The notes under the pieces were generated by a model. The model did not search any database. It was not told the DNA's origin and worked only from the letters and a program-made list of their open reading frames with translations. A DNA stretch of 64,000 nt from Candidatus Saganbacteria bacterium (GTDB taxonomy: Bacteria; Margulisbacteria; WOR-1; O2-12-FULL-45-9): the NCBI GenBank assembly GCA_016932255.1, contig JAFGDE010000015.1, forward strand, positions 29,694 to 93,693. The letters run 5' to 3'. Both the position numbers and the translations under genes were made by a program. Below, piece by piece: positions 1 to 64,000 of the stretch. The stretch's first letter is position 1. Every line of letters begins with the position of its first letter.

Positions 1-907
1 AGAGCGTTTCAGCGATGATAATACCCAAATGGACGGCGGTCCTTGGAGTAAAGGGTTCGTTGACCATACGTGTTGCCAGGGTCTCGCCTTTGACATATTC
101 CATTTCAATATACGGCACCTGTTCCGGGATCAGATCAGGCTGGTCTTTGAGCGTTTCATATTCGCTCATTTTAGATAGCCGGAGCAGTTCCAGATAGTTC
201 TCGCGGGTCATGTAGTTCAAGGTAAAAAAGCGCACAACATTAGGATGATTGAGCTCCAGCATGCTGCGGGCCTCGCCGCCCTTAAAACGGGCCAGGTTCA
301 TCGGATTGCCTAAGAGGTCAGGCCTCGGTATCTTAAAGACCTTTTCCGCGTCCATGTCGATATTATGGATCAGCACAGCCACGGCCATGCCGCCCATGCC
401 CAGGACCTGTTTGAAAATATTATGGCCGTCAAAGGCCCGCTCATCCAGGCCGAGCATTTGTTCAATATTAATGTTTTCACCATAGGCGCCTTGCAGGCCC
501 TCGATCAATTTGCCCTTTTGCCGCTGCAGTTCAGAGATGCGGCTGATCAGTTCAGCCTTTTCGGTTGAGCCGGTTTCGACCTGGCGTTTAAGATGGATCA
601 GATCCCTTTCCAGTTCCTGGAGATTTTCTGAGGCATTACGCATAAGGGAAGCCTCGCGGAAACTGCGCGACACGCTGCGCGAGCCCAAGGTCCCTGTGGC
701 GGCGCCGGCAGCTAAATAGACCAGCAGTCCGGTTATGGTCTGAACGCCATCCCCCAGCATATAAAGCGCCGGAAAGATCGCCGCGGTCACTAGCGGCGCG
801 ATATATTTGAGCGCCTTGCCGAATTTTTGCCAGCCGGGCCTATTGAGCGCCCAGCGATCGATTCTGGCTATAATATTATGTCTGACCGGCGGTAAAGGTT
901 GAGGCAT
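1..907 (-). CDS. Ser/Thr protein kinase-domain protein, C-terminus cut by window edge; membrane segments and a coiled coil precede the kinase domain
   Basis: Absent from the ORF track (no stop in window). My reverse translation from ATG 907-905 stays open to position 2: MPQPLPPVRHNIIARIDRW..., hydrophobic YIAPLVTAAIFPALYML and ITGLLVYLAAGAATG, heptad-like NLQELERDLIHLKRQVE / ISELQRQKGKLIE. Kinase N-lobe motifs follow: LGMGGMAVAV, KVFKIP, LELNHPNVV, YIEMEYVKGETL. Confidence 0.7.
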   Translation of the reverse strand, partial: MPQPLPPVRHNIIARIDRWALNRPGWQKFGKALKYIAPLVTAAIFPALYMLGDGVQTITGLLVYLAAGAATGTLGSRSVSRSFREASLMRNASENLQELERDLIHLKRQVETGSTEKAELISRISELQRQKGKLIEGLQGAYGENINIEQMLGLDERAFDGHNIFKQVLGMGGMAVAVLIHNIDMDAEKVFKIPRPDLLGNPMNLARFKGGEARSMLELNHPNVVRFFTLNYMTRENYLELLRLSKMSEYETLKDQPDLIPEQVPYIEMEYVKGETLATRMVNEPFTPRTAVHLGIIIAETL

Positions 908-916
908 CTTTTTCTC

Positions 917-2368
917 CTAGTACAGTAACACCGGATAAGGTGTTGCCACATTGCTACTGTTCCAGCCCAGCGTCAGGGCTGTCACGATATTGGCTGCGCC
1001 CGGTTCAAGATTATAAAGCCCGGTAACACGTGCGCCGACCTCAAAGGAGCCTCCGCCAAAATCGAACGGCCGCCAGACAAAAGCGAGGTCTCCGCCCGGT
1101 CTGACATTTAAGCTTTCATTATAATAAAGCGAAGCCAGGATCTGGGCTGTATAGCTGATCCGGCCGATATCGCCGTCCGCCACTTGATAATCATGGCTGG
1201 AGCGCACACCGATCAGGCCGCCGCCACCAAGACCATCAGGGTTTCCGCCGAAAATACCGCCAACGAACGGCTCAACATAACCATCAAGCAGGGTATACCC
1301 CGCGGCCAGACTGCCAAAATGAAACTGCTGGCCGCTCTGGCCGTGGAAATCACGCTGCCAGAGATAGGCGCCCTGAATATTCAGGGCGTTCCAGAAAAAA
1401 TTGACATAGCCTGCGTCATAGCTGACGTCCGAGCTAAAATCAGAGAAAGATTCAACGCCCAGCATGGCCATATAAGCCAGCTGTAGGCCCATTGCTTCGG
1501 AGAAGTTATAGCGCAGGGCTAACTGGCCGCGCAGGGCCGGACCGGAGAGGATCTGGGCACTTTCATCCCCGTCCAGCTGAAAAGCGTGCAACGGCTCAAG
1601 CGATGCGCCGTAATCCAGTCGCCTGATCTCCGCCGGGGTCACCGGCGGCGTAACGATTGGGGGAGCGGCCGGCTCAGGGATAGCTGCAGCATAGATCTCG
1701 CAATAACTCTGGGTCAAACTTCTGATACGGCTGCTGATCAAATCCAAGAGTGAAGTAGAGATATCAGCCCAATCGATCTGATCCAATCCTATTTGATTAA
1801 TCAATGCTTGCGATAAGAATCCCGTTTGCGCCTCATCCGATATCGGCGTGTTCAATCTCTGAAGCATGACCTGGGCATTGTGCTTGAAAGACCTGTCCGC
1901 CACGTAGCTTGTCATGGCGGCATACGGATAATTCCCGCTGGTCAGTAGCTCGTTAAAATCCTCCAGAAAACCTTCGACCAGTTGTACTACTTCCCGTAAC
2001 TTGATTAGGTCGCCCGCGTTCGCGGTGGAATGCTCCGCTTCCAGCCTGTCAATGACCTCCTGAGCGATCCTCTCGATCGGCAGGACCCCGGCCACGACAC
2101 CGGTCGTTTCAACCAGCTCCTGGGTCACTTCGCTCCAGATCTGCCAGGTATGATCGCGCAAACTGCCGGCCTCGCCCGGCTGACCCAGGATACCCCGGAT
2201 CTCAGCATGTATTTCAACGTAAGCTTGCAGGCTGGTGATCAACCAGTTTATATCCTCCATGACCTGGATCTGTTCACCAGTTACCCGCGCTTCTTCCGGC
2301 AGGCTCTCGCCTTCAGGCAAAGGCCTGATCTCCACTCCTCTTTGGCTACAAATAGAATTGACATCCAT
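917..2368 (-). CDS. hypothetical protein; helical N-terminal half, Gly/aromatic-rich beta-strand-like C-terminal half ending ...PYPVLLY
   Basis: 483-aa ORF ending 9 nt before the kinase ATG on the same strand. The C-terminal ~230 aa have an alternating hydrophobic pattern, a GGIFGGNPDGLGGGGLIG loop and a terminal aromatic residue, as in outer-membrane barrels. The N-terminus MDVNSICSQRGVEIRPL has no signal peptide. Confidence 0.5.
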   Translation of the reverse strand: MDVNSICSQRGVEIRPLPEGESLPEEARVTGEQIQVMEDINWLITSLQAYVEIHAEIRGILGQPGEAGSLRDHTWQIWSEVTQELVETTGVVAGVLPIERIAQEVIDRLEAEHSTANAGDLIKLREVVQLVEGFLEDFNELLTSGNYPYAAMTSYVADRSFKHNAQVMLQRLNTPISDEAQTGFLSQALINQIGLDQIDWADISTSLLDLISSRIRSLTQSYCEIYAAAIPEPAAPPIVTPPVTPAEIRRLDYGASLEPLHAFQLDGDESAQILSGPALRGQLALRYNFSEAMGLQLAYMAMLGVESFSDFSSDVSYDAGYVNFFWNALNIQGAYLWQRDFHGQSGQQFHFGSLAAGYTLLDGYVEPFVGGIFGGNPDGLGGGGLIGVRSSHDYQVADGDIGRISYTAQILASLYYNESLNVRPGGDLAFVWRPFDFGGGSFEVGARVTGLYNLEPGAANIVTALTLGWNSSNVATPYPVLLY

Positions 2369-2385
2369 GGGTCAGCTGCCTCCTT

Positions 2386-3207
2386 TTACATCGGGATCAC
2401 TATATTGGGCGTATTACCAGGCTGCGGTGTCGGCTCAGGCTCTGGCGCCGGGGTCGGCCTTGGCCTGTGCCCGCTGCCTGAAGTATTTTGCGGTTGCGTT
2501 GCTGGCTGTTCGCCTGATTCATCAGCCCCATCATCAGCCTCGACTTCCCCCTGGCCTTCAACTTCTTCCGCCTGGTCACCACTGATATCAGGCGTTGCAG
2601 TCCCATCATCTCCCACATCAGCCGTGTCAGCAGCGCCTACGTCAGGGCCGCCGGCGTCAGAGCCGCTGTCAGGAGCGACCGGTGTGACCAGCGGGATCTC
2701 TATGGCCGGGCAGATCGTTGCAGGTGTTGGAAGAGGGATGAAGATCTCGGTATTAGACCGCCAAAAAAGCCCCAGGCGGTGATCAACCCCCCTGGGAGTG
2801 TCGCTGTCATAAGAAATTACGCCAAAAACGTCCTGCTCCAGATGGTTCTCGTTCGCCTCCCTGAGCGCCCGACCGGCCGCAGTTACCTGCTCATCGGTCG
2901 GCTCAGCTATCCCGCAGAACCAGCGCAGGACTTGATCGGCCGCCGCACCCCATGAGTCACGGCCATCACCGGTAACGTAAAAATGAACGCCTGAATTCTG
3001 GCTGCCGCTTCTCTCCTGGAAATGAGAATCACAGCCTGTGGTCGAAGAACTTTCGGAAAAGAGATCGGCGATTCCTTCGCCAAGCTCGCTTAACCAGTCA
3101 AACGCATCCTTAGCGGAGCCTGAGTCCTTGGGACTGCCATCCTTATCATTACTATACACGCCGCAAATAAGCGAGCCGATGGTTGAAGCGATCGAATTCA
3201 ATATCAT
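2386..3207 (-). CDS. hypothetical protein with acidic, Pro/Thr-rich C-terminal tail
   Basis: 273-aa ORF, 17 nt upstream of 917..2368 on the same strand. Tail: DVGDDGTATPDISGDQAEEVEGQGEVEADDGADESGEQ...PTPAPEPEPTPQP. No family recognised. Confidence 0.45.
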   Translation of the reverse strand: MILNSIASTIGSLICGVYSNDKDGSPKDSGSAKDAFDWLSELGEGIADLFSESSSTTGCDSHFQERSGSQNSGVHFYVTGDGRDSWGAAADQVLRWFCGIAEPTDEQVTAAGRALREANENHLEQDVFGVISYDSDTPRGVDHRLGLFWRSNTEIFIPLPTPATICPAIEIPLVTPVAPDSGSDAGGPDVGAADTADVGDDGTATPDISGDQAEEVEGQGEVEADDGADESGEQPATQPQNTSGSGHRPRPTPAPEPEPTPQPGNTPNIVIPM

Positions 3208-3437
3208 TGATAGCGCTCCTTTTTCACGCTTGTTTATCGGGTGGACTACGCGGAAATTTCACTTTTAGCAGGAAAAGACTCTTAAATGATCGCTCCCCAA
3301 CCTCGATACCCCTGGCCAGAAACAGGCTGGCCGGATCACCTATTAGATTAGGCTTAAGAACGAAGGACCTGGCAGCTAAATAGGCGGCCCGACTCGGCGG
3401 CTTGCGGCCGTCATATTAACAGGATATACTAAGGCAA

Positions 3438-5249
3438 ATGCGTGAACGACTGCGTCTTTTGGGTTCTTACTTCAAGCTCATTCTCCCCTACTGGGATAAG
3501 AGCCTGCTTTCCCTTCTTTGCGTCGGCCTGACCGTGCTGTTCAGCATGGCTAGTCCTCTTATCACTAAAGTCTTGATAGACATCGTCTATCCCAGCCATG
3601 ATATTTATCTTTTGACCTTTTTGGTCATTTTGGGCGTCGTGATCTTTATTTTCAGCACCTTTTTCGCCGATGTCTCAAGCTATCTGGACACCTATATCCA
3701 CCAGACCCTCTCGATCGACTTGCGCAAGAAGTTCTTCACCAAGGTACTGCGGCTCCCGCTCAAGTCCCAGCACGAGAAGCAGGTCGGCGACCTGATGGTC
3801 AGGGTGACCGATGACATCGACATGATCGTGGACAATGTGGCTGAGCTGTTGCCGGTCGTGGTCAAGACCTTGCTGCAGCTAGCCGCCTTACTGGCTATCT
3901 GCTGGATGATCGACTGGAATTTAACGTTGCTGGCCCTGGGCGGCATCCCTTTTTATTTTATTCAAACCAGGTTCTTTGCCAAGCGCTTTGAAGAGGTCCA
4001 GGAGCGTTCACAAAAAAGAGCCTCCGAAGTCTATACTTTCTATCAGGAGAAAATGAGCAATGTTAAGACGATCAAGTCGTTCAACCAGGAAATATACGAG
4101 ACCGATCGTTTGATCGACAAGCTCAAGAAAATGTTCACCCTGGCCAGAGAGAATCTGTTCCTGCAGTTCTTTAATTCTTTTTTTGATGCCACACTGATCA
4201 CTCTCTGGACCAGCTTTTTAGCTTGGTTCGCCGGCTATCGCGTGATCACTGGCCAGATCACTATCGGCGAGATCATGGCCATTCTGATCTATCTGGGTCA
4301 GATCCATCAGCCGTTCATGGACTTTGGCGAGGTCTATAAAGCCATTAACCGAAACTTTGTCTCGATCGACCGCGTTGAGGAGATCATGACCGATGAGCCG
4401 GAAGCTTTTTCCGACATTAAATCTTTTGTGCTTTTCCAGATCGACGGCCGGATTAAATTTGACCATGTCAGCTTCATGTACCATGACGCCACGGAATTCA
4501 TCCTCAAGGATATTTGCCTGGAAGCCGGTCCCGGCCATGTCACGGCCATCTGCGGGACCAGTGGCGCGGGCAAGAGCACGATCATGGACCTGCTGCTCCG
4601 CTTTGTTGAACCGACCGAAGGCAAGATATATATTGATGAACATGACCTTAAGCAGGTCTCTTTAATGACCTTGCGCGCTTACATCTCGATCATTTCCCAG
4701 GATGTGGTGCTTTTCTCCGGTACGATCAGGGAGAACTTACAGTACGGCCGCAAGCAGGTAGATGAGGAAAAGATGGTCCAGGCGGCCAGGAATGCTGAGA
4801 TACACGATTTTATCGCCAGCTTGCCGGCCGGCTACGACACCCTGATCGGTGAAGGCGGGCTTGATCTGTCCGGCGGACAGAAGCAGCGCCTGTCCATTGC
4901 TCGCGCCCTCTATCGTGAAGTGAAGATCCTGGTCATGGACGAAGCCACTTCTGCTCTTGATAGCATCACAGAAAGCAAGATCTACCAGAACCTAAAGTCC
5001 CATTTCCAGAACAGGACCGTATTGCTGATTACCCATCGCCCATCCTCCCTGAAGAATGCTGACATGATCTACGTTATTTCGGACAACCTGATATCTGAAC
5101 AGGGCATTTTCGATGACCTGATCGAGAAAAAAGGTGATTTCTACAGTTTCTATCAGGCCCAGATCCAGGAAAGCGAAGCTGAAATCAATGAGAAGCTGAA
5201 GCTTGCCCGCTACACCGGGATCAAGGACCTGGAGGAGGAAGAGGCATGA
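3438..5249 (+). CDS. ABC exporter, fused permease/ATPase half-transporter (MsbA/bacteriocin-exporter type, no C39 peptidase domain)
   Basis: N-terminal multi-TM domain. Walker A GTSGAGKST, signature LSGGQKQRLSIARAL, Walker B ILVMDEATSALD, H-loop LITHR. Confidence 0.9.
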   Translation: MRERLRLLGSYFKLILPYWDKSLLSLLCVGLTVLFSMASPLITKVLIDIVYPSHDIYLLTFLVILGVVIFIFSTFFADVSSYLDTYIHQTLSIDLRKKFFTKVLRLPLKSQHEKQVGDLMVRVTDDIDMIVDNVAELLPVVVKTLLQLAALLAICWMIDWNLTLLALGGIPFYFIQTRFFAKRFEEVQERSQKRASEVYTFYQEKMSNVKTIKSFNQEIYETDRLIDKLKKMFTLARENLFLQFFNSFFDATLITLWTSFLAWFAGYRVITGQITIGEIMAILIYLGQIHQPFMDFGEVYKAINRNFVSIDRVEEIMTDEPEAFSDIKSFVLFQIDGRIKFDHVSFMYHDATEFILKDICLEAGPGHVTAICGTSGAGKSTIMDLLLRFVEPTEGKIYIDEHDLKQVSLMTLRAYISIISQDVVLFSGTIRENLQYGRKQVDEEKMVQAARNAEIHDFIASLPAGYDTLIGEGGLDLSGGQKQRLSIARALYREVKILVMDEATSALDSITESKIYQNLKSHFQNRTVLLITHRPSSLKNADMIYVISDNLISEQGIFDDLIEKKGDFYSFYQAQIQESEAEINEKLKLARYTGIKDLEEEEA

Positions 5250-5467
5250 CCTCAAGGATCGGCACTTTGTTCAGCAGGTTATTGTCCGAGGACATCAATA
5301 AGCAGGCGCGCCGTGTTGAGTTGATTGCCCTCCTGGTTTTTGTTATCCTTGGTCTGTTCGTCTGGTGGCTCTGGCAGTTCCAGCTCAATGTCAGCCTGGT
5401 CAATGCCGAAGGCCAGCCGGTCACTCAACAGCTGAATATCTTTGAGTTGCTGATCATGAAGAGGTAG
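5246..5467 (+). CDS. small single-pass membrane protein, function unknown
   Basis: 73-aa ORF whose ATG overlaps the ABC stop (4-nt overlap). One hydrophobic helix, LIALLVFVILGLFVWWLWQF. No family recognised. Confidence 0.35.
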   Translation: MTSRIGTLFSRLLSEDINKQARRVELIALLVFVILGLFVWWLWQFQLNVSLVNAEGQPVTQQLNIFELLIMKR

Positions 5468-5470
5468 CTG

Positions 5471-5848
5471 ATGGCAAAACAGGTTAAAATACTGGTCGTG
5501 GATGATGATCTGGCTGTCCTGGAATCATTCAAGATGATCCTGGGCATAAAAGACTACTTTGTCAAGACCGCCAAGGACCTGGCCGAAGCTGTGGCTGCAG
5601 CCAAGGCGGATAAGTTCGATGTCGCCTTCATTGACTTGCGCTTTGAAGGCAAAGAGATCGGCCTGGATATCCTGGCGGAGATCAAAAAGATCGCTCCGGC
5701 AGTTGAATGCATCATCTGTACCGCATTTGCCTCTGACCAAAGCAAGGCAGGCGCGATCGAGCGCGGCGCCCTGGGCTACATCAGCAAGCCCTTTATGATG
5801 GAAACTATTTACGAGCAGATCGATAAGGCTCTGGGAAAGAAGAAGTAG
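5471..5848 (+). CDS. response regulator, receiver domain only (CheY-like)
   Basis: KILVVDDDLAVLE, FDVAFIDLRFEG, ICTAFAS, YISKPF; 125 aa with no output domain; starts 3 nt after the preceding ORF. Confidence 0.85.
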   Translation: MAKQVKILVVDDDLAVLESFKMILGIKDYFVKTAKDLAEAVAAAKADKFDVAFIDLRFEGKEIGLDILAEIKKIAPAVECIICTAFASDQSKAGAIERGALGYISKPFMMETIYEQIDKALGKKK

Positions 5849-5912
5849 CTATTTCTTCTGTTTTAACTTTATTTTTTCGACCTTAAGCGTTAAAACGCTC
5901 TTTCGCTTTGAC

Positions 5913-7493
5913 TCAGTGCTTTCTAGCCGTCCACAAGCCTACCGCTGTTGGTTCATTGTTCACTGAAGCAGTATCGCCTGCCGCATGAGAAGGTTCGAAA
6001 TATTCAAAATGGTCCAAGGAAAACCCGGCCTGAACACAATAAGATCGATAGGCTGCGACATTTTCCAAAGAATCCAATATCTTGAAGGGCGGCCAATGCT
6101 CCGGTGGTACCGGATGTTCGCTTGAGTGTTGAGTAAGCCATTGCAAGTAAGCCTGAAAACTAAAACCAGGCTCAGACATCATTTCTGACAGGATATACTC
6201 TCTTGCCTCTCTGCGAATTTCCCTGGCCAGCCCTTCTCCGATCACATCTTTGTTGAATCCCAGCAATGTCGTTGTCATATGAACAACATCAGAAGCATAT
6301 CTGCTGGCCGTTCGATCAGAGATCTCAGTGCTGACCCTGACCGTGGCCCCGCTTGCCTGAAGTTGGAGCATCTCTTCGGTCATCTGCTGGCCCTGCCTAA
6401 GCTTGAACGTCCGCCTATTACCTTGCGCACTTATCTCCACGGTCCTTTCCCAAGAATCCTTCGACCCGATCTTGACATAAGGCGAGTTCAGGAACGGAAT
6501 AAACGCATCCCAAGCGATCATCTCTCCCCCGGACCCTAAAAGCTTGTGGATCTGCTGGAAAGCCTTAGCCTTGTCCGGCGTATGAGATATCGCAGCACCG
6601 GAAACCACCAGGCTTACACGCCCCAGATACGGGATTAAAACATGATTCGTATCCATATAATAAAATTCTCCAGGCGCCTCAACAATATTCTCCGCCGGAA
6701 AGCCGAATTGTTCAGTTAACGCCTTTTTCAAAGCGGAAACTTTTTTTGCGTCCGTATCGAACAGGATCAGCCTTATTTTACGCAAGCTGTCCAACGTTAT
6801 TTCGCCAGTTCGAGAGCCGGCCATAATTTCCCTGATAATCGGAGCGATCGTTCCTCCAATGCCAACCCCCGCATCGAGAATAACAAAATCATCTAAAGCC
6901 CCGGCAGACTGCCATTGTCTCAACCTCTGCATTGCCTTTTGCCGGATTTTCTCGTTACCAACGGAATAGGCCTTAGTAAGTTGGTTGAGGTCGATATCAT
7001 AATTATCTGTCGTTGCTTGGTCGTTCCACTCGACCCTAAAATCATATTCCCCGATGATCTTCATCGCCTCAACAAAGATGTCCCTGATCTCTGCCATTCC
7101 ACGCCGCTGACTTCCTATCAAGCCGCGCCTTAAGCCTGCGTTCCCCGTTGTCTCGATTACCTTCTGATAGAGCGCGGGGATGTCAACAAAGAATTCCAGG
7201 CTAGGTGCATCTATCCTGGCCAGGGAACCACGACAATTTGCCGGATAATTCCCCGCTGAAAAACCCGGATCGAAACAATTATCCAGAAATTCAATATAGG
7301 GGTCCTTTACCGGCGATTGCGCCCTTTTGCTGGCGACGCCGAAGGAAGGATTGGCCAGTTCTTTGGCCAGATCCCGGATCAACCGGCCCCTGCTAAGCGC
7401 CCGGGTCCGGCCCTGTAAGCTTCCTATATTACTGATCCTTATTTGATTGTTCAATAGTCTTATCTTCATAAATTTGCGCAATAGATGCGCCAT
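5913..7493 (-). CDS. class I SAM-dependent methyltransferase domain protein (526 aa, long flanking extensions)
   Basis: Motif I-like FVILDAGVGIGGT followed by IRLILFDTD and a SGGEMIAWD region. The rest is unassigned. Confidence 0.6.
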   Translation of the reverse strand: MAHLLRKFMKIRLLNNQIRISNIGSLQGRTRALSRGRLIRDLAKELANPSFGVASKRAQSPVKDPYIEFLDNCFDPGFSAGNYPANCRGSLARIDAPSLEFFVDIPALYQKVIETTGNAGLRRGLIGSQRRGMAEIRDIFVEAMKIIGEYDFRVEWNDQATTDNYDIDLNQLTKAYSVGNEKIRQKAMQRLRQWQSAGALDDFVILDAGVGIGGTIAPIIREIMAGSRTGEITLDSLRKIRLILFDTDAKKVSALKKALTEQFGFPAENIVEAPGEFYYMDTNHVLIPYLGRVSLVVSGAAISHTPDKAKAFQQIHKLLGSGGEMIAWDAFIPFLNSPYVKIGSKDSWERTVEISAQGNRRTFKLRQGQQMTEEMLQLQASGATVRVSTEISDRTASRYASDVVHMTTTLLGFNKDVIGEGLAREIRREAREYILSEMMSEPGFSFQAYLQWLTQHSSEHPVPPEHWPPFKILDSLENVAAYRSYCVQAGFSLDHFEYFEPSHAAGDTASVNNEPTAVGLWTARKH

Positions 7494-7553
7494 ATATTAT
7501 CGTCATTTTTCCATCATTATTTCAGGTAAAAGCAAATCCTGCCATAACGGACA

Positions 7554-7562
7554 TGTTATAAT
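7554..7562 (+). promoter_or_regulatory. extended -10 promoter element (TGTTATAAT) upstream of the B12-type rSAM gene
   Basis: tgttataat at 7554-7562 matches TGnTATAAT, 16 nt before ATG 7579. No good -35. Confidence 0.4.
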
Positions 7563-7578
7563 CATTTTGTTGGTCATT

Positions 7579-8910
7579 ATGCCTGACATATCACTTATCA
7601 ATCTGTCTTATAGCTACTGGAACAATTTACCGCTCGGCACACTATCAGTCGCCTCAGCCCTATCAAAACAAGGGATACGCGCCGACCTGCATAATTGCAA
7701 CCTGAACGAAACGGATCTAACCAGTTTCCGCGCTCTAATAAAGAGCTCTGCCGACATAGTTGGCATAGGCTGCTCGATCAGCTCTCTTCCGGATATCATT
7801 TATTATATAAAAAATATCAAGGCAACACATAAAAATAAAATCTTTATTCTGGGCGGCCCAGGCCCCACGATCATGCATAAAGAGATCCTCTCTCATTTCC
7901 CCTTCATTAATATGATCGCATGCGGCGAAGCTGAAGAGATCATTGCCCCGGCCATCAAGATGATCAGATCAAATGATTGGAACTCTCTGCGAAATCTTCC
8001 AGGCATAAGTTTCTCCTTTGATAAGCAGATACACTTGAGCGAGAAACCGGCCTTTATCCGGGACCTTGACTCCCTGCCTCTGCTGGACTATTCGCTGCTC
8101 GATCTGGGCGCATATACGCCGATCTCATACGAAACAGCGCGCGGCTGTATCGGCAAGTGTTCCTATTGCACTCTGAAAGGCAATTTCAGGCAAAAGAGCA
8201 TTGAAAGGATCGGCCTTGAGCTTCGCCAACTCAAGAGATTTGGGGTAAATAAGTTGCGTATCGTTGATAATACTTTCAACGTTAATCGTGATTATATTAA
8301 AACATTTTGTGAATTGACCAAAGCCCTGGGATTACGCTGGTCATGTGAATGCCGGATCGACAACATGGATGAAAGATTGCTCGAACAAATGGGCCGCGGA
8401 GGATGCGAGGAGATCTTTTTCGGCGCTGAATCAGGCTCGGACAAGGTTCTAAGAGATATCCGAAAGGGTTACTTGTCAAAGGACATCGAGGAGATCGTTA
8501 CCTGCGCTCTCAAACATATCCCGAGCGTAACAGCCAGTTTCATGTGGGGCTTTCCTTTCGAAACATTCAATGATTTTCTTTGCACCCTGGAACTCGGCCA
8601 GAAGTTGAATGACAGGGGTGCTTTTAAACTGCTCAATATATTGACCCCGATCCCCGGCAGCTTTCTTTACAGAAAATATAAGAGCTTGCTGGAGTTCTAT
8701 CCGTACAAACTGACGCCCAGTTATATTTGGCCGAGGCTGTATTTTTGGGAGAAAAAAGAAAAGAACCAATTAATAAAACTGATCAAACAGTATCCCGACG
8801 TTTTTCCCTGTTATTATACCTATCGTTCGAAAGGGTTAAAAAAGAAGATCGATCACATCATCAAGGAACGGATCAGCTGCGGCTGGTCGCTTGGCGAAGA
8901 AGAGTTCTAA
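7579..8910 (+). CDS. B12-binding-domain radical SAM protein
   Basis: CIGKCSYC (CxxxCxxC) after a ~190-aa Rossmann-like N-domain (IVGIGCSISS, FILGGPGPT). I prefer ATG 7579 (MPDISLINLSY) over the track start 7447, which would overlap the divergent gene 5913..7493. Confidence 0.8.
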   Translation: MPDISLINLSYSYWNNLPLGTLSVASALSKQGIRADLHNCNLNETDLTSFRALIKSSADIVGIGCSISSLPDIIYYIKNIKATHKNKIFILGGPGPTIMHKEILSHFPFINMIACGEAEEIIAPAIKMIRSNDWNSLRNLPGISFSFDKQIHLSEKPAFIRDLDSLPLLDYSLLDLGAYTPISYETARGCIGKCSYCTLKGNFRQKSIERIGLELRQLKRFGVNKLRIVDNTFNVNRDYIKTFCELTKALGLRWSCECRIDNMDERLLEQMGRGGCEEIFFGAESGSDKVLRDIRKGYLSKDIEEIVTCALKHIPSVTASFMWGFPFETFNDFLCTLELGQKLNDRGAFKLLNILTPIPGSFLYRKYKSLLEFYPYKLTPSYIWPRLYFWEKKEKNQLIKLIKQYPDVFPCYYTYRSKGLKKKIDHIIKERISCGWSLGEEEF

Positions 8911-9989
8911 GAGCCGATTAGCTTGACCAGTTCACGCTGGCAATGATCCAGACATTTTTTTGCCAATGACTTATTGGTCCTCAATGCCTTCCTGGCATAA
9001 CTCCGGCAATGTCTACATCCCCGGCAATCGCTCCTGCAGTCCGGCTTATTTTTTATGAAGTAGTCCAAAAAACCGTCCAGCGCCTGATTATCTATGTAAA
9101 AAACCCTGCCCAGGTCATCCGGCGTTGAAAAACATTCGAATAAATGTTGCAGGTTGCCCCTGAAATTCCCTTTCATATAGGTCTCCACCGTTCGTGGGAG
9201 GTCATAGTCGATCGGTTTGCGGCCTATGATCTTGAAATACTTAACTCCTCGACTAGCATAAGAACGCACATCTTCGGGCCGGATCCAGCCCGCCTTAATC
9301 CTCTCAAGTGGATTGCCCAGCTGCTGCATGGCACAGCGCAATTTTATATAATCATCTTTTGCCGCACCATCTTTCGTACTGGTGCCGTGCGCATTGACGT
9401 TGTAATGATACTGTTCGAAGGGACAATTGTTAACACAAAGAAAATTTACTATCAGCTCTGTGTCAACTTCCCTGCTGGCATGTTCGATAAACTCAAAGTC
9501 CCTGTTCATGTTCTCATCAAGATTGATCCGATCGCACCCTAATGCCTTGAAGGCCATGACCTTATTGATCGAGTCGACCTGGGCAATGACCGAAGCAGTC
9601 ACCTTCTGTTCCAGGAAATGCCTTTTTACCAACTCGATTACAGACGGAACAGCAATCGTGAAACGATCCACGCCGCAATCGATCAGGCTGGCCACGAAGC
9701 CTATTATCCTCTTGACTCCGCGGGGCTGCAGCTCAAGATTGCCCCAGCATGAAGCATTTAAAGTGTAATTGAATTGGATGCTCCGCCGATGCGAATGACG
9801 GATATACTTGCTCAGCTCTTTGAGGTTAATCTTTGGGAGTTTCGAGGCATGGCGGCCGGAACCTATATCAGGCAAGAGAATATTGCCATATGTTTCGATT
9901 ATCTGATCACTAGCATACCTATCGTTCAGAACGGAATATGCATCTAATGTGCGCTTTTCGTAGTCAGCAGGCAGGCAATAATAACTCAT
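8907..9989 (-). CDS. U32-family-like protein (peptidase U32 / UbiU-UbiV-type fold) with Cys-rich C-terminal tail
   Basis: TIM-barrel-like pattern: GVDRFTIAVPSVIELVKRHF, VTASVIAQVDS, ALGCDRINLDENMNRD, ELIVNFLCVNNCPF. This resembles the U32 signature region. C-terminus: CRSDCRGCRHC. Judged by eye only. Confidence 0.45.
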   Translation of the reverse strand: MSYYCLPADYEKRTLDAYSVLNDRYASDQIIETYGNILLPDIGSGRHASKLPKINLKELSKYIRHSHRRSIQFNYTLNASCWGNLELQPRGVKRIIGFVASLIDCGVDRFTIAVPSVIELVKRHFLEQKVTASVIAQVDSINKVMAFKALGCDRINLDENMNRDFEFIEHASREVDTELIVNFLCVNNCPFEQYHYNVNAHGTSTKDGAAKDDYIKLRCAMQQLGNPLERIKAGWIRPEDVRSYASRGVKYFKIIGRKPIDYDLPRTVETYMKGNFRGNLQHLFECFSTPDDLGRVFYIDNQALDGFLDYFIKNKPDCRSDCRGCRHCRSYARKALRTNKSLAKKCLDHCQRELVKLIGS

Positions 9990-10010
9990 CCGATCACCAC
10001 CGGATAAATT

Positions 10011-10043
10011 TAGCCCTTATGCAAAGCCTACGCATAAGGGCTA
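10011..10043 (-). terminator. perfect 12-bp-stem hairpin between the 45-aa ORF and the U32-like gene (possible attenuating terminator)
   Basis: tagcccttatgc (10011-10022) / gcataagggcta (10032-10043), 9-nt loop. Flanks are A/T-rich but there is no long U-tract. Confidence 0.5.
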
Positions 10044-10060
10044 AAATATTTGATTACTCC

Positions 10061-10198
10061 TTACCAGGAACCGCCAACCTTGATAGCCTTATTGACCTGC
10101 TTTTTTAGAGACATTAAATCGGCCTGAACTTTCATCGCAGCTTTCCTAATGTCTTTTTTATTAGTTATTTTCCCTTTGGCTGCCTTTTTAATAGCCAT
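10061..10198 (-). CDS. unannotated 45-aa Lys-rich ORF (candidate precursor peptide or small basic protein)
   Basis: Codon-by-codon reverse translation gives MAIKKAAKGKITNKKDIRKAAMKVQADLMSLKKQVNKAIKVGGSW, then TAA. GAGGAGGTG SD lies 5 nt before the ATG (GGAGG core 7 nt). It has its own promoter. It is below the 60-aa track cutoff. Confidence 0.5.
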   Translation of the reverse strand: MAIKKAAKGKITNKKDIRKAAMKVQADLMSLKKQVNKAIKVGGSW

Positions 10199-10221
10199 AA
10201 TTTCACCTCCTCTTGTCTATC

Positions 10222-10250
10222 ATATTAAGCCTCATTATCTGGATTGTCAA
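10222..10250 (-). promoter_or_regulatory. near-consensus sigma70-type promoter for the 45-aa ORF
   Basis: On the minus strand: TTGACA (10250-10245), 17-nt spacer, TAATAT (10227-10222). It sits just after the stop of the upstream GT gene. Confidence 0.6.
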
Positions 10251-10254
10251 CCTT

Positions 10255-11076
10255 TTAGCCGTTTCTTCCCGGACCCCTCATATATTCCGCATGGCTTTCC
10301 AGCCTGGCGCATATTTGTCTTTTAATTTCTATCTGTTCCCTTGCGCTCAATTTCAGTCTGCGCCTCTTGATCATATTATCCACAGCTGTCATTAGGACTC
10401 GTTTTCTCTCGCTCATGTTAATCTTGATTAATTGATTTTGCTGATGCACCCGCTTCAAATATAAGATCTTATCCAATAGATGGATTGGCCCAATTTCTTC
10501 AAGCTGAAGAAAGATGTTAATATCCCCGCCTATCGCTTTAATGACTTCGCCTTTTCCCTTGAGGTCTATTCCCCTCCAACCCGAGGTTTTCTCATAGGCC
10601 GAACGTTTAATAATATATGGTTGACCAAAATTGATGGGATCGACCGTTGCGCCTTTGTAAAAAGTCCTTGGCTGGAATATATAATTGTGAGCTGGGATAG
10701 CGATATAACGGCCCTGAGCATTAATGGCCCGGAATCTCCCTCTGACCAGCACAGCTTCAGGATGTCTGGCACAATAACGGCTGAAGGCTTTGACCGAATC
10801 CGCCACTAAAAGATCATCATCATCGATCAGGAAAAAGTATTTTGCCGATGTTCTGTCGATTAGCCAGCGTTTCGCCTCACCGCTACCCAAGTCTTTTCCA
10901 GCAAAATGCACCGCGACCTTGGGGCTGGAAAACTCTTTACAAATGGAATATATCTCGGGATCGTTCCTGGCCACCAGAACGGTCAACTTCCAATTGTTCG
11001 CCTTCTGCCTCAGAACGCTCTTGATTGAAGCGATAGACAATCTGCCTTTTCGGGTCACCGGCATAAGAATGTCCAT
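10255..11076 (-). CDS. glycosyltransferase-like protein (GT2-like, DxD)
   Basis: MDILMPVTRKGRLSIASIKSVLRQ..., KLTVLVARND, FFLIDDDDLL. I use ATG 11076, 1 nt after the upstream stop at 11078-11080, rather than the track start 11157. Confidence 0.6.
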   Translation of the reverse strand: MDILMPVTRKGRLSIASIKSVLRQKANNWKLTVLVARNDPEIYSICKEFSSPKVAVHFAGKDLGSGEAKRWLIDRTSAKYFFLIDDDDLLVADSVKAFSRYCARHPEAVLVRGRFRAINAQGRYIAIPAHNYIFQPRTFYKGATVDPINFGQPYIIKRSAYEKTSGWRGIDLKGKGEVIKAIGGDINIFLQLEEIGPIHLLDKILYLKRVHQQNQLIKINMSERKRVLMTAVDNMIKRRRLKLSAREQIEIKRQICARLESHAEYMRGPGRNG

Positions 11077-11077
11077 A

Positions 11078-11974
11078 TCAAACACTTTTTTTACCTCTTT
11101 TGATCCTAAATAAATGATAAATGAACCAGGCCAAGGAACAAATAAAATAGCGGACATGGGACAGCATTTGACAAAATAATTTCCCTAAAAAGATAATTTT
11201 ACGCCGAAGTGAATAGTTCTTTATAATAAAATATATACGATTCCTCATCTCTCTGCGGTTCAACAAAAGCCAGTCAATCTTTATCGGCGCATTGATGTAA
11301 TATCGGCCTTCACTGGAAGGCCGATGAGCAATCTCCAGTTTTGGCTCGACGATTAATTCGTAACCGGCCTGTTTAATGCGATAAAATATGTCCAGGTCTT
11401 CATGGAGCCATTCATAATATTCGTCGAACTGACCGACTTGATCCAAGACCCTTTTCGGCACAACGGCAAAACAGGTGCTCAAATAATCAGAGTCATTGAT
11501 CTGCCGCTTAGCGAATAGATTCTTCCTGTCGGCCAACAGATCCATTGTGCCGTCCCAAGAACGCAGATAAAGGCCCAGATGCTGTATCCTGTCCCTGTTC
11601 CAATAATAAATCTTTCCACTCAGTCCACCAATACTGCCCTTGCCGTCCATTAGCCTGAGAATGGCCGGGAATATCCCTCGGCTCAGGATGACTGCATCAG
11701 AATCAAGAAAGACGATGTATTTCCCGGTTGCTAGGGCTACGGCCTGATTCCTTGCCTTGGCTGGACTGAACGCTTGGCCATTTCTTATAAGCTTGATATC
11801 GAGATGGTCCTTAAAAGTTTCGATCACTTTGATCGAAGCATCGTCGGAAGCATTATCGACAATGACCAGCTCAAGGTCAACATAGCTTTGCTCCAGCACC
11901 GAAAGCAAACATTCTTGCAAGGCGCTGGCACGATTCCGCGTCACAACAATGATCGAAAACATATTGGTTTTCAC
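11078..11974 (-). CDS. family 2 glycosyltransferase
   Basis: FSIIVVTRNRASALQECLLSVLEQSY, LVIVDNASDD, IVFLDSDAV. 4-nt overlap with the upstream gene. Confidence 0.85.
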   Translation of the reverse strand: MKTNMFSIIVVTRNRASALQECLLSVLEQSYVDLELVIVDNASDDASIKVIETFKDHLDIKLIRNGQAFSPAKARNQAVALATGKYIVFLDSDAVILSRGIFPAILRLMDGKGSIGGLSGKIYYWNRDRIQHLGLYLRSWDGTMDLLADRKNLFAKRQINDSDYLSTCFAVVPKRVLDQVGQFDEYYEWLHEDLDIFYRIKQAGYELIVEPKLEIAHRPSSEGRYYINAPIKIDWLLLNRREMRNRIYFIIKNYSLRRKIIFLGKLFCQMLSHVRYFICSLAWFIYHLFRIKRGKKSV

Positions 11975-12816
11975 TTTAAGACGGCCCCTTGTCTTTCTAT
12001 AAGCTTCATGAGAGCCTTTGAATGATTTTTATTGTGGTATCTTTTGGCTAATGCGACACCCCACCCTGGCTTGCCCAAATCATCAAGGACCCTGATGACC
12101 TGCCGGAAGTATGTCAAGCTTACCTTCTCTTTCTTTTTCATCATTTGCGACAGACGTTTGGCGTATACCCGACGGCAGTTATCCGCTAAAAGTCTCTCTT
12201 CTTTAAGGCAGATGTTCCCGCCATGGATGTTATGCTTACCGACAAGTTTTGGCACATGGCGGAACGGATAAGCATCGGAAAGCCGCAAAAGGAACTCCCA
12301 ATCCTCAAAAATCGTCAATGTTTCATCAAAAACACCAATGCGCTCAACACAGGCCCGGCGATGGAGAATGACAAGGGGATAGAGATAGTTCCCTCGCTCG
12401 AGTTTTGCCCGCCGATGCTTCGGACGAACGACCTGAAGCCTTGTGCCGTAATCGATATGGCAATCACCATATACAAGCCCAACCTCCGACTTATCTTCTA
12501 GTGCCGCAACGAGATATTTTAAATGGTCAGGATAATATTCATCGTCATCGTCACAATAAGCTATATACTGTCCTGATGAAGCTCTTATCGCAGCATTCCT
12601 GCAGGCCGCTGCTCCCGAATGTCGTTTCTTGATCAATCTTATTCTGCTGTCTTTATATTTTTTCAATTCCCTCTCGGTTGCTTGCTCTGGCCCGTCTAGA
12701 ACCACTAAAAGTTCCCAATTATCGTAGGACTGCGCCAGAACACTGCTGACCGCACGACCGATCAAATCAGACCTTTTGAATGTCGGCATGACAATGCTGA
12801 CCAACGCGCGCTTCAT
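11971..12816 (-). CDS. family 2 glycosyltransferase
   Basis: VSIVMPTFKRSDLIGRAVSSVLAQSY, LLVVLDGPE, IAYCDDDDEYYPDHL. 4-nt overlap with the upstream rSAM gene. Confidence 0.85.
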   Translation of the reverse strand: MKRALVSIVMPTFKRSDLIGRAVSSVLAQSYDNWELLVVLDGPEQATERELKKYKDSRIRLIKKRHSGAAACRNAAIRASSGQYIAYCDDDDEYYPDHLKYLVAALEDKSEVGLVYGDCHIDYGTRLQVVRPKHRRAKLERGNYLYPLVILHRRACVERIGVFDETLTIFEDWEFLLRLSDAYPFRHVPKLVGKHNIHGGNICLKEERLLADNCRRVYAKRLSQMMKKKEKVSLTYFRQVIRVLDDLGKPGWGVALAKRYHNKNHSKALMKLIERQGAVLK

Positions 12817-13859
12817 TTATCTCCGCCTCGGCCCGACCGGCCACTCTTGCTCTGAACTTCAAGATATCTCTTTAGATTATCGATAAAGAAACAATCATGG
12901 ATACAGTAGCACTTCGTAATTCTGCGCCTCATCTCTTCGGCAGCTTTTGATCGCCAAACCTTGGGAAAACAAAGATCATGATCACGCACATTACCAACAG
13001 GCCGAGTGAACTCACAAAGCGCCACCGCGCCATCAGCATAAAGGATCCCCTGATCCTGGCCCGCTGAACAGCTAGAAAAGATCGGCTTGCCGGTCTTGAG
13101 CATCTTTATCTGATAAGTCAACCGCTTGAACAGGTGTGACCTATCCCGATATTTCCCCTTTTTCCGGAAATACCTGTCCATCTTCTCAAGTTTTTTTATC
13201 GGCGGCAATTTCAACTTGGTCGGCTTGAGGTCGGCAATCGTTTCTTCATTCAGGCCCCATATCGTCCCTGGTATCTGGCGCATTATCATGAGATGCTGCT
13301 CCACTCCGATCTCTTTAGCCAGATACTCCGATAACTCCTCCATCTCATCGATGTTGCCCTCATGGACAACCGTCAAGACAGCAACACCTAGATTCGTCGA
13401 CTGCCGCTGCAGTTCTTTCATCAGAGAAACCGTCTCAAGCGCAGCGCTGAACGATCCCGGAACAGATCGAATGCTATCATGCGTGGGAGCAAATCCATCA
13501 ATCGAGACCTGCACTAATATCGGACAGGCACAATCATCAACGATCTTGGACATTTGCCGGGCAATCTCTCCGGACATCAAACCATTAGTACAAATAAAGA
13601 TCTCCTTGGAACCATTGAGCTTATAGAACGCTTTTGCGATCTGCGGCAGATCCTCCCTGAGGAAAGGCTCGCCGCCGGTCAGACTTAATAGCTCCAAGGG
13701 CGCCTGAAACGAAGCTGCTATTTTTTTGATCTCCGATAGGGACAATTCTCTGTTCGAACGTGTCTTGTTCGTTGGCACAAAGCAGTGCTTGCATTTCAGG
13801 TTGCACCTATCGGTCACAAAAAAACCCAATTTTTTGAGGATTACGTCCATTTTATTCAC
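12813..13859 (-). CDS. radical SAM protein with C-terminal SPASM/twitch-like Cys cluster
   Basis: CNLKCKHC near the N-terminus, LTGGEPFL. C-terminal: SSCSAGQDQGILYADGAVALC...GNV...CYCIHDC. Confidence 0.85.
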   Translation of the reverse strand: MNKMDVILKKLGFFVTDRCNLKCKHCFVPTNKTRSNRELSLSEIKKIAASFQAPLELLSLTGGEPFLREDLPQIAKAFYKLNGSKEIFICTNGLMSGEIARQMSKIVDDCACPILVQVSIDGFAPTHDSIRSVPGSFSAALETVSLMKELQRQSTNLGVAVLTVVHEGNIDEMEELSEYLAKEIGVEQHLMIMRQIPGTIWGLNEETIADLKPTKLKLPPIKKLEKMDRYFRKKGKYRDRSHLFKRLTYQIKMLKTGKPIFSSCSAGQDQGILYADGAVALCEFTRPVGNVRDHDLCFPKVWRSKAAEEMRRRITKCYCIHDCFFIDNLKRYLEVQSKSGRSGRGGDK

Positions 13860-15216
13860 GCAATAACCTTACAAATTCCCTGGTATTAGAACCATGGGCC
13901 TTATAATAATCCATGAAATCCATGGGCCTATCTTTGATATTGTACGCCTCGGGATCAAGATGCATTGGCGCAGCCGGTTCAATTAGGACATCAAGGTGAA
14001 ATATCTGGTCAACATGCCTATATCTGCCTTTTATGAATCGAATCATCTTCCTGGTCATTCGTTTTGCGCTCTCGGGCTGGCCAGGCATTTCCTTTATGAA
14101 ATACAGGATCGAACGTATCCCTTTAGCTTCAAAATAATCCAGGGCTCGGTAAAATTGATCGTTCGAATAGTAGTGACCCTTGATCTTCTTCCTGAATGAT
14201 TCCGAGCCGCTTTCCGGTGAAAGAGATATATCACTGCCAGGCAGGAAGGTGCGCTCAAACTCGTCGATCAATCTCTTTGAGGGGATGCCCCATGATTCAA
14301 AATCAGCATATATTTTTAGCCCTGCCCGGCGTATACGCCGGAACAATTCAATATAATAACCTGGTCTTCCGGGACAGGGGTCGAAACAGAAATGAAAGAT
14401 CCTGATCTTATAAGTACGGTAATATTTTTGAATATCATGGACTACGCTGTTTATGTCGCGAAAGATCACTTCCTTCCTGCCAAAAAGCATTTTTTGACTT
14501 GAGCGTGACCCGCCGCAGTATGCGCAATCTACGCTGCATCCCCGGCCCAGAGGCACCACAAAGGACCTAACGGGATGCCCGTCAAGCAGGGAGCCGCCGG
14601 GGGACAAAGCCAGTGCATCCAAATAGTTGTCATATTTGTAGATCAGATCAAAATCAGTAAAAGAGAAAGAGTCATTGTCCTTCTTACTAACGACATAGGA
14701 CAGCTTGTTGACAATTATTTTGCCTGAGCTATTTCTCCAGGCGAGATTCGGCACAGAAGCCAAGTCATCAGAACCTCTTTTGCTCTTCAGCAACAGCTCA
14801 TACAGGGGCCGCTCACCATCGCCCCGGATCACGGCATCGACAAAATGGAACCTGGTCAAGATCTGTTCATAAAAGAACGTGGCAGAAAAGCCCCCCATGA
14901 CCACCCTGGCATTAGGTTTTAGCCTTTTTATCATTTCCACTACTTTTATGGTGTGATAGGTTTGATAATGCCACTGCAACGAAACCGCTATTAAAGATAC
15001 ATCGGTCAAGCTGTTCAAATATTCTTTGAGCGAAAAGGCAGGGTCCTGCCTGACCTCGCTTCCTACATTCAGTATCTCAACGCGACATTGCCGCTTCTTT
15101 AAATAAGAGGCCATGGAAAAGAAACCGTGAGGCAGCTTGAGAACGGTTGGTTCCTTGCGAGAGAACCTTGGAATATGCAGCAGAAGACAATCGATCTTGC
15201 GTTTTCTTTTGGTCAT
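13852..15216 (-). CDS. B12-binding-domain radical SAM protein
   Basis: GCSVDCAYCGG after an N-domain with DCLLLHIP and VVMGGFSATF. I prefer ATG 15216 (MTKRKRKIDCLLL) over the track start 15288. Confidence 0.8.
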   Translation of the reverse strand: MTKRKRKIDCLLLHIPRFSRKEPTVLKLPHGFFSMASYLKKRQCRVEILNVGSEVRQDPAFSLKEYLNSLTDVSLIAVSLQWHYQTYHTIKVVEMIKRLKPNARVVMGGFSATFFYEQILTRFHFVDAVIRGDGERPLYELLLKSKRGSDDLASVPNLAWRNSSGKIIVNKLSYVVSKKDNDSFSFTDFDLIYKYDNYLDALALSPGGSLLDGHPVRSFVVPLGRGCSVDCAYCGGSRSSQKMLFGRKEVIFRDINSVVHDIQKYYRTYKIRIFHFCFDPCPGRPGYYIELFRRIRRAGLKIYADFESWGIPSKRLIDEFERTFLPGSDISLSPESGSESFRKKIKGHYYSNDQFYRALDYFEAKGIRSILYFIKEMPGQPESAKRMTRKMIRFIKGRYRHVDQIFHLDVLIEPAAPMHLDPEAYNIKDRPMDFMDYYKAHGSNTREFVRLLRE

Positions 15217-15337
15217 AAATATATCTTTTCTCGGGTGAATGCCTAACGCCTTATAGATTATATCACACTCAATAGACCATAAAAACAACGACAGACCCTC
15301 GCTTTCGCCCGATATTTAAGGGAGAGCGCTCACTGGT

Positions 15338-15366
15338 TTGACTTCAACGTTATTTAGAGTTATATT
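15338..15366 (+). promoter_or_regulatory. sigma70-type promoter for the divergent rSAM pair 15399..18211
   Basis: TTGACT (15338-15343), 17-nt spacer, TATATT (15361-15366), 32 nt before ATG 15399. Confidence 0.55.
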
Positions 15367-15398
15367 GTTCACAGCAAAATGAATGCCAGGCAAGTATC

Positions 15399-17042
15399 AT
15401 GCATCTATTACTGATCGCGCCTCGTTGCCCTCCGAACCAGAGGACCATACCGCTAGGCTTGGCATATATCTCATCCTATCTGAAAAAGGCTGGCAAGAGC
15501 GTTGATTGCCTTGACCTAAACCACTCCGAAGAACCTGTCGCCCAAATCCTACAAAGCTGTTTTAGAAAGAAGCGCTATTCTATTATCTGTTGTGGCGGCC
15601 TTTCGATCTACTACCATCAGATCAAAGAGCTTGTTGAACTCTCACGCAAATATTGCCCCGGAGCAAAAATAGTTCTAGGCGGGGCCTTGGTCTCTTGTGA
15701 GCCCGAGTTGATGCTTGATTCACTTAGGCCGGACTACATTGTGATTGGCGAAGGGGAGCAAACAATCCTGGACCTGATCGACCACCTGGAAAATAAACAA
15801 CCTGTTGAGACAGTGAAAGGGCTCGCTTTCAGGAACAGTCATGGTAAATGCATGCTGTCCCTACCCCGGCCAAGACTGACCGACTTGGATGCCCTGCCGA
15901 TACCCGACTATGAAGCCTTCGGCTACGAACAGTATCTGGACAACATGCATCCGAGCGATATTGAGTTCTACGATATCTTCGATCATCCCCGCGTCCATAG
16001 CATCGTCGGCAGCCGGGATTGTCCTTTCCGGTGCACTTTCTGTTACCATGTTCTGGGCGGAAAATACACCCAAAGATCGATAAAATCAATAATGGACGAG
16101 CTTGAATATGTGGTCAAAAAATATCGGATCAATGTTATTTCCTTTTATGATCAGCTTTTCGCCAAGGACCCTGAGCGCGTCCTCGAGCTATGTTCTAAGA
16201 TCAAGCCTTTCCTTAACTCACTGCCATGGGATTGTAGATGGTTCGTGGCCGGTCTCAGGGTGCCGGATATTAGCGATCACTTGATAAAAGCAATGATCGA
16301 CGCTGGCTGCTTCATGATCTCGTTCGGCCTAGAAAGCTACAGCATTGACATCCTAAAAAGCTATAAGAAACGGACGACCCCGGAACAAATAGAGCGGGCG
16401 GTCCGAACCACTTTCAACAACAGGATCAGCTTGTGGGCGAATTTTGTCTTTTTTGATATTGCCGAAACAAAGCACACAGCTCAGATAACGCTGGATTACT
16501 GGATAAAGAACAGTCAGATTGGTTTGGAACTGACTCATTTGCGCCCCTTCCCCGGCACGGCTATCTACAAGCACTGCTTGGCCAAAGGAACTATTAAAGA
16601 CAAGCTGAAATTCGTCGCCGATGCCAGCCAGCAGTGTTTTAATACGAGCGACCAATTGACTGAGGAAGAATTCAATGAGGTCAGACATAGGATCGCTGAA
16701 GCCTGGGCTCTTCACAGAAAATATGCTGTACCGGAATCTTTGCAGCGTTCAAGCGACGGCACAATATGTTTTACCATAGAATGCCCTCATTGCAAAAGCT
16801 CCATTAAATACAGCAATTATCTATACATCTGGCCGGGAATGAAAATATATTGCCGCCGGTGTCGCAAGACCTTTTTCATGATATCCACCAGACGCAAGCT
16901 TATAAGCCTATCATTACTTTGCATCATTGCCAAAATTGTGCCGGGCAGACTTTGGCAATACTGGAACGGTCTGACCCGCGAATACTTGAGAAAAACTTTC
17001 GACTATGATGACGACAAGATCGAGATATTGTCAGACGAATAG
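15399..17042 (+). CDS. B12-binding-domain radical SAM protein with C-terminal zinc-ribbon and hydrophobic anchor
   Basis: MHLLLIAPR, IVLGGALVS, DCPFRCTFC. C-terminal ECPHC...YCRRC is followed by the helix LISLSLLCIIAKIV. Confidence 0.8.
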   Translation: MHLLLIAPRCPPNQRTIPLGLAYISSYLKKAGKSVDCLDLNHSEEPVAQILQSCFRKKRYSIICCGGLSIYYHQIKELVELSRKYCPGAKIVLGGALVSCEPELMLDSLRPDYIVIGEGEQTILDLIDHLENKQPVETVKGLAFRNSHGKCMLSLPRPRLTDLDALPIPDYEAFGYEQYLDNMHPSDIEFYDIFDHPRVHSIVGSRDCPFRCTFCYHVLGGKYTQRSIKSIMDELEYVVKKYRINVISFYDQLFAKDPERVLELCSKIKPFLNSLPWDCRWFVAGLRVPDISDHLIKAMIDAGCFMISFGLESYSIDILKSYKKRTTPEQIERAVRTTFNNRISLWANFVFFDIAETKHTAQITLDYWIKNSQIGLELTHLRPFPGTAIYKHCLAKGTIKDKLKFVADASQQCFNTSDQLTEEEFNEVRHRIAEAWALHRKYAVPESLQRSSDGTICFTIECPHCKSSIKYSNYLYIWPGMKIYCRRCRKTFFMISTRRKLISLSLLCIIAKIVPGRLWQYWNGLTREYLRKTFDYDDDKIEILSDE

Positions 17043-17056
17043 GATGTTCTGAAATA

Positions 17057-18211
17057 ATGGCAAGACGGGTCCTCAGGCAGGACATCATCAAGTCAAGGGC
17101 TTTTTATGATCCCGCTAGTCTCTCCCCAAGCGAAGAACTGCACTACCTGCAATGGGTCGCCTCAAAGACCAACACGCTTGTTACCGGTTCCAAATGCTCC
17201 TGTCAATGCCTTTTTTGTTTTAGGAAGTATTATCCCAAGGAATCAAAGATATTTTATTTGCCGGAAGTAAAACTGGGACAACTGCGACGAATCTTCCCCT
17301 ACCTCCGTAAAGACCGAGCAATAAGGATTGGCATGTTCGGTAACATCATGGACGGTGATTTTTTTGACCACGACCAGGCCATGCCCATATTAGAGAGCTT
17401 ACGCCAAAGATTCCCCCAGACTGAATTAGTGATCAATTCCTCCAGAGGCACAAATCTAAATAAACCAGCCATTCGGAACATGGCCGATTATAAGAACATT
17501 CTGTTACGCTTACAATTTGTCAGTGCGAACAAAAAGAACAGGGATATGCTCGTAAAAAGACCCAGCACGGATACTGAGATAACAAGCGTTTTAGGCTGGC
17601 TGAGGAAGTACCAGTTGCCTTTCGAAATTGAACTGGTCGCTATCCCTCATTTGCTCGGCTGGAAAGATATCGAACGCACATTTTTCTTTCTTGACGATTA
17701 TGCCCCGGTCCGGATCAAAGTCTACCTGTTCTCTTTTACAAAATACTACATAAAAGAGCTTACTTTCAGCAACAACAAGAAACTTTTAAGAGAATTCTAT
17801 TCTCTGGTGAATAAAGTCAGCAATAAAATCGGTACAAGGATAGACCCCTTCCCACGACCTGTCAGTAAAGGCGACGTTCAGCCCGATCTCTTGAGGGTCA
17901 AGCAGATAAGAAGAACATATAAAGGTAGAATTCTTTTTCTTGTCTCCCAAATGGCCTATCCAGCAATAAAAAAACACATATCCGATACAGATGGCATTAA
18001 AGTCAAAATGGCTAAGAACCTATTCTTTGGCGGGAATATCTCTGTAGCTGGATTATTGACTGCAGAAGATTATTTGCAAGCGGCCGGAAAAGAAGAATTC
18101 GACGTCCTGGTGGTTTCAAGCAAACCATTCAACTATGCCGGGTATGATCTCAAGGGTGATCACAAGCGCCTGCTGAAACAAAGGCTCGGCAAAAAAGTGC
18201 TTTATATTTAA
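17057..18211 (+). CDS. radical SAM protein, DUF512-like C-terminus
   Basis: CSCQCLFCF contains CxxxCxxC. The C-terminal FFGGNISVAGLLTAEDY resembles the DUF512 (TIGR03279-type) motif. No PDZ domain seen. Confidence 0.55.
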   Translation: MARRVLRQDIIKSRAFYDPASLSPSEELHYLQWVASKTNTLVTGSKCSCQCLFCFRKYYPKESKIFYLPEVKLGQLRRIFPYLRKDRAIRIGMFGNIMDGDFFDHDQAMPILESLRQRFPQTELVINSSRGTNLNKPAIRNMADYKNILLRLQFVSANKKNRDMLVKRPSTDTEITSVLGWLRKYQLPFEIELVAIPHLLGWKDIERTFFFLDDYAPVRIKVYLFSFTKYYIKELTFSNNKKLLREFYSLVNKVSNKIGTRIDPFPRPVSKGDVQPDLLRVKQIRRTYKGRILFLVSQMAYPAIKKHISDTDGIKVKMAKNLFFGGNISVAGLLTAEDYLQAAGKEEFDVLVVSSKPFNYAGYDLKGDHKRLLKQRLGKKVLYI

Positions 18212-18345
18212 TTGGTCCGGCCCTTCCCCTGCTTCAACCCTGACAGTTTCTTGATCGCCTTGCTCAAGGAAACATTGGCTGACTTGAGATCGGTGTAGAT
18301 CGAAACGATCTTCTTTTGCGAATGGCTCTGCTGCTTCTTTGCCAT
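18208..18345 (-). CDS. unannotated 45-aa Lys-rich ORF, possible paralogue of 10061..10198
   Basis: Codon-by-codon translation gives MAKKQQSHSQKKIVSIYTDLKSANVSLSKAIKKLSGLKQGKGRTN, then TAA. AGGAGGG SD overlaps the stop of the porin gene. It shares MA.KK and DLxS(x6)KAIK with the other 45-aa ORF. Confidence 0.45.
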   Translation of the reverse strand: MAKKQQSHSQKKIVSIYTDLKSANVSLSKAIKKLSGLKQGKGRTN

Positions 18346-18357
18346 TAATTATCCCTC

Positions 18358-20691
18358 CTAGAACGTCACGGACAACGCTGTGGCAATATTCAACTCATTC
18401 TGCTGGGCCAGCGTGTTATCAATGGTCTGCGTTAGGCCAACACTCAGATAGGCTCCGCCAAAGACCTCACAGTTATAATAAATATGGCCGGCGTTAGTCT
18501 CATTGACATTGTCGCGCGTCACGCAGATCAAATCAAGGCCGACCGTTTGTTTGGCGTCAGGATTATAGAGGGTGCGTACCAGATAGCTTTCGGTGTTCTG
18601 GCCCGGGAAGAAAAAGTCAGTTGTGTCGGTCAGAGTACTTAAGTAGTAATCATCCCCGATTACCTGGTAACCAAGTGACAATGAATAGCCGTAATCCTCA
18701 GAGTAATAAGTAGCCGCGTACTGGACCGCATTAAACCCGTCCTTGCCTGAATAACCAATGCTCGGCAGAACCGATGGATCCGAAAAATCCAGGCTCGCCT
18801 GTTCCAAGCTGAGCTCAAAAAGATCTATCACGTTGAACTTCAGTCCGACATAAGCCTGGGTCACGTTAGTGTTAAGCGTCTGCGTAAAATCAGGATCAGG
18901 CAGGTCAGTCAGCAAGCTGGCTCCCAGAGTGAGCTCGACCCAGTCAAACCCTCCTGGCAGTTTAGGAGAAAGACTTAAGGTCCCGAACTTGCTGTCCTGC
19001 TTGATATCACCCAGATAAGCCAGCTTACCAAAGATAGAATTGAGATTGAATAATTGTTGGTCATAGTTGACCAATATAAAATCTGAGGATGTGTCCATAT
19101 AGATGCTGTTGCCAAAAGGGGTATAACCCTGATAATAACTAGTCCGACCCGCCTGGATCATGACCGGCGAAAGATTGATCAAGGCATAAGCTTGGTCCAG
19201 ATAAGGGTAACTTGATCCTGTCGAGCCAAAATCATAATTGCCCGCAACAGCAGCAAAGACCGACAAGACCCGGCCCAGGTCGCGGTTGAGGAACAGCATC
19301 AAAGTTTGCGAAGCGCCTGCGTCAGTATAACTCTGACCGTAACTTTCATTGGTCGCATATTGATCAAGATAGATATCGGTGCTCAAGTATAGACTAAAAC
19401 CGTAATCTGCCGGTTCTTCAACCACGATCTCGCGTGCTTCTTCCAGCTTAAGGTAGATCGCTTTGATCAAGTTGACCGTGAAATAGCACAGCTCATATTT
19501 ATTGACATAGTCGGGACCATCGAATCGCTGGTTCGACCCGCCGTCCAGAACGCCCAGCCAGATAAGCTTCTGGACTGTGGGATAGGCAAAATGCTCGGAA
19601 GAAACATCCGCGTAACCAAGCGATACCGGCGCGCTCTTGAAGTCGATCGTTCTGCCCAGGATATGCTCCATGGCGGAAAAAATAAAATAGACCATTTGAT
19701 ATCGGCTAATGCGGCGGTCGCCGTAGAACAGTTCGCGCCGATTACCCGCTGGGATAACCTCTGCCGCGATCATCTTTTGGACCGCCCGGTAAGCGTAGCT
19801 GCTGGATGGCACATCCTTGTATGATAGAGCCGGACTGGCCAGATCGAGCTGGCCCAGGATCTGCTCGATCATGTCACTGATAAAACTGATCAAAAGATAG
19901 CGATCGATCAGCTGGTCACCGTTAAAATCCCATCCCCCCCCTGGCGGCAAAATGCCAACCTCGACCAATTCCTCTATGGCCGGCCTGGCATAATTATCCT
20001 CGGGTATATCAAGATAGCCTTCAGCGGCCCGGCTTTCGGCCTTGACCGGCTCCTCTTCCTGGGGAAGATAATAATCAATGATCCGGCTGGCAAAGATAGC
20101 CATTTCATAACGGGAGATCGGTTGTTCCCCTCTCAAGTAGCCGCCGCCATTTAGCAAGCCGGCTCCGATCAATTTATGTATAAAAATATAATAAGGACTG
20201 GTCTGAGGCAGATCGAGAAAACCGGCCCCCGGTGCCGCCACAGGCAATGTGCCGCCTTCAATTTTTTCTAAAAAAGACGCGAAATATGAATAAAACGTAA
20301 GCCGGTCTAACTTAGCCTGGCCATTGAACTTCTCTGCTTCAGGCACACTGAACACTCCCAGCTTGACCAGGTCGCTGACCGCAGCATAAGCATAATGATC
20401 TTTCGGGATATCATTGTAAAAAGAGGTCAGGGCCACTTCCTTGAGCTGGTCGGTCTTACCGGTATATTTCAGGATCCCATCAAGCAGGGAAGCAAACTGG
20501 TACATGGTAGCCGTCTGGCCGCCGTTGAACTTCTTATCCTGCGGCAAGCTAATGATCCCTGTCTTGAGCAGTTTTTGCACCGCCAGATAAGCCGAAGCGT
20601 TAGCGCGGGGCACATCAGTGAAGCCTTGCGACCAGGCCAAAGAAGTCAGAACCATGATCGCCAGCAAAAGAATCAGCAATTTCCGTTTCAT
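18358..20691 (-). CDS. SLH-domain outer-membrane beta-barrel protein (OmpM/Slp-type porin-anchor)
   Basis: Signal peptide MKRKLLILLLAIMVLTSLAWSQG (ATG 20691 preferred over 20733). Six SLH-like repeats, e.g. FTDVPRANASAYLAVQKLLKTGII, YNDIPKDHYAYAAVSDLVKLGVF, YKDVPSSSYAYRAVQKMIAAEVI. The C-terminal ~370 aa are beta-strand-like and end ...ALSVTF. Confidence 0.75.
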   Translation of the reverse strand: MKRKLLILLLAIMVLTSLAWSQGFTDVPRANASAYLAVQKLLKTGIISLPQDKKFNGGQTATMYQFASLLDGILKYTGKTDQLKEVALTSFYNDIPKDHYAYAAVSDLVKLGVFSVPEAEKFNGQAKLDRLTFYSYFASFLEKIEGGTLPVAAPGAGFLDLPQTSPYYIFIHKLIGAGLLNGGGYLRGEQPISRYEMAIFASRIIDYYLPQEEEPVKAESRAAEGYLDIPEDNYARPAIEELVEVGILPPGGGWDFNGDQLIDRYLLISFISDMIEQILGQLDLASPALSYKDVPSSSYAYRAVQKMIAAEVIPAGNRRELFYGDRRISRYQMVYFIFSAMEHILGRTIDFKSAPVSLGYADVSSEHFAYPTVQKLIWLGVLDGGSNQRFDGPDYVNKYELCYFTVNLIKAIYLKLEEAREIVVEEPADYGFSLYLSTDIYLDQYATNESYGQSYTDAGASQTLMLFLNRDLGRVLSVFAAVAGNYDFGSTGSSYPYLDQAYALINLSPVMIQAGRTSYYQGYTPFGNSIYMDTSSDFILVNYDQQLFNLNSIFGKLAYLGDIKQDSKFGTLSLSPKLPGGFDWVELTLGASLLTDLPDPDFTQTLNTNVTQAYVGLKFNVIDLFELSLEQASLDFSDPSVLPSIGYSGKDGFNAVQYAATYYSEDYGYSLSLGYQVIGDDYYLSTLTDTTDFFFPGQNTESYLVRTLYNPDAKQTVGLDLICVTRDNVNETNAGHIYYNCEVFGGAYLSVGLTQTIDNTLAQQNELNIATALSVTF

Positions 20692-20713
20692 TGCGGCTAT
20701 TATAGCATAAAAT

Positions 20714-20742
20714 TTGACGGCTCCAGGCGTCAATGATATAAT
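20714..20742 (+). promoter_or_regulatory. consensus-like promoter immediately upstream of the DUF1015 gene
   Basis: TTGACG (20714-20719), 17-nt spacer, TATAAT (20737-20742). GTG 20752 follows 9 nt later. Confidence 0.5.
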
Positions 20743-20751
20743 GCGGTCGCT

Positions 20752-22092
20752 GTGGTCAAGATATTCCCTTTTTCAGGCATCACCTATAATAAGAAAAGGC
20801 TGAATAAGCCTGACAAAGTATTTACCCCGCCTTACGATGTCATCTCCGAGCAAGAGCAAAAGGAATTCTATGACCAGCATGACTTTAATTTTATCCGGCT
20901 GAACCTGGGCATGGAATTCCCCGGGGATGGCGAGTATAACAATAAATATATCCGCTCAGCCGCTTTCCTTGATGGCTGGTTAAGACATGAGATCCTGGTC
21001 CGGGAAGACAAACCGGCCTATTACGTTTATGAGCAAAAGTTCAAGATTGGCAGTAAGCAATACTCCCGGATCGGTTTTATCGGCCTGCTCCGGCTCGAGG
21101 ACATGGGCCGCGGCAAGGTCTATCCGCATGAAGAGACCCACCCCAAGGCCAAGATAGACCGTTTGCAGCTGATGCGTACCACCTCAGCCAACCTGGAATG
21201 CATCTTCTGCCTTTACAGCGACGAAAAGATCAGGATCAATAAAGAATTGAAGAAATTCATGAAACGCAAGCCCCTGCATGAGGCCACGGATAAGGACAAG
21301 GTCAAGCACCGGCTTTGGAAAGTTGATCGCAAGGCCTCTATCCTTAAGATCACAAAAGAAATGAAGGATAAAGCGGTCTTTATTGCTGATGGTCACCACC
21401 GCTATGAAGCTGCCCTACGCTATAAGAACGAGCTTAAAATGAAGAACACGAAATTCACGGAAGAAGAAGCTTACAATCACGTGATGATGTATTTTACCCC
21501 GCTGGAGGATAAAGGGCTTGTTGTCCTGCCGATTCACCGCCTGGTCAGGAACCTGTCTTATTTTGAACCAGCCAGGTTCGAACAGCAGCTGGCGGAATTT
21601 TACAAAGTAAAGCCTTATCCTGCTAATAAAAAGAACAGCAAGAGCGTCAGGAAGAAACTGCTCAAGGACCTGACCAAACACGGCGAAAATGCCCATTGTT
21701 ACGCCCTTTATTTAGGCAAGAACCGTTATTATCTGCTAACTTTAAAGGATGAAAAGATCGTTGAGGACATGGTCGAAGAAGAAAAACCTAAAGCCTGGAA
21801 GCGGCTCGATACCACGATCCTGCATTACACGGTCTTTGACAGCATTTTGGGCATCGCGGCTGAAACCGAGGAAAAGGTCGTTTACTTCAAGGATGCAGAC
21901 AGCGCTATGGACGCGGTCGACCAGGGCAAAGGCCAGGCCGCTTTTCTGCTCAACCCGACCTTGATCGAGCAAATTACCGCTATTGCTTCCAAATTAGAGA
22001 AGATGCCGCAGAAGTCTACTTATTTCTATCCTAAACTGCTTTCCGGCCTGGTCATCAACAAGATCGAACACGGCGAAAAGATCACTTACTAG
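20752..22092 (+). CDS. DUF1015 family protein
   Basis: N-terminus VKIFPFSGITYN...VFTPPYDVIS...NFIRL and FIADGHHRYEAAL are typical of DUF1015/COG4198. Confidence 0.75.
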   Translation: MVKIFPFSGITYNKKRLNKPDKVFTPPYDVISEQEQKEFYDQHDFNFIRLNLGMEFPGDGEYNNKYIRSAAFLDGWLRHEILVREDKPAYYVYEQKFKIGSKQYSRIGFIGLLRLEDMGRGKVYPHEETHPKAKIDRLQLMRTTSANLECIFCLYSDEKIRINKELKKFMKRKPLHEATDKDKVKHRLWKVDRKASILKITKEMKDKAVFIADGHHRYEAALRYKNELKMKNTKFTEEEAYNHVMMYFTPLEDKGLVVLPIHRLVRNLSYFEPARFEQQLAEFYKVKPYPANKKNSKSVRKKLLKDLTKHGENAHCYALYLGKNRYYLLTLKDEKIVEDMVEEEKPKAWKRLDTTILHYTVFDSILGIAAETEEKVVYFKDADSAMDAVDQGKGQAAFLLNPTLIEQITAIASKLEKMPQKSTYFYPKLLSGLVINKIEHGEKITY

Positions 22093-22222
22093 ACCTTCTC
22101 GTAATGTATGATCCTCTCCTTCAACCAATTCCACTTCAACCAGGCCTGCAGCTCTTCTGACTTCATGTATATCTCTCTGAGCTGGTTAGCCGGTAAGTGA
22201 TAGACTACTCGATACATGCCAC

Positions 22223-23749
22223 TCACCTCCCTTTTCTGTCCAATGTCCTGTATTGGGTCGCCTCAGCCACATGAGCAGAAGTAATAAGGTTAGACCCCTC
22301 CAGATCGGCAATGGTTCTGGCCAGTTTGAGTATCTTGTCATAAGCCCGGGCCGAGAGTTTGAGGTGAACAATGGCCGATTTGATCATTTTTTCAGCTTCT
22401 TTGTCCAAGCCGCAGAATTGCCTGATCTGCTTCGGGGTCATAAAGGCATTGGCAAAGGTCGGGGTATCGCGGAAACGCTCGCTCTGGACCTGCCGGGCCT
22501 TGATCACCCTTTGCCTGATCAAAGCCGAAGGTTCGCCGACCGGCAGACTGGCAACTTCTTCAGTGGAGAGCCGGGCAACCTCTAGCTGGATATCTATCCT
22601 GTCCAGCAAAGGCTCAGAGAGCTTGCGCCAATAGCGCTGGACCTGGGATGGCGAACAGACGCAGGATCGCTCCTTATCATAGAGCCGGCCGCAGGGACAG
22701 GGGTTCATGGCTGCCAGCAACATAAATCGCGCCGGATAGGTCAAGGCGGCCTGGGCCCGGGAGATCGTGACCTTGCCATCCTCAAGTGGCTGGCGCAGTA
22801 CCTCAAGCACTGCCCTGTCAAATTCCGGGAACTCGTCAAGAAAAAGGACCCCGCGGTGAGCCAAGCTGACCTCACCTGGCCTGGGAATGCGGCCGCCGCC
22901 GACAATACCGATGTCTGAAGTCGTATGATGCGGCGAACGGAACGGCCGCTGATTAAGCAAACTCCCCTTGCCGCTGAGCAGGCCAGCCACGGAATAAAGG
23001 CGCGTTACTTCCAACGCTTCGGTTAATGTTAACGGCGGCAGGATGCCGGCCAATCTCCGCGCCAGCATGGTCTTGCCTGAACCGGGAGAACCGACCAATA
23101 GCAGGTTGTGGCCACCGGCGGCCGCGACCTCAAGCGCTCTTTTAACATGTCCCTGGCCTTTGACATCAGCCAGGTCAAGCAAATGTTCCGGCAAATGCCC
23201 GAGCAGGGCCTGGACATCGACCCGGTGAGGCTCGATCTCTATCTTGCCTGAGAGAAAATCGGCGGCCTGCCGCAGGGAATCGATCGGAATGACCTCAACA
23301 TCCTGTATCAAAGCGGCTTCATCCGCATTCTGGCGCGGCACCAACACCTGTTTGACCCGGCGGCTCAGCGACTGACAGATAGCCAACACTCCGTTGACAG
23401 CCCTGACCCCTCCGTCAAGCGACAACTCTCCCAGGATAACCTGGCCGTTGAGTTTTTCCCGGCCGATCTGTTCTGAGACCATCAGTATGGCCAGCGCGAT
23501 CGGCAGGTCATATAATGGGCCTTCTTTTTTTGTGTCAGCCGGCGCCAGATTGATCGTGAAATAGCCTGGCGGGGATTCAAAACCAGAATTTTCAATGGCT
23601 GACCTGACCCGATCGCGCGATTCCCTGATCGCTGCGTCCGGCAAACCGACGATCGACTGCCCCGGCAAACCCCGGCTTGAATCAACTTCGACATCGATCT
23701 GATAAGCTTCGAGCCCTAGGACCGCGGCGCTGGTGATCTTAACGAGCAT
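22223..23749 (-). CDS. comM: YifB/ComM family Mg-chelatase-like AAA+ ATPase
   Basis: N-terminal Lon-like domain (AAVLGLEAYQIDVEVD), Walker A GSPGSGKTMLA, LFLDEFPEF, C-terminal Mg_chelatase_C region. Confidence 0.9.
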   Translation of the reverse strand: MLVKITSAAVLGLEAYQIDVEVDSSRGLPGQSIVGLPDAAIRESRDRVRSAIENSGFESPPGYFTINLAPADTKKEGPLYDLPIALAILMVSEQIGREKLNGQVILGELSLDGGVRAVNGVLAICQSLSRRVKQVLVPRQNADEAALIQDVEVIPIDSLRQAADFLSGKIEIEPHRVDVQALLGHLPEHLLDLADVKGQGHVKRALEVAAAGGHNLLLVGSPGSGKTMLARRLAGILPPLTLTEALEVTRLYSVAGLLSGKGSLLNQRPFRSPHHTTSDIGIVGGGRIPRPGEVSLAHRGVLFLDEFPEFDRAVLEVLRQPLEDGKVTISRAQAALTYPARFMLLAAMNPCPCGRLYDKERSCVCSPSQVQRYWRKLSEPLLDRIDIQLEVARLSTEEVASLPVGEPSALIRQRVIKARQVQSERFRDTPTFANAFMTPKQIRQFCGLDKEAEKMIKSAIVHLKLSARAYDKILKLARTIADLEGSNLITSAHVAEATQYRTLDRKGR

Positions 23750-23757
23750 TTTCCCCT

Positions 23758-24126
23758 CTACCTGATAAAGAAAGCATTGCGGTAATGTTCAACGACCTTT
23801 TGCCCGTTGCTCTTGCGGAAAATAGTCAGCACATCAAAGCGGCAGTTGACCGAATGGAGCATCCTTTTAATGAGGTAGGTACGCGCCGCATGAATGATGC
23901 TGTCACGCTTGCTTTTACGTACTGCCGCAACAGGCGACCCGTAGGATCTGAAAGAATAATTCTTGACCTCGACAAAGACCAGCATCTCCCGGTCCCAGAC
24001 GATCAAGTCTATCTCACCCTGCTGGGAACGGAAGTTCCTGGTTTCGATGCGGTAGCCAATATCTTTTAAGTAATCTTCTGCCAGCGCTTCGCCTCTGCGT
24101 CCGCTCATGTAACTTTTCATACCCAT
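23758..24126 (-). CDS. yraN: YraN family (UPF0102) endonuclease-like protein
   Basis: GEALAEDYLKDIGYRIETRNFRSQQGEIDLIVWDREMLVFVEVK. The track start 24144 is a TTG inside repeat copy A. ATG 24126, 24120 or 24108 are more likely. Confidence 0.8.
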   Translation of the reverse strand: MGMKSYMSGRRGEALAEDYLKDIGYRIETRNFRSQQGEIDLIVWDREMLVFVEVKNYSFRSYGSPVAAVRKSKRDSIIHAARTYLIKRMLHSVNCRFDVLTIFRKSNGQKVVEHYRNAFFIR

Positions 24127-24129
24127 GAT

Positions 24130-24276
24130 GGAACAAGGCAGCAAGGTTATTGCCAGCTAATGGGTTCTGGGGACTAGGTTCTGGGTTCTATACGTTTTTA
24201 TTATAAGAAATAGATTTTTTAAATAATCCCAGAACCCACTCACCCAGAACCTGCCTGCTGGCAGGCAGGCCTAGAA
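24130..24276. repeat. composite inverted-repeat element, copy A (GGGTTCTGGG / CCCAGAACCC arms, A/T core)
   Basis: ggaacaaggcagcaaggttattgccag...gggttctggggactaggttctgggttcta-[A/T core with tttttattataag]-atcccagaacccactcacccagaacc. It is homologous to copies at 52500..52625 and, inverted, 59071..59199. Confidence 0.8.
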
Positions 24277-24317
24277 CAAAAAAGTGTCTCAATCCCGCCA
24301 CCCGCGGTCAATTTGCT

Positions 24318-24360
24318 AAAAAGAAACCCCCTATCTTCAGGAAACCTGGAAAATAGGGGG
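24318..24360 (-). terminator. rho-independent terminator of the HU gene
   Basis: On the minus strand: CCCCCTAT...ATAGGGGG stem (24360-24353 / 24334-24327) followed by TTTCTTTTT, 15 nt after the HU stop. Confidence 0.7.
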
Positions 24361-24375
24361 TTATGAAAGCCTGTA

Positions 24376-24648
24376 TTAGTTGAGCTGGTCGAACAAGTTC
24401 TGCCCCATGGAGAACTTGGCGACGTTGCGGGCCTTGATCGTCATGGTCTTGCCGGTCTGCGGGTTGCGGCCTGGGCGCGCTTTGCGCTTCACCTTTTTCC
24501 ACGTACCGAAACCAACGAGCCTGACCTCCTTGCCCTTTTTCAAAGAACTGCTGATATTATCAAAGGTCGAATCCAGCATGGCCATGACCTTTGATTTAGG
24601 CATCTTTGTCTGTTTGGAGACCTGGTTGCACAACTCCTGTTTGTTCAT
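24376..24648 (-). CDS. hup: HU/IHF family DNA-binding protein
   Basis: MNKQEL...VRLVGFGTWKKVKRKARPGRNPQTGKTMTIKARNVAKF; 90 aa. Confidence 0.9.
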   Translation of the reverse strand: MNKQELCNQVSKQTKMPKSKVMAMLDSTFDNISSSLKKGKEVRLVGFGTWKKVKRKARPGRNPQTGKTMTIKARNVAKFSMGQNLFDQLN

Positions 24649-24723
24649 CGATTCACCTCCTCCTTTTGCTTGAAATGATAACAGAGCACTTTCCTCAATG
24701 TCAAGCCAATCTAAGAACTCCGC

Positions 24724-26127
24724 TTAAGCGTCCAGCGTGCCTTTTTTCACGTGCAGCTGTTTAAGCCGCTTGTTCTTCTGCTCGAGCTGCTTGCCGGACA
24801 AGGGATAAAAATAGATGATCAACAGCGCCAGCAATAAAGCGGCGATAGGCAACCCGGCGATCAGCCAGCGCAGCCCCCTGGCGAACTCAACCGTCTGAGT
24901 AAAGACATAAGGATTGTAACCTGTTGAAACAAAGATAAATCCCATGCTGGCAGCTTCCATGGCTATAGCAAAACGGGTGATAAAAGCATTGGCGCCGAAG
25001 TACATCCCCTCACGCCTGGTGCCTGTCCTGATCTCATCCTCATCAATGATATCGGCCAGCAGCAGATCGACGATCAGGATAAAGCCGGCCAGGCCTACGC
25101 CAATGAATGATGCCGCCAGCAGCGCGGCACCGAATGAATTGACAAAGAACAGCGGCAGCAGCGCTGCCGCCAGAAAGACCATCGCGGCCATAAAGGTCTT
25201 TTTAGGATCGAACCAGACTGTCAATTTATCCCAGACATAGAGCATCGGTATGGCGATCAAAAAAGCCGCGGCTAGGATAGCGGCCGTTCCGCTGGCCCCT
25301 TCATCAAGGATATATTTGGCAAAGAAAGGGATCGTGGCCAGGATCAAGGTAAAACTGTACTGGACAAAAAGATTGGCAAAAACAAAGGTCAGGAAAGAAC
25401 GGTTGCTCAGCGTGGCCTTGAACGACGGCCATAGTCCTAACTGCCTTTCCCGGCTGTACTGGATGTGTTCGTGACTGCCGGACAAAGCAATGAACAAGGA
25501 AACTGTAATGATCGCTCCAAAGATCAAGCCCAGCCAGCCCCAACCCAGCGTGCTGTAGATCAGCGGCGGGATAGCGATGCCCAGTACCAAGCCGACCATG
25601 CCCAGGCTCTGGCGCAGGGCGTTGACATCGGCCCGTTCCTTGAGCGAAGGGAACATCTCTGGAAAGAGGGACGCCCAGTTCAGCACTGTAAAAGTATAAA
25701 ACAGGTCGAAAAGACAGATAAAACCGAGAAAATAAATGAACAGCCAGGTGACCTGGGCAAAATCAGTGAACGGCGGCATCCAGAGCAGCCAGTAAACCAG
25801 GCCGAAAGGAATAGCGCCCAGTGCTATATAAGGTATGCGCCGGCCCCAGCGGGAATGGGTGTGGTCCGAGATATAGCCGGCCAGCGGATCGTTGATCGCG
25901 TTCCAGATGCCGTAGATAAGCATAGCGATGGCCGCCAGATAGGCGGGCAGTTTGACTACGTCAACATAGAAAAAGATTATGTAAGTGGAAAAGGCCTGGT
26001 AGGACAGCGCCGTGGCCACGGCGCCAAAACTGTAGGCGAATTTGCCTGGTCTTTTCAACAGAACTCTTCTACCTTTCTTCTTAGAGGGCACGGGTAAGCC
26101 TATAGATCGATCGCTTCCATCGGGCAC
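24724..26127 (-). CDS. MFS transporter, glycoside-pentoside-hexuronide (GPH) type
   Basis: 12-TM profile and the GPH loop motif GYISDHTHSRWGRRIPYI. A GTG near 26089 is a likelier start, because ATG 26127 overlaps the upstream ferredoxin ORF. Confidence 0.8.
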   Translation of the reverse strand: MPDGSDRSIGLPVPSKKKGRRVLLKRPGKFAYSFGAVATALSYQAFSTYIIFFYVDVVKLPAYLAAIAMLIYGIWNAINDPLAGYISDHTHSRWGRRIPYIALGAIPFGLVYWLLWMPPFTDFAQVTWLFIYFLGFICLFDLFYTFTVLNWASLFPEMFPSLKERADVNALRQSLGMVGLVLGIAIPPLIYSTLGWGWLGLIFGAIITVSLFIALSGSHEHIQYSRERQLGLWPSFKATLSNRSFLTFVFANLFVQYSFTLILATIPFFAKYILDEGASGTAAILAAAFLIAIPMLYVWDKLTVWFDPKKTFMAAMVFLAAALLPLFFVNSFGAALLAASFIGVGLAGFILIVDLLLADIIDEDEIRTGTRREGMYFGANAFITRFAIAMEAASMGFIFVSTGYNPYVFTQTVEFARGLRWLIAGLPIAALLLALLIIYFYPLSGKQLEQKNKRLKQLHVKKGTLDA

Positions 26128-26273
26128 TGGTCCGCGATATCTTCAAGGTTACAATCTTCGCTCTGCTGCTTCAATACGACCGCTTTACCGTCAGCATCCC
26201 AGGCAAAGACCTCAGGACAAAGATCGATACACAGACCGCAGCCGCTGCAAAGAGCCTGATCAACGGACACCAT
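26100..26273 (-). CDS. small ferredoxin (57 aa), unannotated in ORF track
   Basis: My translation: MVSVDQALCSGCGLCIDLCPEVFAWDADGKAVVLKQQSEDCNLEDIADQCPMEAIDL. It has CxxCxxCxxxCP plus a distal CP. GAGGAGGAAAG SD lies upstream. Confidence 0.65.
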   Translation of the reverse strand: MVSVDQALCSGCGLCIDLCPEVFAWDADGKAVVLKQQSEDCNLEDIADQCPMEAIDL

Positions 26274-26289
26274 GTTCTTTCCTCCTCTG

Positions 26290-26523
26290 TCAAATATTCA
26301 ACAATTGTTTTATCTTGGCCTTATCGAACCCAACGACTATTTGACCGCCTATATCCAACACGGGCACGCCCATCTGTCCGGATTTGCTGATCATTTCCTG
26401 GGCCGCGCTCTGATTGGCCGAAACATCAACATCTTCGAATTCAATATTGTTCTCGGCCAAGAACTGTTTGGTCATTTTACAATAAGGACAGGTCGGGGTC
26501 GAGTAGATCTTTATGTTCGTCAC
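26290..26523 (-). CDS. glutaredoxin-like protein (NrdH/YruB-type)
   Basis: IKIYSTPTCPYCKMTKQFL, GVPVLDIGGQIVVGFD; 77 aa. Confidence 0.85.
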   Translation of the reverse strand: MTNIKIYSTPTCPYCKMTKQFLAENNIEFEDVDVSANQSAAQEMISKSGQMGVPVLDIGGQIVVGFDKAKIKQLLNI

Positions 26524-26540
26524 AACGCCGCCTCCTTGTT

Positions 26541-26771
26541 CTACAGCCGGCCTTCTTCAAGCAGTCTTCTTTTTTCCTGGCGATGGCCGCATTCTTCGCA
26601 ATTGCTCGGATCAAACTCTATTTCCCGGCAAACAGCACAGGCCAGCACGACCTGGCCATGATATTTGCGTAAAGCCAATTGAGCAGAGCAGTTCGGACAG
26701 GTGAGACGCTGGCCGACCCTGCTCGAGATCTCGATCGGTGTGTCACAGATAGGACAGTTCTGTTTTGACAT
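26541..26771 (-). CDS. zinc-ribbon protein, function unknown
   Basis: Three Cys pairs: CPIC...CPNC, CAVC, CEEC; 76 aa. Confidence 0.5.
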   Translation of the reverse strand: MSKQNCPICDTPIEISSRVGQRLTCPNCSAQLALRKYHGQVVLACAVCREIEFDPSNCEECGHRQEKRRLLEEGRL

Positions 26772-26774
26772 ATC

Positions 26775-26981
26775 TTAGACCTCGTTCAGTTCCTTGATCA
26801 ATTCATCCGCATCCAGGCCATGGACCTCGGCCGCCTGGCCAATGGTCTCACCGTGAGCAATAACGCAACCCAGGCAATGCATCCCTTTCGACATGAGGAT
26901 CGGCGCGATCTGTGGCTTGAGTTTCAGGGCTTCGGCGATGGTCGTTTCTTTTTTCAGTTTACTCTCCGACATATCAACCAC
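26775..26981 (-). CDS. DUF1858 / hybrid-cluster-protein-associated redox disulfide domain protein
   Basis: TIAEALKLKPQIAPILMSKGMHCLGCVIAHGETIGQAAEVHGLDADELIKELN. Confidence 0.7.
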   Translation of the reverse strand: MVDMSESKLKKETTIAEALKLKPQIAPILMSKGMHCLGCVIAHGETIGQAAEVHGLDADELIKELNEV

Positions 26982-27061
26982 TCTCCGGTCATTATTCTAA
27001 CAGTTCCATTCGAAAATTCAAGCTGGCCAAAGCAGACAAAAACTTGACAAGTATTAAAATA

Positions 27062-27077
27062 TGTGAAAAAATTCACA
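27062..27077. promoter_or_regulatory. Rex operator (TGTGAA-N4-TTCACA) in the rex / redox-operon divergent region
   Basis: tgtgaaaaaattcaca is a perfect palindromic match to the Rex box half-sites. It overlaps a putative promoter (TTGACA 27044-27049, 17 nt, AAAAAT) 5 nt before the rex ATG. Confidence 0.7.
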
Positions 27078-27081
27078 AGCG

Positions 27082-27699
27082 ATGAAGAAAAGCATCCCGA
27101 AAAAGACCGTCCAGCGCTTGCTACTATATTATAGATCGCTCAACTTTCTTTTACAGCAAGGCATTAAGAACATATCCTCAAAGAGCCTGGCCGGCCTGAT
27201 GGAGATCAGGGATTCCCAGGTGCGTAAGGATCTTTCTTACTTTGGCCATTTAGGCAAACGTGGCGCGGGCTACGACGTGCTGGAACTACGAGATAAGATC
27301 GCCCGGATTCTGGGTATCGAACAAGTAAAGAACGTTTGCATTATCGGTATGGGCAGCCTCGGCTCCGCCCTGGCCGCTTACAAAGGCTTTGCCGCTTTAG
27401 GCTTCAAGGTCAGAGCGGTATTTGACAATGCCAGCCACAAGGTAGGCCGCAAGATCCGCGGCTATGAGTGCCGTCCAATGGAAGCGATGGAAAAGATCAT
27501 CCGCCAAGAGGACATAGAGATCGCCGTCCTGACCGTACCCGCTGATGCCGCGCAGGAAATCGCTGTCCGGCTGGAGAAATGCGGGATCAAGGCTATCCTC
27601 AATTTCGCTCCGGTAAAACTTTCGCTCTCCAGGCGGGTCAAGGTCAGCAATGTCGACCTGGCCATGGAGATAAAAACACTCTCCTTCTTCATTAAATAG
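27082..27699 (+). CDS. rex: redox-sensing transcriptional repressor Rex
   Basis: Winged helix VQRLLLYYRSL...SSKSLAGLMEIRDSQVRKDLSYFGHLGKRGAGYDV, followed by the Rossmann motif IIGMGSLGSALAAY. Confidence 0.9.
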   Translation: MKKSIPKKTVQRLLLYYRSLNFLLQQGIKNISSKSLAGLMEIRDSQVRKDLSYFGHLGKRGAGYDVLELRDKIARILGIEQVKNVCIIGMGSLGSALAAYKGFAALGFKVRAVFDNASHKVGRKIRGYECRPMEAMEKIIRQEDIEIAVLTVPADAAQEIAVRLEKCGIKAILNFAPVKLSLSRRVKVSNVDLAMEIKTLSFFIK

Positions 27700-27704
27700 A
27701 GGGC

Positions 27705-27733
27705 TTGACAATTGGGGTAGTTTGCTGTATCAT
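27705..27733 (+). promoter_or_regulatory. sigma70-type promoter of the hydrogenase operon
   Basis: TTGACA (27705-27710), 17-nt spacer, TATCAT (27728-27733). Confidence 0.55.
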
Positions 27734-27742
27734 TACCGTGTT

Positions 27743-27758
27743 TGTGATTTATTTCACA
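27743..27758. promoter_or_regulatory. Rex operator between the -10 box and the start codon of the hydrogenase operon
   Basis: tgtgatttatttcaca (with flanks, TTGTGATTTATTTCACAA) has one mismatch to TTGTGAA-N4-TTCACAA. It lies 10 nt before ATG 27769. Confidence 0.7.
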
Positions 27759-27768
27759 AGTCAAGCTT

Positions 27769-28830
27769 ATGCAATACGTAACGCTTAAGAAAGAACGGTT
27801 CGACGACTTCATCTCCCGGCTGGCCCAGGACAAGAAAGTGGTCGCTCCGGTGGCTCAGGACAATAATGCTTATGCCTTTGAGCCGGTCACCTCAGGCAGG
27901 CAGATTGCCAAGGACTATATCCCGACGATCCTGCCGCCCAAGAAATACTTCATGCCCCAATACGAGACCCTGGCCACTTTTAATATCGGCAACGGCCAGC
28001 AGATGGAACCGGTCGTGGAATATGAGAGGATGATCCTGTTCGGCGTGCGCACCTGCGACCTGGCCGGTATCCAATGCCTGAACATGGTTTTTTCTGAACG
28101 GCCCAAGGACCACAATTATCTGGTACGCAAGAGCAAGATAATCATCATCGGCTATGAGTGTAATGATTATTGCGATGAATATGCCAGCTGCCGCCTGGTC
28201 CACAACCATACCCCTAACGGCGGCTATGACCTGTTCTTCACTGATCTGGGCGATAAATTCATCGTTCATATCAATACCCAGGCCGGCGACGAGATAATCG
28301 AAAAGACTAAACTGTTCGAAGAAGCGAACGAAAAGGATCTTAAGGCGCTGGAAGCCCTGCGCGAAAAGAAACGCAAGATCTTTGCCAATGAAGTGCCGGT
28401 CGTTCACGAGAATATCCCGCAGGTCTTTGAAAAAAGCTATAACTCTAATATCTGGGAAGATCTAGGCAAGAAATGCTTGTCCTGCGGCAACTGCACCAAT
28501 GTCTGCCCGACCTGCTACTGCTTTGACGTGATCGATGAACCAAATCTGGACCTAAAGACCGGCAAGCGCTACCGCCGCTGGGATTCCTGCCAGAGCGAGA
28601 CCTTTGCCAAGGTCGCTGGCGGCGAAAGCTTCCGCGAAGAGCGCGCGGCCAGGCAAAGGCACCGCTATTACCGCAAGTTTAAATACCCTGTCGATAAGTT
28701 TGCCCGGCTGTTTTGCACGGGATGTGGCCGCTGCAGCCGTACCTGCATGGCTAAGATCAACCTGAAAGAGACTGTCACCGCCCTGGTCGCAGAACAGGGC
28801 CTGACAGATAAGAAGGCCGGTAAAGAATGA
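27769..28830 (+). CDS. NiFe hydrogenase (group 3b-like) beta subunit, 4Fe-4S protein (HydB/AsrA-like)
   Basis: CLSCGNCTNVCPTCYC and CTGCGRCSRTC ferredoxin-type motifs. First gene in a beta-gamma-delta-alpha order, as in sulfhydrogenase operons. Confidence 0.75.
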   Translation: MQYVTLKKERFDDFISRLAQDKKVVAPVAQDNNAYAFEPVTSGRQIAKDYIPTILPPKKYFMPQYETLATFNIGNGQQMEPVVEYERMILFGVRTCDLAGIQCLNMVFSERPKDHNYLVRKSKIIIIGYECNDYCDEYASCRLVHNHTPNGGYDLFFTDLGDKFIVHINTQAGDEIIEKTKLFEEANEKDLKALEALREKKRKIFANEVPVVHENIPQVFEKSYNSNIWEDLGKKCLSCGNCTNVCPTCYCFDVIDEPNLDLKTGKRYRRWDSCQSETFAKVAGGESFREERAARQRHRYYRKFKYPVDKFARLFCTGCGRCSRTCMAKINLKETVTALVAEQGLTDKKAGKE

Positions 28831-29690
28831 CACTGAAGCGAGTGATCCTTAAGGACTCTGAGTACGAGATCAAGCGGGCCAGGATCCTGCGCACCAAACA
28901 GATGACCGAGACCGAGAAGTATTTTGAGATCCAGCTGCCCGGCGGTGAAAGCCTGGACCATGAGCCCGGGCAGTTCGTTGAGGTCTCGTTACTGGGTATC
29001 GGGGAAGCCCCGATCTCTATCTCTTCCTCCCCCACCAAACGCGGCTCTTTTGAGCTGGTGGTACGTGATGTAGGCAAATTCACCGGTCAGGGCGGCAGGT
29101 TGACCGGCGCCCTGCACAAGCTGGAGGCCGGCGATGAAGTGGGCATTCGCGGCCCGTTCGGCAAGGGCTTTCCTGTCAGGATCCTGGAGGGCAATGACCT
29201 TCTGTTCGTTGCCGCCGGCCTGGGCGTTGTTCCCTTGCGCTCGCTGATCAACTACGTTATCGACAATCGCCGCGATTTCGGCAAGGTCACGATACTGCTG
29301 GGCTGCCGCACGCCGCAGAACATGCTTTTTGCCGACGAAGTTAATGAATGGAACAAGCGTTTGGATGTCAACCTCAACTGCACGGTCGACAAGGCCGATC
29401 CTGAATGGAAAGGCAATGTCGGCCTGATCACTTCGCTGATCCCGGGCGTAACCCTTGAGCCGGAGAGGACCTTCGGCGTGGTGGTCGGACCGCCGATCAT
29501 GTACAAGTTCGTCATCAAGGAACTGCTTAAAAAACAGATCCCGGAGCGCCAGATCCTGCTCTCGCTGGAGCGGCACATGAAGTGCGGTCTGGGCAAATGC
29601 GGCCACTGCCAGATCAATGACGTTTATTGCTGCCAGGACGGCCCGGTCTTCAGTTACGATAAGACCAAAAATTTCCCTGAGGCGGTTTAA
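28827..29690 (+). CDS. hydrogenase gamma subunit, FAD/NAD(P)-binding oxidoreductase with 2Fe-2S (HydG/AsrB-like)
   Basis: PGQFVEV, GIGEAPISI, FVAAGLGVVPLRS. C-terminal CGLGKCGHCQINDVYCC. 4-nt overlap with the beta gene. Confidence 0.8.
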   Translation: MTLKRVILKDSEYEIKRARILRTKQMTETEKYFEIQLPGGESLDHEPGQFVEVSLLGIGEAPISISSSPTKRGSFELVVRDVGKFTGQGGRLTGALHKLEAGDEVGIRGPFGKGFPVRILEGNDLLFVAAGLGVVPLRSLINYVIDNRRDFGKVTILLGCRTPQNMLFADEVNEWNKRLDVNLNCTVDKADPEWKGNVGLITSLIPGVTLEPERTFGVVVGPPIMYKFVIKELLKKQIPERQILLSLERHMKCGLGKCGHCQINDVYCCQDGPVFSYDKTKNFPEAV

Positions 29691-29696
29691 TTAACT

Positions 29697-30464
29697 ATGG
29701 CTAAACCAAAAGTCGCGTTCTTTGATTTCGCCTGCTGCGAGGGCTGCCAGCTGCAGGTCGCCAATATGGGCGAAATGCTGCTGGACGTGCTCGGGGCTAT
29801 TGATGTTGTTGAGTTCCGCGAAGTCATGTCAGAAATTGGCCCGGACAAGATCGATGTGGCCATTGTTGAAGGCAGCATCACCGACCATCATGCGGTCGAA
29901 CGCATCAAGAAGATCCGCGAACGCGCCTCTATCCTGATCGCCTACGGCGCCTGTGCCTGTATTGGCGGGGTCAACGGTATGAAGAATAATTTCAAGCTGG
30001 ACGACATCCGCAAAGAAGTCTACGGCAAGGACTACAAATATTTCGATTCAGTCGAGACCAGGGCCGTGCACCAGGTCGTCAAGGTCGACTACAAGGTCAA
30101 CGGCTGTCCGGTCTATATCCCGGAGTTCGTCAAAGTACTCAAGGCCGCGCTGGCGGGCCTGCCCTACGAAGTGCCGGATTACTCGGTCTGTGTCGAGTGC
30201 AAACTCAACGAGAACGTCTGCATGTACGACCGCGGCCTGACCTGCCTGGGGCCGGTGACCAAGGCCGGCTGCAATTCCTGGTGCATCAATAATAACAACA
30301 TCTGCTACGGTTGCCGCGGCATGGTCAGCAACCCGAACGAGAACGGCGCCAAGGATGTTATCGCCAAATACAACATTCCCATGGACCTGGTCGTCAACAA
30401 GATGAACATGTATAACAAATGCAGGGAGATCGATCAACGTGAGCAACCCAAAAAGAAACATTAG
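29697..30464 (+). CDS. NiFe hydrogenase small (delta) subunit
   Basis: KVAFFDFACCEGCQL, YGACACIGG, CVECK...C...GC Cys clusters; 255 aa. Confidence 0.85.
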   Translation: MAKPKVAFFDFACCEGCQLQVANMGEMLLDVLGAIDVVEFREVMSEIGPDKIDVAIVEGSITDHHAVERIKKIRERASILIAYGACACIGGVNGMKNNFKLDDIRKEVYGKDYKYFDSVETRAVHQVVKVDYKVNGCPVYIPEFVKVLKAALAGLPYEVPDYSVCVECKLNENVCMYDRGLTCLGPVTKAGCNSWCINNNNICYGCRGMVSNPNENGAKDVIAKYNIPMDLVVNKMNMYNKCREIDQREQPKKKH

Positions 30465-31773
30465 TGTTAACGTCGAGTACCTGACCCGTGTCGAAGGGCA
30501 CGGCAATATCGTGGTCGACGTCAAAAACGGCGTGATGAAGACCTGCGAGCTGCAGATAGTGGAATCGCCGCGTTTCTTTGAGGGCATGATCAAGGGACGT
30601 TCGATCTTTGAAGCCCAGCACATCACCTGCCGCATCTGCGGCATCTGCTCCTGCGGCCACACCCTGGCCTCGATCCAGGCGGCTGAGGACGCGATCGGTT
30701 TTAAACCCAGCAAACAGACCACTGAACTGCGCAAGTTCCTGCTCCACATGGAGAACCTGGACAGCCACCTGCTGCACATCTACCTGCTGGTCGCCCCGGA
30801 CCTTTTGGGCGTTAAGAGCTTTGTGCCGCTGATCGACTCGCACAACAAGGTCGTGCGCCGGGCGCTCAGGATGAAAAAAGCCTGTAACGACGTCTGCGAC
30901 ATCCAGGTCGGCCGCCATGTGCACCCGATCTCAGCCATTGTCGGCGGCTTCACCAAGCTGCCCAGAGAAAAAGATCTCGACGCCATGCTCAACATCCTCT
31001 ATAACATGAGGCCTGACATGGAAGCGACCGTTGAGCTGGCCGCCACCCTCAAGTTCCCGGAGTTCGAGCGCGACACCGAGTACGTTGCCCTGGTCAGCGA
31101 CGACCCTGAATATCCGATGCTGATCGGCGATGTCGGCTCGACCGACGGCGTGCGCAAGAACAAGAAAGAATACAAGAGCATCACCAATGAGTTCGTGGTG
31201 CCGCATTCAAGTGCTAAGCACACCAAACTAAGCCGCGGCTCTTACGCGGTTGGGGCACTCGCCCGCTTCAACCTGAACGCGGACAAGCTGCATCCCAAAG
31301 CCAAAGAAATTGCTAAGGCTATCGGCCTGAAACCTAAATGCATCAATCCATATCTTAATACCGCGGCCCAGCTGGTCGAATGCGTTCACTCCCTTGAAGA
31401 GGCCATCCGCATCATGGAAGAGCTCAAACAGAGCGGCATCAATTATGACGAAGAGGTCATCGTCGGCCTGAACGAGAAAGGCACCATCCCGGTCAAGCCG
31501 GGCAACGGTGTGGGCGCGGTCGAAGTGCCTCGCGGCATACTTTTCCACAACTACGAAGTGGATGAAAAAGGCATCATCACCAAGGCCAACTGCATCATCC
31601 CGACCAATCAAAACGTCAACAACGCCGAGCAGGACCTGAAAAAGATCGTGCCGGAGATCCTGGATAAGTCCGACGAGGAGATCACTCTGCTGCTGGAGAT
31701 GTTGGTCCGGGCTTATGATCCGTGTATTTCCTGTTCCGCCCACTTCCTGGACGTTAAATTTGTTAACCGCTGA
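30439..31773 (+). CDS. NiFe hydrogenase large (alpha) subunit
   Basis: LTRVEGHG, N-terminal Ni site RICGICSCGH, C-terminal DPCISCSAH plus the 9-aa extension FLDVKFVNR (protease substrate). GTG start overlaps the small-subunit gene. Confidence 0.9.
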   Translation: MSNPKRNISVNVEYLTRVEGHGNIVVDVKNGVMKTCELQIVESPRFFEGMIKGRSIFEAQHITCRICGICSCGHTLASIQAAEDAIGFKPSKQTTELRKFLLHMENLDSHLLHIYLLVAPDLLGVKSFVPLIDSHNKVVRRALRMKKACNDVCDIQVGRHVHPISAIVGGFTKLPREKDLDAMLNILYNMRPDMEATVELAATLKFPEFERDTEYVALVSDDPEYPMLIGDVGSTDGVRKNKKEYKSITNEFVVPHSSAKHTKLSRGSYAVGALARFNLNADKLHPKAKEIAKAIGLKPKCINPYLNTAAQLVECVHSLEEAIRIMEELKQSGINYDEEVIVGLNEKGTIPVKPGNGVGAVEVPRGILFHNYEVDEKGIITKANCIIPTNQNVNNAEQDLKKIVPEILDKSDEEITLLLEMLVRAYDPCISCSAHFLDVKFVNR

Positions 31774-32227
31774 AGTTAAGCAAGCGCTTACTCCCGCAAC
31801 AACAGGCATTACACTGATCATTACCGTCGGCAATACTTTGCGCAGCGATGACGGCGTCGGGCCCTATATCGCCGAAGGCTGCTCCAGGCTGAAAGCTGGA
31901 TTGGCCTTGCTGGACGTAGGGGATAAGCCGGAGAACGGTATTGATCAGGCAGTTAACAGCAAAGCAAGCAAGGTTGTGTTCATTGACGCGGCTGATTTCG
32001 GCGGCCATGTCGGGGAAGCCAGGCTGGTCCCGAAAGAACAGATCCCGCAGACGAGCTTAAGCACGCATACGTTCCCGTTGCCGGTCATTGCTAAAATGAT
32101 CGAAGAGGATGCCAAGGCTAAAGTTCTCTTCCTGGGCATCCAGCCAGCTAAGGTGGAACTGGGCGAAGGATTGAACAAAAAAGTTAGGGCGACCGGAGAT
32201 GAAATAATCGCCCTGTTAAAGGAGTAA
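31715..32227 (+). CDS. hydrogenase maturation endopeptidase (HycI/FrhD-like)
   Basis: IITVGNTLRSDDGVGPYI, VVFIDAADFGGHVGE, STHTFPL. Start uncertain: ATG 31715 overlaps the large subunit by 59 nt, and TTG 31760 is an alternative. Confidence 0.7.
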   Translation: MIRVFPVPPTSWTLNLLTAEVKQALTPATTGITLIITVGNTLRSDDGVGPYIAEGCSRLKAGLALLDVGDKPENGIDQAVNSKASKVVFIDAADFGGHVGEARLVPKEQIPQTSLSTHTFPLPVIAKMIEEDAKAKVLFLGIQPAKVELGEGLNKKVRATGDEIIALLKE

Positions 32228-32232
32228 CGATC

Positions 32233-32475
32233 ATGCACGAAATGCACTTATTGACCGATCTATTGAACGACCTGCTCAAAGCCGGCAATGACAATCAGGC
32301 CAAGAAGATCACCAGGGTCTATCTGAGGATGGGCACTTTTACTGAGATAAACGAAGACATCCTGCGTCACTTTTTCACAGAGAAAGCCAAAGGAACTATC
32401 GCTGAAGCGGCAGAGATAAGCATTGAACCTTCTGAAACAAGGGAACTGCGCCTGCTTTCATTCGATTGTGAGTAA
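32233..32475 (+). CDS. HypA-like protein, N-terminal (nickel-binding) domain only; zinc-finger domain absent
   Basis: MHEMHLLTDLLNDLL...AKKITRVYLRMGTFTEINEDILRHFF...GTIAEAAEISIE parallels the HypA N-domain, including the MHE start. The ORF ends at 80 aa with no CxxC...CxxC. Confidence 0.55.
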   Translation: MHEMHLLTDLLNDLLKAGNDNQAKKITRVYLRMGTFTEINEDILRHFFTEKAKGTIAEAAEISIEPSETRELRLLSFDCE

Positions 32476-32477
32476 TT

Positions 32478-33785
32478 ATGTGCTACGCGATCCCCGGAAA
32501 AGTCATAGGTTTCGAAGGAAAACTCGTTAAGGTCGAGTATTTCGGCGAGGTCAAGCAGGCGGTCAATGAGTTTGACGATCTTGAGCTCGGCGATTATATT
32601 TACGCCCAGGGCGGCTATACTATTAAAAAGATTCCTGAGGCTGAGGCCCTTTCCATCCTGGCTACTTGGAAAGAGACCTTTTTTGAATTGCAGGAACTTG
32701 ATCTGAGACTGTCGCGCCTTGATCTGGAAAAGGCTGGCATAGACAAAAAGTTCGCCCTGATCCTGGACAAGGCGGCCGAAGACCTAGCGCTTAAAGAAAC
32801 CGACCTGCTTTACCTGCTCAACCTGGAAGGCGAAAAAGAGCTCAAACTGCTTTATAAAGTCGCTAATTTCCTGCGCCAGAAGCATCTGGGCAACTCCTGC
32901 TGTGTGCACGGCATTATTGAGTTCTCCAACCACTGTTCTCAAAACTGCGCTTATTGCGGTATCTCGACCCACAACCGCGACCTCAGGCGCTATCGTATGA
33001 CCAAACAGCAGATCGCGGACGCGGCTTATGATGCGATCGAGACCTGGGGCTTTAAGGCCCTGGTCCTGCAAAGCGGCGAGGATCCCGCCTATTCCGTCGC
33101 TGATCTGGCTGAGATCATCCAGGAAATAAAACAACGGTCAGCTGTGCTGATCTTCATCAGCTGCGGCGAGGTCGGCTTAAACGGTCTGGAAAAGCTGTAT
33201 CAGGCAGGCGCCAGGGGTTTGCTGATGCGTTTTGAGACCGGCAATCCGAAACTCTATGAGAAACTTCATCCTGACAGAAGCTTAGCTTCGCGTCTGGCGC
33301 ATCTGAAAAAGGCCTTTGAACTTGGTTATTTATTGATCACCGGCGGCCTGATCGGCTTACCCGGCCAGACCAGGGAAGATATCCTGAAAGATATTCTTTT
33401 GACCAAGGAACTGCGCACGGAAATGTATACTTTTGGCCCGTTCCTGCCCCACCCCAACACCCCTCTGGCCCTGACCCCTCCGCCATCTGTTAAAGAAGTG
33501 TTGAAAACCCTTGCCGTGGCCAGGCTAGCCGACGCCAAAGATGGTAAGATAGTCGTAACGACCGGTTTTGAAACCCTCCATCCCCAGGCCCGGGAGGAAG
33601 GACTGGTCGCTGGCGCCAACTCCGTGATGCTCAATGTCACACCGGCAGAGTTCAGTAAAAATTACCTGATCTATCCCAAGCGCGCGCATTCAGGCGAGCG
33701 TTTGAAAGAACAGATCGACACGACACTTAAGATCCTGCGTGATCTTGGCCGGGCACCGACAGACTTAGGGGTAACTCATGCTTAA
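32478..33785 (+). CDS. hydE: HypC-like domain fused to HydE-type radical SAM maturase
   Basis: Residues 1-70, MCYAIPGKVIGFEGKLVKVEYFGEVKQAVNEF..LGDYIYAQGGYTIKKIPEAEA, carry the HypC/HupF hallmark. The remainder is HydE-like: GIIEFSNHCSQNCAYCGIS, RRYRM, VLQSGEDP. Confidence 0.75.
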   Translation: MCYAIPGKVIGFEGKLVKVEYFGEVKQAVNEFDDLELGDYIYAQGGYTIKKIPEAEALSILATWKETFFELQELDLRLSRLDLEKAGIDKKFALILDKAAEDLALKETDLLYLLNLEGEKELKLLYKVANFLRQKHLGNSCCVHGIIEFSNHCSQNCAYCGISTHNRDLRRYRMTKQQIADAAYDAIETWGFKALVLQSGEDPAYSVADLAEIIQEIKQRSAVLIFISCGEVGLNGLEKLYQAGARGLLMRFETGNPKLYEKLHPDRSLASRLAHLKKAFELGYLLITGGLIGLPGQTREDILKDILLTKELRTEMYTFGPFLPHPNTPLALTPPPSVKEVLKTLAVARLADAKDGKIVVTTGFETLHPQAREEGLVAGANSVMLNVTPAEFSKNYLIYPKRAHSGERLKEQIDTTLKILRDLGRAPTDLGVTHA

Positions 33786-35166
33786 TTCATTCATTGATGA
33801 AGCGAAAATAAACGAGCTGCTGGCCAAGACCCGGCCTGATAACAAGCAGGTCAAGGATATCATTCAGAAATCGCTCAGCAAACAGCGCCTGGATCTGGCA
33901 GAGACCGCCGCGTTGCTCAATGTGGAGGATAAAGACCTGCTGAATGAGCTCTTCACCGGAGCAAAAAGGCTTAAAGAAGAGGTCTACGGTAACCGTATCG
34001 TCCTGTTCGCTCCCCTCTATGTCGGCAATAACTGCACCAATGACTGCTCTTACTGCGCTTTCCGCTGTTCTAACTCCGAGGCCAGGCGCAAGACCTTGTC
34101 CGACCAGGAATTAAAGGACGAGATCATCGCGCTGGAAAAGAAAGGCCAGAAAAGGCTGATCCTGGTCTTTGGCGAACACCCCGAGTACAGCGGCGAGTTC
34201 ATGGCCAATGCCGTCAAGACCGCTTATACGACCAAGTTCGGTCCGGGCGAGATCAGGCGCGTTAATATCAATGCCGCGCCGCTCGATGTCGCTGGATACA
34301 AGAAATTGAAAGCGGTCGGTATTGGCACCTATCAGATCTTTCAGGAGACCTATCATCAGGAAACATATAAGAGATATCATCCTCGCGGCAAAAAAGCTGA
34401 TTTTCTCTGGCGCTTGTACGGTTTGGACCGGGCGCAACAAGCAGGCCTGGACGATGTCGGTATCGGCGCTTTGTTCGGCCTGTATGACTGGAAATTCGAG
34501 GTCATGGGCCTGCTGTCACACGCCGTTCACCTGGAGCAGGAGTTCAACGTCGGCCCGCATACGATCTCTTTCCCCAGGCTGCAGCCGGCCCAGGGGGTTA
34601 ATATCCCGGAAACACACCTGGTCAGCGACGACGATTTTAAAAGACTGGTCGCGATATTGCGGCTGTCCGTGCCCTATACCGGAATGATCCTGACGGCGCG
34701 GGAACACCCTGAACTGCGACGGGAAGTGATCGAACTGGGTTGCTCCCAGATCGATGCTGGTTCACGCATTGAAATGCAGGGTTATTCTCAGGCGCTGGGC
34801 CAGGAACAGGAAAGCGACCGGCAGCAATTCAAGCTGGGTGACACTCGTTCACTGGACGAGGTGATGCGGGAACTGGTCAGCGACGGCTACACGCCTTCCT
34901 TTTGCACGGCCTGCTACCGCCTGGGCCGCACCGGCGAGCATTTCATGGAACTGGCCATCCCCGGTTTTATCCATAAATACTGCATGCCTAATGCCATCAT
35001 GACGCTCAAGGAATACCTGCAAGACTACGCTTCGCCTGAGACCAGAAATAAAGGGGAACAAGCGATCAAGCAAGCGATCGCTAAACTTCCTTCAAACCAG
35101 CTGCGCAATGAGGTCATCAAACGGCTTGGCCGGATCGAAAAAGGCGAGCGGGACCTTTACTTCTAG
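33778..35166 (+). CDS. hydG: HydG-type radical SAM tyrosine lyase (H-cluster CO/CN maturase)
   Basis: CTNDCSYCAF rSAM motif. The C-terminal auxiliary-cluster motif SFCTACYRLGRTGEHFMELAIPGFIHKYC (CxxCx22C) distinguishes HydG from ThiH. Confidence 0.8.
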   Translation: MLNSFIDEAKINELLAKTRPDNKQVKDIIQKSLSKQRLDLAETAALLNVEDKDLLNELFTGAKRLKEEVYGNRIVLFAPLYVGNNCTNDCSYCAFRCSNSEARRKTLSDQELKDEIIALEKKGQKRLILVFGEHPEYSGEFMANAVKTAYTTKFGPGEIRRVNINAAPLDVAGYKKLKAVGIGTYQIFQETYHQETYKRYHPRGKKADFLWRLYGLDRAQQAGLDDVGIGALFGLYDWKFEVMGLLSHAVHLEQEFNVGPHTISFPRLQPAQGVNIPETHLVSDDDFKRLVAILRLSVPYTGMILTAREHPELRREVIELGCSQIDAGSRIEMQGYSQALGQEQESDRQQFKLGDTRSLDEVMRELVSDGYTPSFCTACYRLGRTGEHFMELAIPGFIHKYCMPNAIMTLKEYLQDYASPETRNKGEQAIKQAIAKLPSNQLRNEVIKRLGRIEKGERDLYF

Positions 35167-35178
35167 GCATTTTTGCTA

Positions 35179-35207
35179 TTGACAGCGCTGTAAACCGCTT
35201 CTACAAT
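35179..35207 (+). promoter_or_regulatory. near-consensus promoter placed for a leaderless transcript of the response-regulator gene
   Basis: TTGACA (35179-35184), 17-nt spacer, TACAAT (35202-35207). ATG 35214 follows 6 nt later with no SD. Confidence 0.5.
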
Positions 35208-35213
35208 AATGTC

Positions 35214-35582
35214 ATGGCAAAGATCCTGGTCATCGACGACCAAGAAAGCATGCGCACCATCACAGCTCAGATGCTAAAGGATGCCGGCCATGAAGTGACA
35301 ACAGCCGCTGACGGCGCCGAAGGCCTGAAACTCTTTGAAGATGCCCCTGCCTCCTACAAACTGATCGTAGCCGACGTGAATATGCCGAAGATGGACGGGT
35401 TCGAACTGCTCAAGACCGTCAAGGCAAAGCACCCTGAATTGCCCGTTGTCCTGGTGACCGGGACCAATGAAGAGATCGCTGATTATGTGGGCAAGGAATA
35501 CAAAGCCGAAGCGGTGCTGAAAAAACCCTACATCCTGGATGAAGCGCTTAAGACCATAGAATCGATCCTTAAACAGACCTAA
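35214..35582 (+). CDS. response regulator, receiver domain only
   Basis: KILVIDDQESMR, LIVADVNMPKMDG, VVLVTG, LKKPY; 122 aa. Confidence 0.85.
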   Translation: MAKILVIDDQESMRTITAQMLKDAGHEVTTAADGAEGLKLFEDAPASYKLIVADVNMPKMDGFELLKTVKAKHPELPVVLVTGTNEEIADYVGKEYKAEAVLKKPYILDEALKTIESILKQT

Positions 35583-36745
35583 AAAGGATCGAGATACCAG
35601 ACATCGTCCTGCTTGCCCGTGCTGGTTTGGCCGCCGATGACCCAGAGCCTGCTTTGATGAGCGGTACAGGTATGGCCGCAGCGAGGTGTAAAATCAGCGT
35701 CACTGGCCCGCAGCCAGTTAACGCCGTCATTGGAATACCAGACATCATTATTGTAAGGACTGGCTTCGGTCGAACCGCCGATCACCCACATAAAATCATC
35801 TATCCTGGCCGCGGCATGATCATACCTGGGAGCAAAAGCCGCGCTGCTTGTGGCTTGGGTCCAGCTAATCCCATCGCTTGAGTACCAAACATCGTTCTTA
35901 TAAGCACCGTCATAGCCGCCAATAAGCCAGATCTTATTATCAAAGCTCAGCAAGCAGTGGCCTTTCCTTGGTGAAAAGGCGGCTGAGGTCGTGGCCACTT
36001 CCCAGGTACCGCCCAGTTGCGAGTACCAGACATCATTATACAGGCCGCTGTTGCCCTCTCCACCAATGACCCACATATAGGCAACACCGTCATGCTCATA
36101 GCGCAGGCTGGCATGGTCGCACCTGGCCCCGAATTCCGCAGTGGCGGTTGCCTGTTCCCAGATGTAGTAATCATCGGTGTACCAGACATCGTTCTTTCTT
36201 GAGCCGCCAGTTTCACGTCCGCCGATCACGAAAGGTATCGAGATTGTGTCGGTCATATAGTATTGCGCTGTGCTATGGCCTTCACGGCAGCTGAAGGCCG
36301 CTTCCGGCGTTCCTTCCATCCATGCCCCAACGTTGACCAGGACCCAAGCGTCATTGGTCAATGTCCCGCTGTTGCCGCCGATGATCCAGAGATAATAATT
36401 AGTATTAATTCTCGTCGTCACGGAGGCATGGCCGCTCCTGCTTGAAAAACCCGGCGCATCCGTCATCAAGGTCCAGCTAAGCGCTATGGTCGTGGTCGTT
36501 GTGCTTGTGGTCGTGGTCGAGCTGGTCGTTGTAATTGTCGTTGTCGATGTTACGATCGGCACAGTATTGCTAGTGGTCGGCGTGGGCAGGGTCGTCACGG
36601 TCCCTGTTGTCGTCGTCGTAGAGGTCGATGGCGCAAAAGGGCTATCGCCGCAGCCGGCCAGGAATTTATTAGCAGAAAAGCTCAACACGGCCATAACGAT
36701 CAAAATGGCCAGAACAAATCGCTTTTTTATCCCGCCTTCATTCAT
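35579..36745 (-). CDS. Kelch/beta-propeller repeat lipoprotein with poly-Thr linker
   Basis: Lipobox FLAGC, a linker TSTTTTTGTVTT...TTTSSTTTTSTTTTT, then about six repeats of the NDVWYS.DG..W / H....... WVIGG type. Confidence 0.65.
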   Translation of the reverse strand: MNEGGIKKRFVLAILIVMAVLSFSANKFLAGCGDSPFAPSTSTTTTTGTVTTLPTPTTSNTVPIVTSTTTITTTSSTTTTSTTTTTIALSWTLMTDAPGFSSRSGHASVTTRINTNYYLWIIGGNSGTLTNDAWVLVNVGAWMEGTPEAAFSCREGHSTAQYYMTDTISIPFVIGGRETGGSRKNDVWYTDDYYIWEQATATAEFGARCDHASLRYEHDGVAYMWVIGGEGNSGLYNDVWYSQLGGTWEVATTSAAFSPRKGHCLLSFDNKIWLIGGYDGAYKNDVWYSSDGISWTQATSSAAFAPRYDHAAARIDDFMWVIGGSTEASPYNNDVWYSNDGVNWLRASDADFTPRCGHTCTAHQSRLWVIGGQTSTGKQDDVWYLDPF

Positions 36746-37857
36746 AAATAACCTGTGACCAGAATGTCTTCGCCAAGGCGCTCCAGATGCACGCTCTTCA
36801 GCCAGACCGCCTGAGCAGGCTTGGCCACACCTTTGCCTTCGACCGCTGTCTTGGCTTCCCGCCCGCCAAAGAACTTGGGCGCAATGATAAAAGCGGCTTT
36901 GTCGACCAATTTGCCTTCCAGGAACGAGGCATTCACTTCTCCTCCACCCTCGACCAGCAAACTGGTCATCCGGCGCTTGCTTAGCTCTTTAAGCAGGCTC
37001 CTGATATCGATCATCCCCCGAGGGGCTGGCAAGGTCAGTATTTCCGCTCCTTTAGCTGCCAGCAACGCGACCCGGTTAGCCGGCGCACGCTGGCTGACCA
37101 CAATGATCGTCCGGCCACCCCGGGAATTGACCACCTTCGCCTTGAGCGGGGTCCGGGCATAAGCGTCGAGCACTATCCTGATCGGGTCCTTAACCTTCTT
37201 GACCAGTCGGACATTCAGGCGAGGGTCATCGACCAGCACATTGTTCACTCCAACAATAATAGCGTCATAAATATTGCGCAAGTGATGGGCATAACGCAAG
37301 GCTTCCGGCCCAGCCACCCACCGGCTCGCGCCGGTCCGGGTCGCGATCTTGCCATCCAGCGTCACGGCCGATTTCAAAGCGACGAAAGGGCGGTGCGTTG
37401 TTATCCATTTAATGAAGACTTCGTTAAGCTTGCGCGCTTCTTCCTCCAGCAAACCGACGTCAACCTTGATCCCGTGGCGCTTGAGCTTGGCCAAACCTTT
37501 GCCGTTGACCCCTGGATTTGGGTCCTTCATTGAGACCACGACCCGTTTGATCCTGGCTTTTATGATCGCCTCGGTGCATGGCGGATTGTTCTTTCGGGCA
37601 AAAAAACAGCAGGGCTCTAGGTTAACGTAAAGAGTGCAGCCAGCCGCTTCTTCTCCGGCTTTTTGGATCGCCCAGGCTTCGGCATGAGGAGTGGTCACTT
37701 CTCCGTGATAACCCATGGAAATGATGCGGCCACCCTTGACCAAGACCGAACCGACCATCGGGTCAGGCGTGGTCCTGCCCTCAGCCGATTTGGCCAGATC
37801 GTGGGCCTCGCGCATAAAACGGACATCATCTTCGGTCCATTTGACCGCTTTCATCAT
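36742..37857 (-). CDS. ribD: bifunctional riboflavin biosynthesis deaminase/reductase RibD
   Basis: Deaminase motifs HAEAWAI and LEPCCFF...NPPC. The C-terminal reductase half has LLVEGGGEVNASFL. Confidence 0.9.
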   Translation of the reverse strand: MMKAVKWTEDDVRFMREAHDLAKSAEGRTTPDPMVGSVLVKGGRIISMGYHGEVTTPHAEAWAIQKAGEEAAGCTLYVNLEPCCFFARKNNPPCTEAIIKARIKRVVVSMKDPNPGVNGKGLAKLKRHGIKVDVGLLEEEARKLNEVFIKWITTHRPFVALKSAVTLDGKIATRTGASRWVAGPEALRYAHHLRNIYDAIIVGVNNVLVDDPRLNVRLVKKVKDPIRIVLDAYARTPLKAKVVNSRGGRTIIVVSQRAPANRVALLAAKGAEILTLPAPRGMIDIRSLLKELSKRRMTSLLVEGGGEVNASFLEGKLVDKAAFIIAPKFFGGREAKTAVEGKGVAKPAQAVWLKSVHLERLGEDILVTGYL

Positions 37858-37897
37858 CCGTTATTTTATCATCATTATATGAAATTATCAGCAAAAA

Positions 37898-39445
37898 ATG
37901 CCGATATATATAGCAGAGAATACCATGAGTATCAGATCAATAGCACCCAAACAATTCCGTCACCAGGCAACGCAACTGCCAAGACAACCCCTTTTACAAA
38001 GGGCATTCTGTCGTAATTCTGACCGGGCTTTTATACAGGCGCTCGGTTCCTATAATGATTTTTTAGCTATGCTCCCTGCTGATAATCCCTTATGGCAGAT
38101 GAAAAATCTGCCCCAGCACGTGGTCCATGGCGGCCTGAGCCCATTGCAGCACACTTATAACGCTTTAAAACTGCTGGCGACAGACGCCATAGACTCAACT
38201 GGCAATTTACAACTGCCCGGCCTGACCAGGCCAATGCCAGAATTGCTGAGGATCGCCCTGCTTTATCATGATATCGGCAAACTCGAGGATCCTTTCAGCT
38301 CCGATCATCCGGCAAGATCAGCTGAGCTTGCCCGGCAAATCCTTAGCGATCCGGAATTGTCCGGCGTTGGTCCGCTTAATGAAAACGAACTTTCCCTGGT
38401 CCTGCTCTTGATCAGAACCCATGACCTGCTGGGTGAGTTGACCAAATTATCGTCCGCCGGCGAGGTCGACCAGGCCGGGATGCTTGACTTGATCGAGTGC
38501 GAGCTTAATCCCGATCAGTCAGCCTCTGCGCAGCTGCCCAAGCTCTTTCAATTGCATTGCCGGATCTCTCTGGCAGATATCCGATCGATCCCCGGTTTAA
38601 AGAAACAGGTCTGGGCCGCTACTCAGTTATCCACGAGCTTGCTGGAAAGCCTGCCGCAGGAACAACCAACTGCCGGATCGCTGGAGGCCGATTTCCGGCC
38701 ACCGATCAAGGCAAGGACCGGTCCATCCATGCTGTCCAATGATATGCGGCGCCTGAACCGCTTCCTGCCTTCACTGCTGTCCAAGGTGCAGCAAGCGGTC
38801 TTTCAGGTCAGTCTGACTTTCAGCAACGACTACCTGAGTTTCAACAATGGGATAAATAAGATCGATTATGAGGATGGCCGCTTCATTGCCCGCTCTTTCC
38901 TGAGAGCCGGCATCAGCGAGCTTGTGCTGACAGAATTCCTGGACCGGCAGATGATCTCTTCCCTCAAGGAGATCCTGGAGGCCGCCAGTCTAGGCCAGGT
39001 CAGCTCTCTTCTGCCAGCAGAACTTACCAAATCGCCGGCCGTTGCCGGACTGCGGAAACTCTCCAGCGAAGAAACGACGGTCAAGACCATCCCTGGTTCC
39101 TACAAGCACTATACTAACGAAAATAATTTCATCAATATCATAAACAACGACCTGATCGAGGCCCGGCCGCACCAAAAGAACGGCGAGGTCCGCTGCGGCG
39201 CTTATCTTACCGGGCTTTCACTGACCCCGGAAGAGGCCTTTAAAACGCTTTTTATCGCTGATCCTGATTACCGGGACTGCGGTTATTTCGTGATCGCTTT
39301 TGATGTGCTGGACCCGCAGCTGGCAGCTAGGATCAGCCGGAACGGAATAGAATTGTTCCTGGAAGAAGGGATCAGGCTGGGCGATCCTCAGATCAGTGTC
39401 AGATATCAGGGGCCGAATTTCCTGATAGAGGACGTGGCGGCCTAG
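37898..39445 (+). CDS. HD-domain protein with unassigned C-terminal domain (possible HYD1-type ART-like)
   Basis: HD motif LRIALLYHDIGKLEDPFSSDHPARSAELA. C-terminal ~110 aa: YKHYTNENNFINII...CGAYLTG...YFVIAFDV. The start may be ATG 37925 (MSIRSIAP). Confidence 0.55.
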   Translation: MPIYIAENTMSIRSIAPKQFRHQATQLPRQPLLQRAFCRNSDRAFIQALGSYNDFLAMLPADNPLWQMKNLPQHVVHGGLSPLQHTYNALKLLATDAIDSTGNLQLPGLTRPMPELLRIALLYHDIGKLEDPFSSDHPARSAELARQILSDPELSGVGPLNENELSLVLLLIRTHDLLGELTKLSSAGEVDQAGMLDLIECELNPDQSASAQLPKLFQLHCRISLADIRSIPGLKKQVWAATQLSTSLLESLPQEQPTAGSLEADFRPPIKARTGPSMLSNDMRRLNRFLPSLLSKVQQAVFQVSLTFSNDYLSFNNGINKIDYEDGRFIARSFLRAGISELVLTEFLDRQMISSLKEILEAASLGQVSSLLPAELTKSPAVAGLRKLSSEETTVKTIPGSYKHYTNENNFINIINNDLIEARPHQKNGEVRCGAYLTGLSLTPEEAFKTLFIADPDYRDCGYFVIAFDVLDPQLAARISRNGIELFLEEGIRLGDPQISVRYQGPNFLIEDVAA

Positions 39446-39446
39446 T

Positions 39447-40406
39447 TCAAGCACTGATAAAGAAAAGGCGCTGGCTTATTTCATCGATCAGACCCCTGGC
39501 TTCCAAATGGTTCAACCATCTTGAGGGGATCTTCTCTATCCCATTATAGCAGCCGCTGATCGCTCCGGTAATCGAACCGACGGTATCTGTATCCCCTCCG
39601 GCATTGACCGCCGCGATCAGTGATTGGTAAAAATCGTCAGGTGTCCGGAGAAAAGCATAAAAAGCGCTGCCAACCGTCTCTAAGGCCAAGGGCCTGGTCC
39701 CCAACTGTTCCAGACCATCTTCGGTCCGCACCTGCATGAACAGCAAGTCCTCAACTTCCCTGAGCTTTTCGCCCATGTTCGAATGGGGCGGCAGGAAGGC
39801 AATGGTCTCCTCCAAGAGTTCTGCCGGCTTCAGTTCGCCTCTGGCCGCCTTGGCCACCGCAAAAGCGACCGCCACCGCCGCGTCGATCGCGTCCTGGTGC
39901 TGATGGGTAATGCGGCTGACCTCGACCACGCTGTCCAGCAAGCTCTCCATGGACCAGTAATGGTATAGGCCTACAGGATGGATCCTCATCGCTGCCCCAT
40001 TGGAAGGGCGGGCCTTAGCTGGCCGGCTCATCGGGTCCAGTGCCCGTCTGGTGGTCTGGCCGTAGCCGCGGTCCGGCTGGCCATTAAACATGGTCATCAA
40101 GCTTAATCTGACCTGGTTGACATCCAAACCGTTCTGTTCAACAATGCTCTCGGCAGTGGCCAGGGACAGCGCGGTGTCGTCGGTCCATTGGCCAAGAGAT
40201 ATTCTGGGGTGCCTGGAAGTGGTAATATAGCGGTCGACCCATTTACCGAGCCTGGCCGTGATCTGCTCCCGGCTCATTGCTTCGACCGGAGCGCCCAAAG
40301 CATCGCCGACTGCCCCACCCAGCAGGCAGCCGCGGAAACTGGATATCGGAGGCCGGACCGTTATAGTACGACCCATTAATTTCGGCCTGATCGGTATGAC
40401 TTTCAT
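39447..40406 (-). CDS. ADP-ribosylglycohydrolase family protein (DraG/ARH-like)
   Basis: FRGCLLGGAVGDALGAPVE, GQWTDDTALS, GGDTDTVGSITGAISG. Confidence 0.8.
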   Translation of the reverse strand: MKVIPIRPKLMGRTITVRPPISSFRGCLLGGAVGDALGAPVEAMSREQITARLGKWVDRYITTSRHPRISLGQWTDDTALSLATAESIVEQNGLDVNQVRLSLMTMFNGQPDRGYGQTTRRALDPMSRPAKARPSNGAAMRIHPVGLYHYWSMESLLDSVVEVSRITHQHQDAIDAAVAVAFAVAKAARGELKPAELLEETIAFLPPHSNMGEKLREVEDLLFMQVRTEDGLEQLGTRPLALETVGSAFYAFLRTPDDFYQSLIAAVNAGGDTDTVGSITGAISGCYNGIEKIPSRWLNHLEARGLIDEISQRLFFISA

Positions 40407-40464
40407 GACATAGTTATCCGAATGATTATCGGGGAGAACTGGCAGAAATTTCAGATAATATCGA

Positions 40465-41115
40465 CTATTTATTTTTTAGCTTCTGAATGACCCTGGCCGG
40501 ATCCCTGTCATAAAAGATGGCCGAGCCGGCCACCAGCACATTCGCGCCGGCCTTGACAGCTGCCGGGGCTGTCTCCAGGTTGACCCCGCCGTCGACCTCA
40601 ATTTCAACCGACAACTTACGACTAAGGACTAACGAGCTTAATTCTTTTATCTTCGGCAAAACTTCGGGCATGAACTTCTGGCCTTCGAAGCCCGGATTAA
40701 CGGTCATAAGCAGGACCATCCCGATTTTGTCTAACAGCGGTATGACCTGGTCAAGCGGCGTAGCTGGATTTACGACCAGACCAGGCCGGGCCCCGTTCTG
40801 TTTTATCAGTTCAATGTCAGAGGCCAGGTCTTTGGCTGCCTCGACCTGTATCGTTATGATGTCCGCGCCAGCTTTGGCAAAATCAGGGATATACCTGTCC
40901 GGGTTCTCGATCATTAAATGAACATCGAGCGGCAATCTGGTGCACTGCCTGACCGCCCTGACGACCAACGGCCCCATGGTGATATTGGGCACAAAATGAC
41001 CGTCCATTACGTCTATGTGGATGTAATCGGCGCCGGCTTGTTCGACTTTCTTGATCTCAGCTCCAAGCTGCCTGAAATCAGCCGATAAGATCGACGGGGC
41101 AACTTTTACCACCAT
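40465..41115 (-). CDS. rpe: ribulose-phosphate 3-epimerase
   Basis: APSILSADF, IHIDVMDGHFVPNITMG, MTVNPGFEGQKF, VDGGV. Confidence 0.92.
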   Translation of the reverse strand: MVVKVAPSILSADFRQLGAEIKKVEQAGADYIHIDVMDGHFVPNITMGPLVVRAVRQCTRLPLDVHLMIENPDRYIPDFAKAGADIITIQVEAAKDLASDIELIKQNGARPGLVVNPATPLDQVIPLLDKIGMVLLMTVNPGFEGQKFMPEVLPKIKELSSLVLSRKLSVEIEVDGGVNLETAPAAVKAGANVLVAGSAIFYDRDPARVIQKLKNK

Positions 41116-41807
41116 GGCCAGAAGCCTCCTTCTTTAGTCTCTTCCTTTGCCGGTTGAGCTGTCGGTTCAGCCGCTTTTTCCCTTGTTTCAATGACCATCT
41201 CCCGCACCTCGCCGCCTTCAGGAGTGGCAGAAACGGACAGGCTGACGTAAGAACCGCTGTCGATCTCCTCTCCTGGCAAAGGCGTCTGCGACAGGATCAG
41301 GCCCGGATCAAGCTGTGAGACCTCATCTTTGTTGATCGACCCGATATAGAGACCTTTGGCCGCCAAAACGGCTTCCGCTTGCGACAGCGGCCGGCCTAAC
41401 AGATTCGGCACCAGGACCTTGCGCTTGCCTGAACTGGTCAAAAGACTGATCATACGGCCGGCCTTGACCCGCCGGCCTGATTCGGGCTGCTGAGAAGCAA
41501 TAACGCCTTCGGGATAACGGGTATCGAATAAACTGCCCGCATGCCGCCCTTTCAGGCCAAGCACTTCCAGTCTGATAAAAGCTTCGTCCAGGGACAAAGC
41601 GGTCAGGTCAGGCACTTTGACCTCGGGGATAGAAGTAAAATAAGTGCCGTAGATATAGACCAGAAAACCCGGCAACAGGATGAAGCCGACCATGACTGAA
41701 ATAGTTATATGCGGTGCCGGGAAACGGAAACGCATGACCAGTAAAGCCGTTACCAGCGAAGCGATAATAACAAATATCAGGTAATAACTTAAATATTCTA
41801 TGAACAT
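41106..41807 (-). CDS. membrane protein with two PASTA domains
   Basis: Two N-terminal TM helices, then VPDLTALSLDEAFIRLEVLGLKG and VPNLLGRPLSQAEAVLAAKGLYIG repeats. It starts 3 nt after the kinase-like gene. Confidence 0.7.
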   Translation of the reverse strand: MFIEYLSYYLIFVIIASLVTALLVMRFRFPAPHITISVMVGFILLPGFLVYIYGTYFTSIPEVKVPDLTALSLDEAFIRLEVLGLKGRHAGSLFDTRYPEGVIASQQPESGRRVKAGRMISLLTSSGKRKVLVPNLLGRPLSQAEAVLAAKGLYIGSINKDEVSQLDPGLILSQTPLPGEEIDSGSYVSLSVSATPEGGEVREMVIETREKAAEPTAQPAKEETKEGGFWPWW

Positions 41808-41810
41808 CTT

Positions 41811-42836
41811 CTACCTGCCGAACATAAAAGCATAGATCAAGCCCGAGACCAGCGCCAGGCAAAGAATAACGGCCAGCAGCCAGTTGCGTTTTTTCTCCGG
41901 CACCTGCCGGCCCGGCATTTGCCCTTTCTGGCCGGTCAGAGACAGTTCCCTTGGGGCTTCATCAGCGCCGTATTGGGTCACGGTATTCTCAAATATCGCC
42001 GTGTATTCTTCGTGAGGCGGTTTAGTTGTTATGATCATCTTGTGTTCCAAGCTCTCCCGCAGCTGCCCGATATCGCTAAAACGCTTTAGCGGATCAGCCT
42101 GCAGGGCTTTGGCAATTATAGCCTGCAGGTGCTTGGGCAAACCGGCAGCTGATTCCCGGCCGATCCAGTTTTCCCGCCGCAGTTTCTGCAGGCCGCCATC
42201 CAATCCGGCGGCCACCAGGTCGGTCCGCCCGACCAACAGTTCTAAAAGGATCAAGCCGAGCGAATACTGGTCGGACAACTGTGTCGCGGTCTGCCCGGCC
42301 AGTTCCTCCGGCGCGCTGTAATGGCTGTCTGCCAGCAGGCTCAGGACCTTCTGCGGCATGGCCTGTTTGATCTCACCTTCGATCACAAAATCGGTCAGCC
42401 TGACAATGCCCTGCCGGTCAAGAAAAATATTGGTCGGTTTCAGAGCGCCATGGACAATGCCGAGCTCATGCGCCGGTTGCAGCGCCCGGCAGACCTCTTC
42501 AGCCACAGCCTGAGCCCGTTCAAGGCCGAACTTTTGGCCCTCGGCCATAAGCGCAGCCAGGCTTTTGCCTTCAATGTATTCCCGGACATAGTAGAAACCC
42601 TGCCAGCCATAATCACCGTCAACCAGCTTGGCGATACCGTGATGATTGAGCTGGGTCAGTTCCTTGACCTTATGCTTCATTTTATTGATCAGACTGGAAT
42701 TCAATGAACCGCGCTTATAGATCTTGATCACGACGGCTTTATTGCTGCTTAAAAAGGAACCTTGATAGGTGGCGCAGAAGGGGTTTTCCGATATTTTGTC
42801 ACCAATTTTATAGCGGCTCTTGAGGAAGCGCTCCAT
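41811..42836 (-). CDS. PknB-like protein kinase-fold protein with degenerate catalytic motifs (predicted pseudokinase), C-terminal TM anchor
   Basis: Retained: VVIKIYK (Lys), YVREYIEG hinge, SAPE. Degenerate: Gly loop ISENPFCATY, HRDLKPxN replaced by HGALKPTN, DFG replaced by DFV. Confidence 0.7.
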   Translation of the reverse strand: MERFLKSRYKIGDKISENPFCATYQGSFLSSNKAVVIKIYKRGSLNSSLINKMKHKVKELTQLNHHGIAKLVDGDYGWQGFYYVREYIEGKSLAALMAEGQKFGLERAQAVAEEVCRALQPAHELGIVHGALKPTNIFLDRQGIVRLTDFVIEGEIKQAMPQKVLSLLADSHYSAPEELAGQTATQLSDQYSLGLILLELLVGRTDLVAAGLDGGLQKLRRENWIGRESAAGLPKHLQAIIAKALQADPLKRFSDIGQLRESLEHKMIITTKPPHEEYTAIFENTVTQYGADEAPRELSLTGQKGQMPGRQVPEKKRNWLLAVILCLALVSGLIYAFMFGR

Positions 42837-42916
42837 AGGTTTATTATATCATATTTACCCGATAGCCTGTTTTAGCAAATAAAGTGAAATTTTTGCCAAA
42901 TCTTGGCGATATATAG

Positions 42917-43129
42917 ATGAGAGGAAAGAACGCCATGAACGAGCGAAATGTAGATAAAAGAAACTTCGATGTCGCCTCGATCTCAAGGCCCGGCAGGGCC
43001 AACCGCACCAATTATATCCAGAACGCCCTGCAGGTCGATCGCTCTAAACTTCCGGCCACCGGCCAGTTCTTTGATGTCCTGGCTGACATGATCCTGACGC
43101 GCACAGCCGGCAAGAAGTCATACTTTTAA
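42917..43129 (+). CDS. hypothetical small protein
   Basis: 70-aa ORF in an otherwise empty interval. No motif recognised. Confidence 0.3.
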   Translation: MRGKNAMNERNVDKRNFDVASISRPGRANRTNYIQNALQVDRSKLPATGQFFDVLADMILTRTAGKKSYF

Positions 43130-43143
43130 GAGGAGCAAGAGCC

Positions 43144-43362
43144 ATGAACACAATGGACAACGCCAAGATCATCAAAGCCATTGAAAAGTTCGCTTTTCAC
43201 AAATACCTGAAAAAACTGGTCGATGCCGATCTCAGCAAGGTGTCCCTGTTCTCGATCTTCTCCCAGACCGGCGCGCCGAACCTGTCTGACCCGCACCATT
43301 TCCTGATGGTCAATGACCTGAACAAGATCATCAGCCTCAATAGCGGCGCCTTCAATAACTGA
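43144..43362 (+). CDS. hypothetical small protein
   Basis: 72-aa ORF, 14 nt after the previous one, preceded by GAGGAGCAAGAGCC. No motif recognised. Confidence 0.35.
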   Translation: MNTMDNAKIIKAIEKFAFHKYLKKLVDADLSKVSLFSIFSQTGAPNLSDPHHFLMVNDLNKIISLNSGAFNN

Positions 43363-43385
43363 GCTGTCCCGAGCCAATCGAGGGA

Positions 43386-44147
43386 TCAGATCGAGGGCCC
43401 GAACCCGAACGCTTCTTTTACCCTGAGGAAAAAGTCATAGCCTGACAGGCGGATAAACCTCGTTTTTAATTTCGATCTCTGGATCCTGATCTTCTGTCTT
43501 TCATGCAGGTTGACCATTTGCTGACCGTCCGCCGTCAGGATGGCTTGCTTACCTTTGGTCAGGACCGCGGTGATCGGCCGTTTGAGCACGATCGGCCGCA
43601 CGGTGATGCTGTGAGGACAGATAGCGGAAATGACCATGCTGTCCGAGTCCGGCGTCAGGATCGGCCCGCCGGCCGAAAGGTTATAGGCTGTGGAGCCGGT
43701 GGCGGTAGAGAAGATTAAGCCGTCGGAAACATATTCAGCCAAACCCTTTATCTCTAGCTTGATGACCCGTGCGATACCGCTGTTGCTGATAACGATATCA
43801 TTGAGCGCCACCAGTGTTTTTCCGCCCACATGGGCCTCGATCATGGTCCGCTCGTCTATGGTATATTTGCCTCTTTTGATCTTTTCAAGTGTTTCAACCA
43901 GGTCATGCAATTCTATTTCGGAGCTGAAACCCAAGCCGCCCAAGTGGATCCCCAGGATCGGCACGCGCGACTTAGCCAATAATCTGGCTGCCCGCAGGAT
44001 AGTTCCGTCGCCGCCCAGGACAATGGCGAACTTCGCCCTGGCCTGATTTATCGTATAGCCCATTTTTTTCAGTTCTTTAATGACCTGCTGGGCCGTTCCG
44101 GCAATAAGTTGATCCTCTTTCTTATAGATAACCGCTATGTTCGTCAT
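43386..44147 (-). CDS. nadK: NAD kinase
   Basis: VLGGDGTILRAARL, GIHLGGLGF, ATGSTAYNLSAGGPI. Confidence 0.9.
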   Translation of the reverse strand: MTNIAVIYKKEDQLIAGTAQQVIKELKKMGYTINQARAKFAIVLGGDGTILRAARLLAKSRVPILGIHLGGLGFSSEIELHDLVETLEKIKRGKYTIDERTMIEAHVGGKTLVALNDIVISNSGIARVIKLEIKGLAEYVSDGLIFSTATGSTAYNLSAGGPILTPDSDSMVISAICPHSITVRPIVLKRPITAVLTKGKQAILTADGQQMVNLHERQKIRIQRSKLKTRFIRLSGYDFFLRVKEAFGFGPSI

Positions 44148-44183
44148 TTATCCCCTCCATCTCTCGATCTCTCCATCGCTCCA

Positions 44184-44720
44184 TCAGATAAGCTTTAATA
44201 TTGCCAGCATCCAGATTATACCAATTACCACCGCGATAATGAACAGGGCGATCAGAATGCGGAAAAATTTATCAATATTCCATTCGCGCGGAAAACGGAA
44301 TTTGACCAGCTGGATCTCGCCGCGGCCGCTGCCTAGGACCAGCAGGCCGTCAGGCTTAAAAACGCGGTCAAGTTCAAGCAAACGGCGGCGCAGCATCGGC
44401 TCATTAGGGTCAGCCGGTCCGGCCCCGGCATGGACGCAAACCACGTAATTGCGGCCTTTGCGGCTGACCAGCAGGTCGGCGATCGACTGGCCGAAACGCT
44501 CCTTGCCGTTAACCACGGTCATTAAGGTCTCTTTGGCGCGTCTGGCCTTGATCTGATACCCTGCCCGCCGCAGCAGTTCTTCTATTTCCTTCTCCGAATA
44601 CGCCGGACGTTCTTCAGCTGTTAGGCCGACGGAACGGTAAAAGAGCCGGCCAATGAACGAGAACAAGCCCGCCCCTCCCAGGGCGCCTAAAACAGCGGCA
44701 AGCATCAGTTCTATGCTCAT
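44184..44720 (-). CDS. hypothetical membrane protein (TM helices at both termini)
   Basis: 178 aa with hydrophobic N- and C-terminal segments. 4-nt overlap with tlyA. No family recognised. Confidence 0.5.
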   Translation of the reverse strand: MSIELMLAAVLGALGGAGLFSFIGRLFYRSVGLTAEERPAYSEKEIEELLRRAGYQIKARRAKETLMTVVNGKERFGQSIADLLVSRKGRNYVVCVHAGAGPADPNEPMLRRRLLELDRVFKPDGLLVLGSGRGEIQLVKFRFPREWNIDKFFRILIALFIIAVVIGIIWMLAILKLI

Positions 44721-45502
44721 TGCCCTTTCCTTAAATAAATAAGGAACTCTTTGTTCCCATCCGCACCGGCGATCGGTGAATCGGTCAATCCTGCGACGGA
44801 AAAACCCAGTTCAACAGCTGCCTGCTTCACTTTAACAATTACCGCTTCGCGCACTTTCTGGTCCCTGACTATGCCGCCCTTGCCCACCTGATCGCGATCT
44901 GCTTCGAACTGCGGCTTGATCAAGGCCAGGACCTCAGCCTTAGTCTGCAACAGATCATAAACCGCGGGCAGGATCTTGGCAAGCGAGATAAAAGAAACGT
45001 CGATCACTGCCAGATCGGCTTTGTCTTTGCCGTTGTAAAGTTTGTCCCGGGTCAGGTGGCGGGCATTGGTGCGCTCGACCACAACCACGCGTTCATCCTG
45101 CCGCAGTTTCCAGGCCAGCTGGCCGTAACCGACATCAACCGCATAAACTTTTTTAGCCCCGCGCTGAAGCAGACAATCAGTAAAACCACCAGTTGAAGCG
45201 CCGATATCGAGCGCAATGCGGCCGGCAGGATCAACAGTGAACTTATCCAGAGCTTTGGCCAGCTTGAGCCCGCCCCGTCCGACATAGGGGTGTTCCTTGC
45301 CTTTGACCTCGAGCTGGTCCTCAGGTCTGACCAATTGTCCGGCTTTATCTGACTTCTGTCCGTTAAGATAGACCAGACCGGCCATGATCGCGGCCTGGGC
45401 CTGGGCGCGCGAGAGGAAAAAGCCTTTTTCGACGAGCGTTTGATCCAATCGTTGCTTCATTGCGGTCAAATTGTATTGTAGCATAGGCTGTGCTATAATC
45501 AA
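44717..45502 (-). CDS. tlyA: TlyA family rRNA 2'-O-methyltransferase
   Basis: S4 domain RLDQTLVEKGFFLSRAQAQAAIMAG and FtsJ-like LDIGASTGGFTDCLLQRGAKKVYAVDVGYGQL. The true start is probably MKQRLDQ. Confidence 0.85.
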   Translation of the reverse strand: MIIAQPMLQYNLTAMKQRLDQTLVEKGFFLSRAQAQAAIMAGLVYLNGQKSDKAGQLVRPEDQLEVKGKEHPYVGRGGLKLAKALDKFTVDPAGRIALDIGASTGGFTDCLLQRGAKKVYAVDVGYGQLAWKLRQDERVVVVERTNARHLTRDKLYNGKDKADLAVIDVSFISLAKILPAVYDLLQTKAEVLALIKPQFEADRDQVGKGGIVRDQKVREAVIVKVKQAAVELGFSVAGLTDSPIAGADGNKEFLIYLRKGQ

Positions 45503-45550
45503 TCCTGCCCGCCGGCAGGCAGGTCACGCTGGAGCGCCAGTTTTTCCGTC

Positions 45551-47611
45551 ATGAAATTACGTATTTTCTCAGCCGTCCTGATATGCGCCTGTTGTCTGAC
45601 TTCGGCCGCTGTTGCGACCAGCGAAGCCAGAGCCAGTTTCAAACGTGGTTATGAACAGCTGGCCGCCGAACAATATTACCAGGCCATTAATAGTTTTAAG
45701 GAAACCCTGACCGAGCGGAGCTACCCCCTGCTTGATTACAGCTACTACTATATCGGGCAGGCCTACCAGGAAAGCGGCTATCCGGAATATGCCGACCGGG
45801 TCTATCGGATCGTTCTGGATCATTACCCTGATAGCGTGCTCGGGCCCAAAGCCCTGTTCAATCTCGGCAAGATCGCTATCGAAGCCGGCAGTTATGAGGC
45901 AGGCAGCAAGGTCCTGCGCGAGATGCTCTCCCGCTATCCGGAACACGATTCAGCGCCTGAGGCCCGCTTCCTGCTCGGCCGGGCGCTGGAAGAGCTGGAC
46001 CAGCCCACTGATGCTGCCAGGGTCTACCGCAATCTCGATCTGCTCCATCCTGAGAGCGATTTCGCTGATCAGGCACTGGAACAGCTTGACCAGATGGCCA
46101 AGTCCGGCAAGCTCGCCGGTTATGAGGCTCCGGCCGCAACATTATACAACCTTGGGATCAAGCATTTCAGCCGGAACAACTATACCAAAGCCAAGGAGTA
46201 TTTCAGCCGGATCAGCCGCTTCTATAAAAAGAGTTCGTTCTATGATGAAGCGGTTTTGATGCTTGGACGCATTTATTTACGCCAAGGCAAGCTCAAGACC
46301 GCAGCGCAGTATTTCAAACAGGCCATTAATCTGGACAAGGATTCCAAGCCGCAGGCTATGTTCTACCTGGCCCTGACCTACGGCTACATGGACAGCCCGC
46401 AGGCCTGTATCCAGACCCTGCTGAAGATCCCGGCGATGTTTTCGGAAAGCCCCTGGGCTGACGACGCTCTCTATCATGCCGGCAAATACTATCGCATCGA
46501 GGACAAGGACGATGAAGCGCTCAGGGTCTATGCCCGTCTGATCGCTGATTATCCCCGCTCGGAATGGTTCGCTGATTCCCTCTGGTTGGTCGGCAACCTC
46601 TATTATAAAGAGAGAAATTATGAAGCGGCTTACCAGGCCTTTGCCAAAGCCTCTGACCTGCCGGCCAACCAGGTATCGGACCAGCTGCTTTTCTGGACAG
46701 CCAAGGCCGCGGAAAAGATCAAGCGCCCGGACCAGGCTGTAGCCGCTTATAAACAGACCATTGCCCGTTATGATCATTCATACTATGGTTACCGCGCCAG
46801 GGAAGAACTGGCCAAATACGGCATCAAGCTTGACCCCAACACCCTGCCCCGGACCTCCGAATCAGCGCCTGACATGGAACAAGGACTTGAAGCCTGCGGC
46901 CATGAAGAAAAATATGCGGAGCTGATCGCGCTGGAGCTCGGCGAGGAAGCCGCGGAAGAAGCCGCTTTTATCGAGGAAAAAGTCCCTCTGAGCAAGAAGG
47001 ACCAGGCCCGTCTGGCCCAGTATCACGCATATGTTATGAAAGGCAATTACGCCAAACCCATCTGGTTCGCCGATCAAAAAATCGAAGAGGCAACGCTCAG
47101 CGGTTCTTTGAGCGATCTTGATCCCAGGCTCTGGCGCTTTGCTTATCCCCGCGGCTACGGCACGTATGTTGAAAAGTATTCTGAGATGTACGGCGTTGAT
47201 CCTTATCTGACCTACGCGGTCATCAGAGAAGAAAGCCGTTTTAAATCACGGGCCCTGTCGCGTTCCTGGGCCCACGGCTTGATGCAGATCATTCCCAGCA
47301 CCGGACGGCGCATCAGCAGCGCGCTGGGATTCAGCTACGCGCGCTGGAAAATGTACGAGCCAAGGGTTAATATATGGATGGGTACGTATTACTTGTCCAG
47401 CCTGATCAAGCGCTTTGACGGCAACGTGCCCCTGGCCCTGGCCGGCTACAACGGCGGGCCGGTCCGGGTGCAGCAGTGGCTCAAACAGTATGATGAGTTC
47501 GATCTGGACGAGTTTGTCGAGGACATCCCTTTGCGAGAGACCAGGAATTACGTCAAAAAGGTCATGAAAAGCTATTACGGCTATAAGAGGACTTACGGCA
47601 GTGGCGGATAA
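45551..47611 (+). CDS. soluble lytic transglycosylase (Slt70-like, TPR/superhelical N-domain + SLT domain)
   Basis: Signal peptide. Catalytic region [30 protein letters not shown], followed by LAGYNGGP. Confidence 0.8.
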
Positions 47612-48644
47612 ACCGGAGCGAATTATAACTTTTGACCGGCAGGAAGAAGACAAGGCTTTTGAAGGGCTGCGCCCCAAAAGTTTCGCCAACTTTATCGGCC
47701 AGGCCAAGCTCAAGGAGAACCTCTTCATCCACATCAACGCTGTTAAGAATCGTAACGAGAACCTGGAGCACCTGCTTTTCTACGGCCCGCCTGGTCTTGG
47801 CAAGACCACCCTGGCTAATATCATCGCTAACGAGATGGGCGTTAATTTCCGGATCACCTCCGGCCCGGCCATTGAGCGGCCGGGTGACCTGGCTGCCATC
47901 CTGACCAATCTAAAAAAGAATGACGTCCTCTTTATTGATGAGATCCACCGGCTCAACCGGGTCGTTGAGGAAGTGCTTTACCCCGCCATGGAGGATTTCG
48001 GCCTGGATATCGTTATCGGCAAGGGACCGAGCGCCCGCTCCATCAGGCTTGACCTGCCCCGGTTCACTTTGATCGGCGCGACCACGCGTATCGGCCAGAT
48101 ATCATCTCCTTTGCGCGACCGCTTCGGCATGATCAACCGCCTGGAATTCTATAACGCGGCCGACCTGCAGCAGATAGTTCAGCATGCGGCCCAGGTCCTG
48201 GGCATTGAGACCGATGAAGCCGGCGCGCAGGAGATCGCCCAGCGCTCCCGGGGCACACCGCGCATCGCCAACCGCCTCTTGCGCCGGGTGCGCGACTTTG
48301 CCGAGGTCAAGGCCGGCGGCAAGATCACTCAGAAAGTCGCCCAGCAGGCGCTCAAAGGCCTGGAAATAGACGAGCTTGGCCTGGACAAGGTCGACCACAG
48401 GATATTAAAAGCGATCATCGAAAAGTTCAGCGGCGGCCCGGTCGGCGTCGACTCATTGGCCGCGTCGATCCACGAGGATTCTCTGACCATCGAAGATGTT
48501 TACGAGCCTTATCTGCTGCAGCTGGGCTTTATCGAGCGCACGCCCCGCGGCCGGATAGCGGCCGAAGCAGCTTATGAACACCTTGGGCTGAAACCGAAAA
48601 AATCTGATAAAATACAACAGGACCGCTTGTTCAAGGAGGGTTAG
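47601..48644 (+). CDS. ruvB: Holliday junction branch migration helicase RuvB
   Basis: [47 protein letters not shown]. Confidence 0.95.
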
Positions 48645-48647
48645 GTC

Positions 48648-48938
48648 ATGTGGGCATTGATCGTCGGCATCTTGATCGCTATTTTGATCGCGACCTTTGC
48701 TTCGCTCAACAGCACGTCTGTTTCCGTTAATCTATTGTTCTGGAAAGCGCCGGAAATATCGCTGGCCCTGGTGGTCCTGTTCTCAGTGCTAGGCGGGGTC
48801 ATTATCGCCGGATTGTTCGGCCTGCCCCAGTACCTTAAGACCAAAAAACGCATTAAGGAACTGGAAAGTCAGAGCGGTTCCCTGGAAAAAGAGGCAAAAC
48901 ATGAAACAACGCAAGAGCAAGGTCTGGCGCAGGACTAA
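48648..48938 (+). CDS. LapA-domain (DUF1049) inner-membrane protein
   Basis: Two TM helices with SVNLLFWKAPEISLALVVL and a coiled C-terminal tail. Confidence 0.6.
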   Translation: MWALIVGILIAILIATFASLNSTSVSVNLLFWKAPEISLALVVLFSVLGGVIIAGLFGLPQYLKTKKRIKELESQSGSLEKEAKHETTQEQGLAQD

Positions 48939-49527
48939 AGAAACTGACATCAAGCTGGAGCTGAACATCGACGGCAGGGGCAAAAGCTTAATCGATTACC
49001 CCATTCCTTTTATGGCTCATATGTTCACGCTATTTGCCAAGCACGGCCTGTTCGATCTGAAGCTGATGGCCAAAGGCGATCTTGAGATCGACATGCATCA
49101 TCTGATCGAGGACACGGGGCTGACCCTGGGCGAGGCTTTTCAAAAGGCCCTGGGCGACAAGAAACGGATCGAGCGCTACGGCCACACAATTCTGCCGATG
49201 GATGAATCACTGGCCGAGGTCCAGACCGCGATCGATATCAGCGGCCGGCCGCACTTTACTTTCAAAGCCAGCTTCCCCAAAGAATTGATCTACGCCCAGA
49301 TCGTCCAAGAACGGGTCAAGCTGTATCTGGACGCTGAGATGCTGCGAGAATTCTTTGAATCGTTCGTTTATAAAGCCGGCATCACCTTGCACATCGATCT
49401 GAAACGAGGCAAGAACACGCATCACAAGGTCGAGGCGATCTTCAAGGCTTTCGGCGTAGCGCTCAGCCGCGCCTGTGCCATCAATCCAAGGAAAAAAGGC
49501 GTTCCCTCCACTAAAGGCCGGCTTTGA
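48901..49527 (+). CDS. hisB: imidazoleglycerol-phosphate dehydratase
   Basis: RRTKETDIKLELNIDG, DMHHLIEDTGL, PMDESLA, NTHHKVEAIFKAFG. Confidence 0.9.
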   Translation: MKQRKSKVWRRTKETDIKLELNIDGRGKSLIDYPIPFMAHMFTLFAKHGLFDLKLMAKGDLEIDMHHLIEDTGLTLGEAFQKALGDKKRIERYGHTILPMDESLAEVQTAIDISGRPHFTFKASFPKELIYAQIVQERVKLYLDAEMLREFFESFVYKAGITLHIDLKRGKNTHHKVEAIFKAFGVALSRACAINPRKKGVPSTKGRL

Positions 49528-50239
49528 GGCGGTCGATCAACTGCTGGGGCAGTTTGGCCGCGGACATTTTCAGCTGGGTCCTGGCGATATCATATTCCAC
49601 CCGGTGAAAGCTGAACAGCCCGCTCTGACTGTTATAAAGCGCGTAGGCCGCGCGGGGGTCGCCGTCCCTGGGCTGGCCGACCGCGCCGACATTGATGATC
49701 AGTTTCGCATGATCATCGATCAGCATCTCATCGCCGTCCCGTAGCTGCCTGCTGTTGTAATTGCCGTCCTGGTCCAGCGCAATGAACATCGGCACGTGAG
49801 AATGACCGACAAAACAGAGGTTCGTCTTCATCAGCTCGAAGGTCGGCATGGCCTCGGCTATATTGGTCAGGTATTCATGGAGCGGGGAACGCAGGCTGCC
49901 GTGAACAACCTGGAAGCCGTCCTCGGTCATGACCTTGGCCAGGCTTTTAAGCCAGGCCAGGTTCTCTTGTTTCAGCTCCAGTCTGGTCCAGGCGATCGCC
50001 GCTTTGGCCCGGTGATTGAACCAGGTATCCTCGCCTGCTCCGGTCAGGACCGCATCATGATTGCCTAAGACCGAAGCTATTGATTTCTTTCTCACGAGTT
50101 CGATGCAGGCGTTTGGATCAGGGCCGTAACCAACAACATCGCCTAAAGATATAATCTTTTCGGCTTGGGCGAGTTTTTTTAACACGGCGGAGAAAGCCTC
50201 CAAATTCGCGTGGATATCTGATATAATGCCGTAGAGCAT
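49511..50239 (-). CDS. metallophosphoesterase (calcineurin-like)
   Basis: YGIISDIHANLEAF, SLGDVVGYGPDPN, LGNHD, VGHSH. Confidence 0.8.
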   Translation of the reverse strand: MLYGIISDIHANLEAFSAVLKKLAQAEKIISLGDVVGYGPDPNACIELVRKKSIASVLGNHDAVLTGAGEDTWFNHRAKAAIAWTRLELKQENLAWLKSLAKVMTEDGFQVVHGSLRSPLHEYLTNIAEAMPTFELMKTNLCFVGHSHVPMFIALDQDGNYNSRQLRDGDEMLIDDHAKLIINVGAVGQPRDGDPRAAYALYNSQSGLFSFHRVEYDIARTQLKMSAAKLPQQLIDRLKAGL

Positions 50240-50255
50240 ACAGGTTTATTATAAC

Positions 50256-50981
50256 ATGGTCTATGAAGTCCGGGCTTACCGGAATTACGTCAAAGCCGAC
50301 AACCTCATCAGGTTCGAGATAATCGAAAAAGAGACCGATCTGCTGGTCTTGGCTGATCGCAGCCTCTATGACAAGGCCCTGGCCTTCACCCTGAAATACC
50401 GCGGGGAGATAGAAAAATACATCGCTGCTGACCCGCAGTTCGCCAAGAAAATGAGCCCCCACCGCATCCGCTACGACGCACCCCAGATCGTCAAAGACAT
50501 GGCCTCAGCCGCCCGCCGGGCCAAGGTCGGCCCCATGGCCGCGGTCGCCGGCGCCATAGCCGAATTCGTCGGCCGTGACCTGCTGGCCTTCACCGAAGAA
50601 ATAATCGTTGAGAACGGCGGGGACATCTTTCTTAAGATCTCCCAGCCGCGCAAGGTCGGCATTTTTGCCGGTAATTCTCCTTTTTCAGAAAAGATCGCGC
50701 TTGAGCTGGAACCCCGGCCCGAACCTTTCTCGATTTGCACCTCTTCAGGTACAGTCGGTCATTCTTTCAGCTTTGGCAAGGCTGACGCGGTCGTGGTCAC
50801 CGCCAAAAGCGCCTGTCTGGCTGATGCCGCGGCCACAGCTATCGGCAATGAGGTCAAGGAAATAACTGATATCGATCAGGGCCTGAAACTGGCTAAAAAG
50901 ATCCGCGGCCTGGACGGCGTGCTCATCATCAAGGACGACCAGATGGGCGCGCTGGGCAAGATCAAGATCGTACCGCTATAA
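50256..50981 (+). CDS. UPF0280 family protein (ApbE-like fold)
   Basis: ETDLLVLAD, GPMAAVAGAIAE, ENGGDIF, CTSSGTVGHSFSFGKADA, LADAAATAIGN. Confidence 0.7.
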   Translation: MVYEVRAYRNYVKADNLIRFEIIEKETDLLVLADRSLYDKALAFTLKYRGEIEKYIAADPQFAKKMSPHRIRYDAPQIVKDMASAARRAKVGPMAAVAGAIAEFVGRDLLAFTEEIIVENGGDIFLKISQPRKVGIFAGNSPFSEKIALELEPRPEPFSICTSSGTVGHSFSFGKADAVVVTAKSACLADAAATAIGNEVKEITDIDQGLKLAKKIRGLDGVLIIKDDQMGALGKIKIVPL

Positions 50982-50984
50982 GTC

Positions 50985-52139
50985 TCAGATTACGTGCGGC
51001 GTGATCATGAAGACTATCTCTGTTTTCGCTTGTTCTACTGTCCGGTTCGAAAATATAATGTTCAGGATCGGCACTTGGCCGATTATCGGCACACGGGAAA
51101 CATTTACCCGCTCGGTCTCTGAGAGCAATCCTCCGATCACGATCGTCTCGCCATCCCTGACCCGAAGGGTGGCAGCCGCGTTGCGCGTGCTGATGACCGG
51201 GAATTCCCCGGCTGCCGTACTTTTCCATTGTGATATCGAAGAGACTTCCGGCTGCAGCAACGCGGTAATATCCCCCTGCTCATTGATCCGTGGTACGATA
51301 CGCAACCTGACCCCGGCGTTAAGATAATCGACCGTCCACTGGGTCGTGCTTGAACCTGAGCTGACCGGAACAGCATAAGGCACCCGGCTGCCGATATTGA
51401 TAACGGCTTCATGTCCGTCCAGCGTGGCGATCCTCGGCCTGGCCACCACTTTAGCCTTGCCCTTGCTTAACAAAGCGTTGAGGCTGGTGACCAGATCGCC
51501 CGCGCGGTGCAGCTCGCCCCGGTCGTTGTCGGTCACGAACTTGACCGTGCCGGGATCACTGCCGTAGGTAACGCCCAGGCGCAGGGCATCGTCTTCACTG
51601 ATCTCCAAGACCTGGCTCTCGATCAGGACCTGCGGCGTTGGCCTGTCCAGTTGTTCGACAAGCGCAAGACAATTTCTTAGTGTCCGGCCTTCAGCCTGCA
51701 GCACCAGCCTTGATTCCGAGCCTCCGGCACTGGCCTTGACCTGCGGCAGGACCTGGCGCAGCACTTCTGCCAGGCGCGAGGCTTCATAATAGCGCAGGCT
51801 GACCGCTTCGCATGACCCATCACAGCCTGTGGCCATTGGAGCAGCCGCGGCATTGACCAGTAAAGTCCCGTTCTGCCTGCTCCAGACCAGGCCATTGGCG
51901 TTCAGGACCTGCTCCAAGGCTGCCTCAGCCGGGACCTCAGCCAGACGCAGGGAAGTCCGCCTGTTCTGCAAGGCCGCTGTATCACCGCTGACAATGACAT
52001 TGAGCCCTGCCTGTCTGGCCAGGCAGCGGATAACATCGATCACTGCCGCATCATTGAAATTCGCCCCGGATATTAGTTCGGCCTGCGCGTTCAGCCATAA
52101 GCCAAACAATAAGACTAGACAACCTAGAACACGCTTCAC
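50985..52139 (-). CDS. short secretin (GspD/PilQ family) outer-membrane channel
   Basis: Signal peptide. N-terminal STN-like FNDAAVIDVIRCLARQAGLNVIV. C-terminal secretin motif IVIGGLLSE...VSRVPIIGQVPILNIIFSN...TEIVFMITPHVI. Confidence 0.8.
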   Translation of the reverse strand: MKRVLGCLVLLFGLWLNAQAELISGANFNDAAVIDVIRCLARQAGLNVIVSGDTAALQNRRTSLRLAEVPAEAALEQVLNANGLVWSRQNGTLLVNAAAAPMATGCDGSCEAVSLRYYEASRLAEVLRQVLPQVKASAGGSESRLVLQAEGRTLRNCLALVEQLDRPTPQVLIESQVLEISEDDALRLGVTYGSDPGTVKFVTDNDRGELHRAGDLVTSLNALLSKGKAKVVARPRIATLDGHEAVINIGSRVPYAVPVSSGSSTTQWTVDYLNAGVRLRIVPRINEQGDITALLQPEVSSISQWKSTAAGEFPVISTRNAAATLRVRDGETIVIGGLLSETERVNVSRVPIIGQVPILNIIFSNRTVEQAKTEIVFMITPHVI

Positions 52140-52495
52140 GGCCGTTCCTCCAGCTTTTTAAGTTCAAGGCTATTTGCCCCAATGGACACGACCAGATAGC
52201 CGGCCGCTTCATCCCCCAGCATCAGACACAGGCCCCGCCCGCCGAATTCAAGTAAAGCCAACGGTTCTCCACCTCTGACCACCCCAGCCAACCGGGCGTA
52301 TTTGTCACCCAGCAGCACAGGGCCCGCGTCCAGTTTTAAAACGATGTTTTGGGCCTGGATCTTCTCATCGATCAGATAGAGAGGCTGCCGCTCGCCTGAT
52401 TCCGAGGTCCGGGAAGTCCTGAGCGGGATCTCAGCTCCGGCTGTCAGGGACAAACACAGACAGAAAAATGAACATAGGATTGTTCGTAAATACAT
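52136..52495 (-). CDS. hypothetical secreted protein upstream of the secretin (possible pilot/PilP-like)
   Basis: 119 aa, signal-like N-terminus CSFFCLCLSLTAGAE, 4-nt overlap with the secretin gene. Confidence 0.45.
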   Translation of the reverse strand: MYLRTILCSFFCLCLSLTAGAEIPLRTSRTSESGERQPLYLIDEKIQAQNIVLKLDAGPVLLGDKYARLAGVVRGGEPLALLEFGGRGLCLMLGDEAAGYLVVSIGANSLELKKLEERP

Positions 52496-52499
52496 GACA

Positions 52500-52625
52500 G
52501 GGCAAATGAAGCAATTTTATTGCCAGGGGGATCGGGTTCTGGGTTCTAGGTTCTTGGTTCTATGATTTTTATTATAAGATCAAATAAATATAAAATAATC
52601 CCAGAACCCAGTTGCTAGAACCCGA
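52500..52625. repeat. composite inverted-repeat element, copy B
   Basis: gggcaaatgaagcaattttattgccagggggatcgggttctgggttctaggttcttggttcta-[A/T core with tttttattataag]-atcccagaacccagttgctagaacccga. Same orientation as copy A. Confidence 0.8.
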
Positions 52626-52642
52626 TATCTAAAATGTCGCAG

Positions 52643-53635
52643 TTACGACAACGCGCCGAAGCGGAAAAGCAGAAAGAGCGACACAAGATAAAGCACGATC
52701 GTCAGGATCGAGGTCCAGTGTTTTTTGACCTGCCGCTTCATCGTGTAGTAAAGCAAGCCCATCAGGACGGCCCCGCTTAAAGCAGCAAAGATCATGGCCG
52801 GATTGACCGAGGAATAAAGCGAAGCCGGCCGGTAGAATATATCAGCGATAAAAACGAGCGAGACATCAAAAACATTGCTGCCGACCATATTGCCGACCGC
52901 CATGCTGAAGTGACCCAACCTCAGCGCTGAAAAAGAGACCGTCAGCTCAGGCAGTGTTGTGGCCAGGGCCAGGAAAAGGACGCCGACAAAGGTCTGCCCC
53001 CAACCCATCACTGCCACTATTTCATTGCCGATAAAAGGCAGCCAGCTGCCGGCAACGACGACGATAACGGCTGACAGGGCAAAGAAGAAATAGACCTGCG
53101 CTGATGACACATGTTCATAACCGGCGGAAAAAGCTTCCGCAGCACGCTCTCTCTGGCCGTAAATAACCCATAAAGATAATAGATAAATCCCCAGGATAAT
53201 AAAGGAATAAACCGATATTCCTGCAAATGAAGGGTCAAAAGCAACACGGCCCAAGGACAAGGACATTGCAACGATCAAGAGGATCAATACGCCAAAAATG
53301 GTCGAAGCCAGGTTGCTGGGTTTAGGCCGGATAAAGATGGTCCCTTTGCCTCTTAAGCCCCAAATCAGGTCAAGCAGGGCCAGAGAGAACATGTTCATCA
53401 TGCAGGCCCCCAGCAGATCTCCTGCCGCCAGGTCCGGCACTAGGGCAACCGCAGAGGCTGACACAGCCGTAGCCAATTCAGGCAATGAAGTGATCGCCGC
53501 CAGAAGCACCAGGCCGATCCAGGCGCGGCACAGGCCGGTCTTTTCGGCAATGGCATCGCCGTACTGGGATAGCCGGGACCCGGCCAGATAAATGATGACG
53601 GCGCAAAGGCTGAATTTTAACCAAACGATCAGCAT
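52643..53635 (-). CDS. Ca2+/cation antiporter (CaCA, YrbG-like) family membrane protein
   Basis: Two alpha-repeats: ITSLPELATAVSA / GDLLGACMMNMF and ATTLPELTVSFSA / GNMVGSNVFDV. Confidence 0.8.
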   Translation of the reverse strand: MLIVWLKFSLCAVIIYLAGSRLSQYGDAIAEKTGLCRAWIGLVLLAAITSLPELATAVSASAVALVPDLAAGDLLGACMMNMFSLALLDLIWGLRGKGTIFIRPKPSNLASTIFGVLILLIVAMSLSLGRVAFDPSFAGISVYSFIILGIYLLSLWVIYGQRERAAEAFSAGYEHVSSAQVYFFFALSAVIVVVAGSWLPFIGNEIVAVMGWGQTFVGVLFLALATTLPELTVSFSALRLGHFSMAVGNMVGSNVFDVSLVFIADIFYRPASLYSSVNPAMIFAALSGAVLMGLLYYTMKRQVKKHWTSILTIVLYLVSLFLLFRFGALS

Positions 53636-53667
53636 GGGGTCAATTCTATCAACCGCTCAAACAATAA

Positions 53668-54015
53668 TCAAACCGGTCCGGCCTCGTGCTCCAGCCTTTG
53701 GACAATACGCCTGGCAAAATAACCCAGATCGGTCCGGCCGCGCAGGTGTCGCAGGACCGCTTTAAGCACCTCGTTCTTCTGGGGCAGCACAGAGTGGCGC
53801 CAGCGTTCAACGCTTTGAGAGAAATTATCCTCAGCCTCCTGTTCCAGCCGGTCGATCTCCCGCTCTTTTTCTTCCAATTCCTCCCGCTGAAAAGCCGGAT
53901 AGACAAGACGGTCAAGCAGCCGCCGCCGCTCCCTGGCCCAGAGGCGTTTGCTCAGATATTCGGCGGCGATCTGCCGGCCTGTTTCAGCTGGGTTGAACTC
54001 TTCCGCCATGATCAA
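53668..54015 (-). CDS. hypothetical protein (charged, helical)
   Basis: 115-aa ORF with a 4-nt overlap with the upstream gene. No motif recognised. Confidence 0.4.
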   Translation of the reverse strand: MIMAEEFNPAETGRQIAAEYLSKRLWARERRRLLDRLVYPAFQREELEEKEREIDRLEQEAEDNFSQSVERWRHSVLPQKNEVLKAVLRHLRGRTDLGYFARRIVQRLEHEAGPV

Positions 54016-54650
54016 ATAGTGAATTCTGGCAGGGTCGTGGTCGGCACATCCGGGATGCCCGGCTGCAGCGGCAGATAAAGATTATTGCCTGTTGTCGTTT
54101 GGCCGCGTGAAAGCGTCACTTCAAGTGAAGTTGACTGAAAAGTAGCGGTCACCTCGCTGACCACCCAATAAGTGCCGGCCGGCACGTCAGCAAGAGAATA
54201 CTTGCCGCTGCTGTCAGTATAATCCAAAAGCGAGGGGCTCTCCCGCAGATAGATCTTAATGCCCTGGGCCACACCCTGATTGCTCTGCGCGATACCTTCG
54301 ATCCAGCCATGTTCGGTCACGGTCACCGTGGCGGCATCAGACTTGCCGTCACAAGTGGCGGTTATCTGGCCGGTACCTGCGGTATTACCCGCGCTGAACA
54401 GCCCTGTCGTACTGATGCTGCCGATGGTCGCGCTCCAGCTCGGGTCGGAAGAAACGATCTGCCCCAAGCTGTTGCGCACGATGGCTGTAAAGACCTTGCT
54501 CTGGTTCACGCCAACCGTCGCGCTGCTGGGAGAGATAGTGATGCTTGATGAAGTGCTCGAGATATCACCGCAACCGAACAGCAGGAAGGCTGAAACCGCG
54601 ATGGCAAACAGATAAAAGACCAGCGTAGATCTAAACGATGAGTTTGCCAT
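54012..54650 (-). CDS. lipoprotein with Big_2 Ig-like domain and carboxypeptidase-regulatory-like domain
   Basis: Lipobox LLFGC. Big_2-like SATVGVNQSKVFTAIV...GTGQITATCDGKSDAATVTV. Then YTDSSGKYSLADVPAGTYWV. Confidence 0.65.
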   Translation of the reverse strand: MANSSFRSTLVFYLFAIAVSAFLLFGCGDISSTSSSITISPSSATVGVNQSKVFTAIVRNSLGQIVSSDPSWSATIGSISTTGLFSAGNTAGTGQITATCDGKSDAATVTVTEHGWIEGIAQSNQGVAQGIKIYLRESPSLLDYTDSSGKYSLADVPAGTYWVVSEVTATFQSTSLEVTLSRGQTTTGNNLYLPLQPGIPDVPTTTLPEFTI

Positions 54651-55920
54651 CGCGCACCACGATCCGGCCGCCCACTATCGTATAGAGGACCCTGCCCTTG
54701 AGCCGCCAACCGGTAAATGGGGTATTCCTGCTCTTGGAGGCAAAAGCCTTTGGTTCAACGGTCCACTCGGACTTTGGATCGACCAGGATAATATCGGCAT
54801 CAGCGCCTGGCTTAAGGCTGCCTTTGTTCAGGCCGAGTATTCCGGCCGGGTTCACGGTCATTTTCTCGACCGCCTGCCGCAACGTCAGGGCCTTTGGCCC
54901 GACCAATTTGGTCAGGACCAGGCTTAAAGCCGTCTCCAGGCCGACCAGGCCGAAAGCCGCCTGATTGAACTCTACTTCTTTGGCTTCGATATTATGCGGC
55001 GCGTGATCGGTGGCAATAGCATCAATGGTGCCATCCTTAAGCCCGCGGATAACGGCCTGAAGATCGCGTTTGCCTTTAAGCGGCGGATTGACCTTGGCAT
55101 TCGTATCATATTCGCGCACCGCTTCTTCAGTCAGGCTAAAATAGTGCGGGCAGGTCTCACAGGTCAGAGGCGCGCCCAGCCGCTTGGCCCGGCGGACCAA
55201 GTCGACAGAACCCGCCGAAGAAACATGGGCGATATGCACCCGCCCGTATTCTTTTGCCAGCATCGTATCGCGCGCGACCATGATCTCCTCAGCCAAGGCC
55301 GGGATGCCCGGCAGGCCAATGGCGGTCGAAAGAGCGCTCTCGTTCATGCTGCCGCCATGCGACAGAGTTTTGTCTTCAGTATGGGAGATAAGCGGCACGT
55401 TGAACTGGCTGGCGTATTCCAGGGCCCGCCGCATGACATCAGCGCGCATCAACGCCTGACCGTCATCGGAAAAGGCCACCGCGCCCTCCTTGAGGATCAA
55501 GCCCATTTCGGTCAACTGCTCTCCAGCCAGGCCTTTGGTCACCGCTGCGATCGGCAGGACATTAATTACGGCTTCGGTCCGGGCCTTGTCCATGATGTAT
55601 TTGACAACCGCGGGATTATCGATCGGCGGTTCAGTATTAGCCATGCAGCAGACCGTGGTAAAACCGCCCAGGGCAGCTGCCCTGGAGCCGGAAGCGATGG
55701 TTTCCTTGTCCGGCCGGCCGGGATCACGGAAATGCGCGTGCATATCGATCAGTCCCGGCAGGACCAACAATCCTTTTGCGTCGATCACCTTGGCCCCTGA
55801 ACCCCGGACCCTGGCCCCGATCTTTTTGATCTTGCCGTTCTCGATCAAGACATCGCGCATACCGTCGAGCCTGCTGGCCGGATCGATCACCCGGCCGTTC
55901 TTGATCAGAAGTTTTACCAT
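54631..55920 (-). CDS. pyrC: dihydroorotase
   Basis: VLPGLIDMHAHFRDPG, HIAHVSS, ATDHAPH. Confidence 0.9.
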   Translation of the reverse strand: MVKLLIKNGRVIDPASRLDGMRDVLIENGKIKKIGARVRGSGAKVIDAKGLLVLPGLIDMHAHFRDPGRPDKETIASGSRAAALGGFTTVCCMANTEPPIDNPAVVKYIMDKARTEAVINVLPIAAVTKGLAGEQLTEMGLILKEGAVAFSDDGQALMRADVMRRALEYASQFNVPLISHTEDKTLSHGGSMNESALSTAIGLPGIPALAEEIMVARDTMLAKEYGRVHIAHVSSAGSVDLVRRAKRLGAPLTCETCPHYFSLTEEAVREYDTNAKVNPPLKGKRDLQAVIRGLKDGTIDAIATDHAPHNIEAKEVEFNQAAFGLVGLETALSLVLTKLVGPKALTLRQAVEKMTVNPAGILGLNKGSLKPGADADIILVDPKSEWTVEPKAFASKSRNTPFTGWRLKGRVLYTIVGGRIVVRDGKLIV

Positions 55921-56717
55921 TACATTTTTATCCTTTTACGCACAGAGGAAAGGATCCCCTTGATCCCCGGTTTTTTTTCGTTCCTGCGTTTATTGCCGCC
56001 GCGGCTGCGTTCCTCATTCTTGATGTGATGCAGGGCGTGCATGGCCGCGCGTTGCTCAGCTTCCTTCTTGTTGCGACCGCGGCCAGTGCCGTAACGCTTG
56101 TTCTTGATCTTGACCTCCATCCAGAAGACCCGCCGGTGCTTTGGCCCTGTTTCCTTGATCACACGGTAGTGGGGCAGATCCCATTTTCGCTTCTGGGCGT
56201 ATTCCTGAAGAGCTGATTTATAATCCCTGATATAGCCTTCCTGGGTCACCTTTTCGATCTCAGGCGTTAGAAAGCCCAGGATCATCTCTCTTGACTTGCC
56301 TATGCCGGCATCGAGGAAGACCGCACCGATCACGGCTTCCAGCGCGTTGGCCAGATTGGATTTACGGCGAGTCCCGCCGGTCCTTTTTTCATTGGCGCTG
56401 AGCAGCAGATACTCGCCGATCGCCAGATTGCGGCCGACTCCGGCCAGGGTCTCGTCTGAGATGACCGCCGCGCGGTATTTGGTCAGGTCGCCCTCGGCCC
56501 GGTCAGGGAATTTATGGTAGAGATATTCGCTAATGACCAGCTTAAGGATGGCGTCGCCCAGGAATTCCAGCCGCTCGTTGTCAGGCACCTTGTACTCATG
56601 GCCAAAAGAACTGTGGGTCAGAGAGTGATTCAATAATGCCAGATTTAAAAAAGAAGTCCCGAGCTTTTTTTCGAACTCCTGCAGTTCTGCTACACGCTTA
56701 GCGTCGAGCTGTTCCAT
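55920..56717 (-). CDS. rnc: ribonuclease III
   Basis: Signature NERLEFLGDAIL, EGDLTKYRAAVIS. dsRBD: KSALQEYAQKRKWDLPHYRV...GTGRGRNKKEAEQRAA. Basic C-terminal tail. Confidence 0.92.
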   Translation of the reverse strand: MEQLDAKRVAELQEFEKKLGTSFLNLALLNHSLTHSSFGHEYKVPDNERLEFLGDAILKLVISEYLYHKFPDRAEGDLTKYRAAVISDETLAGVGRNLAIGEYLLLSANEKRTGGTRRKSNLANALEAVIGAVFLDAGIGKSREMILGFLTPEIEKVTQEGYIRDYKSALQEYAQKRKWDLPHYRVIKETGPKHRRVFWMEVKIKNKRYGTGRGRNKKEAEQRAAMHALHHIKNEERSRGGNKRRNEKKPGIKGILSSVRKRIKM

Positions 56718-56794
56718 TTGACATTATATTCTACATTATTTATAATCGGTTATCAACCTGTCCGGCTGTATTGCCGGACAAAGCAGGTGTAATT

Positions 56795-57778
56795 ATGGCT
56801 ATTCTCTCTCCAATTATGAGCTATATAGTCGACAAAGAAGTAGGCTTCCCTATCCCCTCAGAAAAGGAAAAGATCAATAAAGCACTGAAACGTTATCGTT
56901 ACATCCTGTCTCAGCATCCTAATCGCTCCGACGCCCCTGAGATCATGTTCGGCATCGCGGATCTACTGGTCGGACGGGGAGAACCCGGCGACCATGCCGA
57001 AGCTATGCGCCTCTACGATCAGATCCTCTTGCGCAACCCGCCTGAATATTTGAAGGCCCGGGCCTTGATCGGCAAGGCGGAGCTGATGATCGGCGTGCCT
57101 GAGGATTTCGGCAACGCGATCTCATTTTGCGAGAAAGCCCGGGCTATCCTGGGTAACGACGTTTCGGATTTCTTCGCGGCCAAGACATTCATTGTTGAAG
57201 CCGAGCTGAGATTGGCCCGCCGCGATAAAGGCGACTGGGCCAAGGCCCTGGAACTGATCAATCGAGTGGTCAAGGAAAAGGACGCTCACTGGTACTTTCG
57301 CGGCCGTGCCCTGCTCTCTAAAGCCGAGATCATTCTTTACCGCAACCCGGACGATCTGGGCACAGCACTTAAACTGGTCGATTTCTCACTCAAGGAGCTC
57401 AAGTCCCGCCCCGACGACTATTTTGCCAACAAGGGCAAGGTGCTTAAGGCCGAGATCCTGATGCGTCGGGCCAAGAAGAGCGATTTCATTAAAGCAGAAA
57501 AAATGCTGACCGAAGTGGTCAAGAACCCGTTCGGCTACAAGGACCTGCTGGCCAGAGCCAGGTTAGACCTAGCTGATATCGTGACCCACCCAAAAGCGAC
57601 CAAACTGCTCAAACAGGTCCACGAAATGGAAGGATTGGACCCGTATCTGATCGAAAAAGCCTCGCTAATCGAACAGGCGCTCAAAGACCGCTCGCGCGAG
57701 GTCAACGGCTTCAAGAAATCCGCCAAGAAAAAGCCTGCCAAAAAGAAACTGGCTGGAAAGAAGAGAAAAAAGAAGTAA
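56795..57778 (+). CDS. TPR-like repeat protein with Lys-rich C-terminal tail
   Basis: Helical repeat pattern and the tail KKSAKKKPAKKKLAGKKRKKK. ATG 56795 (AGGTG SD 5 nt upstream) is preferred over the track TTG 56771. Confidence 0.5.
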   Translation: MAILSPIMSYIVDKEVGFPIPSEKEKINKALKRYRYILSQHPNRSDAPEIMFGIADLLVGRGEPGDHAEAMRLYDQILLRNPPEYLKARALIGKAELMIGVPEDFGNAISFCEKARAILGNDVSDFFAAKTFIVEAELRLARRDKGDWAKALELINRVVKEKDAHWYFRGRALLSKAEIILYRNPDDLGTALKLVDFSLKELKSRPDDYFANKGKVLKAEILMRRAKKSDFIKAEKMLTEVVKNPFGYKDLLARARLDLADIVTHPKATKLLKQVHEMEGLDPYLIEKASLIEQALKDRSREVNGFKKSAKKKPAKKKLAGKKRKKK

Positions 57779-59058
57779 TGGGCAAGACCACTGGCGGTGA
57801 GCGCGGTCGCACCATCGCGGAAAAGATCCTTTCCTCTCACTCAGGAAAGAACGCTAAGGCTGGGGATATCGTTATCGCTGAATTAGATTACATGATCGGC
57901 CAGGACGGCACTTCCGGCGTGGCTATCGATTCATTCCGCAAACTCGGCGTAGCTAAGGTCAAGAATCCTGATAGGATGGCCATCATCATTGACCATAGTT
58001 CCCCTTCGCCCAACAAAGGCGTTTCCGACATCCACCAGAAGATCAGGGAATTTGTCAAAGAACAGGGCTTCACCCTTTACGACATCGGCTGCGGCGTCTG
58101 TCATCAGATCACTCCGGAACAGGGCCATGCCGTGCCGGGAGATCTGATCATCGGCGCTGATTCCCACACCTGCACCTACGGCGCGATCAACGCTTTCTCC
58201 ACCGGCATCGGCTCGACCGATCTGGCCGCGGGCTGGGCCTCGGGCCAGCTCTGGTTCAAGGTGCCGGAGACCATGAAGGTCATATATAGCGGCAAACTGA
58301 CCAAGGGCATTTTTTCCAAGGACCTGGTGCTCAAGCTGATCGGCGATATCACTGCTGACGGCGCTACTTACATGGCCCTGGAGATCTACGGCCAGGCGAT
58401 CGCGGACATGTCGGTTGACGCCCGCTTCACCATTTCGAACATGGCTATCGAGTGCGGCGCCAAGACCGGCCTGATGGAAGCAGATAAGAAGACCCTGGAC
58501 TGGGTCAAGGCCCATTCTAAGAGAAAGCCCAACCCCGTAGTCGCGGACAAGGACGCCAAGTATGCCAAGACAGTTGAGATAGATATCAATAAATTAGAAC
58601 CGCAGATCGCCAAGCCCCACACTGTCGATAACGTTGTGCCTATCTCCAGGTTGGGCAATGTTCCTGTTGCCCAGGGCTTGATCGGCACCTGCACCAACGG
58701 CCGGCTGGAAGACTTCCGCATCGCAGCTCAGATCCTCAAAGGCAAGAAAGTCAAACCTGGCTGCCGCTTGATCCTGGCCCCGGCATCGAAACAGATCCTT
58801 TTGGACATGATCAAAGAAGGGATATATCAGTCGTTGCTGGAATCCGGCGCTATTGCCGTGACCCCTGGCTGCGGCCCGTGCGTTGGCACCCACAACGGCG
58901 TGCCGTCCGACGGCGAGAACGTTATCTCGACAGCCAACCGCAACTTCAAAGGCCGCATGGGCAACCCCAACGCTTTTATTTACCTGGGCTCGCCCGCCAC
59001 GGTCGCCGCGTCGATGATCGAAGGGAAAATAGCCGACCCGAGGAAGTATCTGTCGTGA
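57778..59058 (+). CDS. leuC: 3-isopropylmalate / homoaconitate dehydratase large subunit (short archaeal-type LeuC/HacA)
   Basis: Aconitase-family motifs: IGADSHTCTYGA, GTCTNGRLEDF, TPGCGPCVG, NRNFKGRMG. No small-subunit gene is adjacent. Confidence 0.88.
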   Translation: MGKTTGGERGRTIAEKILSSHSGKNAKAGDIVIAELDYMIGQDGTSGVAIDSFRKLGVAKVKNPDRMAIIIDHSSPSPNKGVSDIHQKIREFVKEQGFTLYDIGCGVCHQITPEQGHAVPGDLIIGADSHTCTYGAINAFSTGIGSTDLAAGWASGQLWFKVPETMKVIYSGKLTKGIFSKDLVLKLIGDITADGATYMALEIYGQAIADMSVDARFTISNMAIECGAKTGLMEADKKTLDWVKAHSKRKPNPVVADKDAKYAKTVEIDINKLEPQIAKPHTVDNVVPISRLGNVPVAQGLIGTCTNGRLEDFRIAAQILKGKKVKPGCRLILAPASKQILLDMIKEGIYQSLLESGAIAVTPGCGPCVGTHNGVPSDGENVISTANRNFKGRMGNPNAFIYLGSPATVAASMIEGKIADPRKYLS

Positions 59059-59070
59059 TCGCGACGCTCT

Positions 59071-59199
59071 TGGGTCCTAGGTTCTAGCAACTGGGTTCTG
59101 GGATATTTATATCTTTATCTGTTTTTATAAAAATATCCTAGAACCTAGTACCCAATACCCAGAACCCGATTCCCTGGCAATAAGATTGCTGCTTGTTCC
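59071..59199. repeat. composite inverted-repeat element, copy C (inverted relative to A and B)
   Basis: The reverse complement reads ggaacaagcagcaatcttattgccagggaatcgggttctgggtattgggtactaggttcta-[A/T core]-atcccagaacccagttgctagaacctaggaccca. This is collinear with copy B. Confidence 0.8.
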
Positions 59200-59212
59200 T
59201 CAGGTTTTATTA

Positions 59213-59719
59213 GTGAATTTTTACATCACTACTCAACACATCGAACAGATTATCTACCTGATCAGAGGGCAAAAAGTTATACTTGATCGGGATCTAGCTG
59301 TATTATACGGGGTTTCAACTAGGCGGCTCAATGAGCAGGTTAAAAGAAATATTGAGCGTTTCCCTGACGACTTCATGTTTTCCCTGACAAGACAAGAAAT
59401 ATCAAGCATATCGCAAATTGCGACATCCTCGCTGAAGTTCTCAAAGAACGTCAATGCCTTCACAGAAAACGGTGTTGCCATGTTATCTTCTGTCTTGAAG
59501 AGTAAAAGAGCCGTTCAGGTTAACATACAGATCATGCGTACTTTTGCTAAATTGCGGCAAATGCTTTCTTCCCACAAAGAGTTACGGGAAAAGCTTGAGA
59601 TCATGGAGCACAAATATGATAAGCAATTCAGGGTCGTCTTTGAGGCGATCAGGTCAATGATCAAGATAAAAGAAAAGAAAAAGCCGATCGGTTTTCTGTC
59701 GGACAAGCAAGACCACTAA
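59213..59719 (+). CDS. ORF6N-domain protein (KilA-N-related, typical of mobile elements/prophages)
   Basis: IYLIRGQKVILDRDLAVLYGVSTRRLNEQVKRNIERFPDDFMFSLTRQE. The track start (TTG 59186) lies inside repeat copy C. GTG 59213 is a guess. Confidence 0.65.
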   Translation: MNFYITTQHIEQIIYLIRGQKVILDRDLAVLYGVSTRRLNEQVKRNIERFPDDFMFSLTRQEISSISQIATSSLKFSKNVNAFTENGVAMLSSVLKSKRAVQVNIQIMRTFAKLRQMLSSHKELREKLEIMEHKYDKQFRVVFEAIRSMIKIKEKKKPIGFLSDKQDH

Positions 59720-59746
59720 CTCCATCAAGCGCCTGTGATTCGCCTT

Positions 59747-60220
59747 TTAGGTCAGATCCCTTATCTGCTTCTTGAAGAGTTCGTGTATCAGGGAAAGCAT
59801 TACAGCGCTGCCGATTATCGCCAGGCTCAGTTTCCAACTAGCCCCACCCAACGCAACAGCCAGGGCCACGCCTGAAGCCGGAGGATGCTCCGTATCTACG
59901 GCCACCATCAGAAAAATAGACAGCCCGACCGCAGCAGCGTAATAAATGGCCGGTGGGACAAAAGCAGGGTGCGGGATGAAACAAAAGAGCGCTCCGCAGA
60001 CAAGCCCTACAATATAGCCGCCAATGATATTCCTGGGCTTGGCCGAGAGAGTGTTGGGCATGGCAAAAACAATAAAAGAGGTCGCGCCAAGCGAAGCAAC
60101 AATGACCAGCCGCCGCATACTTAGAACATGCAGGATCAGGAAAACGAAAAATGTCGCCAGCAGGCTCTGGATAACGTAATTCGGCCAGTGTTGTTTGAAT
60201 TCAGCGATTATTTTTTTCAT
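59747..60220 (-). CDS. HPP family membrane protein
   Basis: Four or five TM helices and the motif DTEHPPASGVALAV. Confidence 0.75.
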   Translation of the reverse strand: MKKIIAEFKQHWPNYVIQSLLATFFVFLILHVLSMRRLVIVASLGATSFIVFAMPNTLSAKPRNIIGGYIVGLVCGALFCFIPHPAFVPPAIYYAAAVGLSIFLMVAVDTEHPPASGVALAVALGGASWKLSLAIIGSAVMLSLIHELFKKQIRDLT

Positions 60221-61599
60221 ATGAGATTTGCCAACGCCTCCTTGACCGAAGCTACTCCGAGAATGGATATTTTTGTTTTACCTATCTCTAAAACACTTGT
60301 CTTTGGCGCGATGATCTGTTTAAAACCCAATTTGGCCGCTTCATTGACCCGCTGATCGATCCGGTTGACCGAGCGGATCTCGCCGGACAGCCCGATCTCG
60401 CCGACAATTACTGTCGCGGGATCGACCGGTTTGTTCTTAAAGCTGGAAGCTATGGCCAGGGCGATCGGCAGGTCCATGGCTGTGCCGGAGGCCTCAACCC
60501 CGCCGGCAGCGTTAACATAGATATCCTGGGTCATTAAGCGCAGGCCGGCGTGGCGTTCAAGTACTGCAATAATCATCGTCGTTCGGTTATAGTCAACGCC
60601 CGTGGTCTTGCGGGCCGGATAAGCCAGCTTGGTTGGCGCGACCAGTGCCTGGATCTCGATCAGCATGGCCCGGGTGCCTTCAATTCCTGAGGTTATCACT
60701 GAACCCGGAGCATCGGCCGGCCTCTCGGAAATAAAGACCTGGGATGGGTTAGGAACTTCGACCAAGCCTTTATCCTTCATCTCAAAAATACCGACTTCAT
60801 TGGTCGAGCCGAATCGGTTCTTGCTCGCCCGCAGGATCCGGTATTGCTTGTGCCGGTCGCCTTCAAAATAAAGCACTGTGTCAACGATATGCTCCAAGAG
60901 CCTTGGCCCGGCAATGTTGCCTTCTTTGGTTACGTGTCCCACGATAAAGATCGGGATGCCGGTCGCTTTGGCGATCCTGACCAGATAGCCGGCGCACTCC
61001 CGCACCTGAGAGACCGAGCCGGGTGCTGAGGAAATATCATCGCGGAACATCGTCTGGATGGAATCAATGATCAGGAACTTCGGCTGGGCCTCCTGGACCG
61101 CCTGCTCGATAGCGAAGAGATCGGTCTCCGGCAGAAGCAAAAGTTTGTCCGATAGCGTGCCCAGCCTTTCTGCCCTTAAACGGATCTGCTTGGCTGATTC
61201 TTCGCCGCTGATATAAAGCACCGTCTCCCGCTTGCTCAGGCATTCCGCGATCTGCAGCATCATAGTGGATTTACCGATGCCGGGCTCACCTGAAAACAGC
61301 ACGGCCGAACCAGCCACTACCCCACCGCCTAGCACTCTATCTACTTCCACAATGCCAGAAGGCGTCCGTTCCTCGTGTTTGTAATCGACCTGCGTAATGG
61401 CCAGGGGCTTTTCAGTTCGGGTATTGATCGATTGAAGCTTGTTCGATGATTGTATCTTGGAATTCGCAACTTGTTCCTCTACCAGACTGTTCCACTCCCC
61501 GCAGGAGCGACACTGGCCTTCCCACTTGGGAAAGTCCTGGCCGCAGACCTGGCAGACAAAACGGGTGGCTGGCTTACTCGGCTGAGAGCGCGGGTTCAT
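60217..61599 (-). CDS. radA: DNA repair protein RadA/Sms
   Basis: Zinc finger CQVCGQDFPKWEGQCRSCGEWNS, Walker A GEPGIGKST, KNRFG motif, Lon-protease-like C-domain. Confidence 0.93.
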   Translation of the reverse strand: MNPRSQPSKPATRFVCQVCGQDFPKWEGQCRSCGEWNSLVEEQVANSKIQSSNKLQSINTRTEKPLAITQVDYKHEERTPSGIVEVDRVLGGGVVAGSAVLFSGEPGIGKSTMMLQIAECLSKRETVLYISGEESAKQIRLRAERLGTLSDKLLLLPETDLFAIEQAVQEAQPKFLIIDSIQTMFRDDISSAPGSVSQVRECAGYLVRIAKATGIPIFIVGHVTKEGNIAGPRLLEHIVDTVLYFEGDRHKQYRILRASKNRFGSTNEVGIFEMKDKGLVEVPNPSQVFISERPADAPGSVITSGIEGTRAMLIEIQALVAPTKLAYPARKTTGVDYNRTTMIIAVLERHAGLRLMTQDIYVNAAGGVEASGTAMDLPIALAIASSFKNKPVDPATVIVGEIGLSGEIRSVNRIDQRVNEAAKLGFKQIIAPKTSVLEIGKTKISILGVASVKEALANLI

Positions 61600-64000
61600 C
61601 TTTTTTCTTCCGGGCGGCAGCGCTACCTGCCGAGGCCTTCGTCCTGGTGGCTTTAAAACTGATGCGGTCCTTCTCGACCTTCAGGCTGATCTTGCTGCCA
61701 TAAGGGAACTTGCCCCTGAGTACTTCTTCGGAAAGCGGGTCCTCGATAAATTCCTGGATGGCGCGGCGCAGCGGCCGGGCCCCCATCTTCGAATCATAAC
61801 TTTTATCGACCAGGAAATCCCTGGCCTTCTTGGCCAACTGGATCGCCAGGCCTTTTTCATCCAGGCGCTGATTCATGTCCGCTATCATAATATCAACTAT
61901 CGCGGCCAGGTCCTGTTTTGACAGGGGGCGGAAAACGACCTTTTCATCGACGCGGTTAAGGAACTCCGGCTTGAATTCCTTGTTCAGCTGCTCCAGCACT
62001 GTCTCCTTCATTTTCTCATAGCCGGACTCGGCATCGTTGCGCGTGATAAAGCCGATCGAGGTCTCTTTTCTAATGAACTCCGCGCCGACATTGCTGGTCA
62101 TAATGATGACCGTGTTCTTAAAGTCGATCTGCCGCCCTTGCGAATCGGTGATCTGGCCGTCATCCAGGATCTGCAGCATGATGTTCATCACGTTCTGATG
62201 GGCCTTCTCGATCTCATCGAACAGCACCACCGAATGCGGCCGCCGCCGTATCGCTTCGGTCAACTGGCCGCCTTCGCCAAAGCCAACGTAGCCGGGCGGG
62301 GAACCGACCAGGCGCGAAACAGAATGCTGCTCCAAGTATTCTGACATATCTATGCGCACCACCGCGTCCATATCGCCGAACAGGAACTCAGCCAGCCGTT
62401 TGGCTAGTTCGGTCTTGCCGACCCCTGAGGGCCCGAGGAAGATGAACGAACCTGTCGGCCGCTTGGGGTCCTTGAGCCCGGCCCTGGCCCGTCTAATCGA
62501 GCGCGAGACCACAGCCACTGCCTGGTCCTGGCCGACCACATGCTGTTTCAAGACCTCTTCCATTTTGAGCAGTCTTTCTGTTTCTTCCGCGGTCAGCTGG
62601 GTCACCGGCACACCTGTCCAGACAGAGACAACTTGGGCGATCACTTCAGAATCAACCTCAGGATAGCCTTCAGGCGACAAGCCGTCCAGTTTCTTAGAAA
62701 TGGCCTCGTACTGCAGACGCAGGGCTTCTTCTTTGTCGCGCAGGCGGGCCGCCAGCTCGAACTGCTGGTCTTCGACCGCCTGGGTCTTTTGTGCTTTAAC
62801 GTCCTCGATCTGCTTGGTTATCTCGACCAGCTCCGGCGGCGCCTTGGTCGACTGGAGCATGACCTTGGAGGCGGCCTCGTCGATCAAGTCAATTGCCTTG
62901 TCCGGCATATGCCGGTCAGAGATATAACGGGCTGAGAGCCGGGCGGCGGCTACCAGGGCATCCTCGGTTATCTTGACCTTGTGGAAGTCCTCGTAGCGCT
63001 CGCGCAGGCCTTTGAGGATCTCGATCGTGTCCTGAACAGTGGGTTCTTCGACCATAACGGACTGGAAGCGGCGCTCGAGCGCCGGGTCGGATTCAATGCG
63101 CTTGCGGAATTCGTCAATGGTCGTCGCGCCGATGACCTGGAGCTCGCCGCGGGCCAATGCCGGCTTCATGATATTTGCTGCGTCCATAGCGCCTTCAGCC
63201 GCGCCGGCGCCGATCAGCGTGTGCAGTTCGTCGATGAAGAGAATCAGTTCGCCGTCCCGGGAAACCTCATCGATCACCTTTTTCATTCTTTCCTCGAACT
63301 CGCCGCGATAGCGAGTGCCCGCGATCATCAGGCCCATATCCAAGGTGACCAGCCTCTTGCGCAGGAGCGGCGGCGGCACATTGCCGCTGACTATGCGTTG
63401 GGCCAGGCCTTCGACGATCGCGGTCTTGCCCACGCCGGCCTCACCGATCAGCACAGGATTGTTCTTTTTGCGCCGCGACAAGACCTGAGTGACCCGCTCG
63501 ATCTCCTTATGCCGGCCAACCACCGGATCGAGCCGCTTTTCCCTGGCCTGGGCGGTCAGATCACGGCTAAAGGAATCAAGCACCGGGGTCTTGCTGCTCC
63601 GGGGCAGTTTGCGCGAAACAGAAGAAACCTCGCCAAGCACGGCAACTACCCGCTGCTTGGCCGAGGAGATATTAATACCGAAATCAGCCAGCACCTCGCC
63701 GACCGCACCGCTGCTTTCACGGATAATGCCCAGGAGAAGATGTTCGACCCCGACGTAACTGTGCCCTAATGCCCGGGCTTCATCCCAGGCCAGTTCAATG
63801 ACCTTTTTTACCTGAGCGTTGAAAGGCGCCTCCGGACCTGTTTTAGGCTCAGGATTCTCGACCCCTAGCAGGTCTTCCAGCCGGTCCTTCAGTTCGGCCG
63901 GGTCCAGACGGTAGTATTCCAGGGTCCTGAGCACGATCTGATCACCCTCTCGCAGCATGCCCAGCAGGAGATGCTCCGCTCCGACAAAGGTGGAATTAAG
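61574..64000 (-). CDS. clpC: ATP-dependent Clp protease ATP-binding subunit ClpC, N-terminus cut by window edge
   Basis: The frame stays open upstream of the track Met (63958) to the window end (...[15 protein letters not shown], Clp_N repeat). Two AAA modules ([16 protein letters not shown]). UVR-like linker [14 protein letters not shown]. Confidence 0.9.

Follow-up and report, generated by a model that had tools for sequence, protein, structure and literature searches.

The operon described here encodes a cytoplasmic NiFe hydrogenase of group-3b type together with its own maturation module, is predicted to be controlled by Rex, and probably has the iron unit of its hydrogenase built by HydG and a HypC::HydE fusion protein; we give this reading, control and mechanism taken jointly, a probability of roughly 0.6. 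It occupies positions 27769-35166 on the plus strand of the window (the whole stretch of DNA that was analysed, 64 kb), where ORF calls and profile searches delineate eight closely packed genes for a NiFe hydrogenase and its maturation. These genes and the elements that flank them are as follows.

27061..27078, +, Rex-operator-like inverted repeat ATGTGAAAAAATTCACAA, upstream of rex (pattern TTGTGA-N6-TCACAA)
27082..27699, +, rex, redox-sensing transcriptional repressor, 205 aa (NF003995, 256 bits, cut-off 126; Put_DNA-bind_N and CoA_binding)
27705..27733, +, sigma-70-like promoter TTGACA-17-TATCAT in the interval between rex and the beta-subunit gene (11/12 matches)
27742..27759, +, Rex-operator-like inverted repeat TTGTGATTTATTTCACAA, directly 3' of the -10 hexamer (exact pattern match)
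27769..28830, +, beta subunit, 4Fe-4S, 353 aa (Fer4_22; sulfhyd_HydB 252 bits and sulfhyd_ShyB 249 bits, both below the equivalog cut-offs)
28827..29690, +, gamma subunit, FAD/NAD(P)-binding and 2Fe-2S, 287 aa (FAD_binding_6, NAD_binding_1, DHODB_Fe-S_bind; NF006220, 266 bits)
29697..30464, +, delta (small) subunit, 255 aa (Oxidored_q6; sulfhyd_HydD, 162 bits)
30439..31773, +, alpha (large) subunit, group-3b type, 444 aa (NiFeSe_Hases; RICGICSCGH, DPCISCSAH)
31715..32227, +, HycI-type maturation endopeptidase, ORF of 170 aa (TIGR00142, 111 bits; TIGR00072, 103 bits, cut-off 47)
32233..32475, +, truncated HypA, N-terminal domain, 80 aa (PF01155, profile positions 1-68 of 112)
32478..33785, +, HypC::HydE fusion, 435 aa (PF01455 on aa 1-64; TIGR03956, 238.6 bits)
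33778..35166, +, HydG, radical SAM tyrosine lyase and CO/CN synthase, 462 aa (TIGR03955, 505.9 bits)
35179..35207, +, second promoter-like site, TTGACA-17-TACAAT, before the response-regulator gene (sequence match)
35214..35582, +, single-domain response regulator, 122 aa, a conserved neighbour (Response_reg)

A sequence-only reading of this DNA had counted nine consecutive genes on one strand, with overlaps or gaps of no more than about 6 nt. There are eight, and nine only if rex, which lies outside the operon proper at 27082-27699, is included. The shared strand and the tight packing hold, but not the limit on overlaps: by ORF calls the junctions are, in order, -4, +6, -26, -59, +5, +2 and -8 nt, the last being the 8-nt overlap of hydG with the fusion gene. 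The endopeptidase probably starts at a TTG at 31760, in which case its junction with the alpha-subunit gene would be -14 nt instead of -59. The gene identities proposed earlier, those of the HypC::HydE fusion and the truncated HypA among them, are borne out by domain and profile matches, as is the group-3b affinity. A sequence scan of the operon found no strong internal promoter or terminator between the structural genes and hydE/hydG, and we only infer that the two are co-transcribed. The promoter-like site at 35179..35207 suggests that hydG is the last gene of the hydrogenase transcription unit; homologs of the response regulator that follows also occur near HydG in 13 related loci. At the other end, the pattern TTGTGA-N6-TCACAA, with at most one mismatch allowed, has two matches in the 64 kb, at rex and at the operon start, with 0.10 expected by chance, and Rex adjoins the module in 33 of 83 related loci.

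The order beta-gamma-delta-alpha had been taken for that of sulfhydrogenase-type (group 3b) enzymes, an assignment with which the four-subunit architecture, the best matches and the match to the Pyrococcus furiosus structure all agree. The four subunits find their best NCBIfam matches in sulfhydrogenase HydB/G/D/A or ShyB/C/D/A, and among PDB entries the large subunit comes closest to P. furiosus sulfhydrogenase I alpha (250 bits). The operon shares its gene order and domain content with that enzyme and other group-3b hydrogenases, yet subunit scores fall far under the equivalog cut-offs (275 against 880 for alpha), and because of this the window hydrogenase is best regarded as a distant bacterial relative. 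The sulfhydrogenase of Pyrococcus is matured by HypCDEF. The large subunit has both cysteine motifs, RICGICSCGH (RxCGxC) and DPCISCSAH (DPCxxCxxH), the second followed by a C-terminal extension of nine residues, FLDVKFVNR; the L1 and L2 motifs are likewise present in 48 related large subunits, which also carry C-terminal extensions.

That the window holds no HypB/D/E/F or HydF was confirmed by Pfam, phmmer and tblastn alike. Pfam profiles, applied to essentially every ORF of at least 130 aa, found no HypB, HypD, HypE, HypF, HydF or FeFe hydrogenase in the 64 kb; E. coli HypA-F, used as phmmer and tblastn queries, gave no HypB/D/E/F match there, and FeFe HydA and a HydF fragment gave none as tblastn queries. 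HydG is accordingly encoded in a 64-kb window that lacks its usual companions, HydF and an FeFe hydrogenase.

The HypC::HydE fusion is far from confined to this locus. It occurs in lineages that include Margulisiibacteriota/Saganbacteria, Omnitrophota, Atribacterota (Caldatribacterium) and Brevinematales, and its context was counted in 83 independent fusion loci, across about 10 kb to either side of the module. Of these, 67 have a NiFe large subunit, from four hydrogenase classes (47 3b-type, 17 group-4 and three others including a group-1 NiFeSe-like one); HycI is found in 57 and HypA in 55, with the fusion usually placed after HycI and the truncated HypA. HydG lies within 10 kb in 39 loci and is out of reach in 44, complete Caldatribacterium genomes among the latter. 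The survey of related genomes that had been suggested as a check on operon order thus shows a module, HycI - HypA (80 aa) - HypC::HydE (- Rex) - HydG, that is conserved beside four NiFe classes in many phyla. The arrangement is far beyond chance, since the same gene order recurs across several phyla. Its description as atypical is apt by comparison with textbook systems, but not in the sense of rarity, the fusion being present in approximately 400 species-representative genomes; we found no prior description of this HypC::HydE/HydG arrangement in the literature. Two triple fusions, HypC::HydE::HydG of 906 and 881 aa, are encoded immediately beside NiFe hydrogenase genes.

Within the same flanks of about 10 kb, HypD, HypE and HypF are absent from all 83 loci and from 8 further ones, and free-standing HypC is absent from all 83; HypB stands beside the module in six. 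An FeFe hydrogenase lies within 10 kb in only 6 of the 83. In six Omnitrophota loci an FeFe hydrogenase sits between the fusion and HydG, in some a group-A6 enzyme; this placement is seen in one Omnitrophota subclade, which also has a separate canonical HydE; at another locus (L037), HydF, HydG and HydE lie upstream of the NiFe operon. Four loci of Saganbacteria/WOR-1 (L010, L013, L091, L092) carry the fusion and HydG. Saganbacteria are reported to have no FeFe hydrogenases (PMC6349859), while such enzymes do occur in Margulisbacteria and Atribacteria (PMC6349859, PMC11227167).

HydG itself is canonical by every match and motif. It scores 505.9 bits against TIGR03955 (cut-off 312) and 512 bits, at 58% identity, against T. 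italicus HydG (4WCX), it carries the radical-SAM CX3CX2C motif and the C-terminal CX2CX22C motif of the auxiliary cluster, and it is 61-66% identical to the HydGs of FeFe-hydrogenase-bearing Halanaerobiales. The fused HydE is a paralog distinct from FeFe-type HydE. The protein consists of a HypC domain, a conserved helical linker and a HydE-type radical SAM barrel (approximately aa 96-435), which scores below the TIGR03956 cut-off (238.6 bits, cut-off 254.6) and 225 bits against T. maritima HydE (TmHydE); unfused HydEs beside HydG in FeFe-hydrogenase/HydF contexts score 330.7 and 359.6 against the same profile. An AlphaFold model of the fusion (pLDDT 91.9, pTM 0.91) superposes on TmHydE (3CIX) with a TM-score of 0.94 and an rmsd of 1.8 Å. 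TmHydE residues C63/C67/C70, M224, M291 and T268/T269 are unchanged in ten aligned fused sequences, and among 116 fused sequences C153/C157/C160, M316 and M384 (window numbering) are invariant and T361/T362 at least 90% conserved.

The product site is another matter. Across the ten aligned sequences TmHydE R54, T134 and R155 are replaced by His, Phe/Cys and Gly/Ala, respectively, a replacement that is family-wide among fused HydEs, and K309 by Arg in nine of the ten; the equivalents of Arg54, Thr134, Arg155 and Lys309 in the window protein are His144, Phe226, Gly247 and Arg402. The cysteines of the HydE auxiliary cluster have also been lost. Roles have been assigned to the residues of HydE, with R54, T134 and R155 contacting the CN ligands at the product site (PMC11826987, PMC10114646). 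In place of Arg54 there is a Cys-x-His motif (window Cys142-x-His144), and in a set of 150 representatives at 50% identity all 15 proteins with an N-terminal HypC domain have Cys-x-His, while all 91 of the Arg type are without HypC. An unfused HydE with Cys-x-His is encoded directly after a NiFe large-subunit gene and before HydG. Where FeFe hydrogenases occur, the fused HydE coexists with a canonical HydE.

The two remaining Hyp components are similarly altered. HypA begins MHEMHLL and so has the N-terminal MHE nickel site, but at 80 aa it contains no CxxC, the zinc-binding domain being marked by two such pairs, and it scores 44.7 against TIGR00100 (cut-off 88.1); among 56 HypA genes that adjoin the fusion, 45 encode proteins of approximately 80 aa with the MHE start and no CxxC. 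The HypC domain (approximately aa 1-70 of the fusion) scores 40.3 bits against PF01455 (cut-off 28.5) and 39.5 bits against T. kodakarensis HypC, and its start, MCYAIPG, including Cys2, is invariant in 116 fused sequences. Its Gln44 aligns with E. coli His51 and is Gln in 116 of 116. HypC His51 is part of the interface with HypD, which is bound less strongly once this residue is exchanged (PMC9002611); by this alignment, the HypD-contacting histidine is gone from the fused HypC domain.

We hypothesize that HydG would cleave tyrosine and, as in FeFe maturation, assemble on its auxiliary cluster an Fe(CO)x(CN)y-cysteine unit, and that the conserved radical-SAM site of the HydE domain would strip the cysteine backbone from this unit, leaving a mononuclear, sulfur-bound iron-carbonyl-cyanide species carried on Met316 and Met384. 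In FeFe maturation, HydF receives two HydE-made iron units as a pair. Here the exit site, remodelled to Cys142-x-His144, may instead hand the single unit to Cys2 of the tethered HypC, and the HypC domain would insert it into the apo large subunit; nickel would come from the truncated HypA, and the nine-residue tail would be removed by HycI. HydG and HypC::HydE would in this way replace HypD, HypE and HypF, and the fused domain would replace free HypC. A counterpoint is that the HydG product has two CO and one CN, as against one CO and two CN at the NiFe site, and because the ratios differ a ligand exchange must be assumed.

It is possible, though in our judgement rather unlikely, that the module has an auxiliary role, with a canonical HypCDEF set encoded elsewhere and HydG and HypC::HydE only supplementing it, for example with the CO ligand or with pre-loaded iron; in a variant included in the same estimate, the fusion serves as a hydrogenase-specific HypC paralog that carries a further enzymatic domain. 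The absence of HypDEF pertains to the flanks of about 10 kb around the module, the CO and CN that HydG yields are in the wrong ratio for a full NiFe iron site, and canonical Hyp parts do coexist with the fusion, since the Ech-type loci (L006, L028, L065, L074) retain full-length HypA and HypB. JS1 Atribacterota, which may or may not be fusion carriers, have HypF-C-D-E (PMC11227167 supplement). Against an auxiliary role, HypD/E/F and free HypC are missing from every one of the 83 loci while HycI and HypA usually adjoin, and the HypD-contacting His is Gln in every fused HypC domain. If the iron site instead held another ligand set, such as Fe(CO)2(CN) from HydG and not Fe(CN)2(CO), no ligand swap would be needed, and module and hydrogenases do form a coherent, co-inherited unit; we nevertheless consider such a cofactor very improbable, given that the large subunits have fully canonical L1/L2 cysteine motifs and C-terminal extensions and are close to P. 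furiosus sulfhydrogenase, and that canonical relatives exist for each of the four hydrogenase classes served by this one module.

An ordinary HydG may also be serving an FeFe hydrogenase elsewhere, and HydG is indeed canonical by every test. The maturases could then be ordinary FeFe maturases whose position next to a NiFe operon is accidental, with the FeFe hydrogenase and hydF at another site, perhaps just beyond the window, and no NiFe-specific meaning to the HypC domain, as the group-A6 hydrogenase between fusion and HydG in some Omnitrophota and the HydF, HydG and HydE genes upstream of one NiFe operon might suggest. This we regard as improbable: loci with an FeFe hydrogenase or HydF also have a separate canonical HydE, and the fused HydE, which scores under the cut-off of its family, no longer has Arg54, Thr134 and Arg155. 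FeFe maturation is impaired when one residue of the conserved HydE product site is mutated (PMC10114646). The fusion, moreover, tracks NiFe operons of four classes, with few FeFe hydrogenases in reach (6/83), the triple fusions adjoin NiFe genes, and Saganbacteria are reported to be without FeFe hydrogenases (PMC6349859). The earlier view that genomic context gives the fusion its meaning is upheld by this association with four NiFe classes, by the distinct HydE paralog and by the triple fusions. We accordingly favor assembly of the iron unit by HydG and HypC::HydE.

Set beside known systems, the module is a hybrid. With canonical NiFe maturation (HypA-F and an endopeptidase, as in E. coli and T. 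kodakarensis) it shares the HypA MHE domain, a HycI-type endopeptidase and a cleavable large-subunit tail; unlike it, the window and the 83 loci are without HypD/E/F and only six loci have HypB, HypC, joined to a radical SAM enzyme, has no HypD-contacting His, and HypA has no zinc domain. With H-cluster maturation by HydE/F/G it shares a canonical HydG and, in HydE, the fold, the radical-SAM site and both methionines that carry iron, whereas HydF and an FeFe hydrogenase are absent from the window, the HydE product site and auxiliary cluster have been replaced, and HydE is fused to HypC inside NiFe operons. HypX, which makes CO for NiFe hydrogenases aerobically from formyl-tetrahydrofolate, contributes that ligand alone and acts alongside HypCDEF; as an accessory, lineage-restricted enzyme that gives the NiFe iron site a diatomic ligand it sets a precedent, although it belongs to a protein family unrelated to this module.

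HypCDEF is regarded as the universal builder of the NiFe Fe(CN)2(CO) unit, and where the CO ligand comes from under anaerobic conditions is a question of long standing. The combination of HypC, an FeFe-type HydG and a remodelled HydE in NiFe operons suggests a second, previously undescribed route of Fe-CO-CN assembly. We extend this only tentatively, at somewhat less than even odds, to the proposal that many anaerobic bacteria (approximately 400 species representatives) build the Fe-CO-CN half of the NiFe site without HypD/E/F, through tyrosine-derived CO and CN from HydG and a HypC-fused HydE paralog that hands a mononuclear iron unit directly to the large subunit. The route is directly testable, the operon being compact enough for heterologous expression and tyrosine labelling with FTIR offering a clear readout; Caldatribacterium, a carrier of the module, is now in pure culture (PMC13408713). 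Genes of the fusion type bear the database names 'FeFe hydrogenase maturase HydE', 'biotin synthase' and 'HypC', and such annotations could falsely imply FeFe hydrogenases in genomes without any. A HydE whose reaction ends at a mononuclear iron unit would likewise help to settle what canonical HydE releases. If the proposed route is true, it would be a second, evolutionarily hybrid route of NiFe maturation, and would define the source of the anaerobic CO ligand in these organisms.

Profile searches of the window ORFs with Pfam and NCBIfam place eight plus-strand ORFs across 27769-35166, and agree with the identities proposed in the sequence-only reading (beta, gamma, delta, alpha, endopeptidase, N-terminal HypA, HypC::HydE and HydG); its count of nine genes is reached only if rex (27082-27699) is included.

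Genes of the NiFe hydrogenase operon (window positions, strand, identity)
27769-28830, +, beta subunit; Fer4_22, top match sulfhydrogenase HydB
28827-29690, +, gamma subunit; FAD/NAD-binding and 2Fe-2S domains
29697-30464, +, delta (small) subunit; Oxidored_q6
30439-31773, +, alpha, the NiFe large subunit; RICGICSCGH, DPCISCSAH, 9-residue tail
31715-32227, +, HycI-type endopeptidase; TIGR00142, 111 bits
32233-32475, +, HypA fragment, 80 aa; HypA profile positions 1-68 only
32478-33785, +, HypC::HydE, 435 aa; PF01455 at aa 1-64, then TIGR03956 at 238.6 bits (cut-off 254.6)
33778-35166, +, HydG; TIGR03955 at 505.9 bits (cut-off 312)

The junctions between successive genes measure -4, +6, -26, -59 (or -14), +5, +2 and -8 nt. 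The top solved-structure relative of the large subunit is the P. furiosus sulfhydrogenase I alpha subunit (250 bits), while HydG scores 512 bits against T. italicus HydG and carries both the CX3CX2C and the C-terminal CX2CX22C motifs. The HypA (32233-32475) lacks the zinc domain and has no HypB nearby, as is also the case at 45 related loci; its reduction to an 80-aa nickel-binding domain suggests a simplified nickel-insertion step.

A promoter-like TTGACA-17-TATCAT lies ahead of the beta gene (27705-27733) and a further such site ahead of the downstream response-regulator gene (35179-35207), and inspection of the sequence within the operon found no promoter of similar strength and no convincing terminator. 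The Rex-box pattern TTGTGA-N6-TCACAA, allowing at most one mismatch, occurs only twice in the 64 kb (0.10 expected by chance): upstream of rex (27061-27078), and directly past the operon promoter's -10 hexamer (27742-27759). Because the promoter-like sites flank an operon lacking strong internal signals, and the two Rex boxes fall at rex and at the operon start, beta through hydG are likely to form one predicted Rex-repressed transcript. Three small minus-strand genes divergent from rex (26290-26981) encode a 77-aa glutaredoxin-like protein (CPYC), a 76-aa protein that has two CxxC pairs (CPIC and CPNC) and matches nothing in Pfam, and a 68-aa DUF1858 protein; they may act as redox-related partners in the Rex regulon. 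On the other flank, hydG is followed by a single-domain response regulator (35214-35582) with its own promoter-like site, homologs of which occur near HydG in 13 related loci, in some beside a Cache/HAMP sensor kinase. A Kelch-repeat beta-propeller protein with a long threonine-rich low-complexity linker comes next (35579-36745, -); Kelch-repeat proteins likewise come after HydG at a WOR-1 locus (L091).

HypB, HypD, HypE, HypF, HydF and an FeFe hydrogenase all went undetected in the 64-kb window when essentially every other ORF of 130 aa or more was run against Pfam, and when the window was searched by phmmer and tblastn with E. coli HypA-F, one FeFe HydA and a HydF fragment; the absence of HypB/D/E/F and HydF noted from sequence alone is therefore borne out by all three methods. 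Short Logan contigs matched by proteins of both window ends contain no hydrogenase-related genes. Elsewhere in the window, three B12-binding radical SAM genes (7447-8910, 13852-15288 and 15399-17042), a further radical SAM gene (12813-13859) and one for a DUF512 protein are interspersed with three glycosyltransferase genes (7447-18211), a cluster that may represent a modified-glycan or lipid pathway, and large ORFs of 483, 273, 526 and 515 aa at 917-3207 (-), 5913-7493 (-) and 37898-39445 (+) lack Pfam matches at E ≤ 1e-5.

The fusion belongs to a widespread family. A protein search with it gave 2982 relatives at E ≤ 1e-10; the top 120 of these are nearly all 430-440 aa with HypC and radical SAM domains, and their named sources are Margulisbacteria/Saganbacteria (73-77% identity), Caldatribacterium, Omnitrophota and Ozemobacteraceae. 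About 400 loci encoding fusion relatives were found in a scan of one genome per species, the closest in a Margulisiibacteriota MAG (80% identity), the lineage to which the window therefore probably belongs, and the best 80 of the 400 extend the range to Brevinematales/Spirochaetota, Planctomycetia MAGs, Riflebacteria, Auribacterota and UBP13. In databases the fused protein goes by HydE, biotin synthase, radical SAM protein or HypC. One locus assigned to 'Candidatus Falkowbacteria' (L014) scores identically to a WOR-1 contig (L015) for all shared genes, and is probably a binning error rather than evidence for the module in CPR bacteria.

We called ORFs in all related loci, searched them with the window proteins, the group-4 subunits of two loci and the E. 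coli Hyp proteins, and counted features within reach of the fusion at 83 independent loci.

Genes within reach of the fusion (of 83 independent loci)
NiFe large subunit of any class: 67
3b-type large subunit: 47
Group-4 large subunit (Mbh/Mrp-like or Ech-like): 17
Large subunit of another kind, among them a group-1 NiFeSe-like enzyme (L051): 3
HycI: 57
HypA: 55
HydG: 39
Rex: 33
HypB: 6
HypD, HypE, HypF or free-standing HypC: 0

Most loci without a large subunit are broken off by a contig end, and tblastn at E ≤ 1e-3 likewise gave no match to HypD, HypE or HypF in the related loci. Since HycI and HypA are common here and HypD, HypE, HypF and free HypC are never found, genes for nickel insertion and proteolysis accompany the fusion and those for iron-ligand synthesis do not. 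A survey of relatives for gene order, proposed when the operon was first read, shows the typical order at the 83 loci to be structural genes, HycI, HypA (80 aa), HypC::HydE, Rex at some loci, then HydG. The adjacent HypA is about 80 aa, with an MHE start and no CxxC, in 45 of 56 cases; full-length HypA appears mainly together with HypB, beside Ech-type enzymes. Among Saganbacteria/WOR-1 loci, two (L010, L013) have HypC::HydE and HydG beside a 3b operon, and in two others (L091, L092) the two genes are 5 kb apart, and neither a hydrogenase nor HydF lies close by.

That the fusion might simply be the sole HydE of its genome is ruled out by loci that also carry a canonical, unfused HydE. In an Omnitrophota subclade (L023, L042, L045, L083) a 3b NiFe operon, HycI, HypC::HydE, Rex, a sensor kinase and a NuoF-like gene are followed by an FeFe group-A6 hydrogenase (825 bits), a NuoE-like gene, a response regulator, HydG and an unfused HydE; at another locus (L037), HydF, HydG and an unfused HydE lie upstream of the NiFe operon. 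The unfused proteins score 330.7 and 359.6 bits against TIGR03956, versus 238.6 for the fused domain. We aligned T. maritima HydE, two unfused HydEs and ten fused HydEs (T. maritima numbering). All retain the radical-SAM cysteines, Met224, Met291, Thr268, Thr269 and Leu157, and Val105 is kept in the canonical proteins and in nine of ten fused ones (Leu in one). Four other residues kept in canonical HydE are exchanged in the fused proteins: Arg54 for His (10/10), Thr134 for Phe or Cys, Arg155 for Gly or Ala, and Lys309 for Arg (9/10), and the auxiliary-cluster cysteines Cys311, Cys319 and Cys322, present in the two unfused proteins, are absent. An extra invariant Cys precedes the new His by two residues, giving the motif N-S-C-C-V-H-G. 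The mononuclear Fe(I)(CO)2(CN)S intermediate sits on Met224 and Met291, and Arg54, Thr134, Arg155 and Thr269 touch cyanide ligands at the proposed site where two units pair (PMC11826987, PMC10114646); mutation of one residue in the conserved threonine and two-arginine site impairs FeFe maturation (PMC10114646).

An exhaustive search yielded 150 cluster representatives, 119 with a recognizable motif. Cys-x-His is present in all 15 with a recognizable N-terminal HypC, as well as in three with truncated HypC starts, and HypC in none of the 91 scored as Arg-type. The sole clearly unfused Cys-x-His protein (P0262) is encoded directly after a NiFe large-subunit gene (…DPCMSCAAHFLKVRWNEA*) and ahead of HydG. 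Judged on sequence, the fused HydE is a paralog separate from canonical HydE. N-terminally extended HydEs such as P0272 and P0283 were rejected as family members, having no HypC start motif and retaining Arg54.

MCYAIPG is invariant in the fused HypC domains, and in 116 of 116 aligned sequences the equivalent of E. coli His51 (T. kodakarensis His44/45) is Gln. This histidine sits at the HypC-HypD interface, where its exchange weakens interaction with HypD (PMC9002611), and its loss fits a HypC that would no longer work with HypD. An AlphaFold model of HypC::HydE from 116 sequences (mean pLDDT 91.9, pTM 0.91) suggests that the two domains adopt a defined mutual arrangement; superposition of the predicted HydE barrel on that of T. 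maritima HydE gives TM 0.94 and rmsd 1.8 A. In two cluster representatives all three proteins are joined as HypC::HydE::HydG, both retaining C-[VI]-H-G and the HydG C-terminal motif. The 906-aa form (L093:10001-12721) lies directly 3' of a beta-gamma-delta-alpha-HycI operon, and the 881-aa form (L096:10001-12646), with a more divergent HypC (GDWILYTTDY) whose key position is neither His nor Gln, directly 5' of NiFe small- and large-subunit genes and close to an 84-aa HypA. Where HydE is fused to HydG but not to HypC, Arg54 is retained.

The window HydG is an ordinary one, sharing 61-66% identity with HydGs of cultured bacteria that have FeFe hydrogenases. FeFe hydrogenases are present in some Margulisbacteria and Atribacteria (PMC6349859, PMC11227167), while Saganbacteria, whose loci nevertheless carry the fusion and HydG, are reported to lack them (PMC6349859). 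In organisms that have both hydrogenase types, HydG may well work in the two pathways alike. Another type of HydG, about 499 aa long, makes up 16 of 40 fusion-linked HydGs (e.g. L004:11981-13480, L037:597-2114, L051:11347-12834); it exceeds the TIGR03955 cut-off (463 bits) and bears the C-terminal motif FCTAGYRCGRTGKCIM...C (CX5CX5CX13C) in place of the canonical CX2CX22C, four cysteines that could alter the auxiliary cluster or dangler-iron site. A 369-aa 'HydG' match at L060 proved to be ThiH.

The literature, including papers on Margulisbacteria/Saganbacteria, Atribacterota, Auribacterota and CPR bacteria, yielded no account of the fusion, nor of HydE/HydG taking part in NiFe maturation; supplementary tables list canonical HypF-C-D-E in JS1 Atribacterota (PMC11227167), and those of PMC6349859 and PMC11227167 hold no hyp/hyd gene entries for the relevant lineages. 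As the most likely mechanism, we hypothesize that HydG would build a cysteine-bound Fe-carbonyl-cyanide unit, from which the HydE domain would strip the cysteine backbone by radical chemistry, keeping a mononuclear iron species bound to its methionines. From the remodelled Cys-x-His exit site this species would then go to Cys2 of the tethered HypC domain, in place of the pairing of two units for HydF, and the HypC domain would load it into the large subunit, with short HypA supplying nickel and HycI removing the tail. Such a route would need a ligand change from the two CO and one CN of the HydG unit to one CO and two CN, for which ligands would be available because HydG yields one surplus cyanide per unit. 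The module differs from the Hyp system in that its fused HypC domain lacks the HypD-contact histidine and its HypA the zinc domain, and from the Hyd system in that its fused HydE falls under the curated HydE cut-off and lacks the product-site residues. The parts belong to known families, in a combination that matches neither the Hyp nor the Hyd system.
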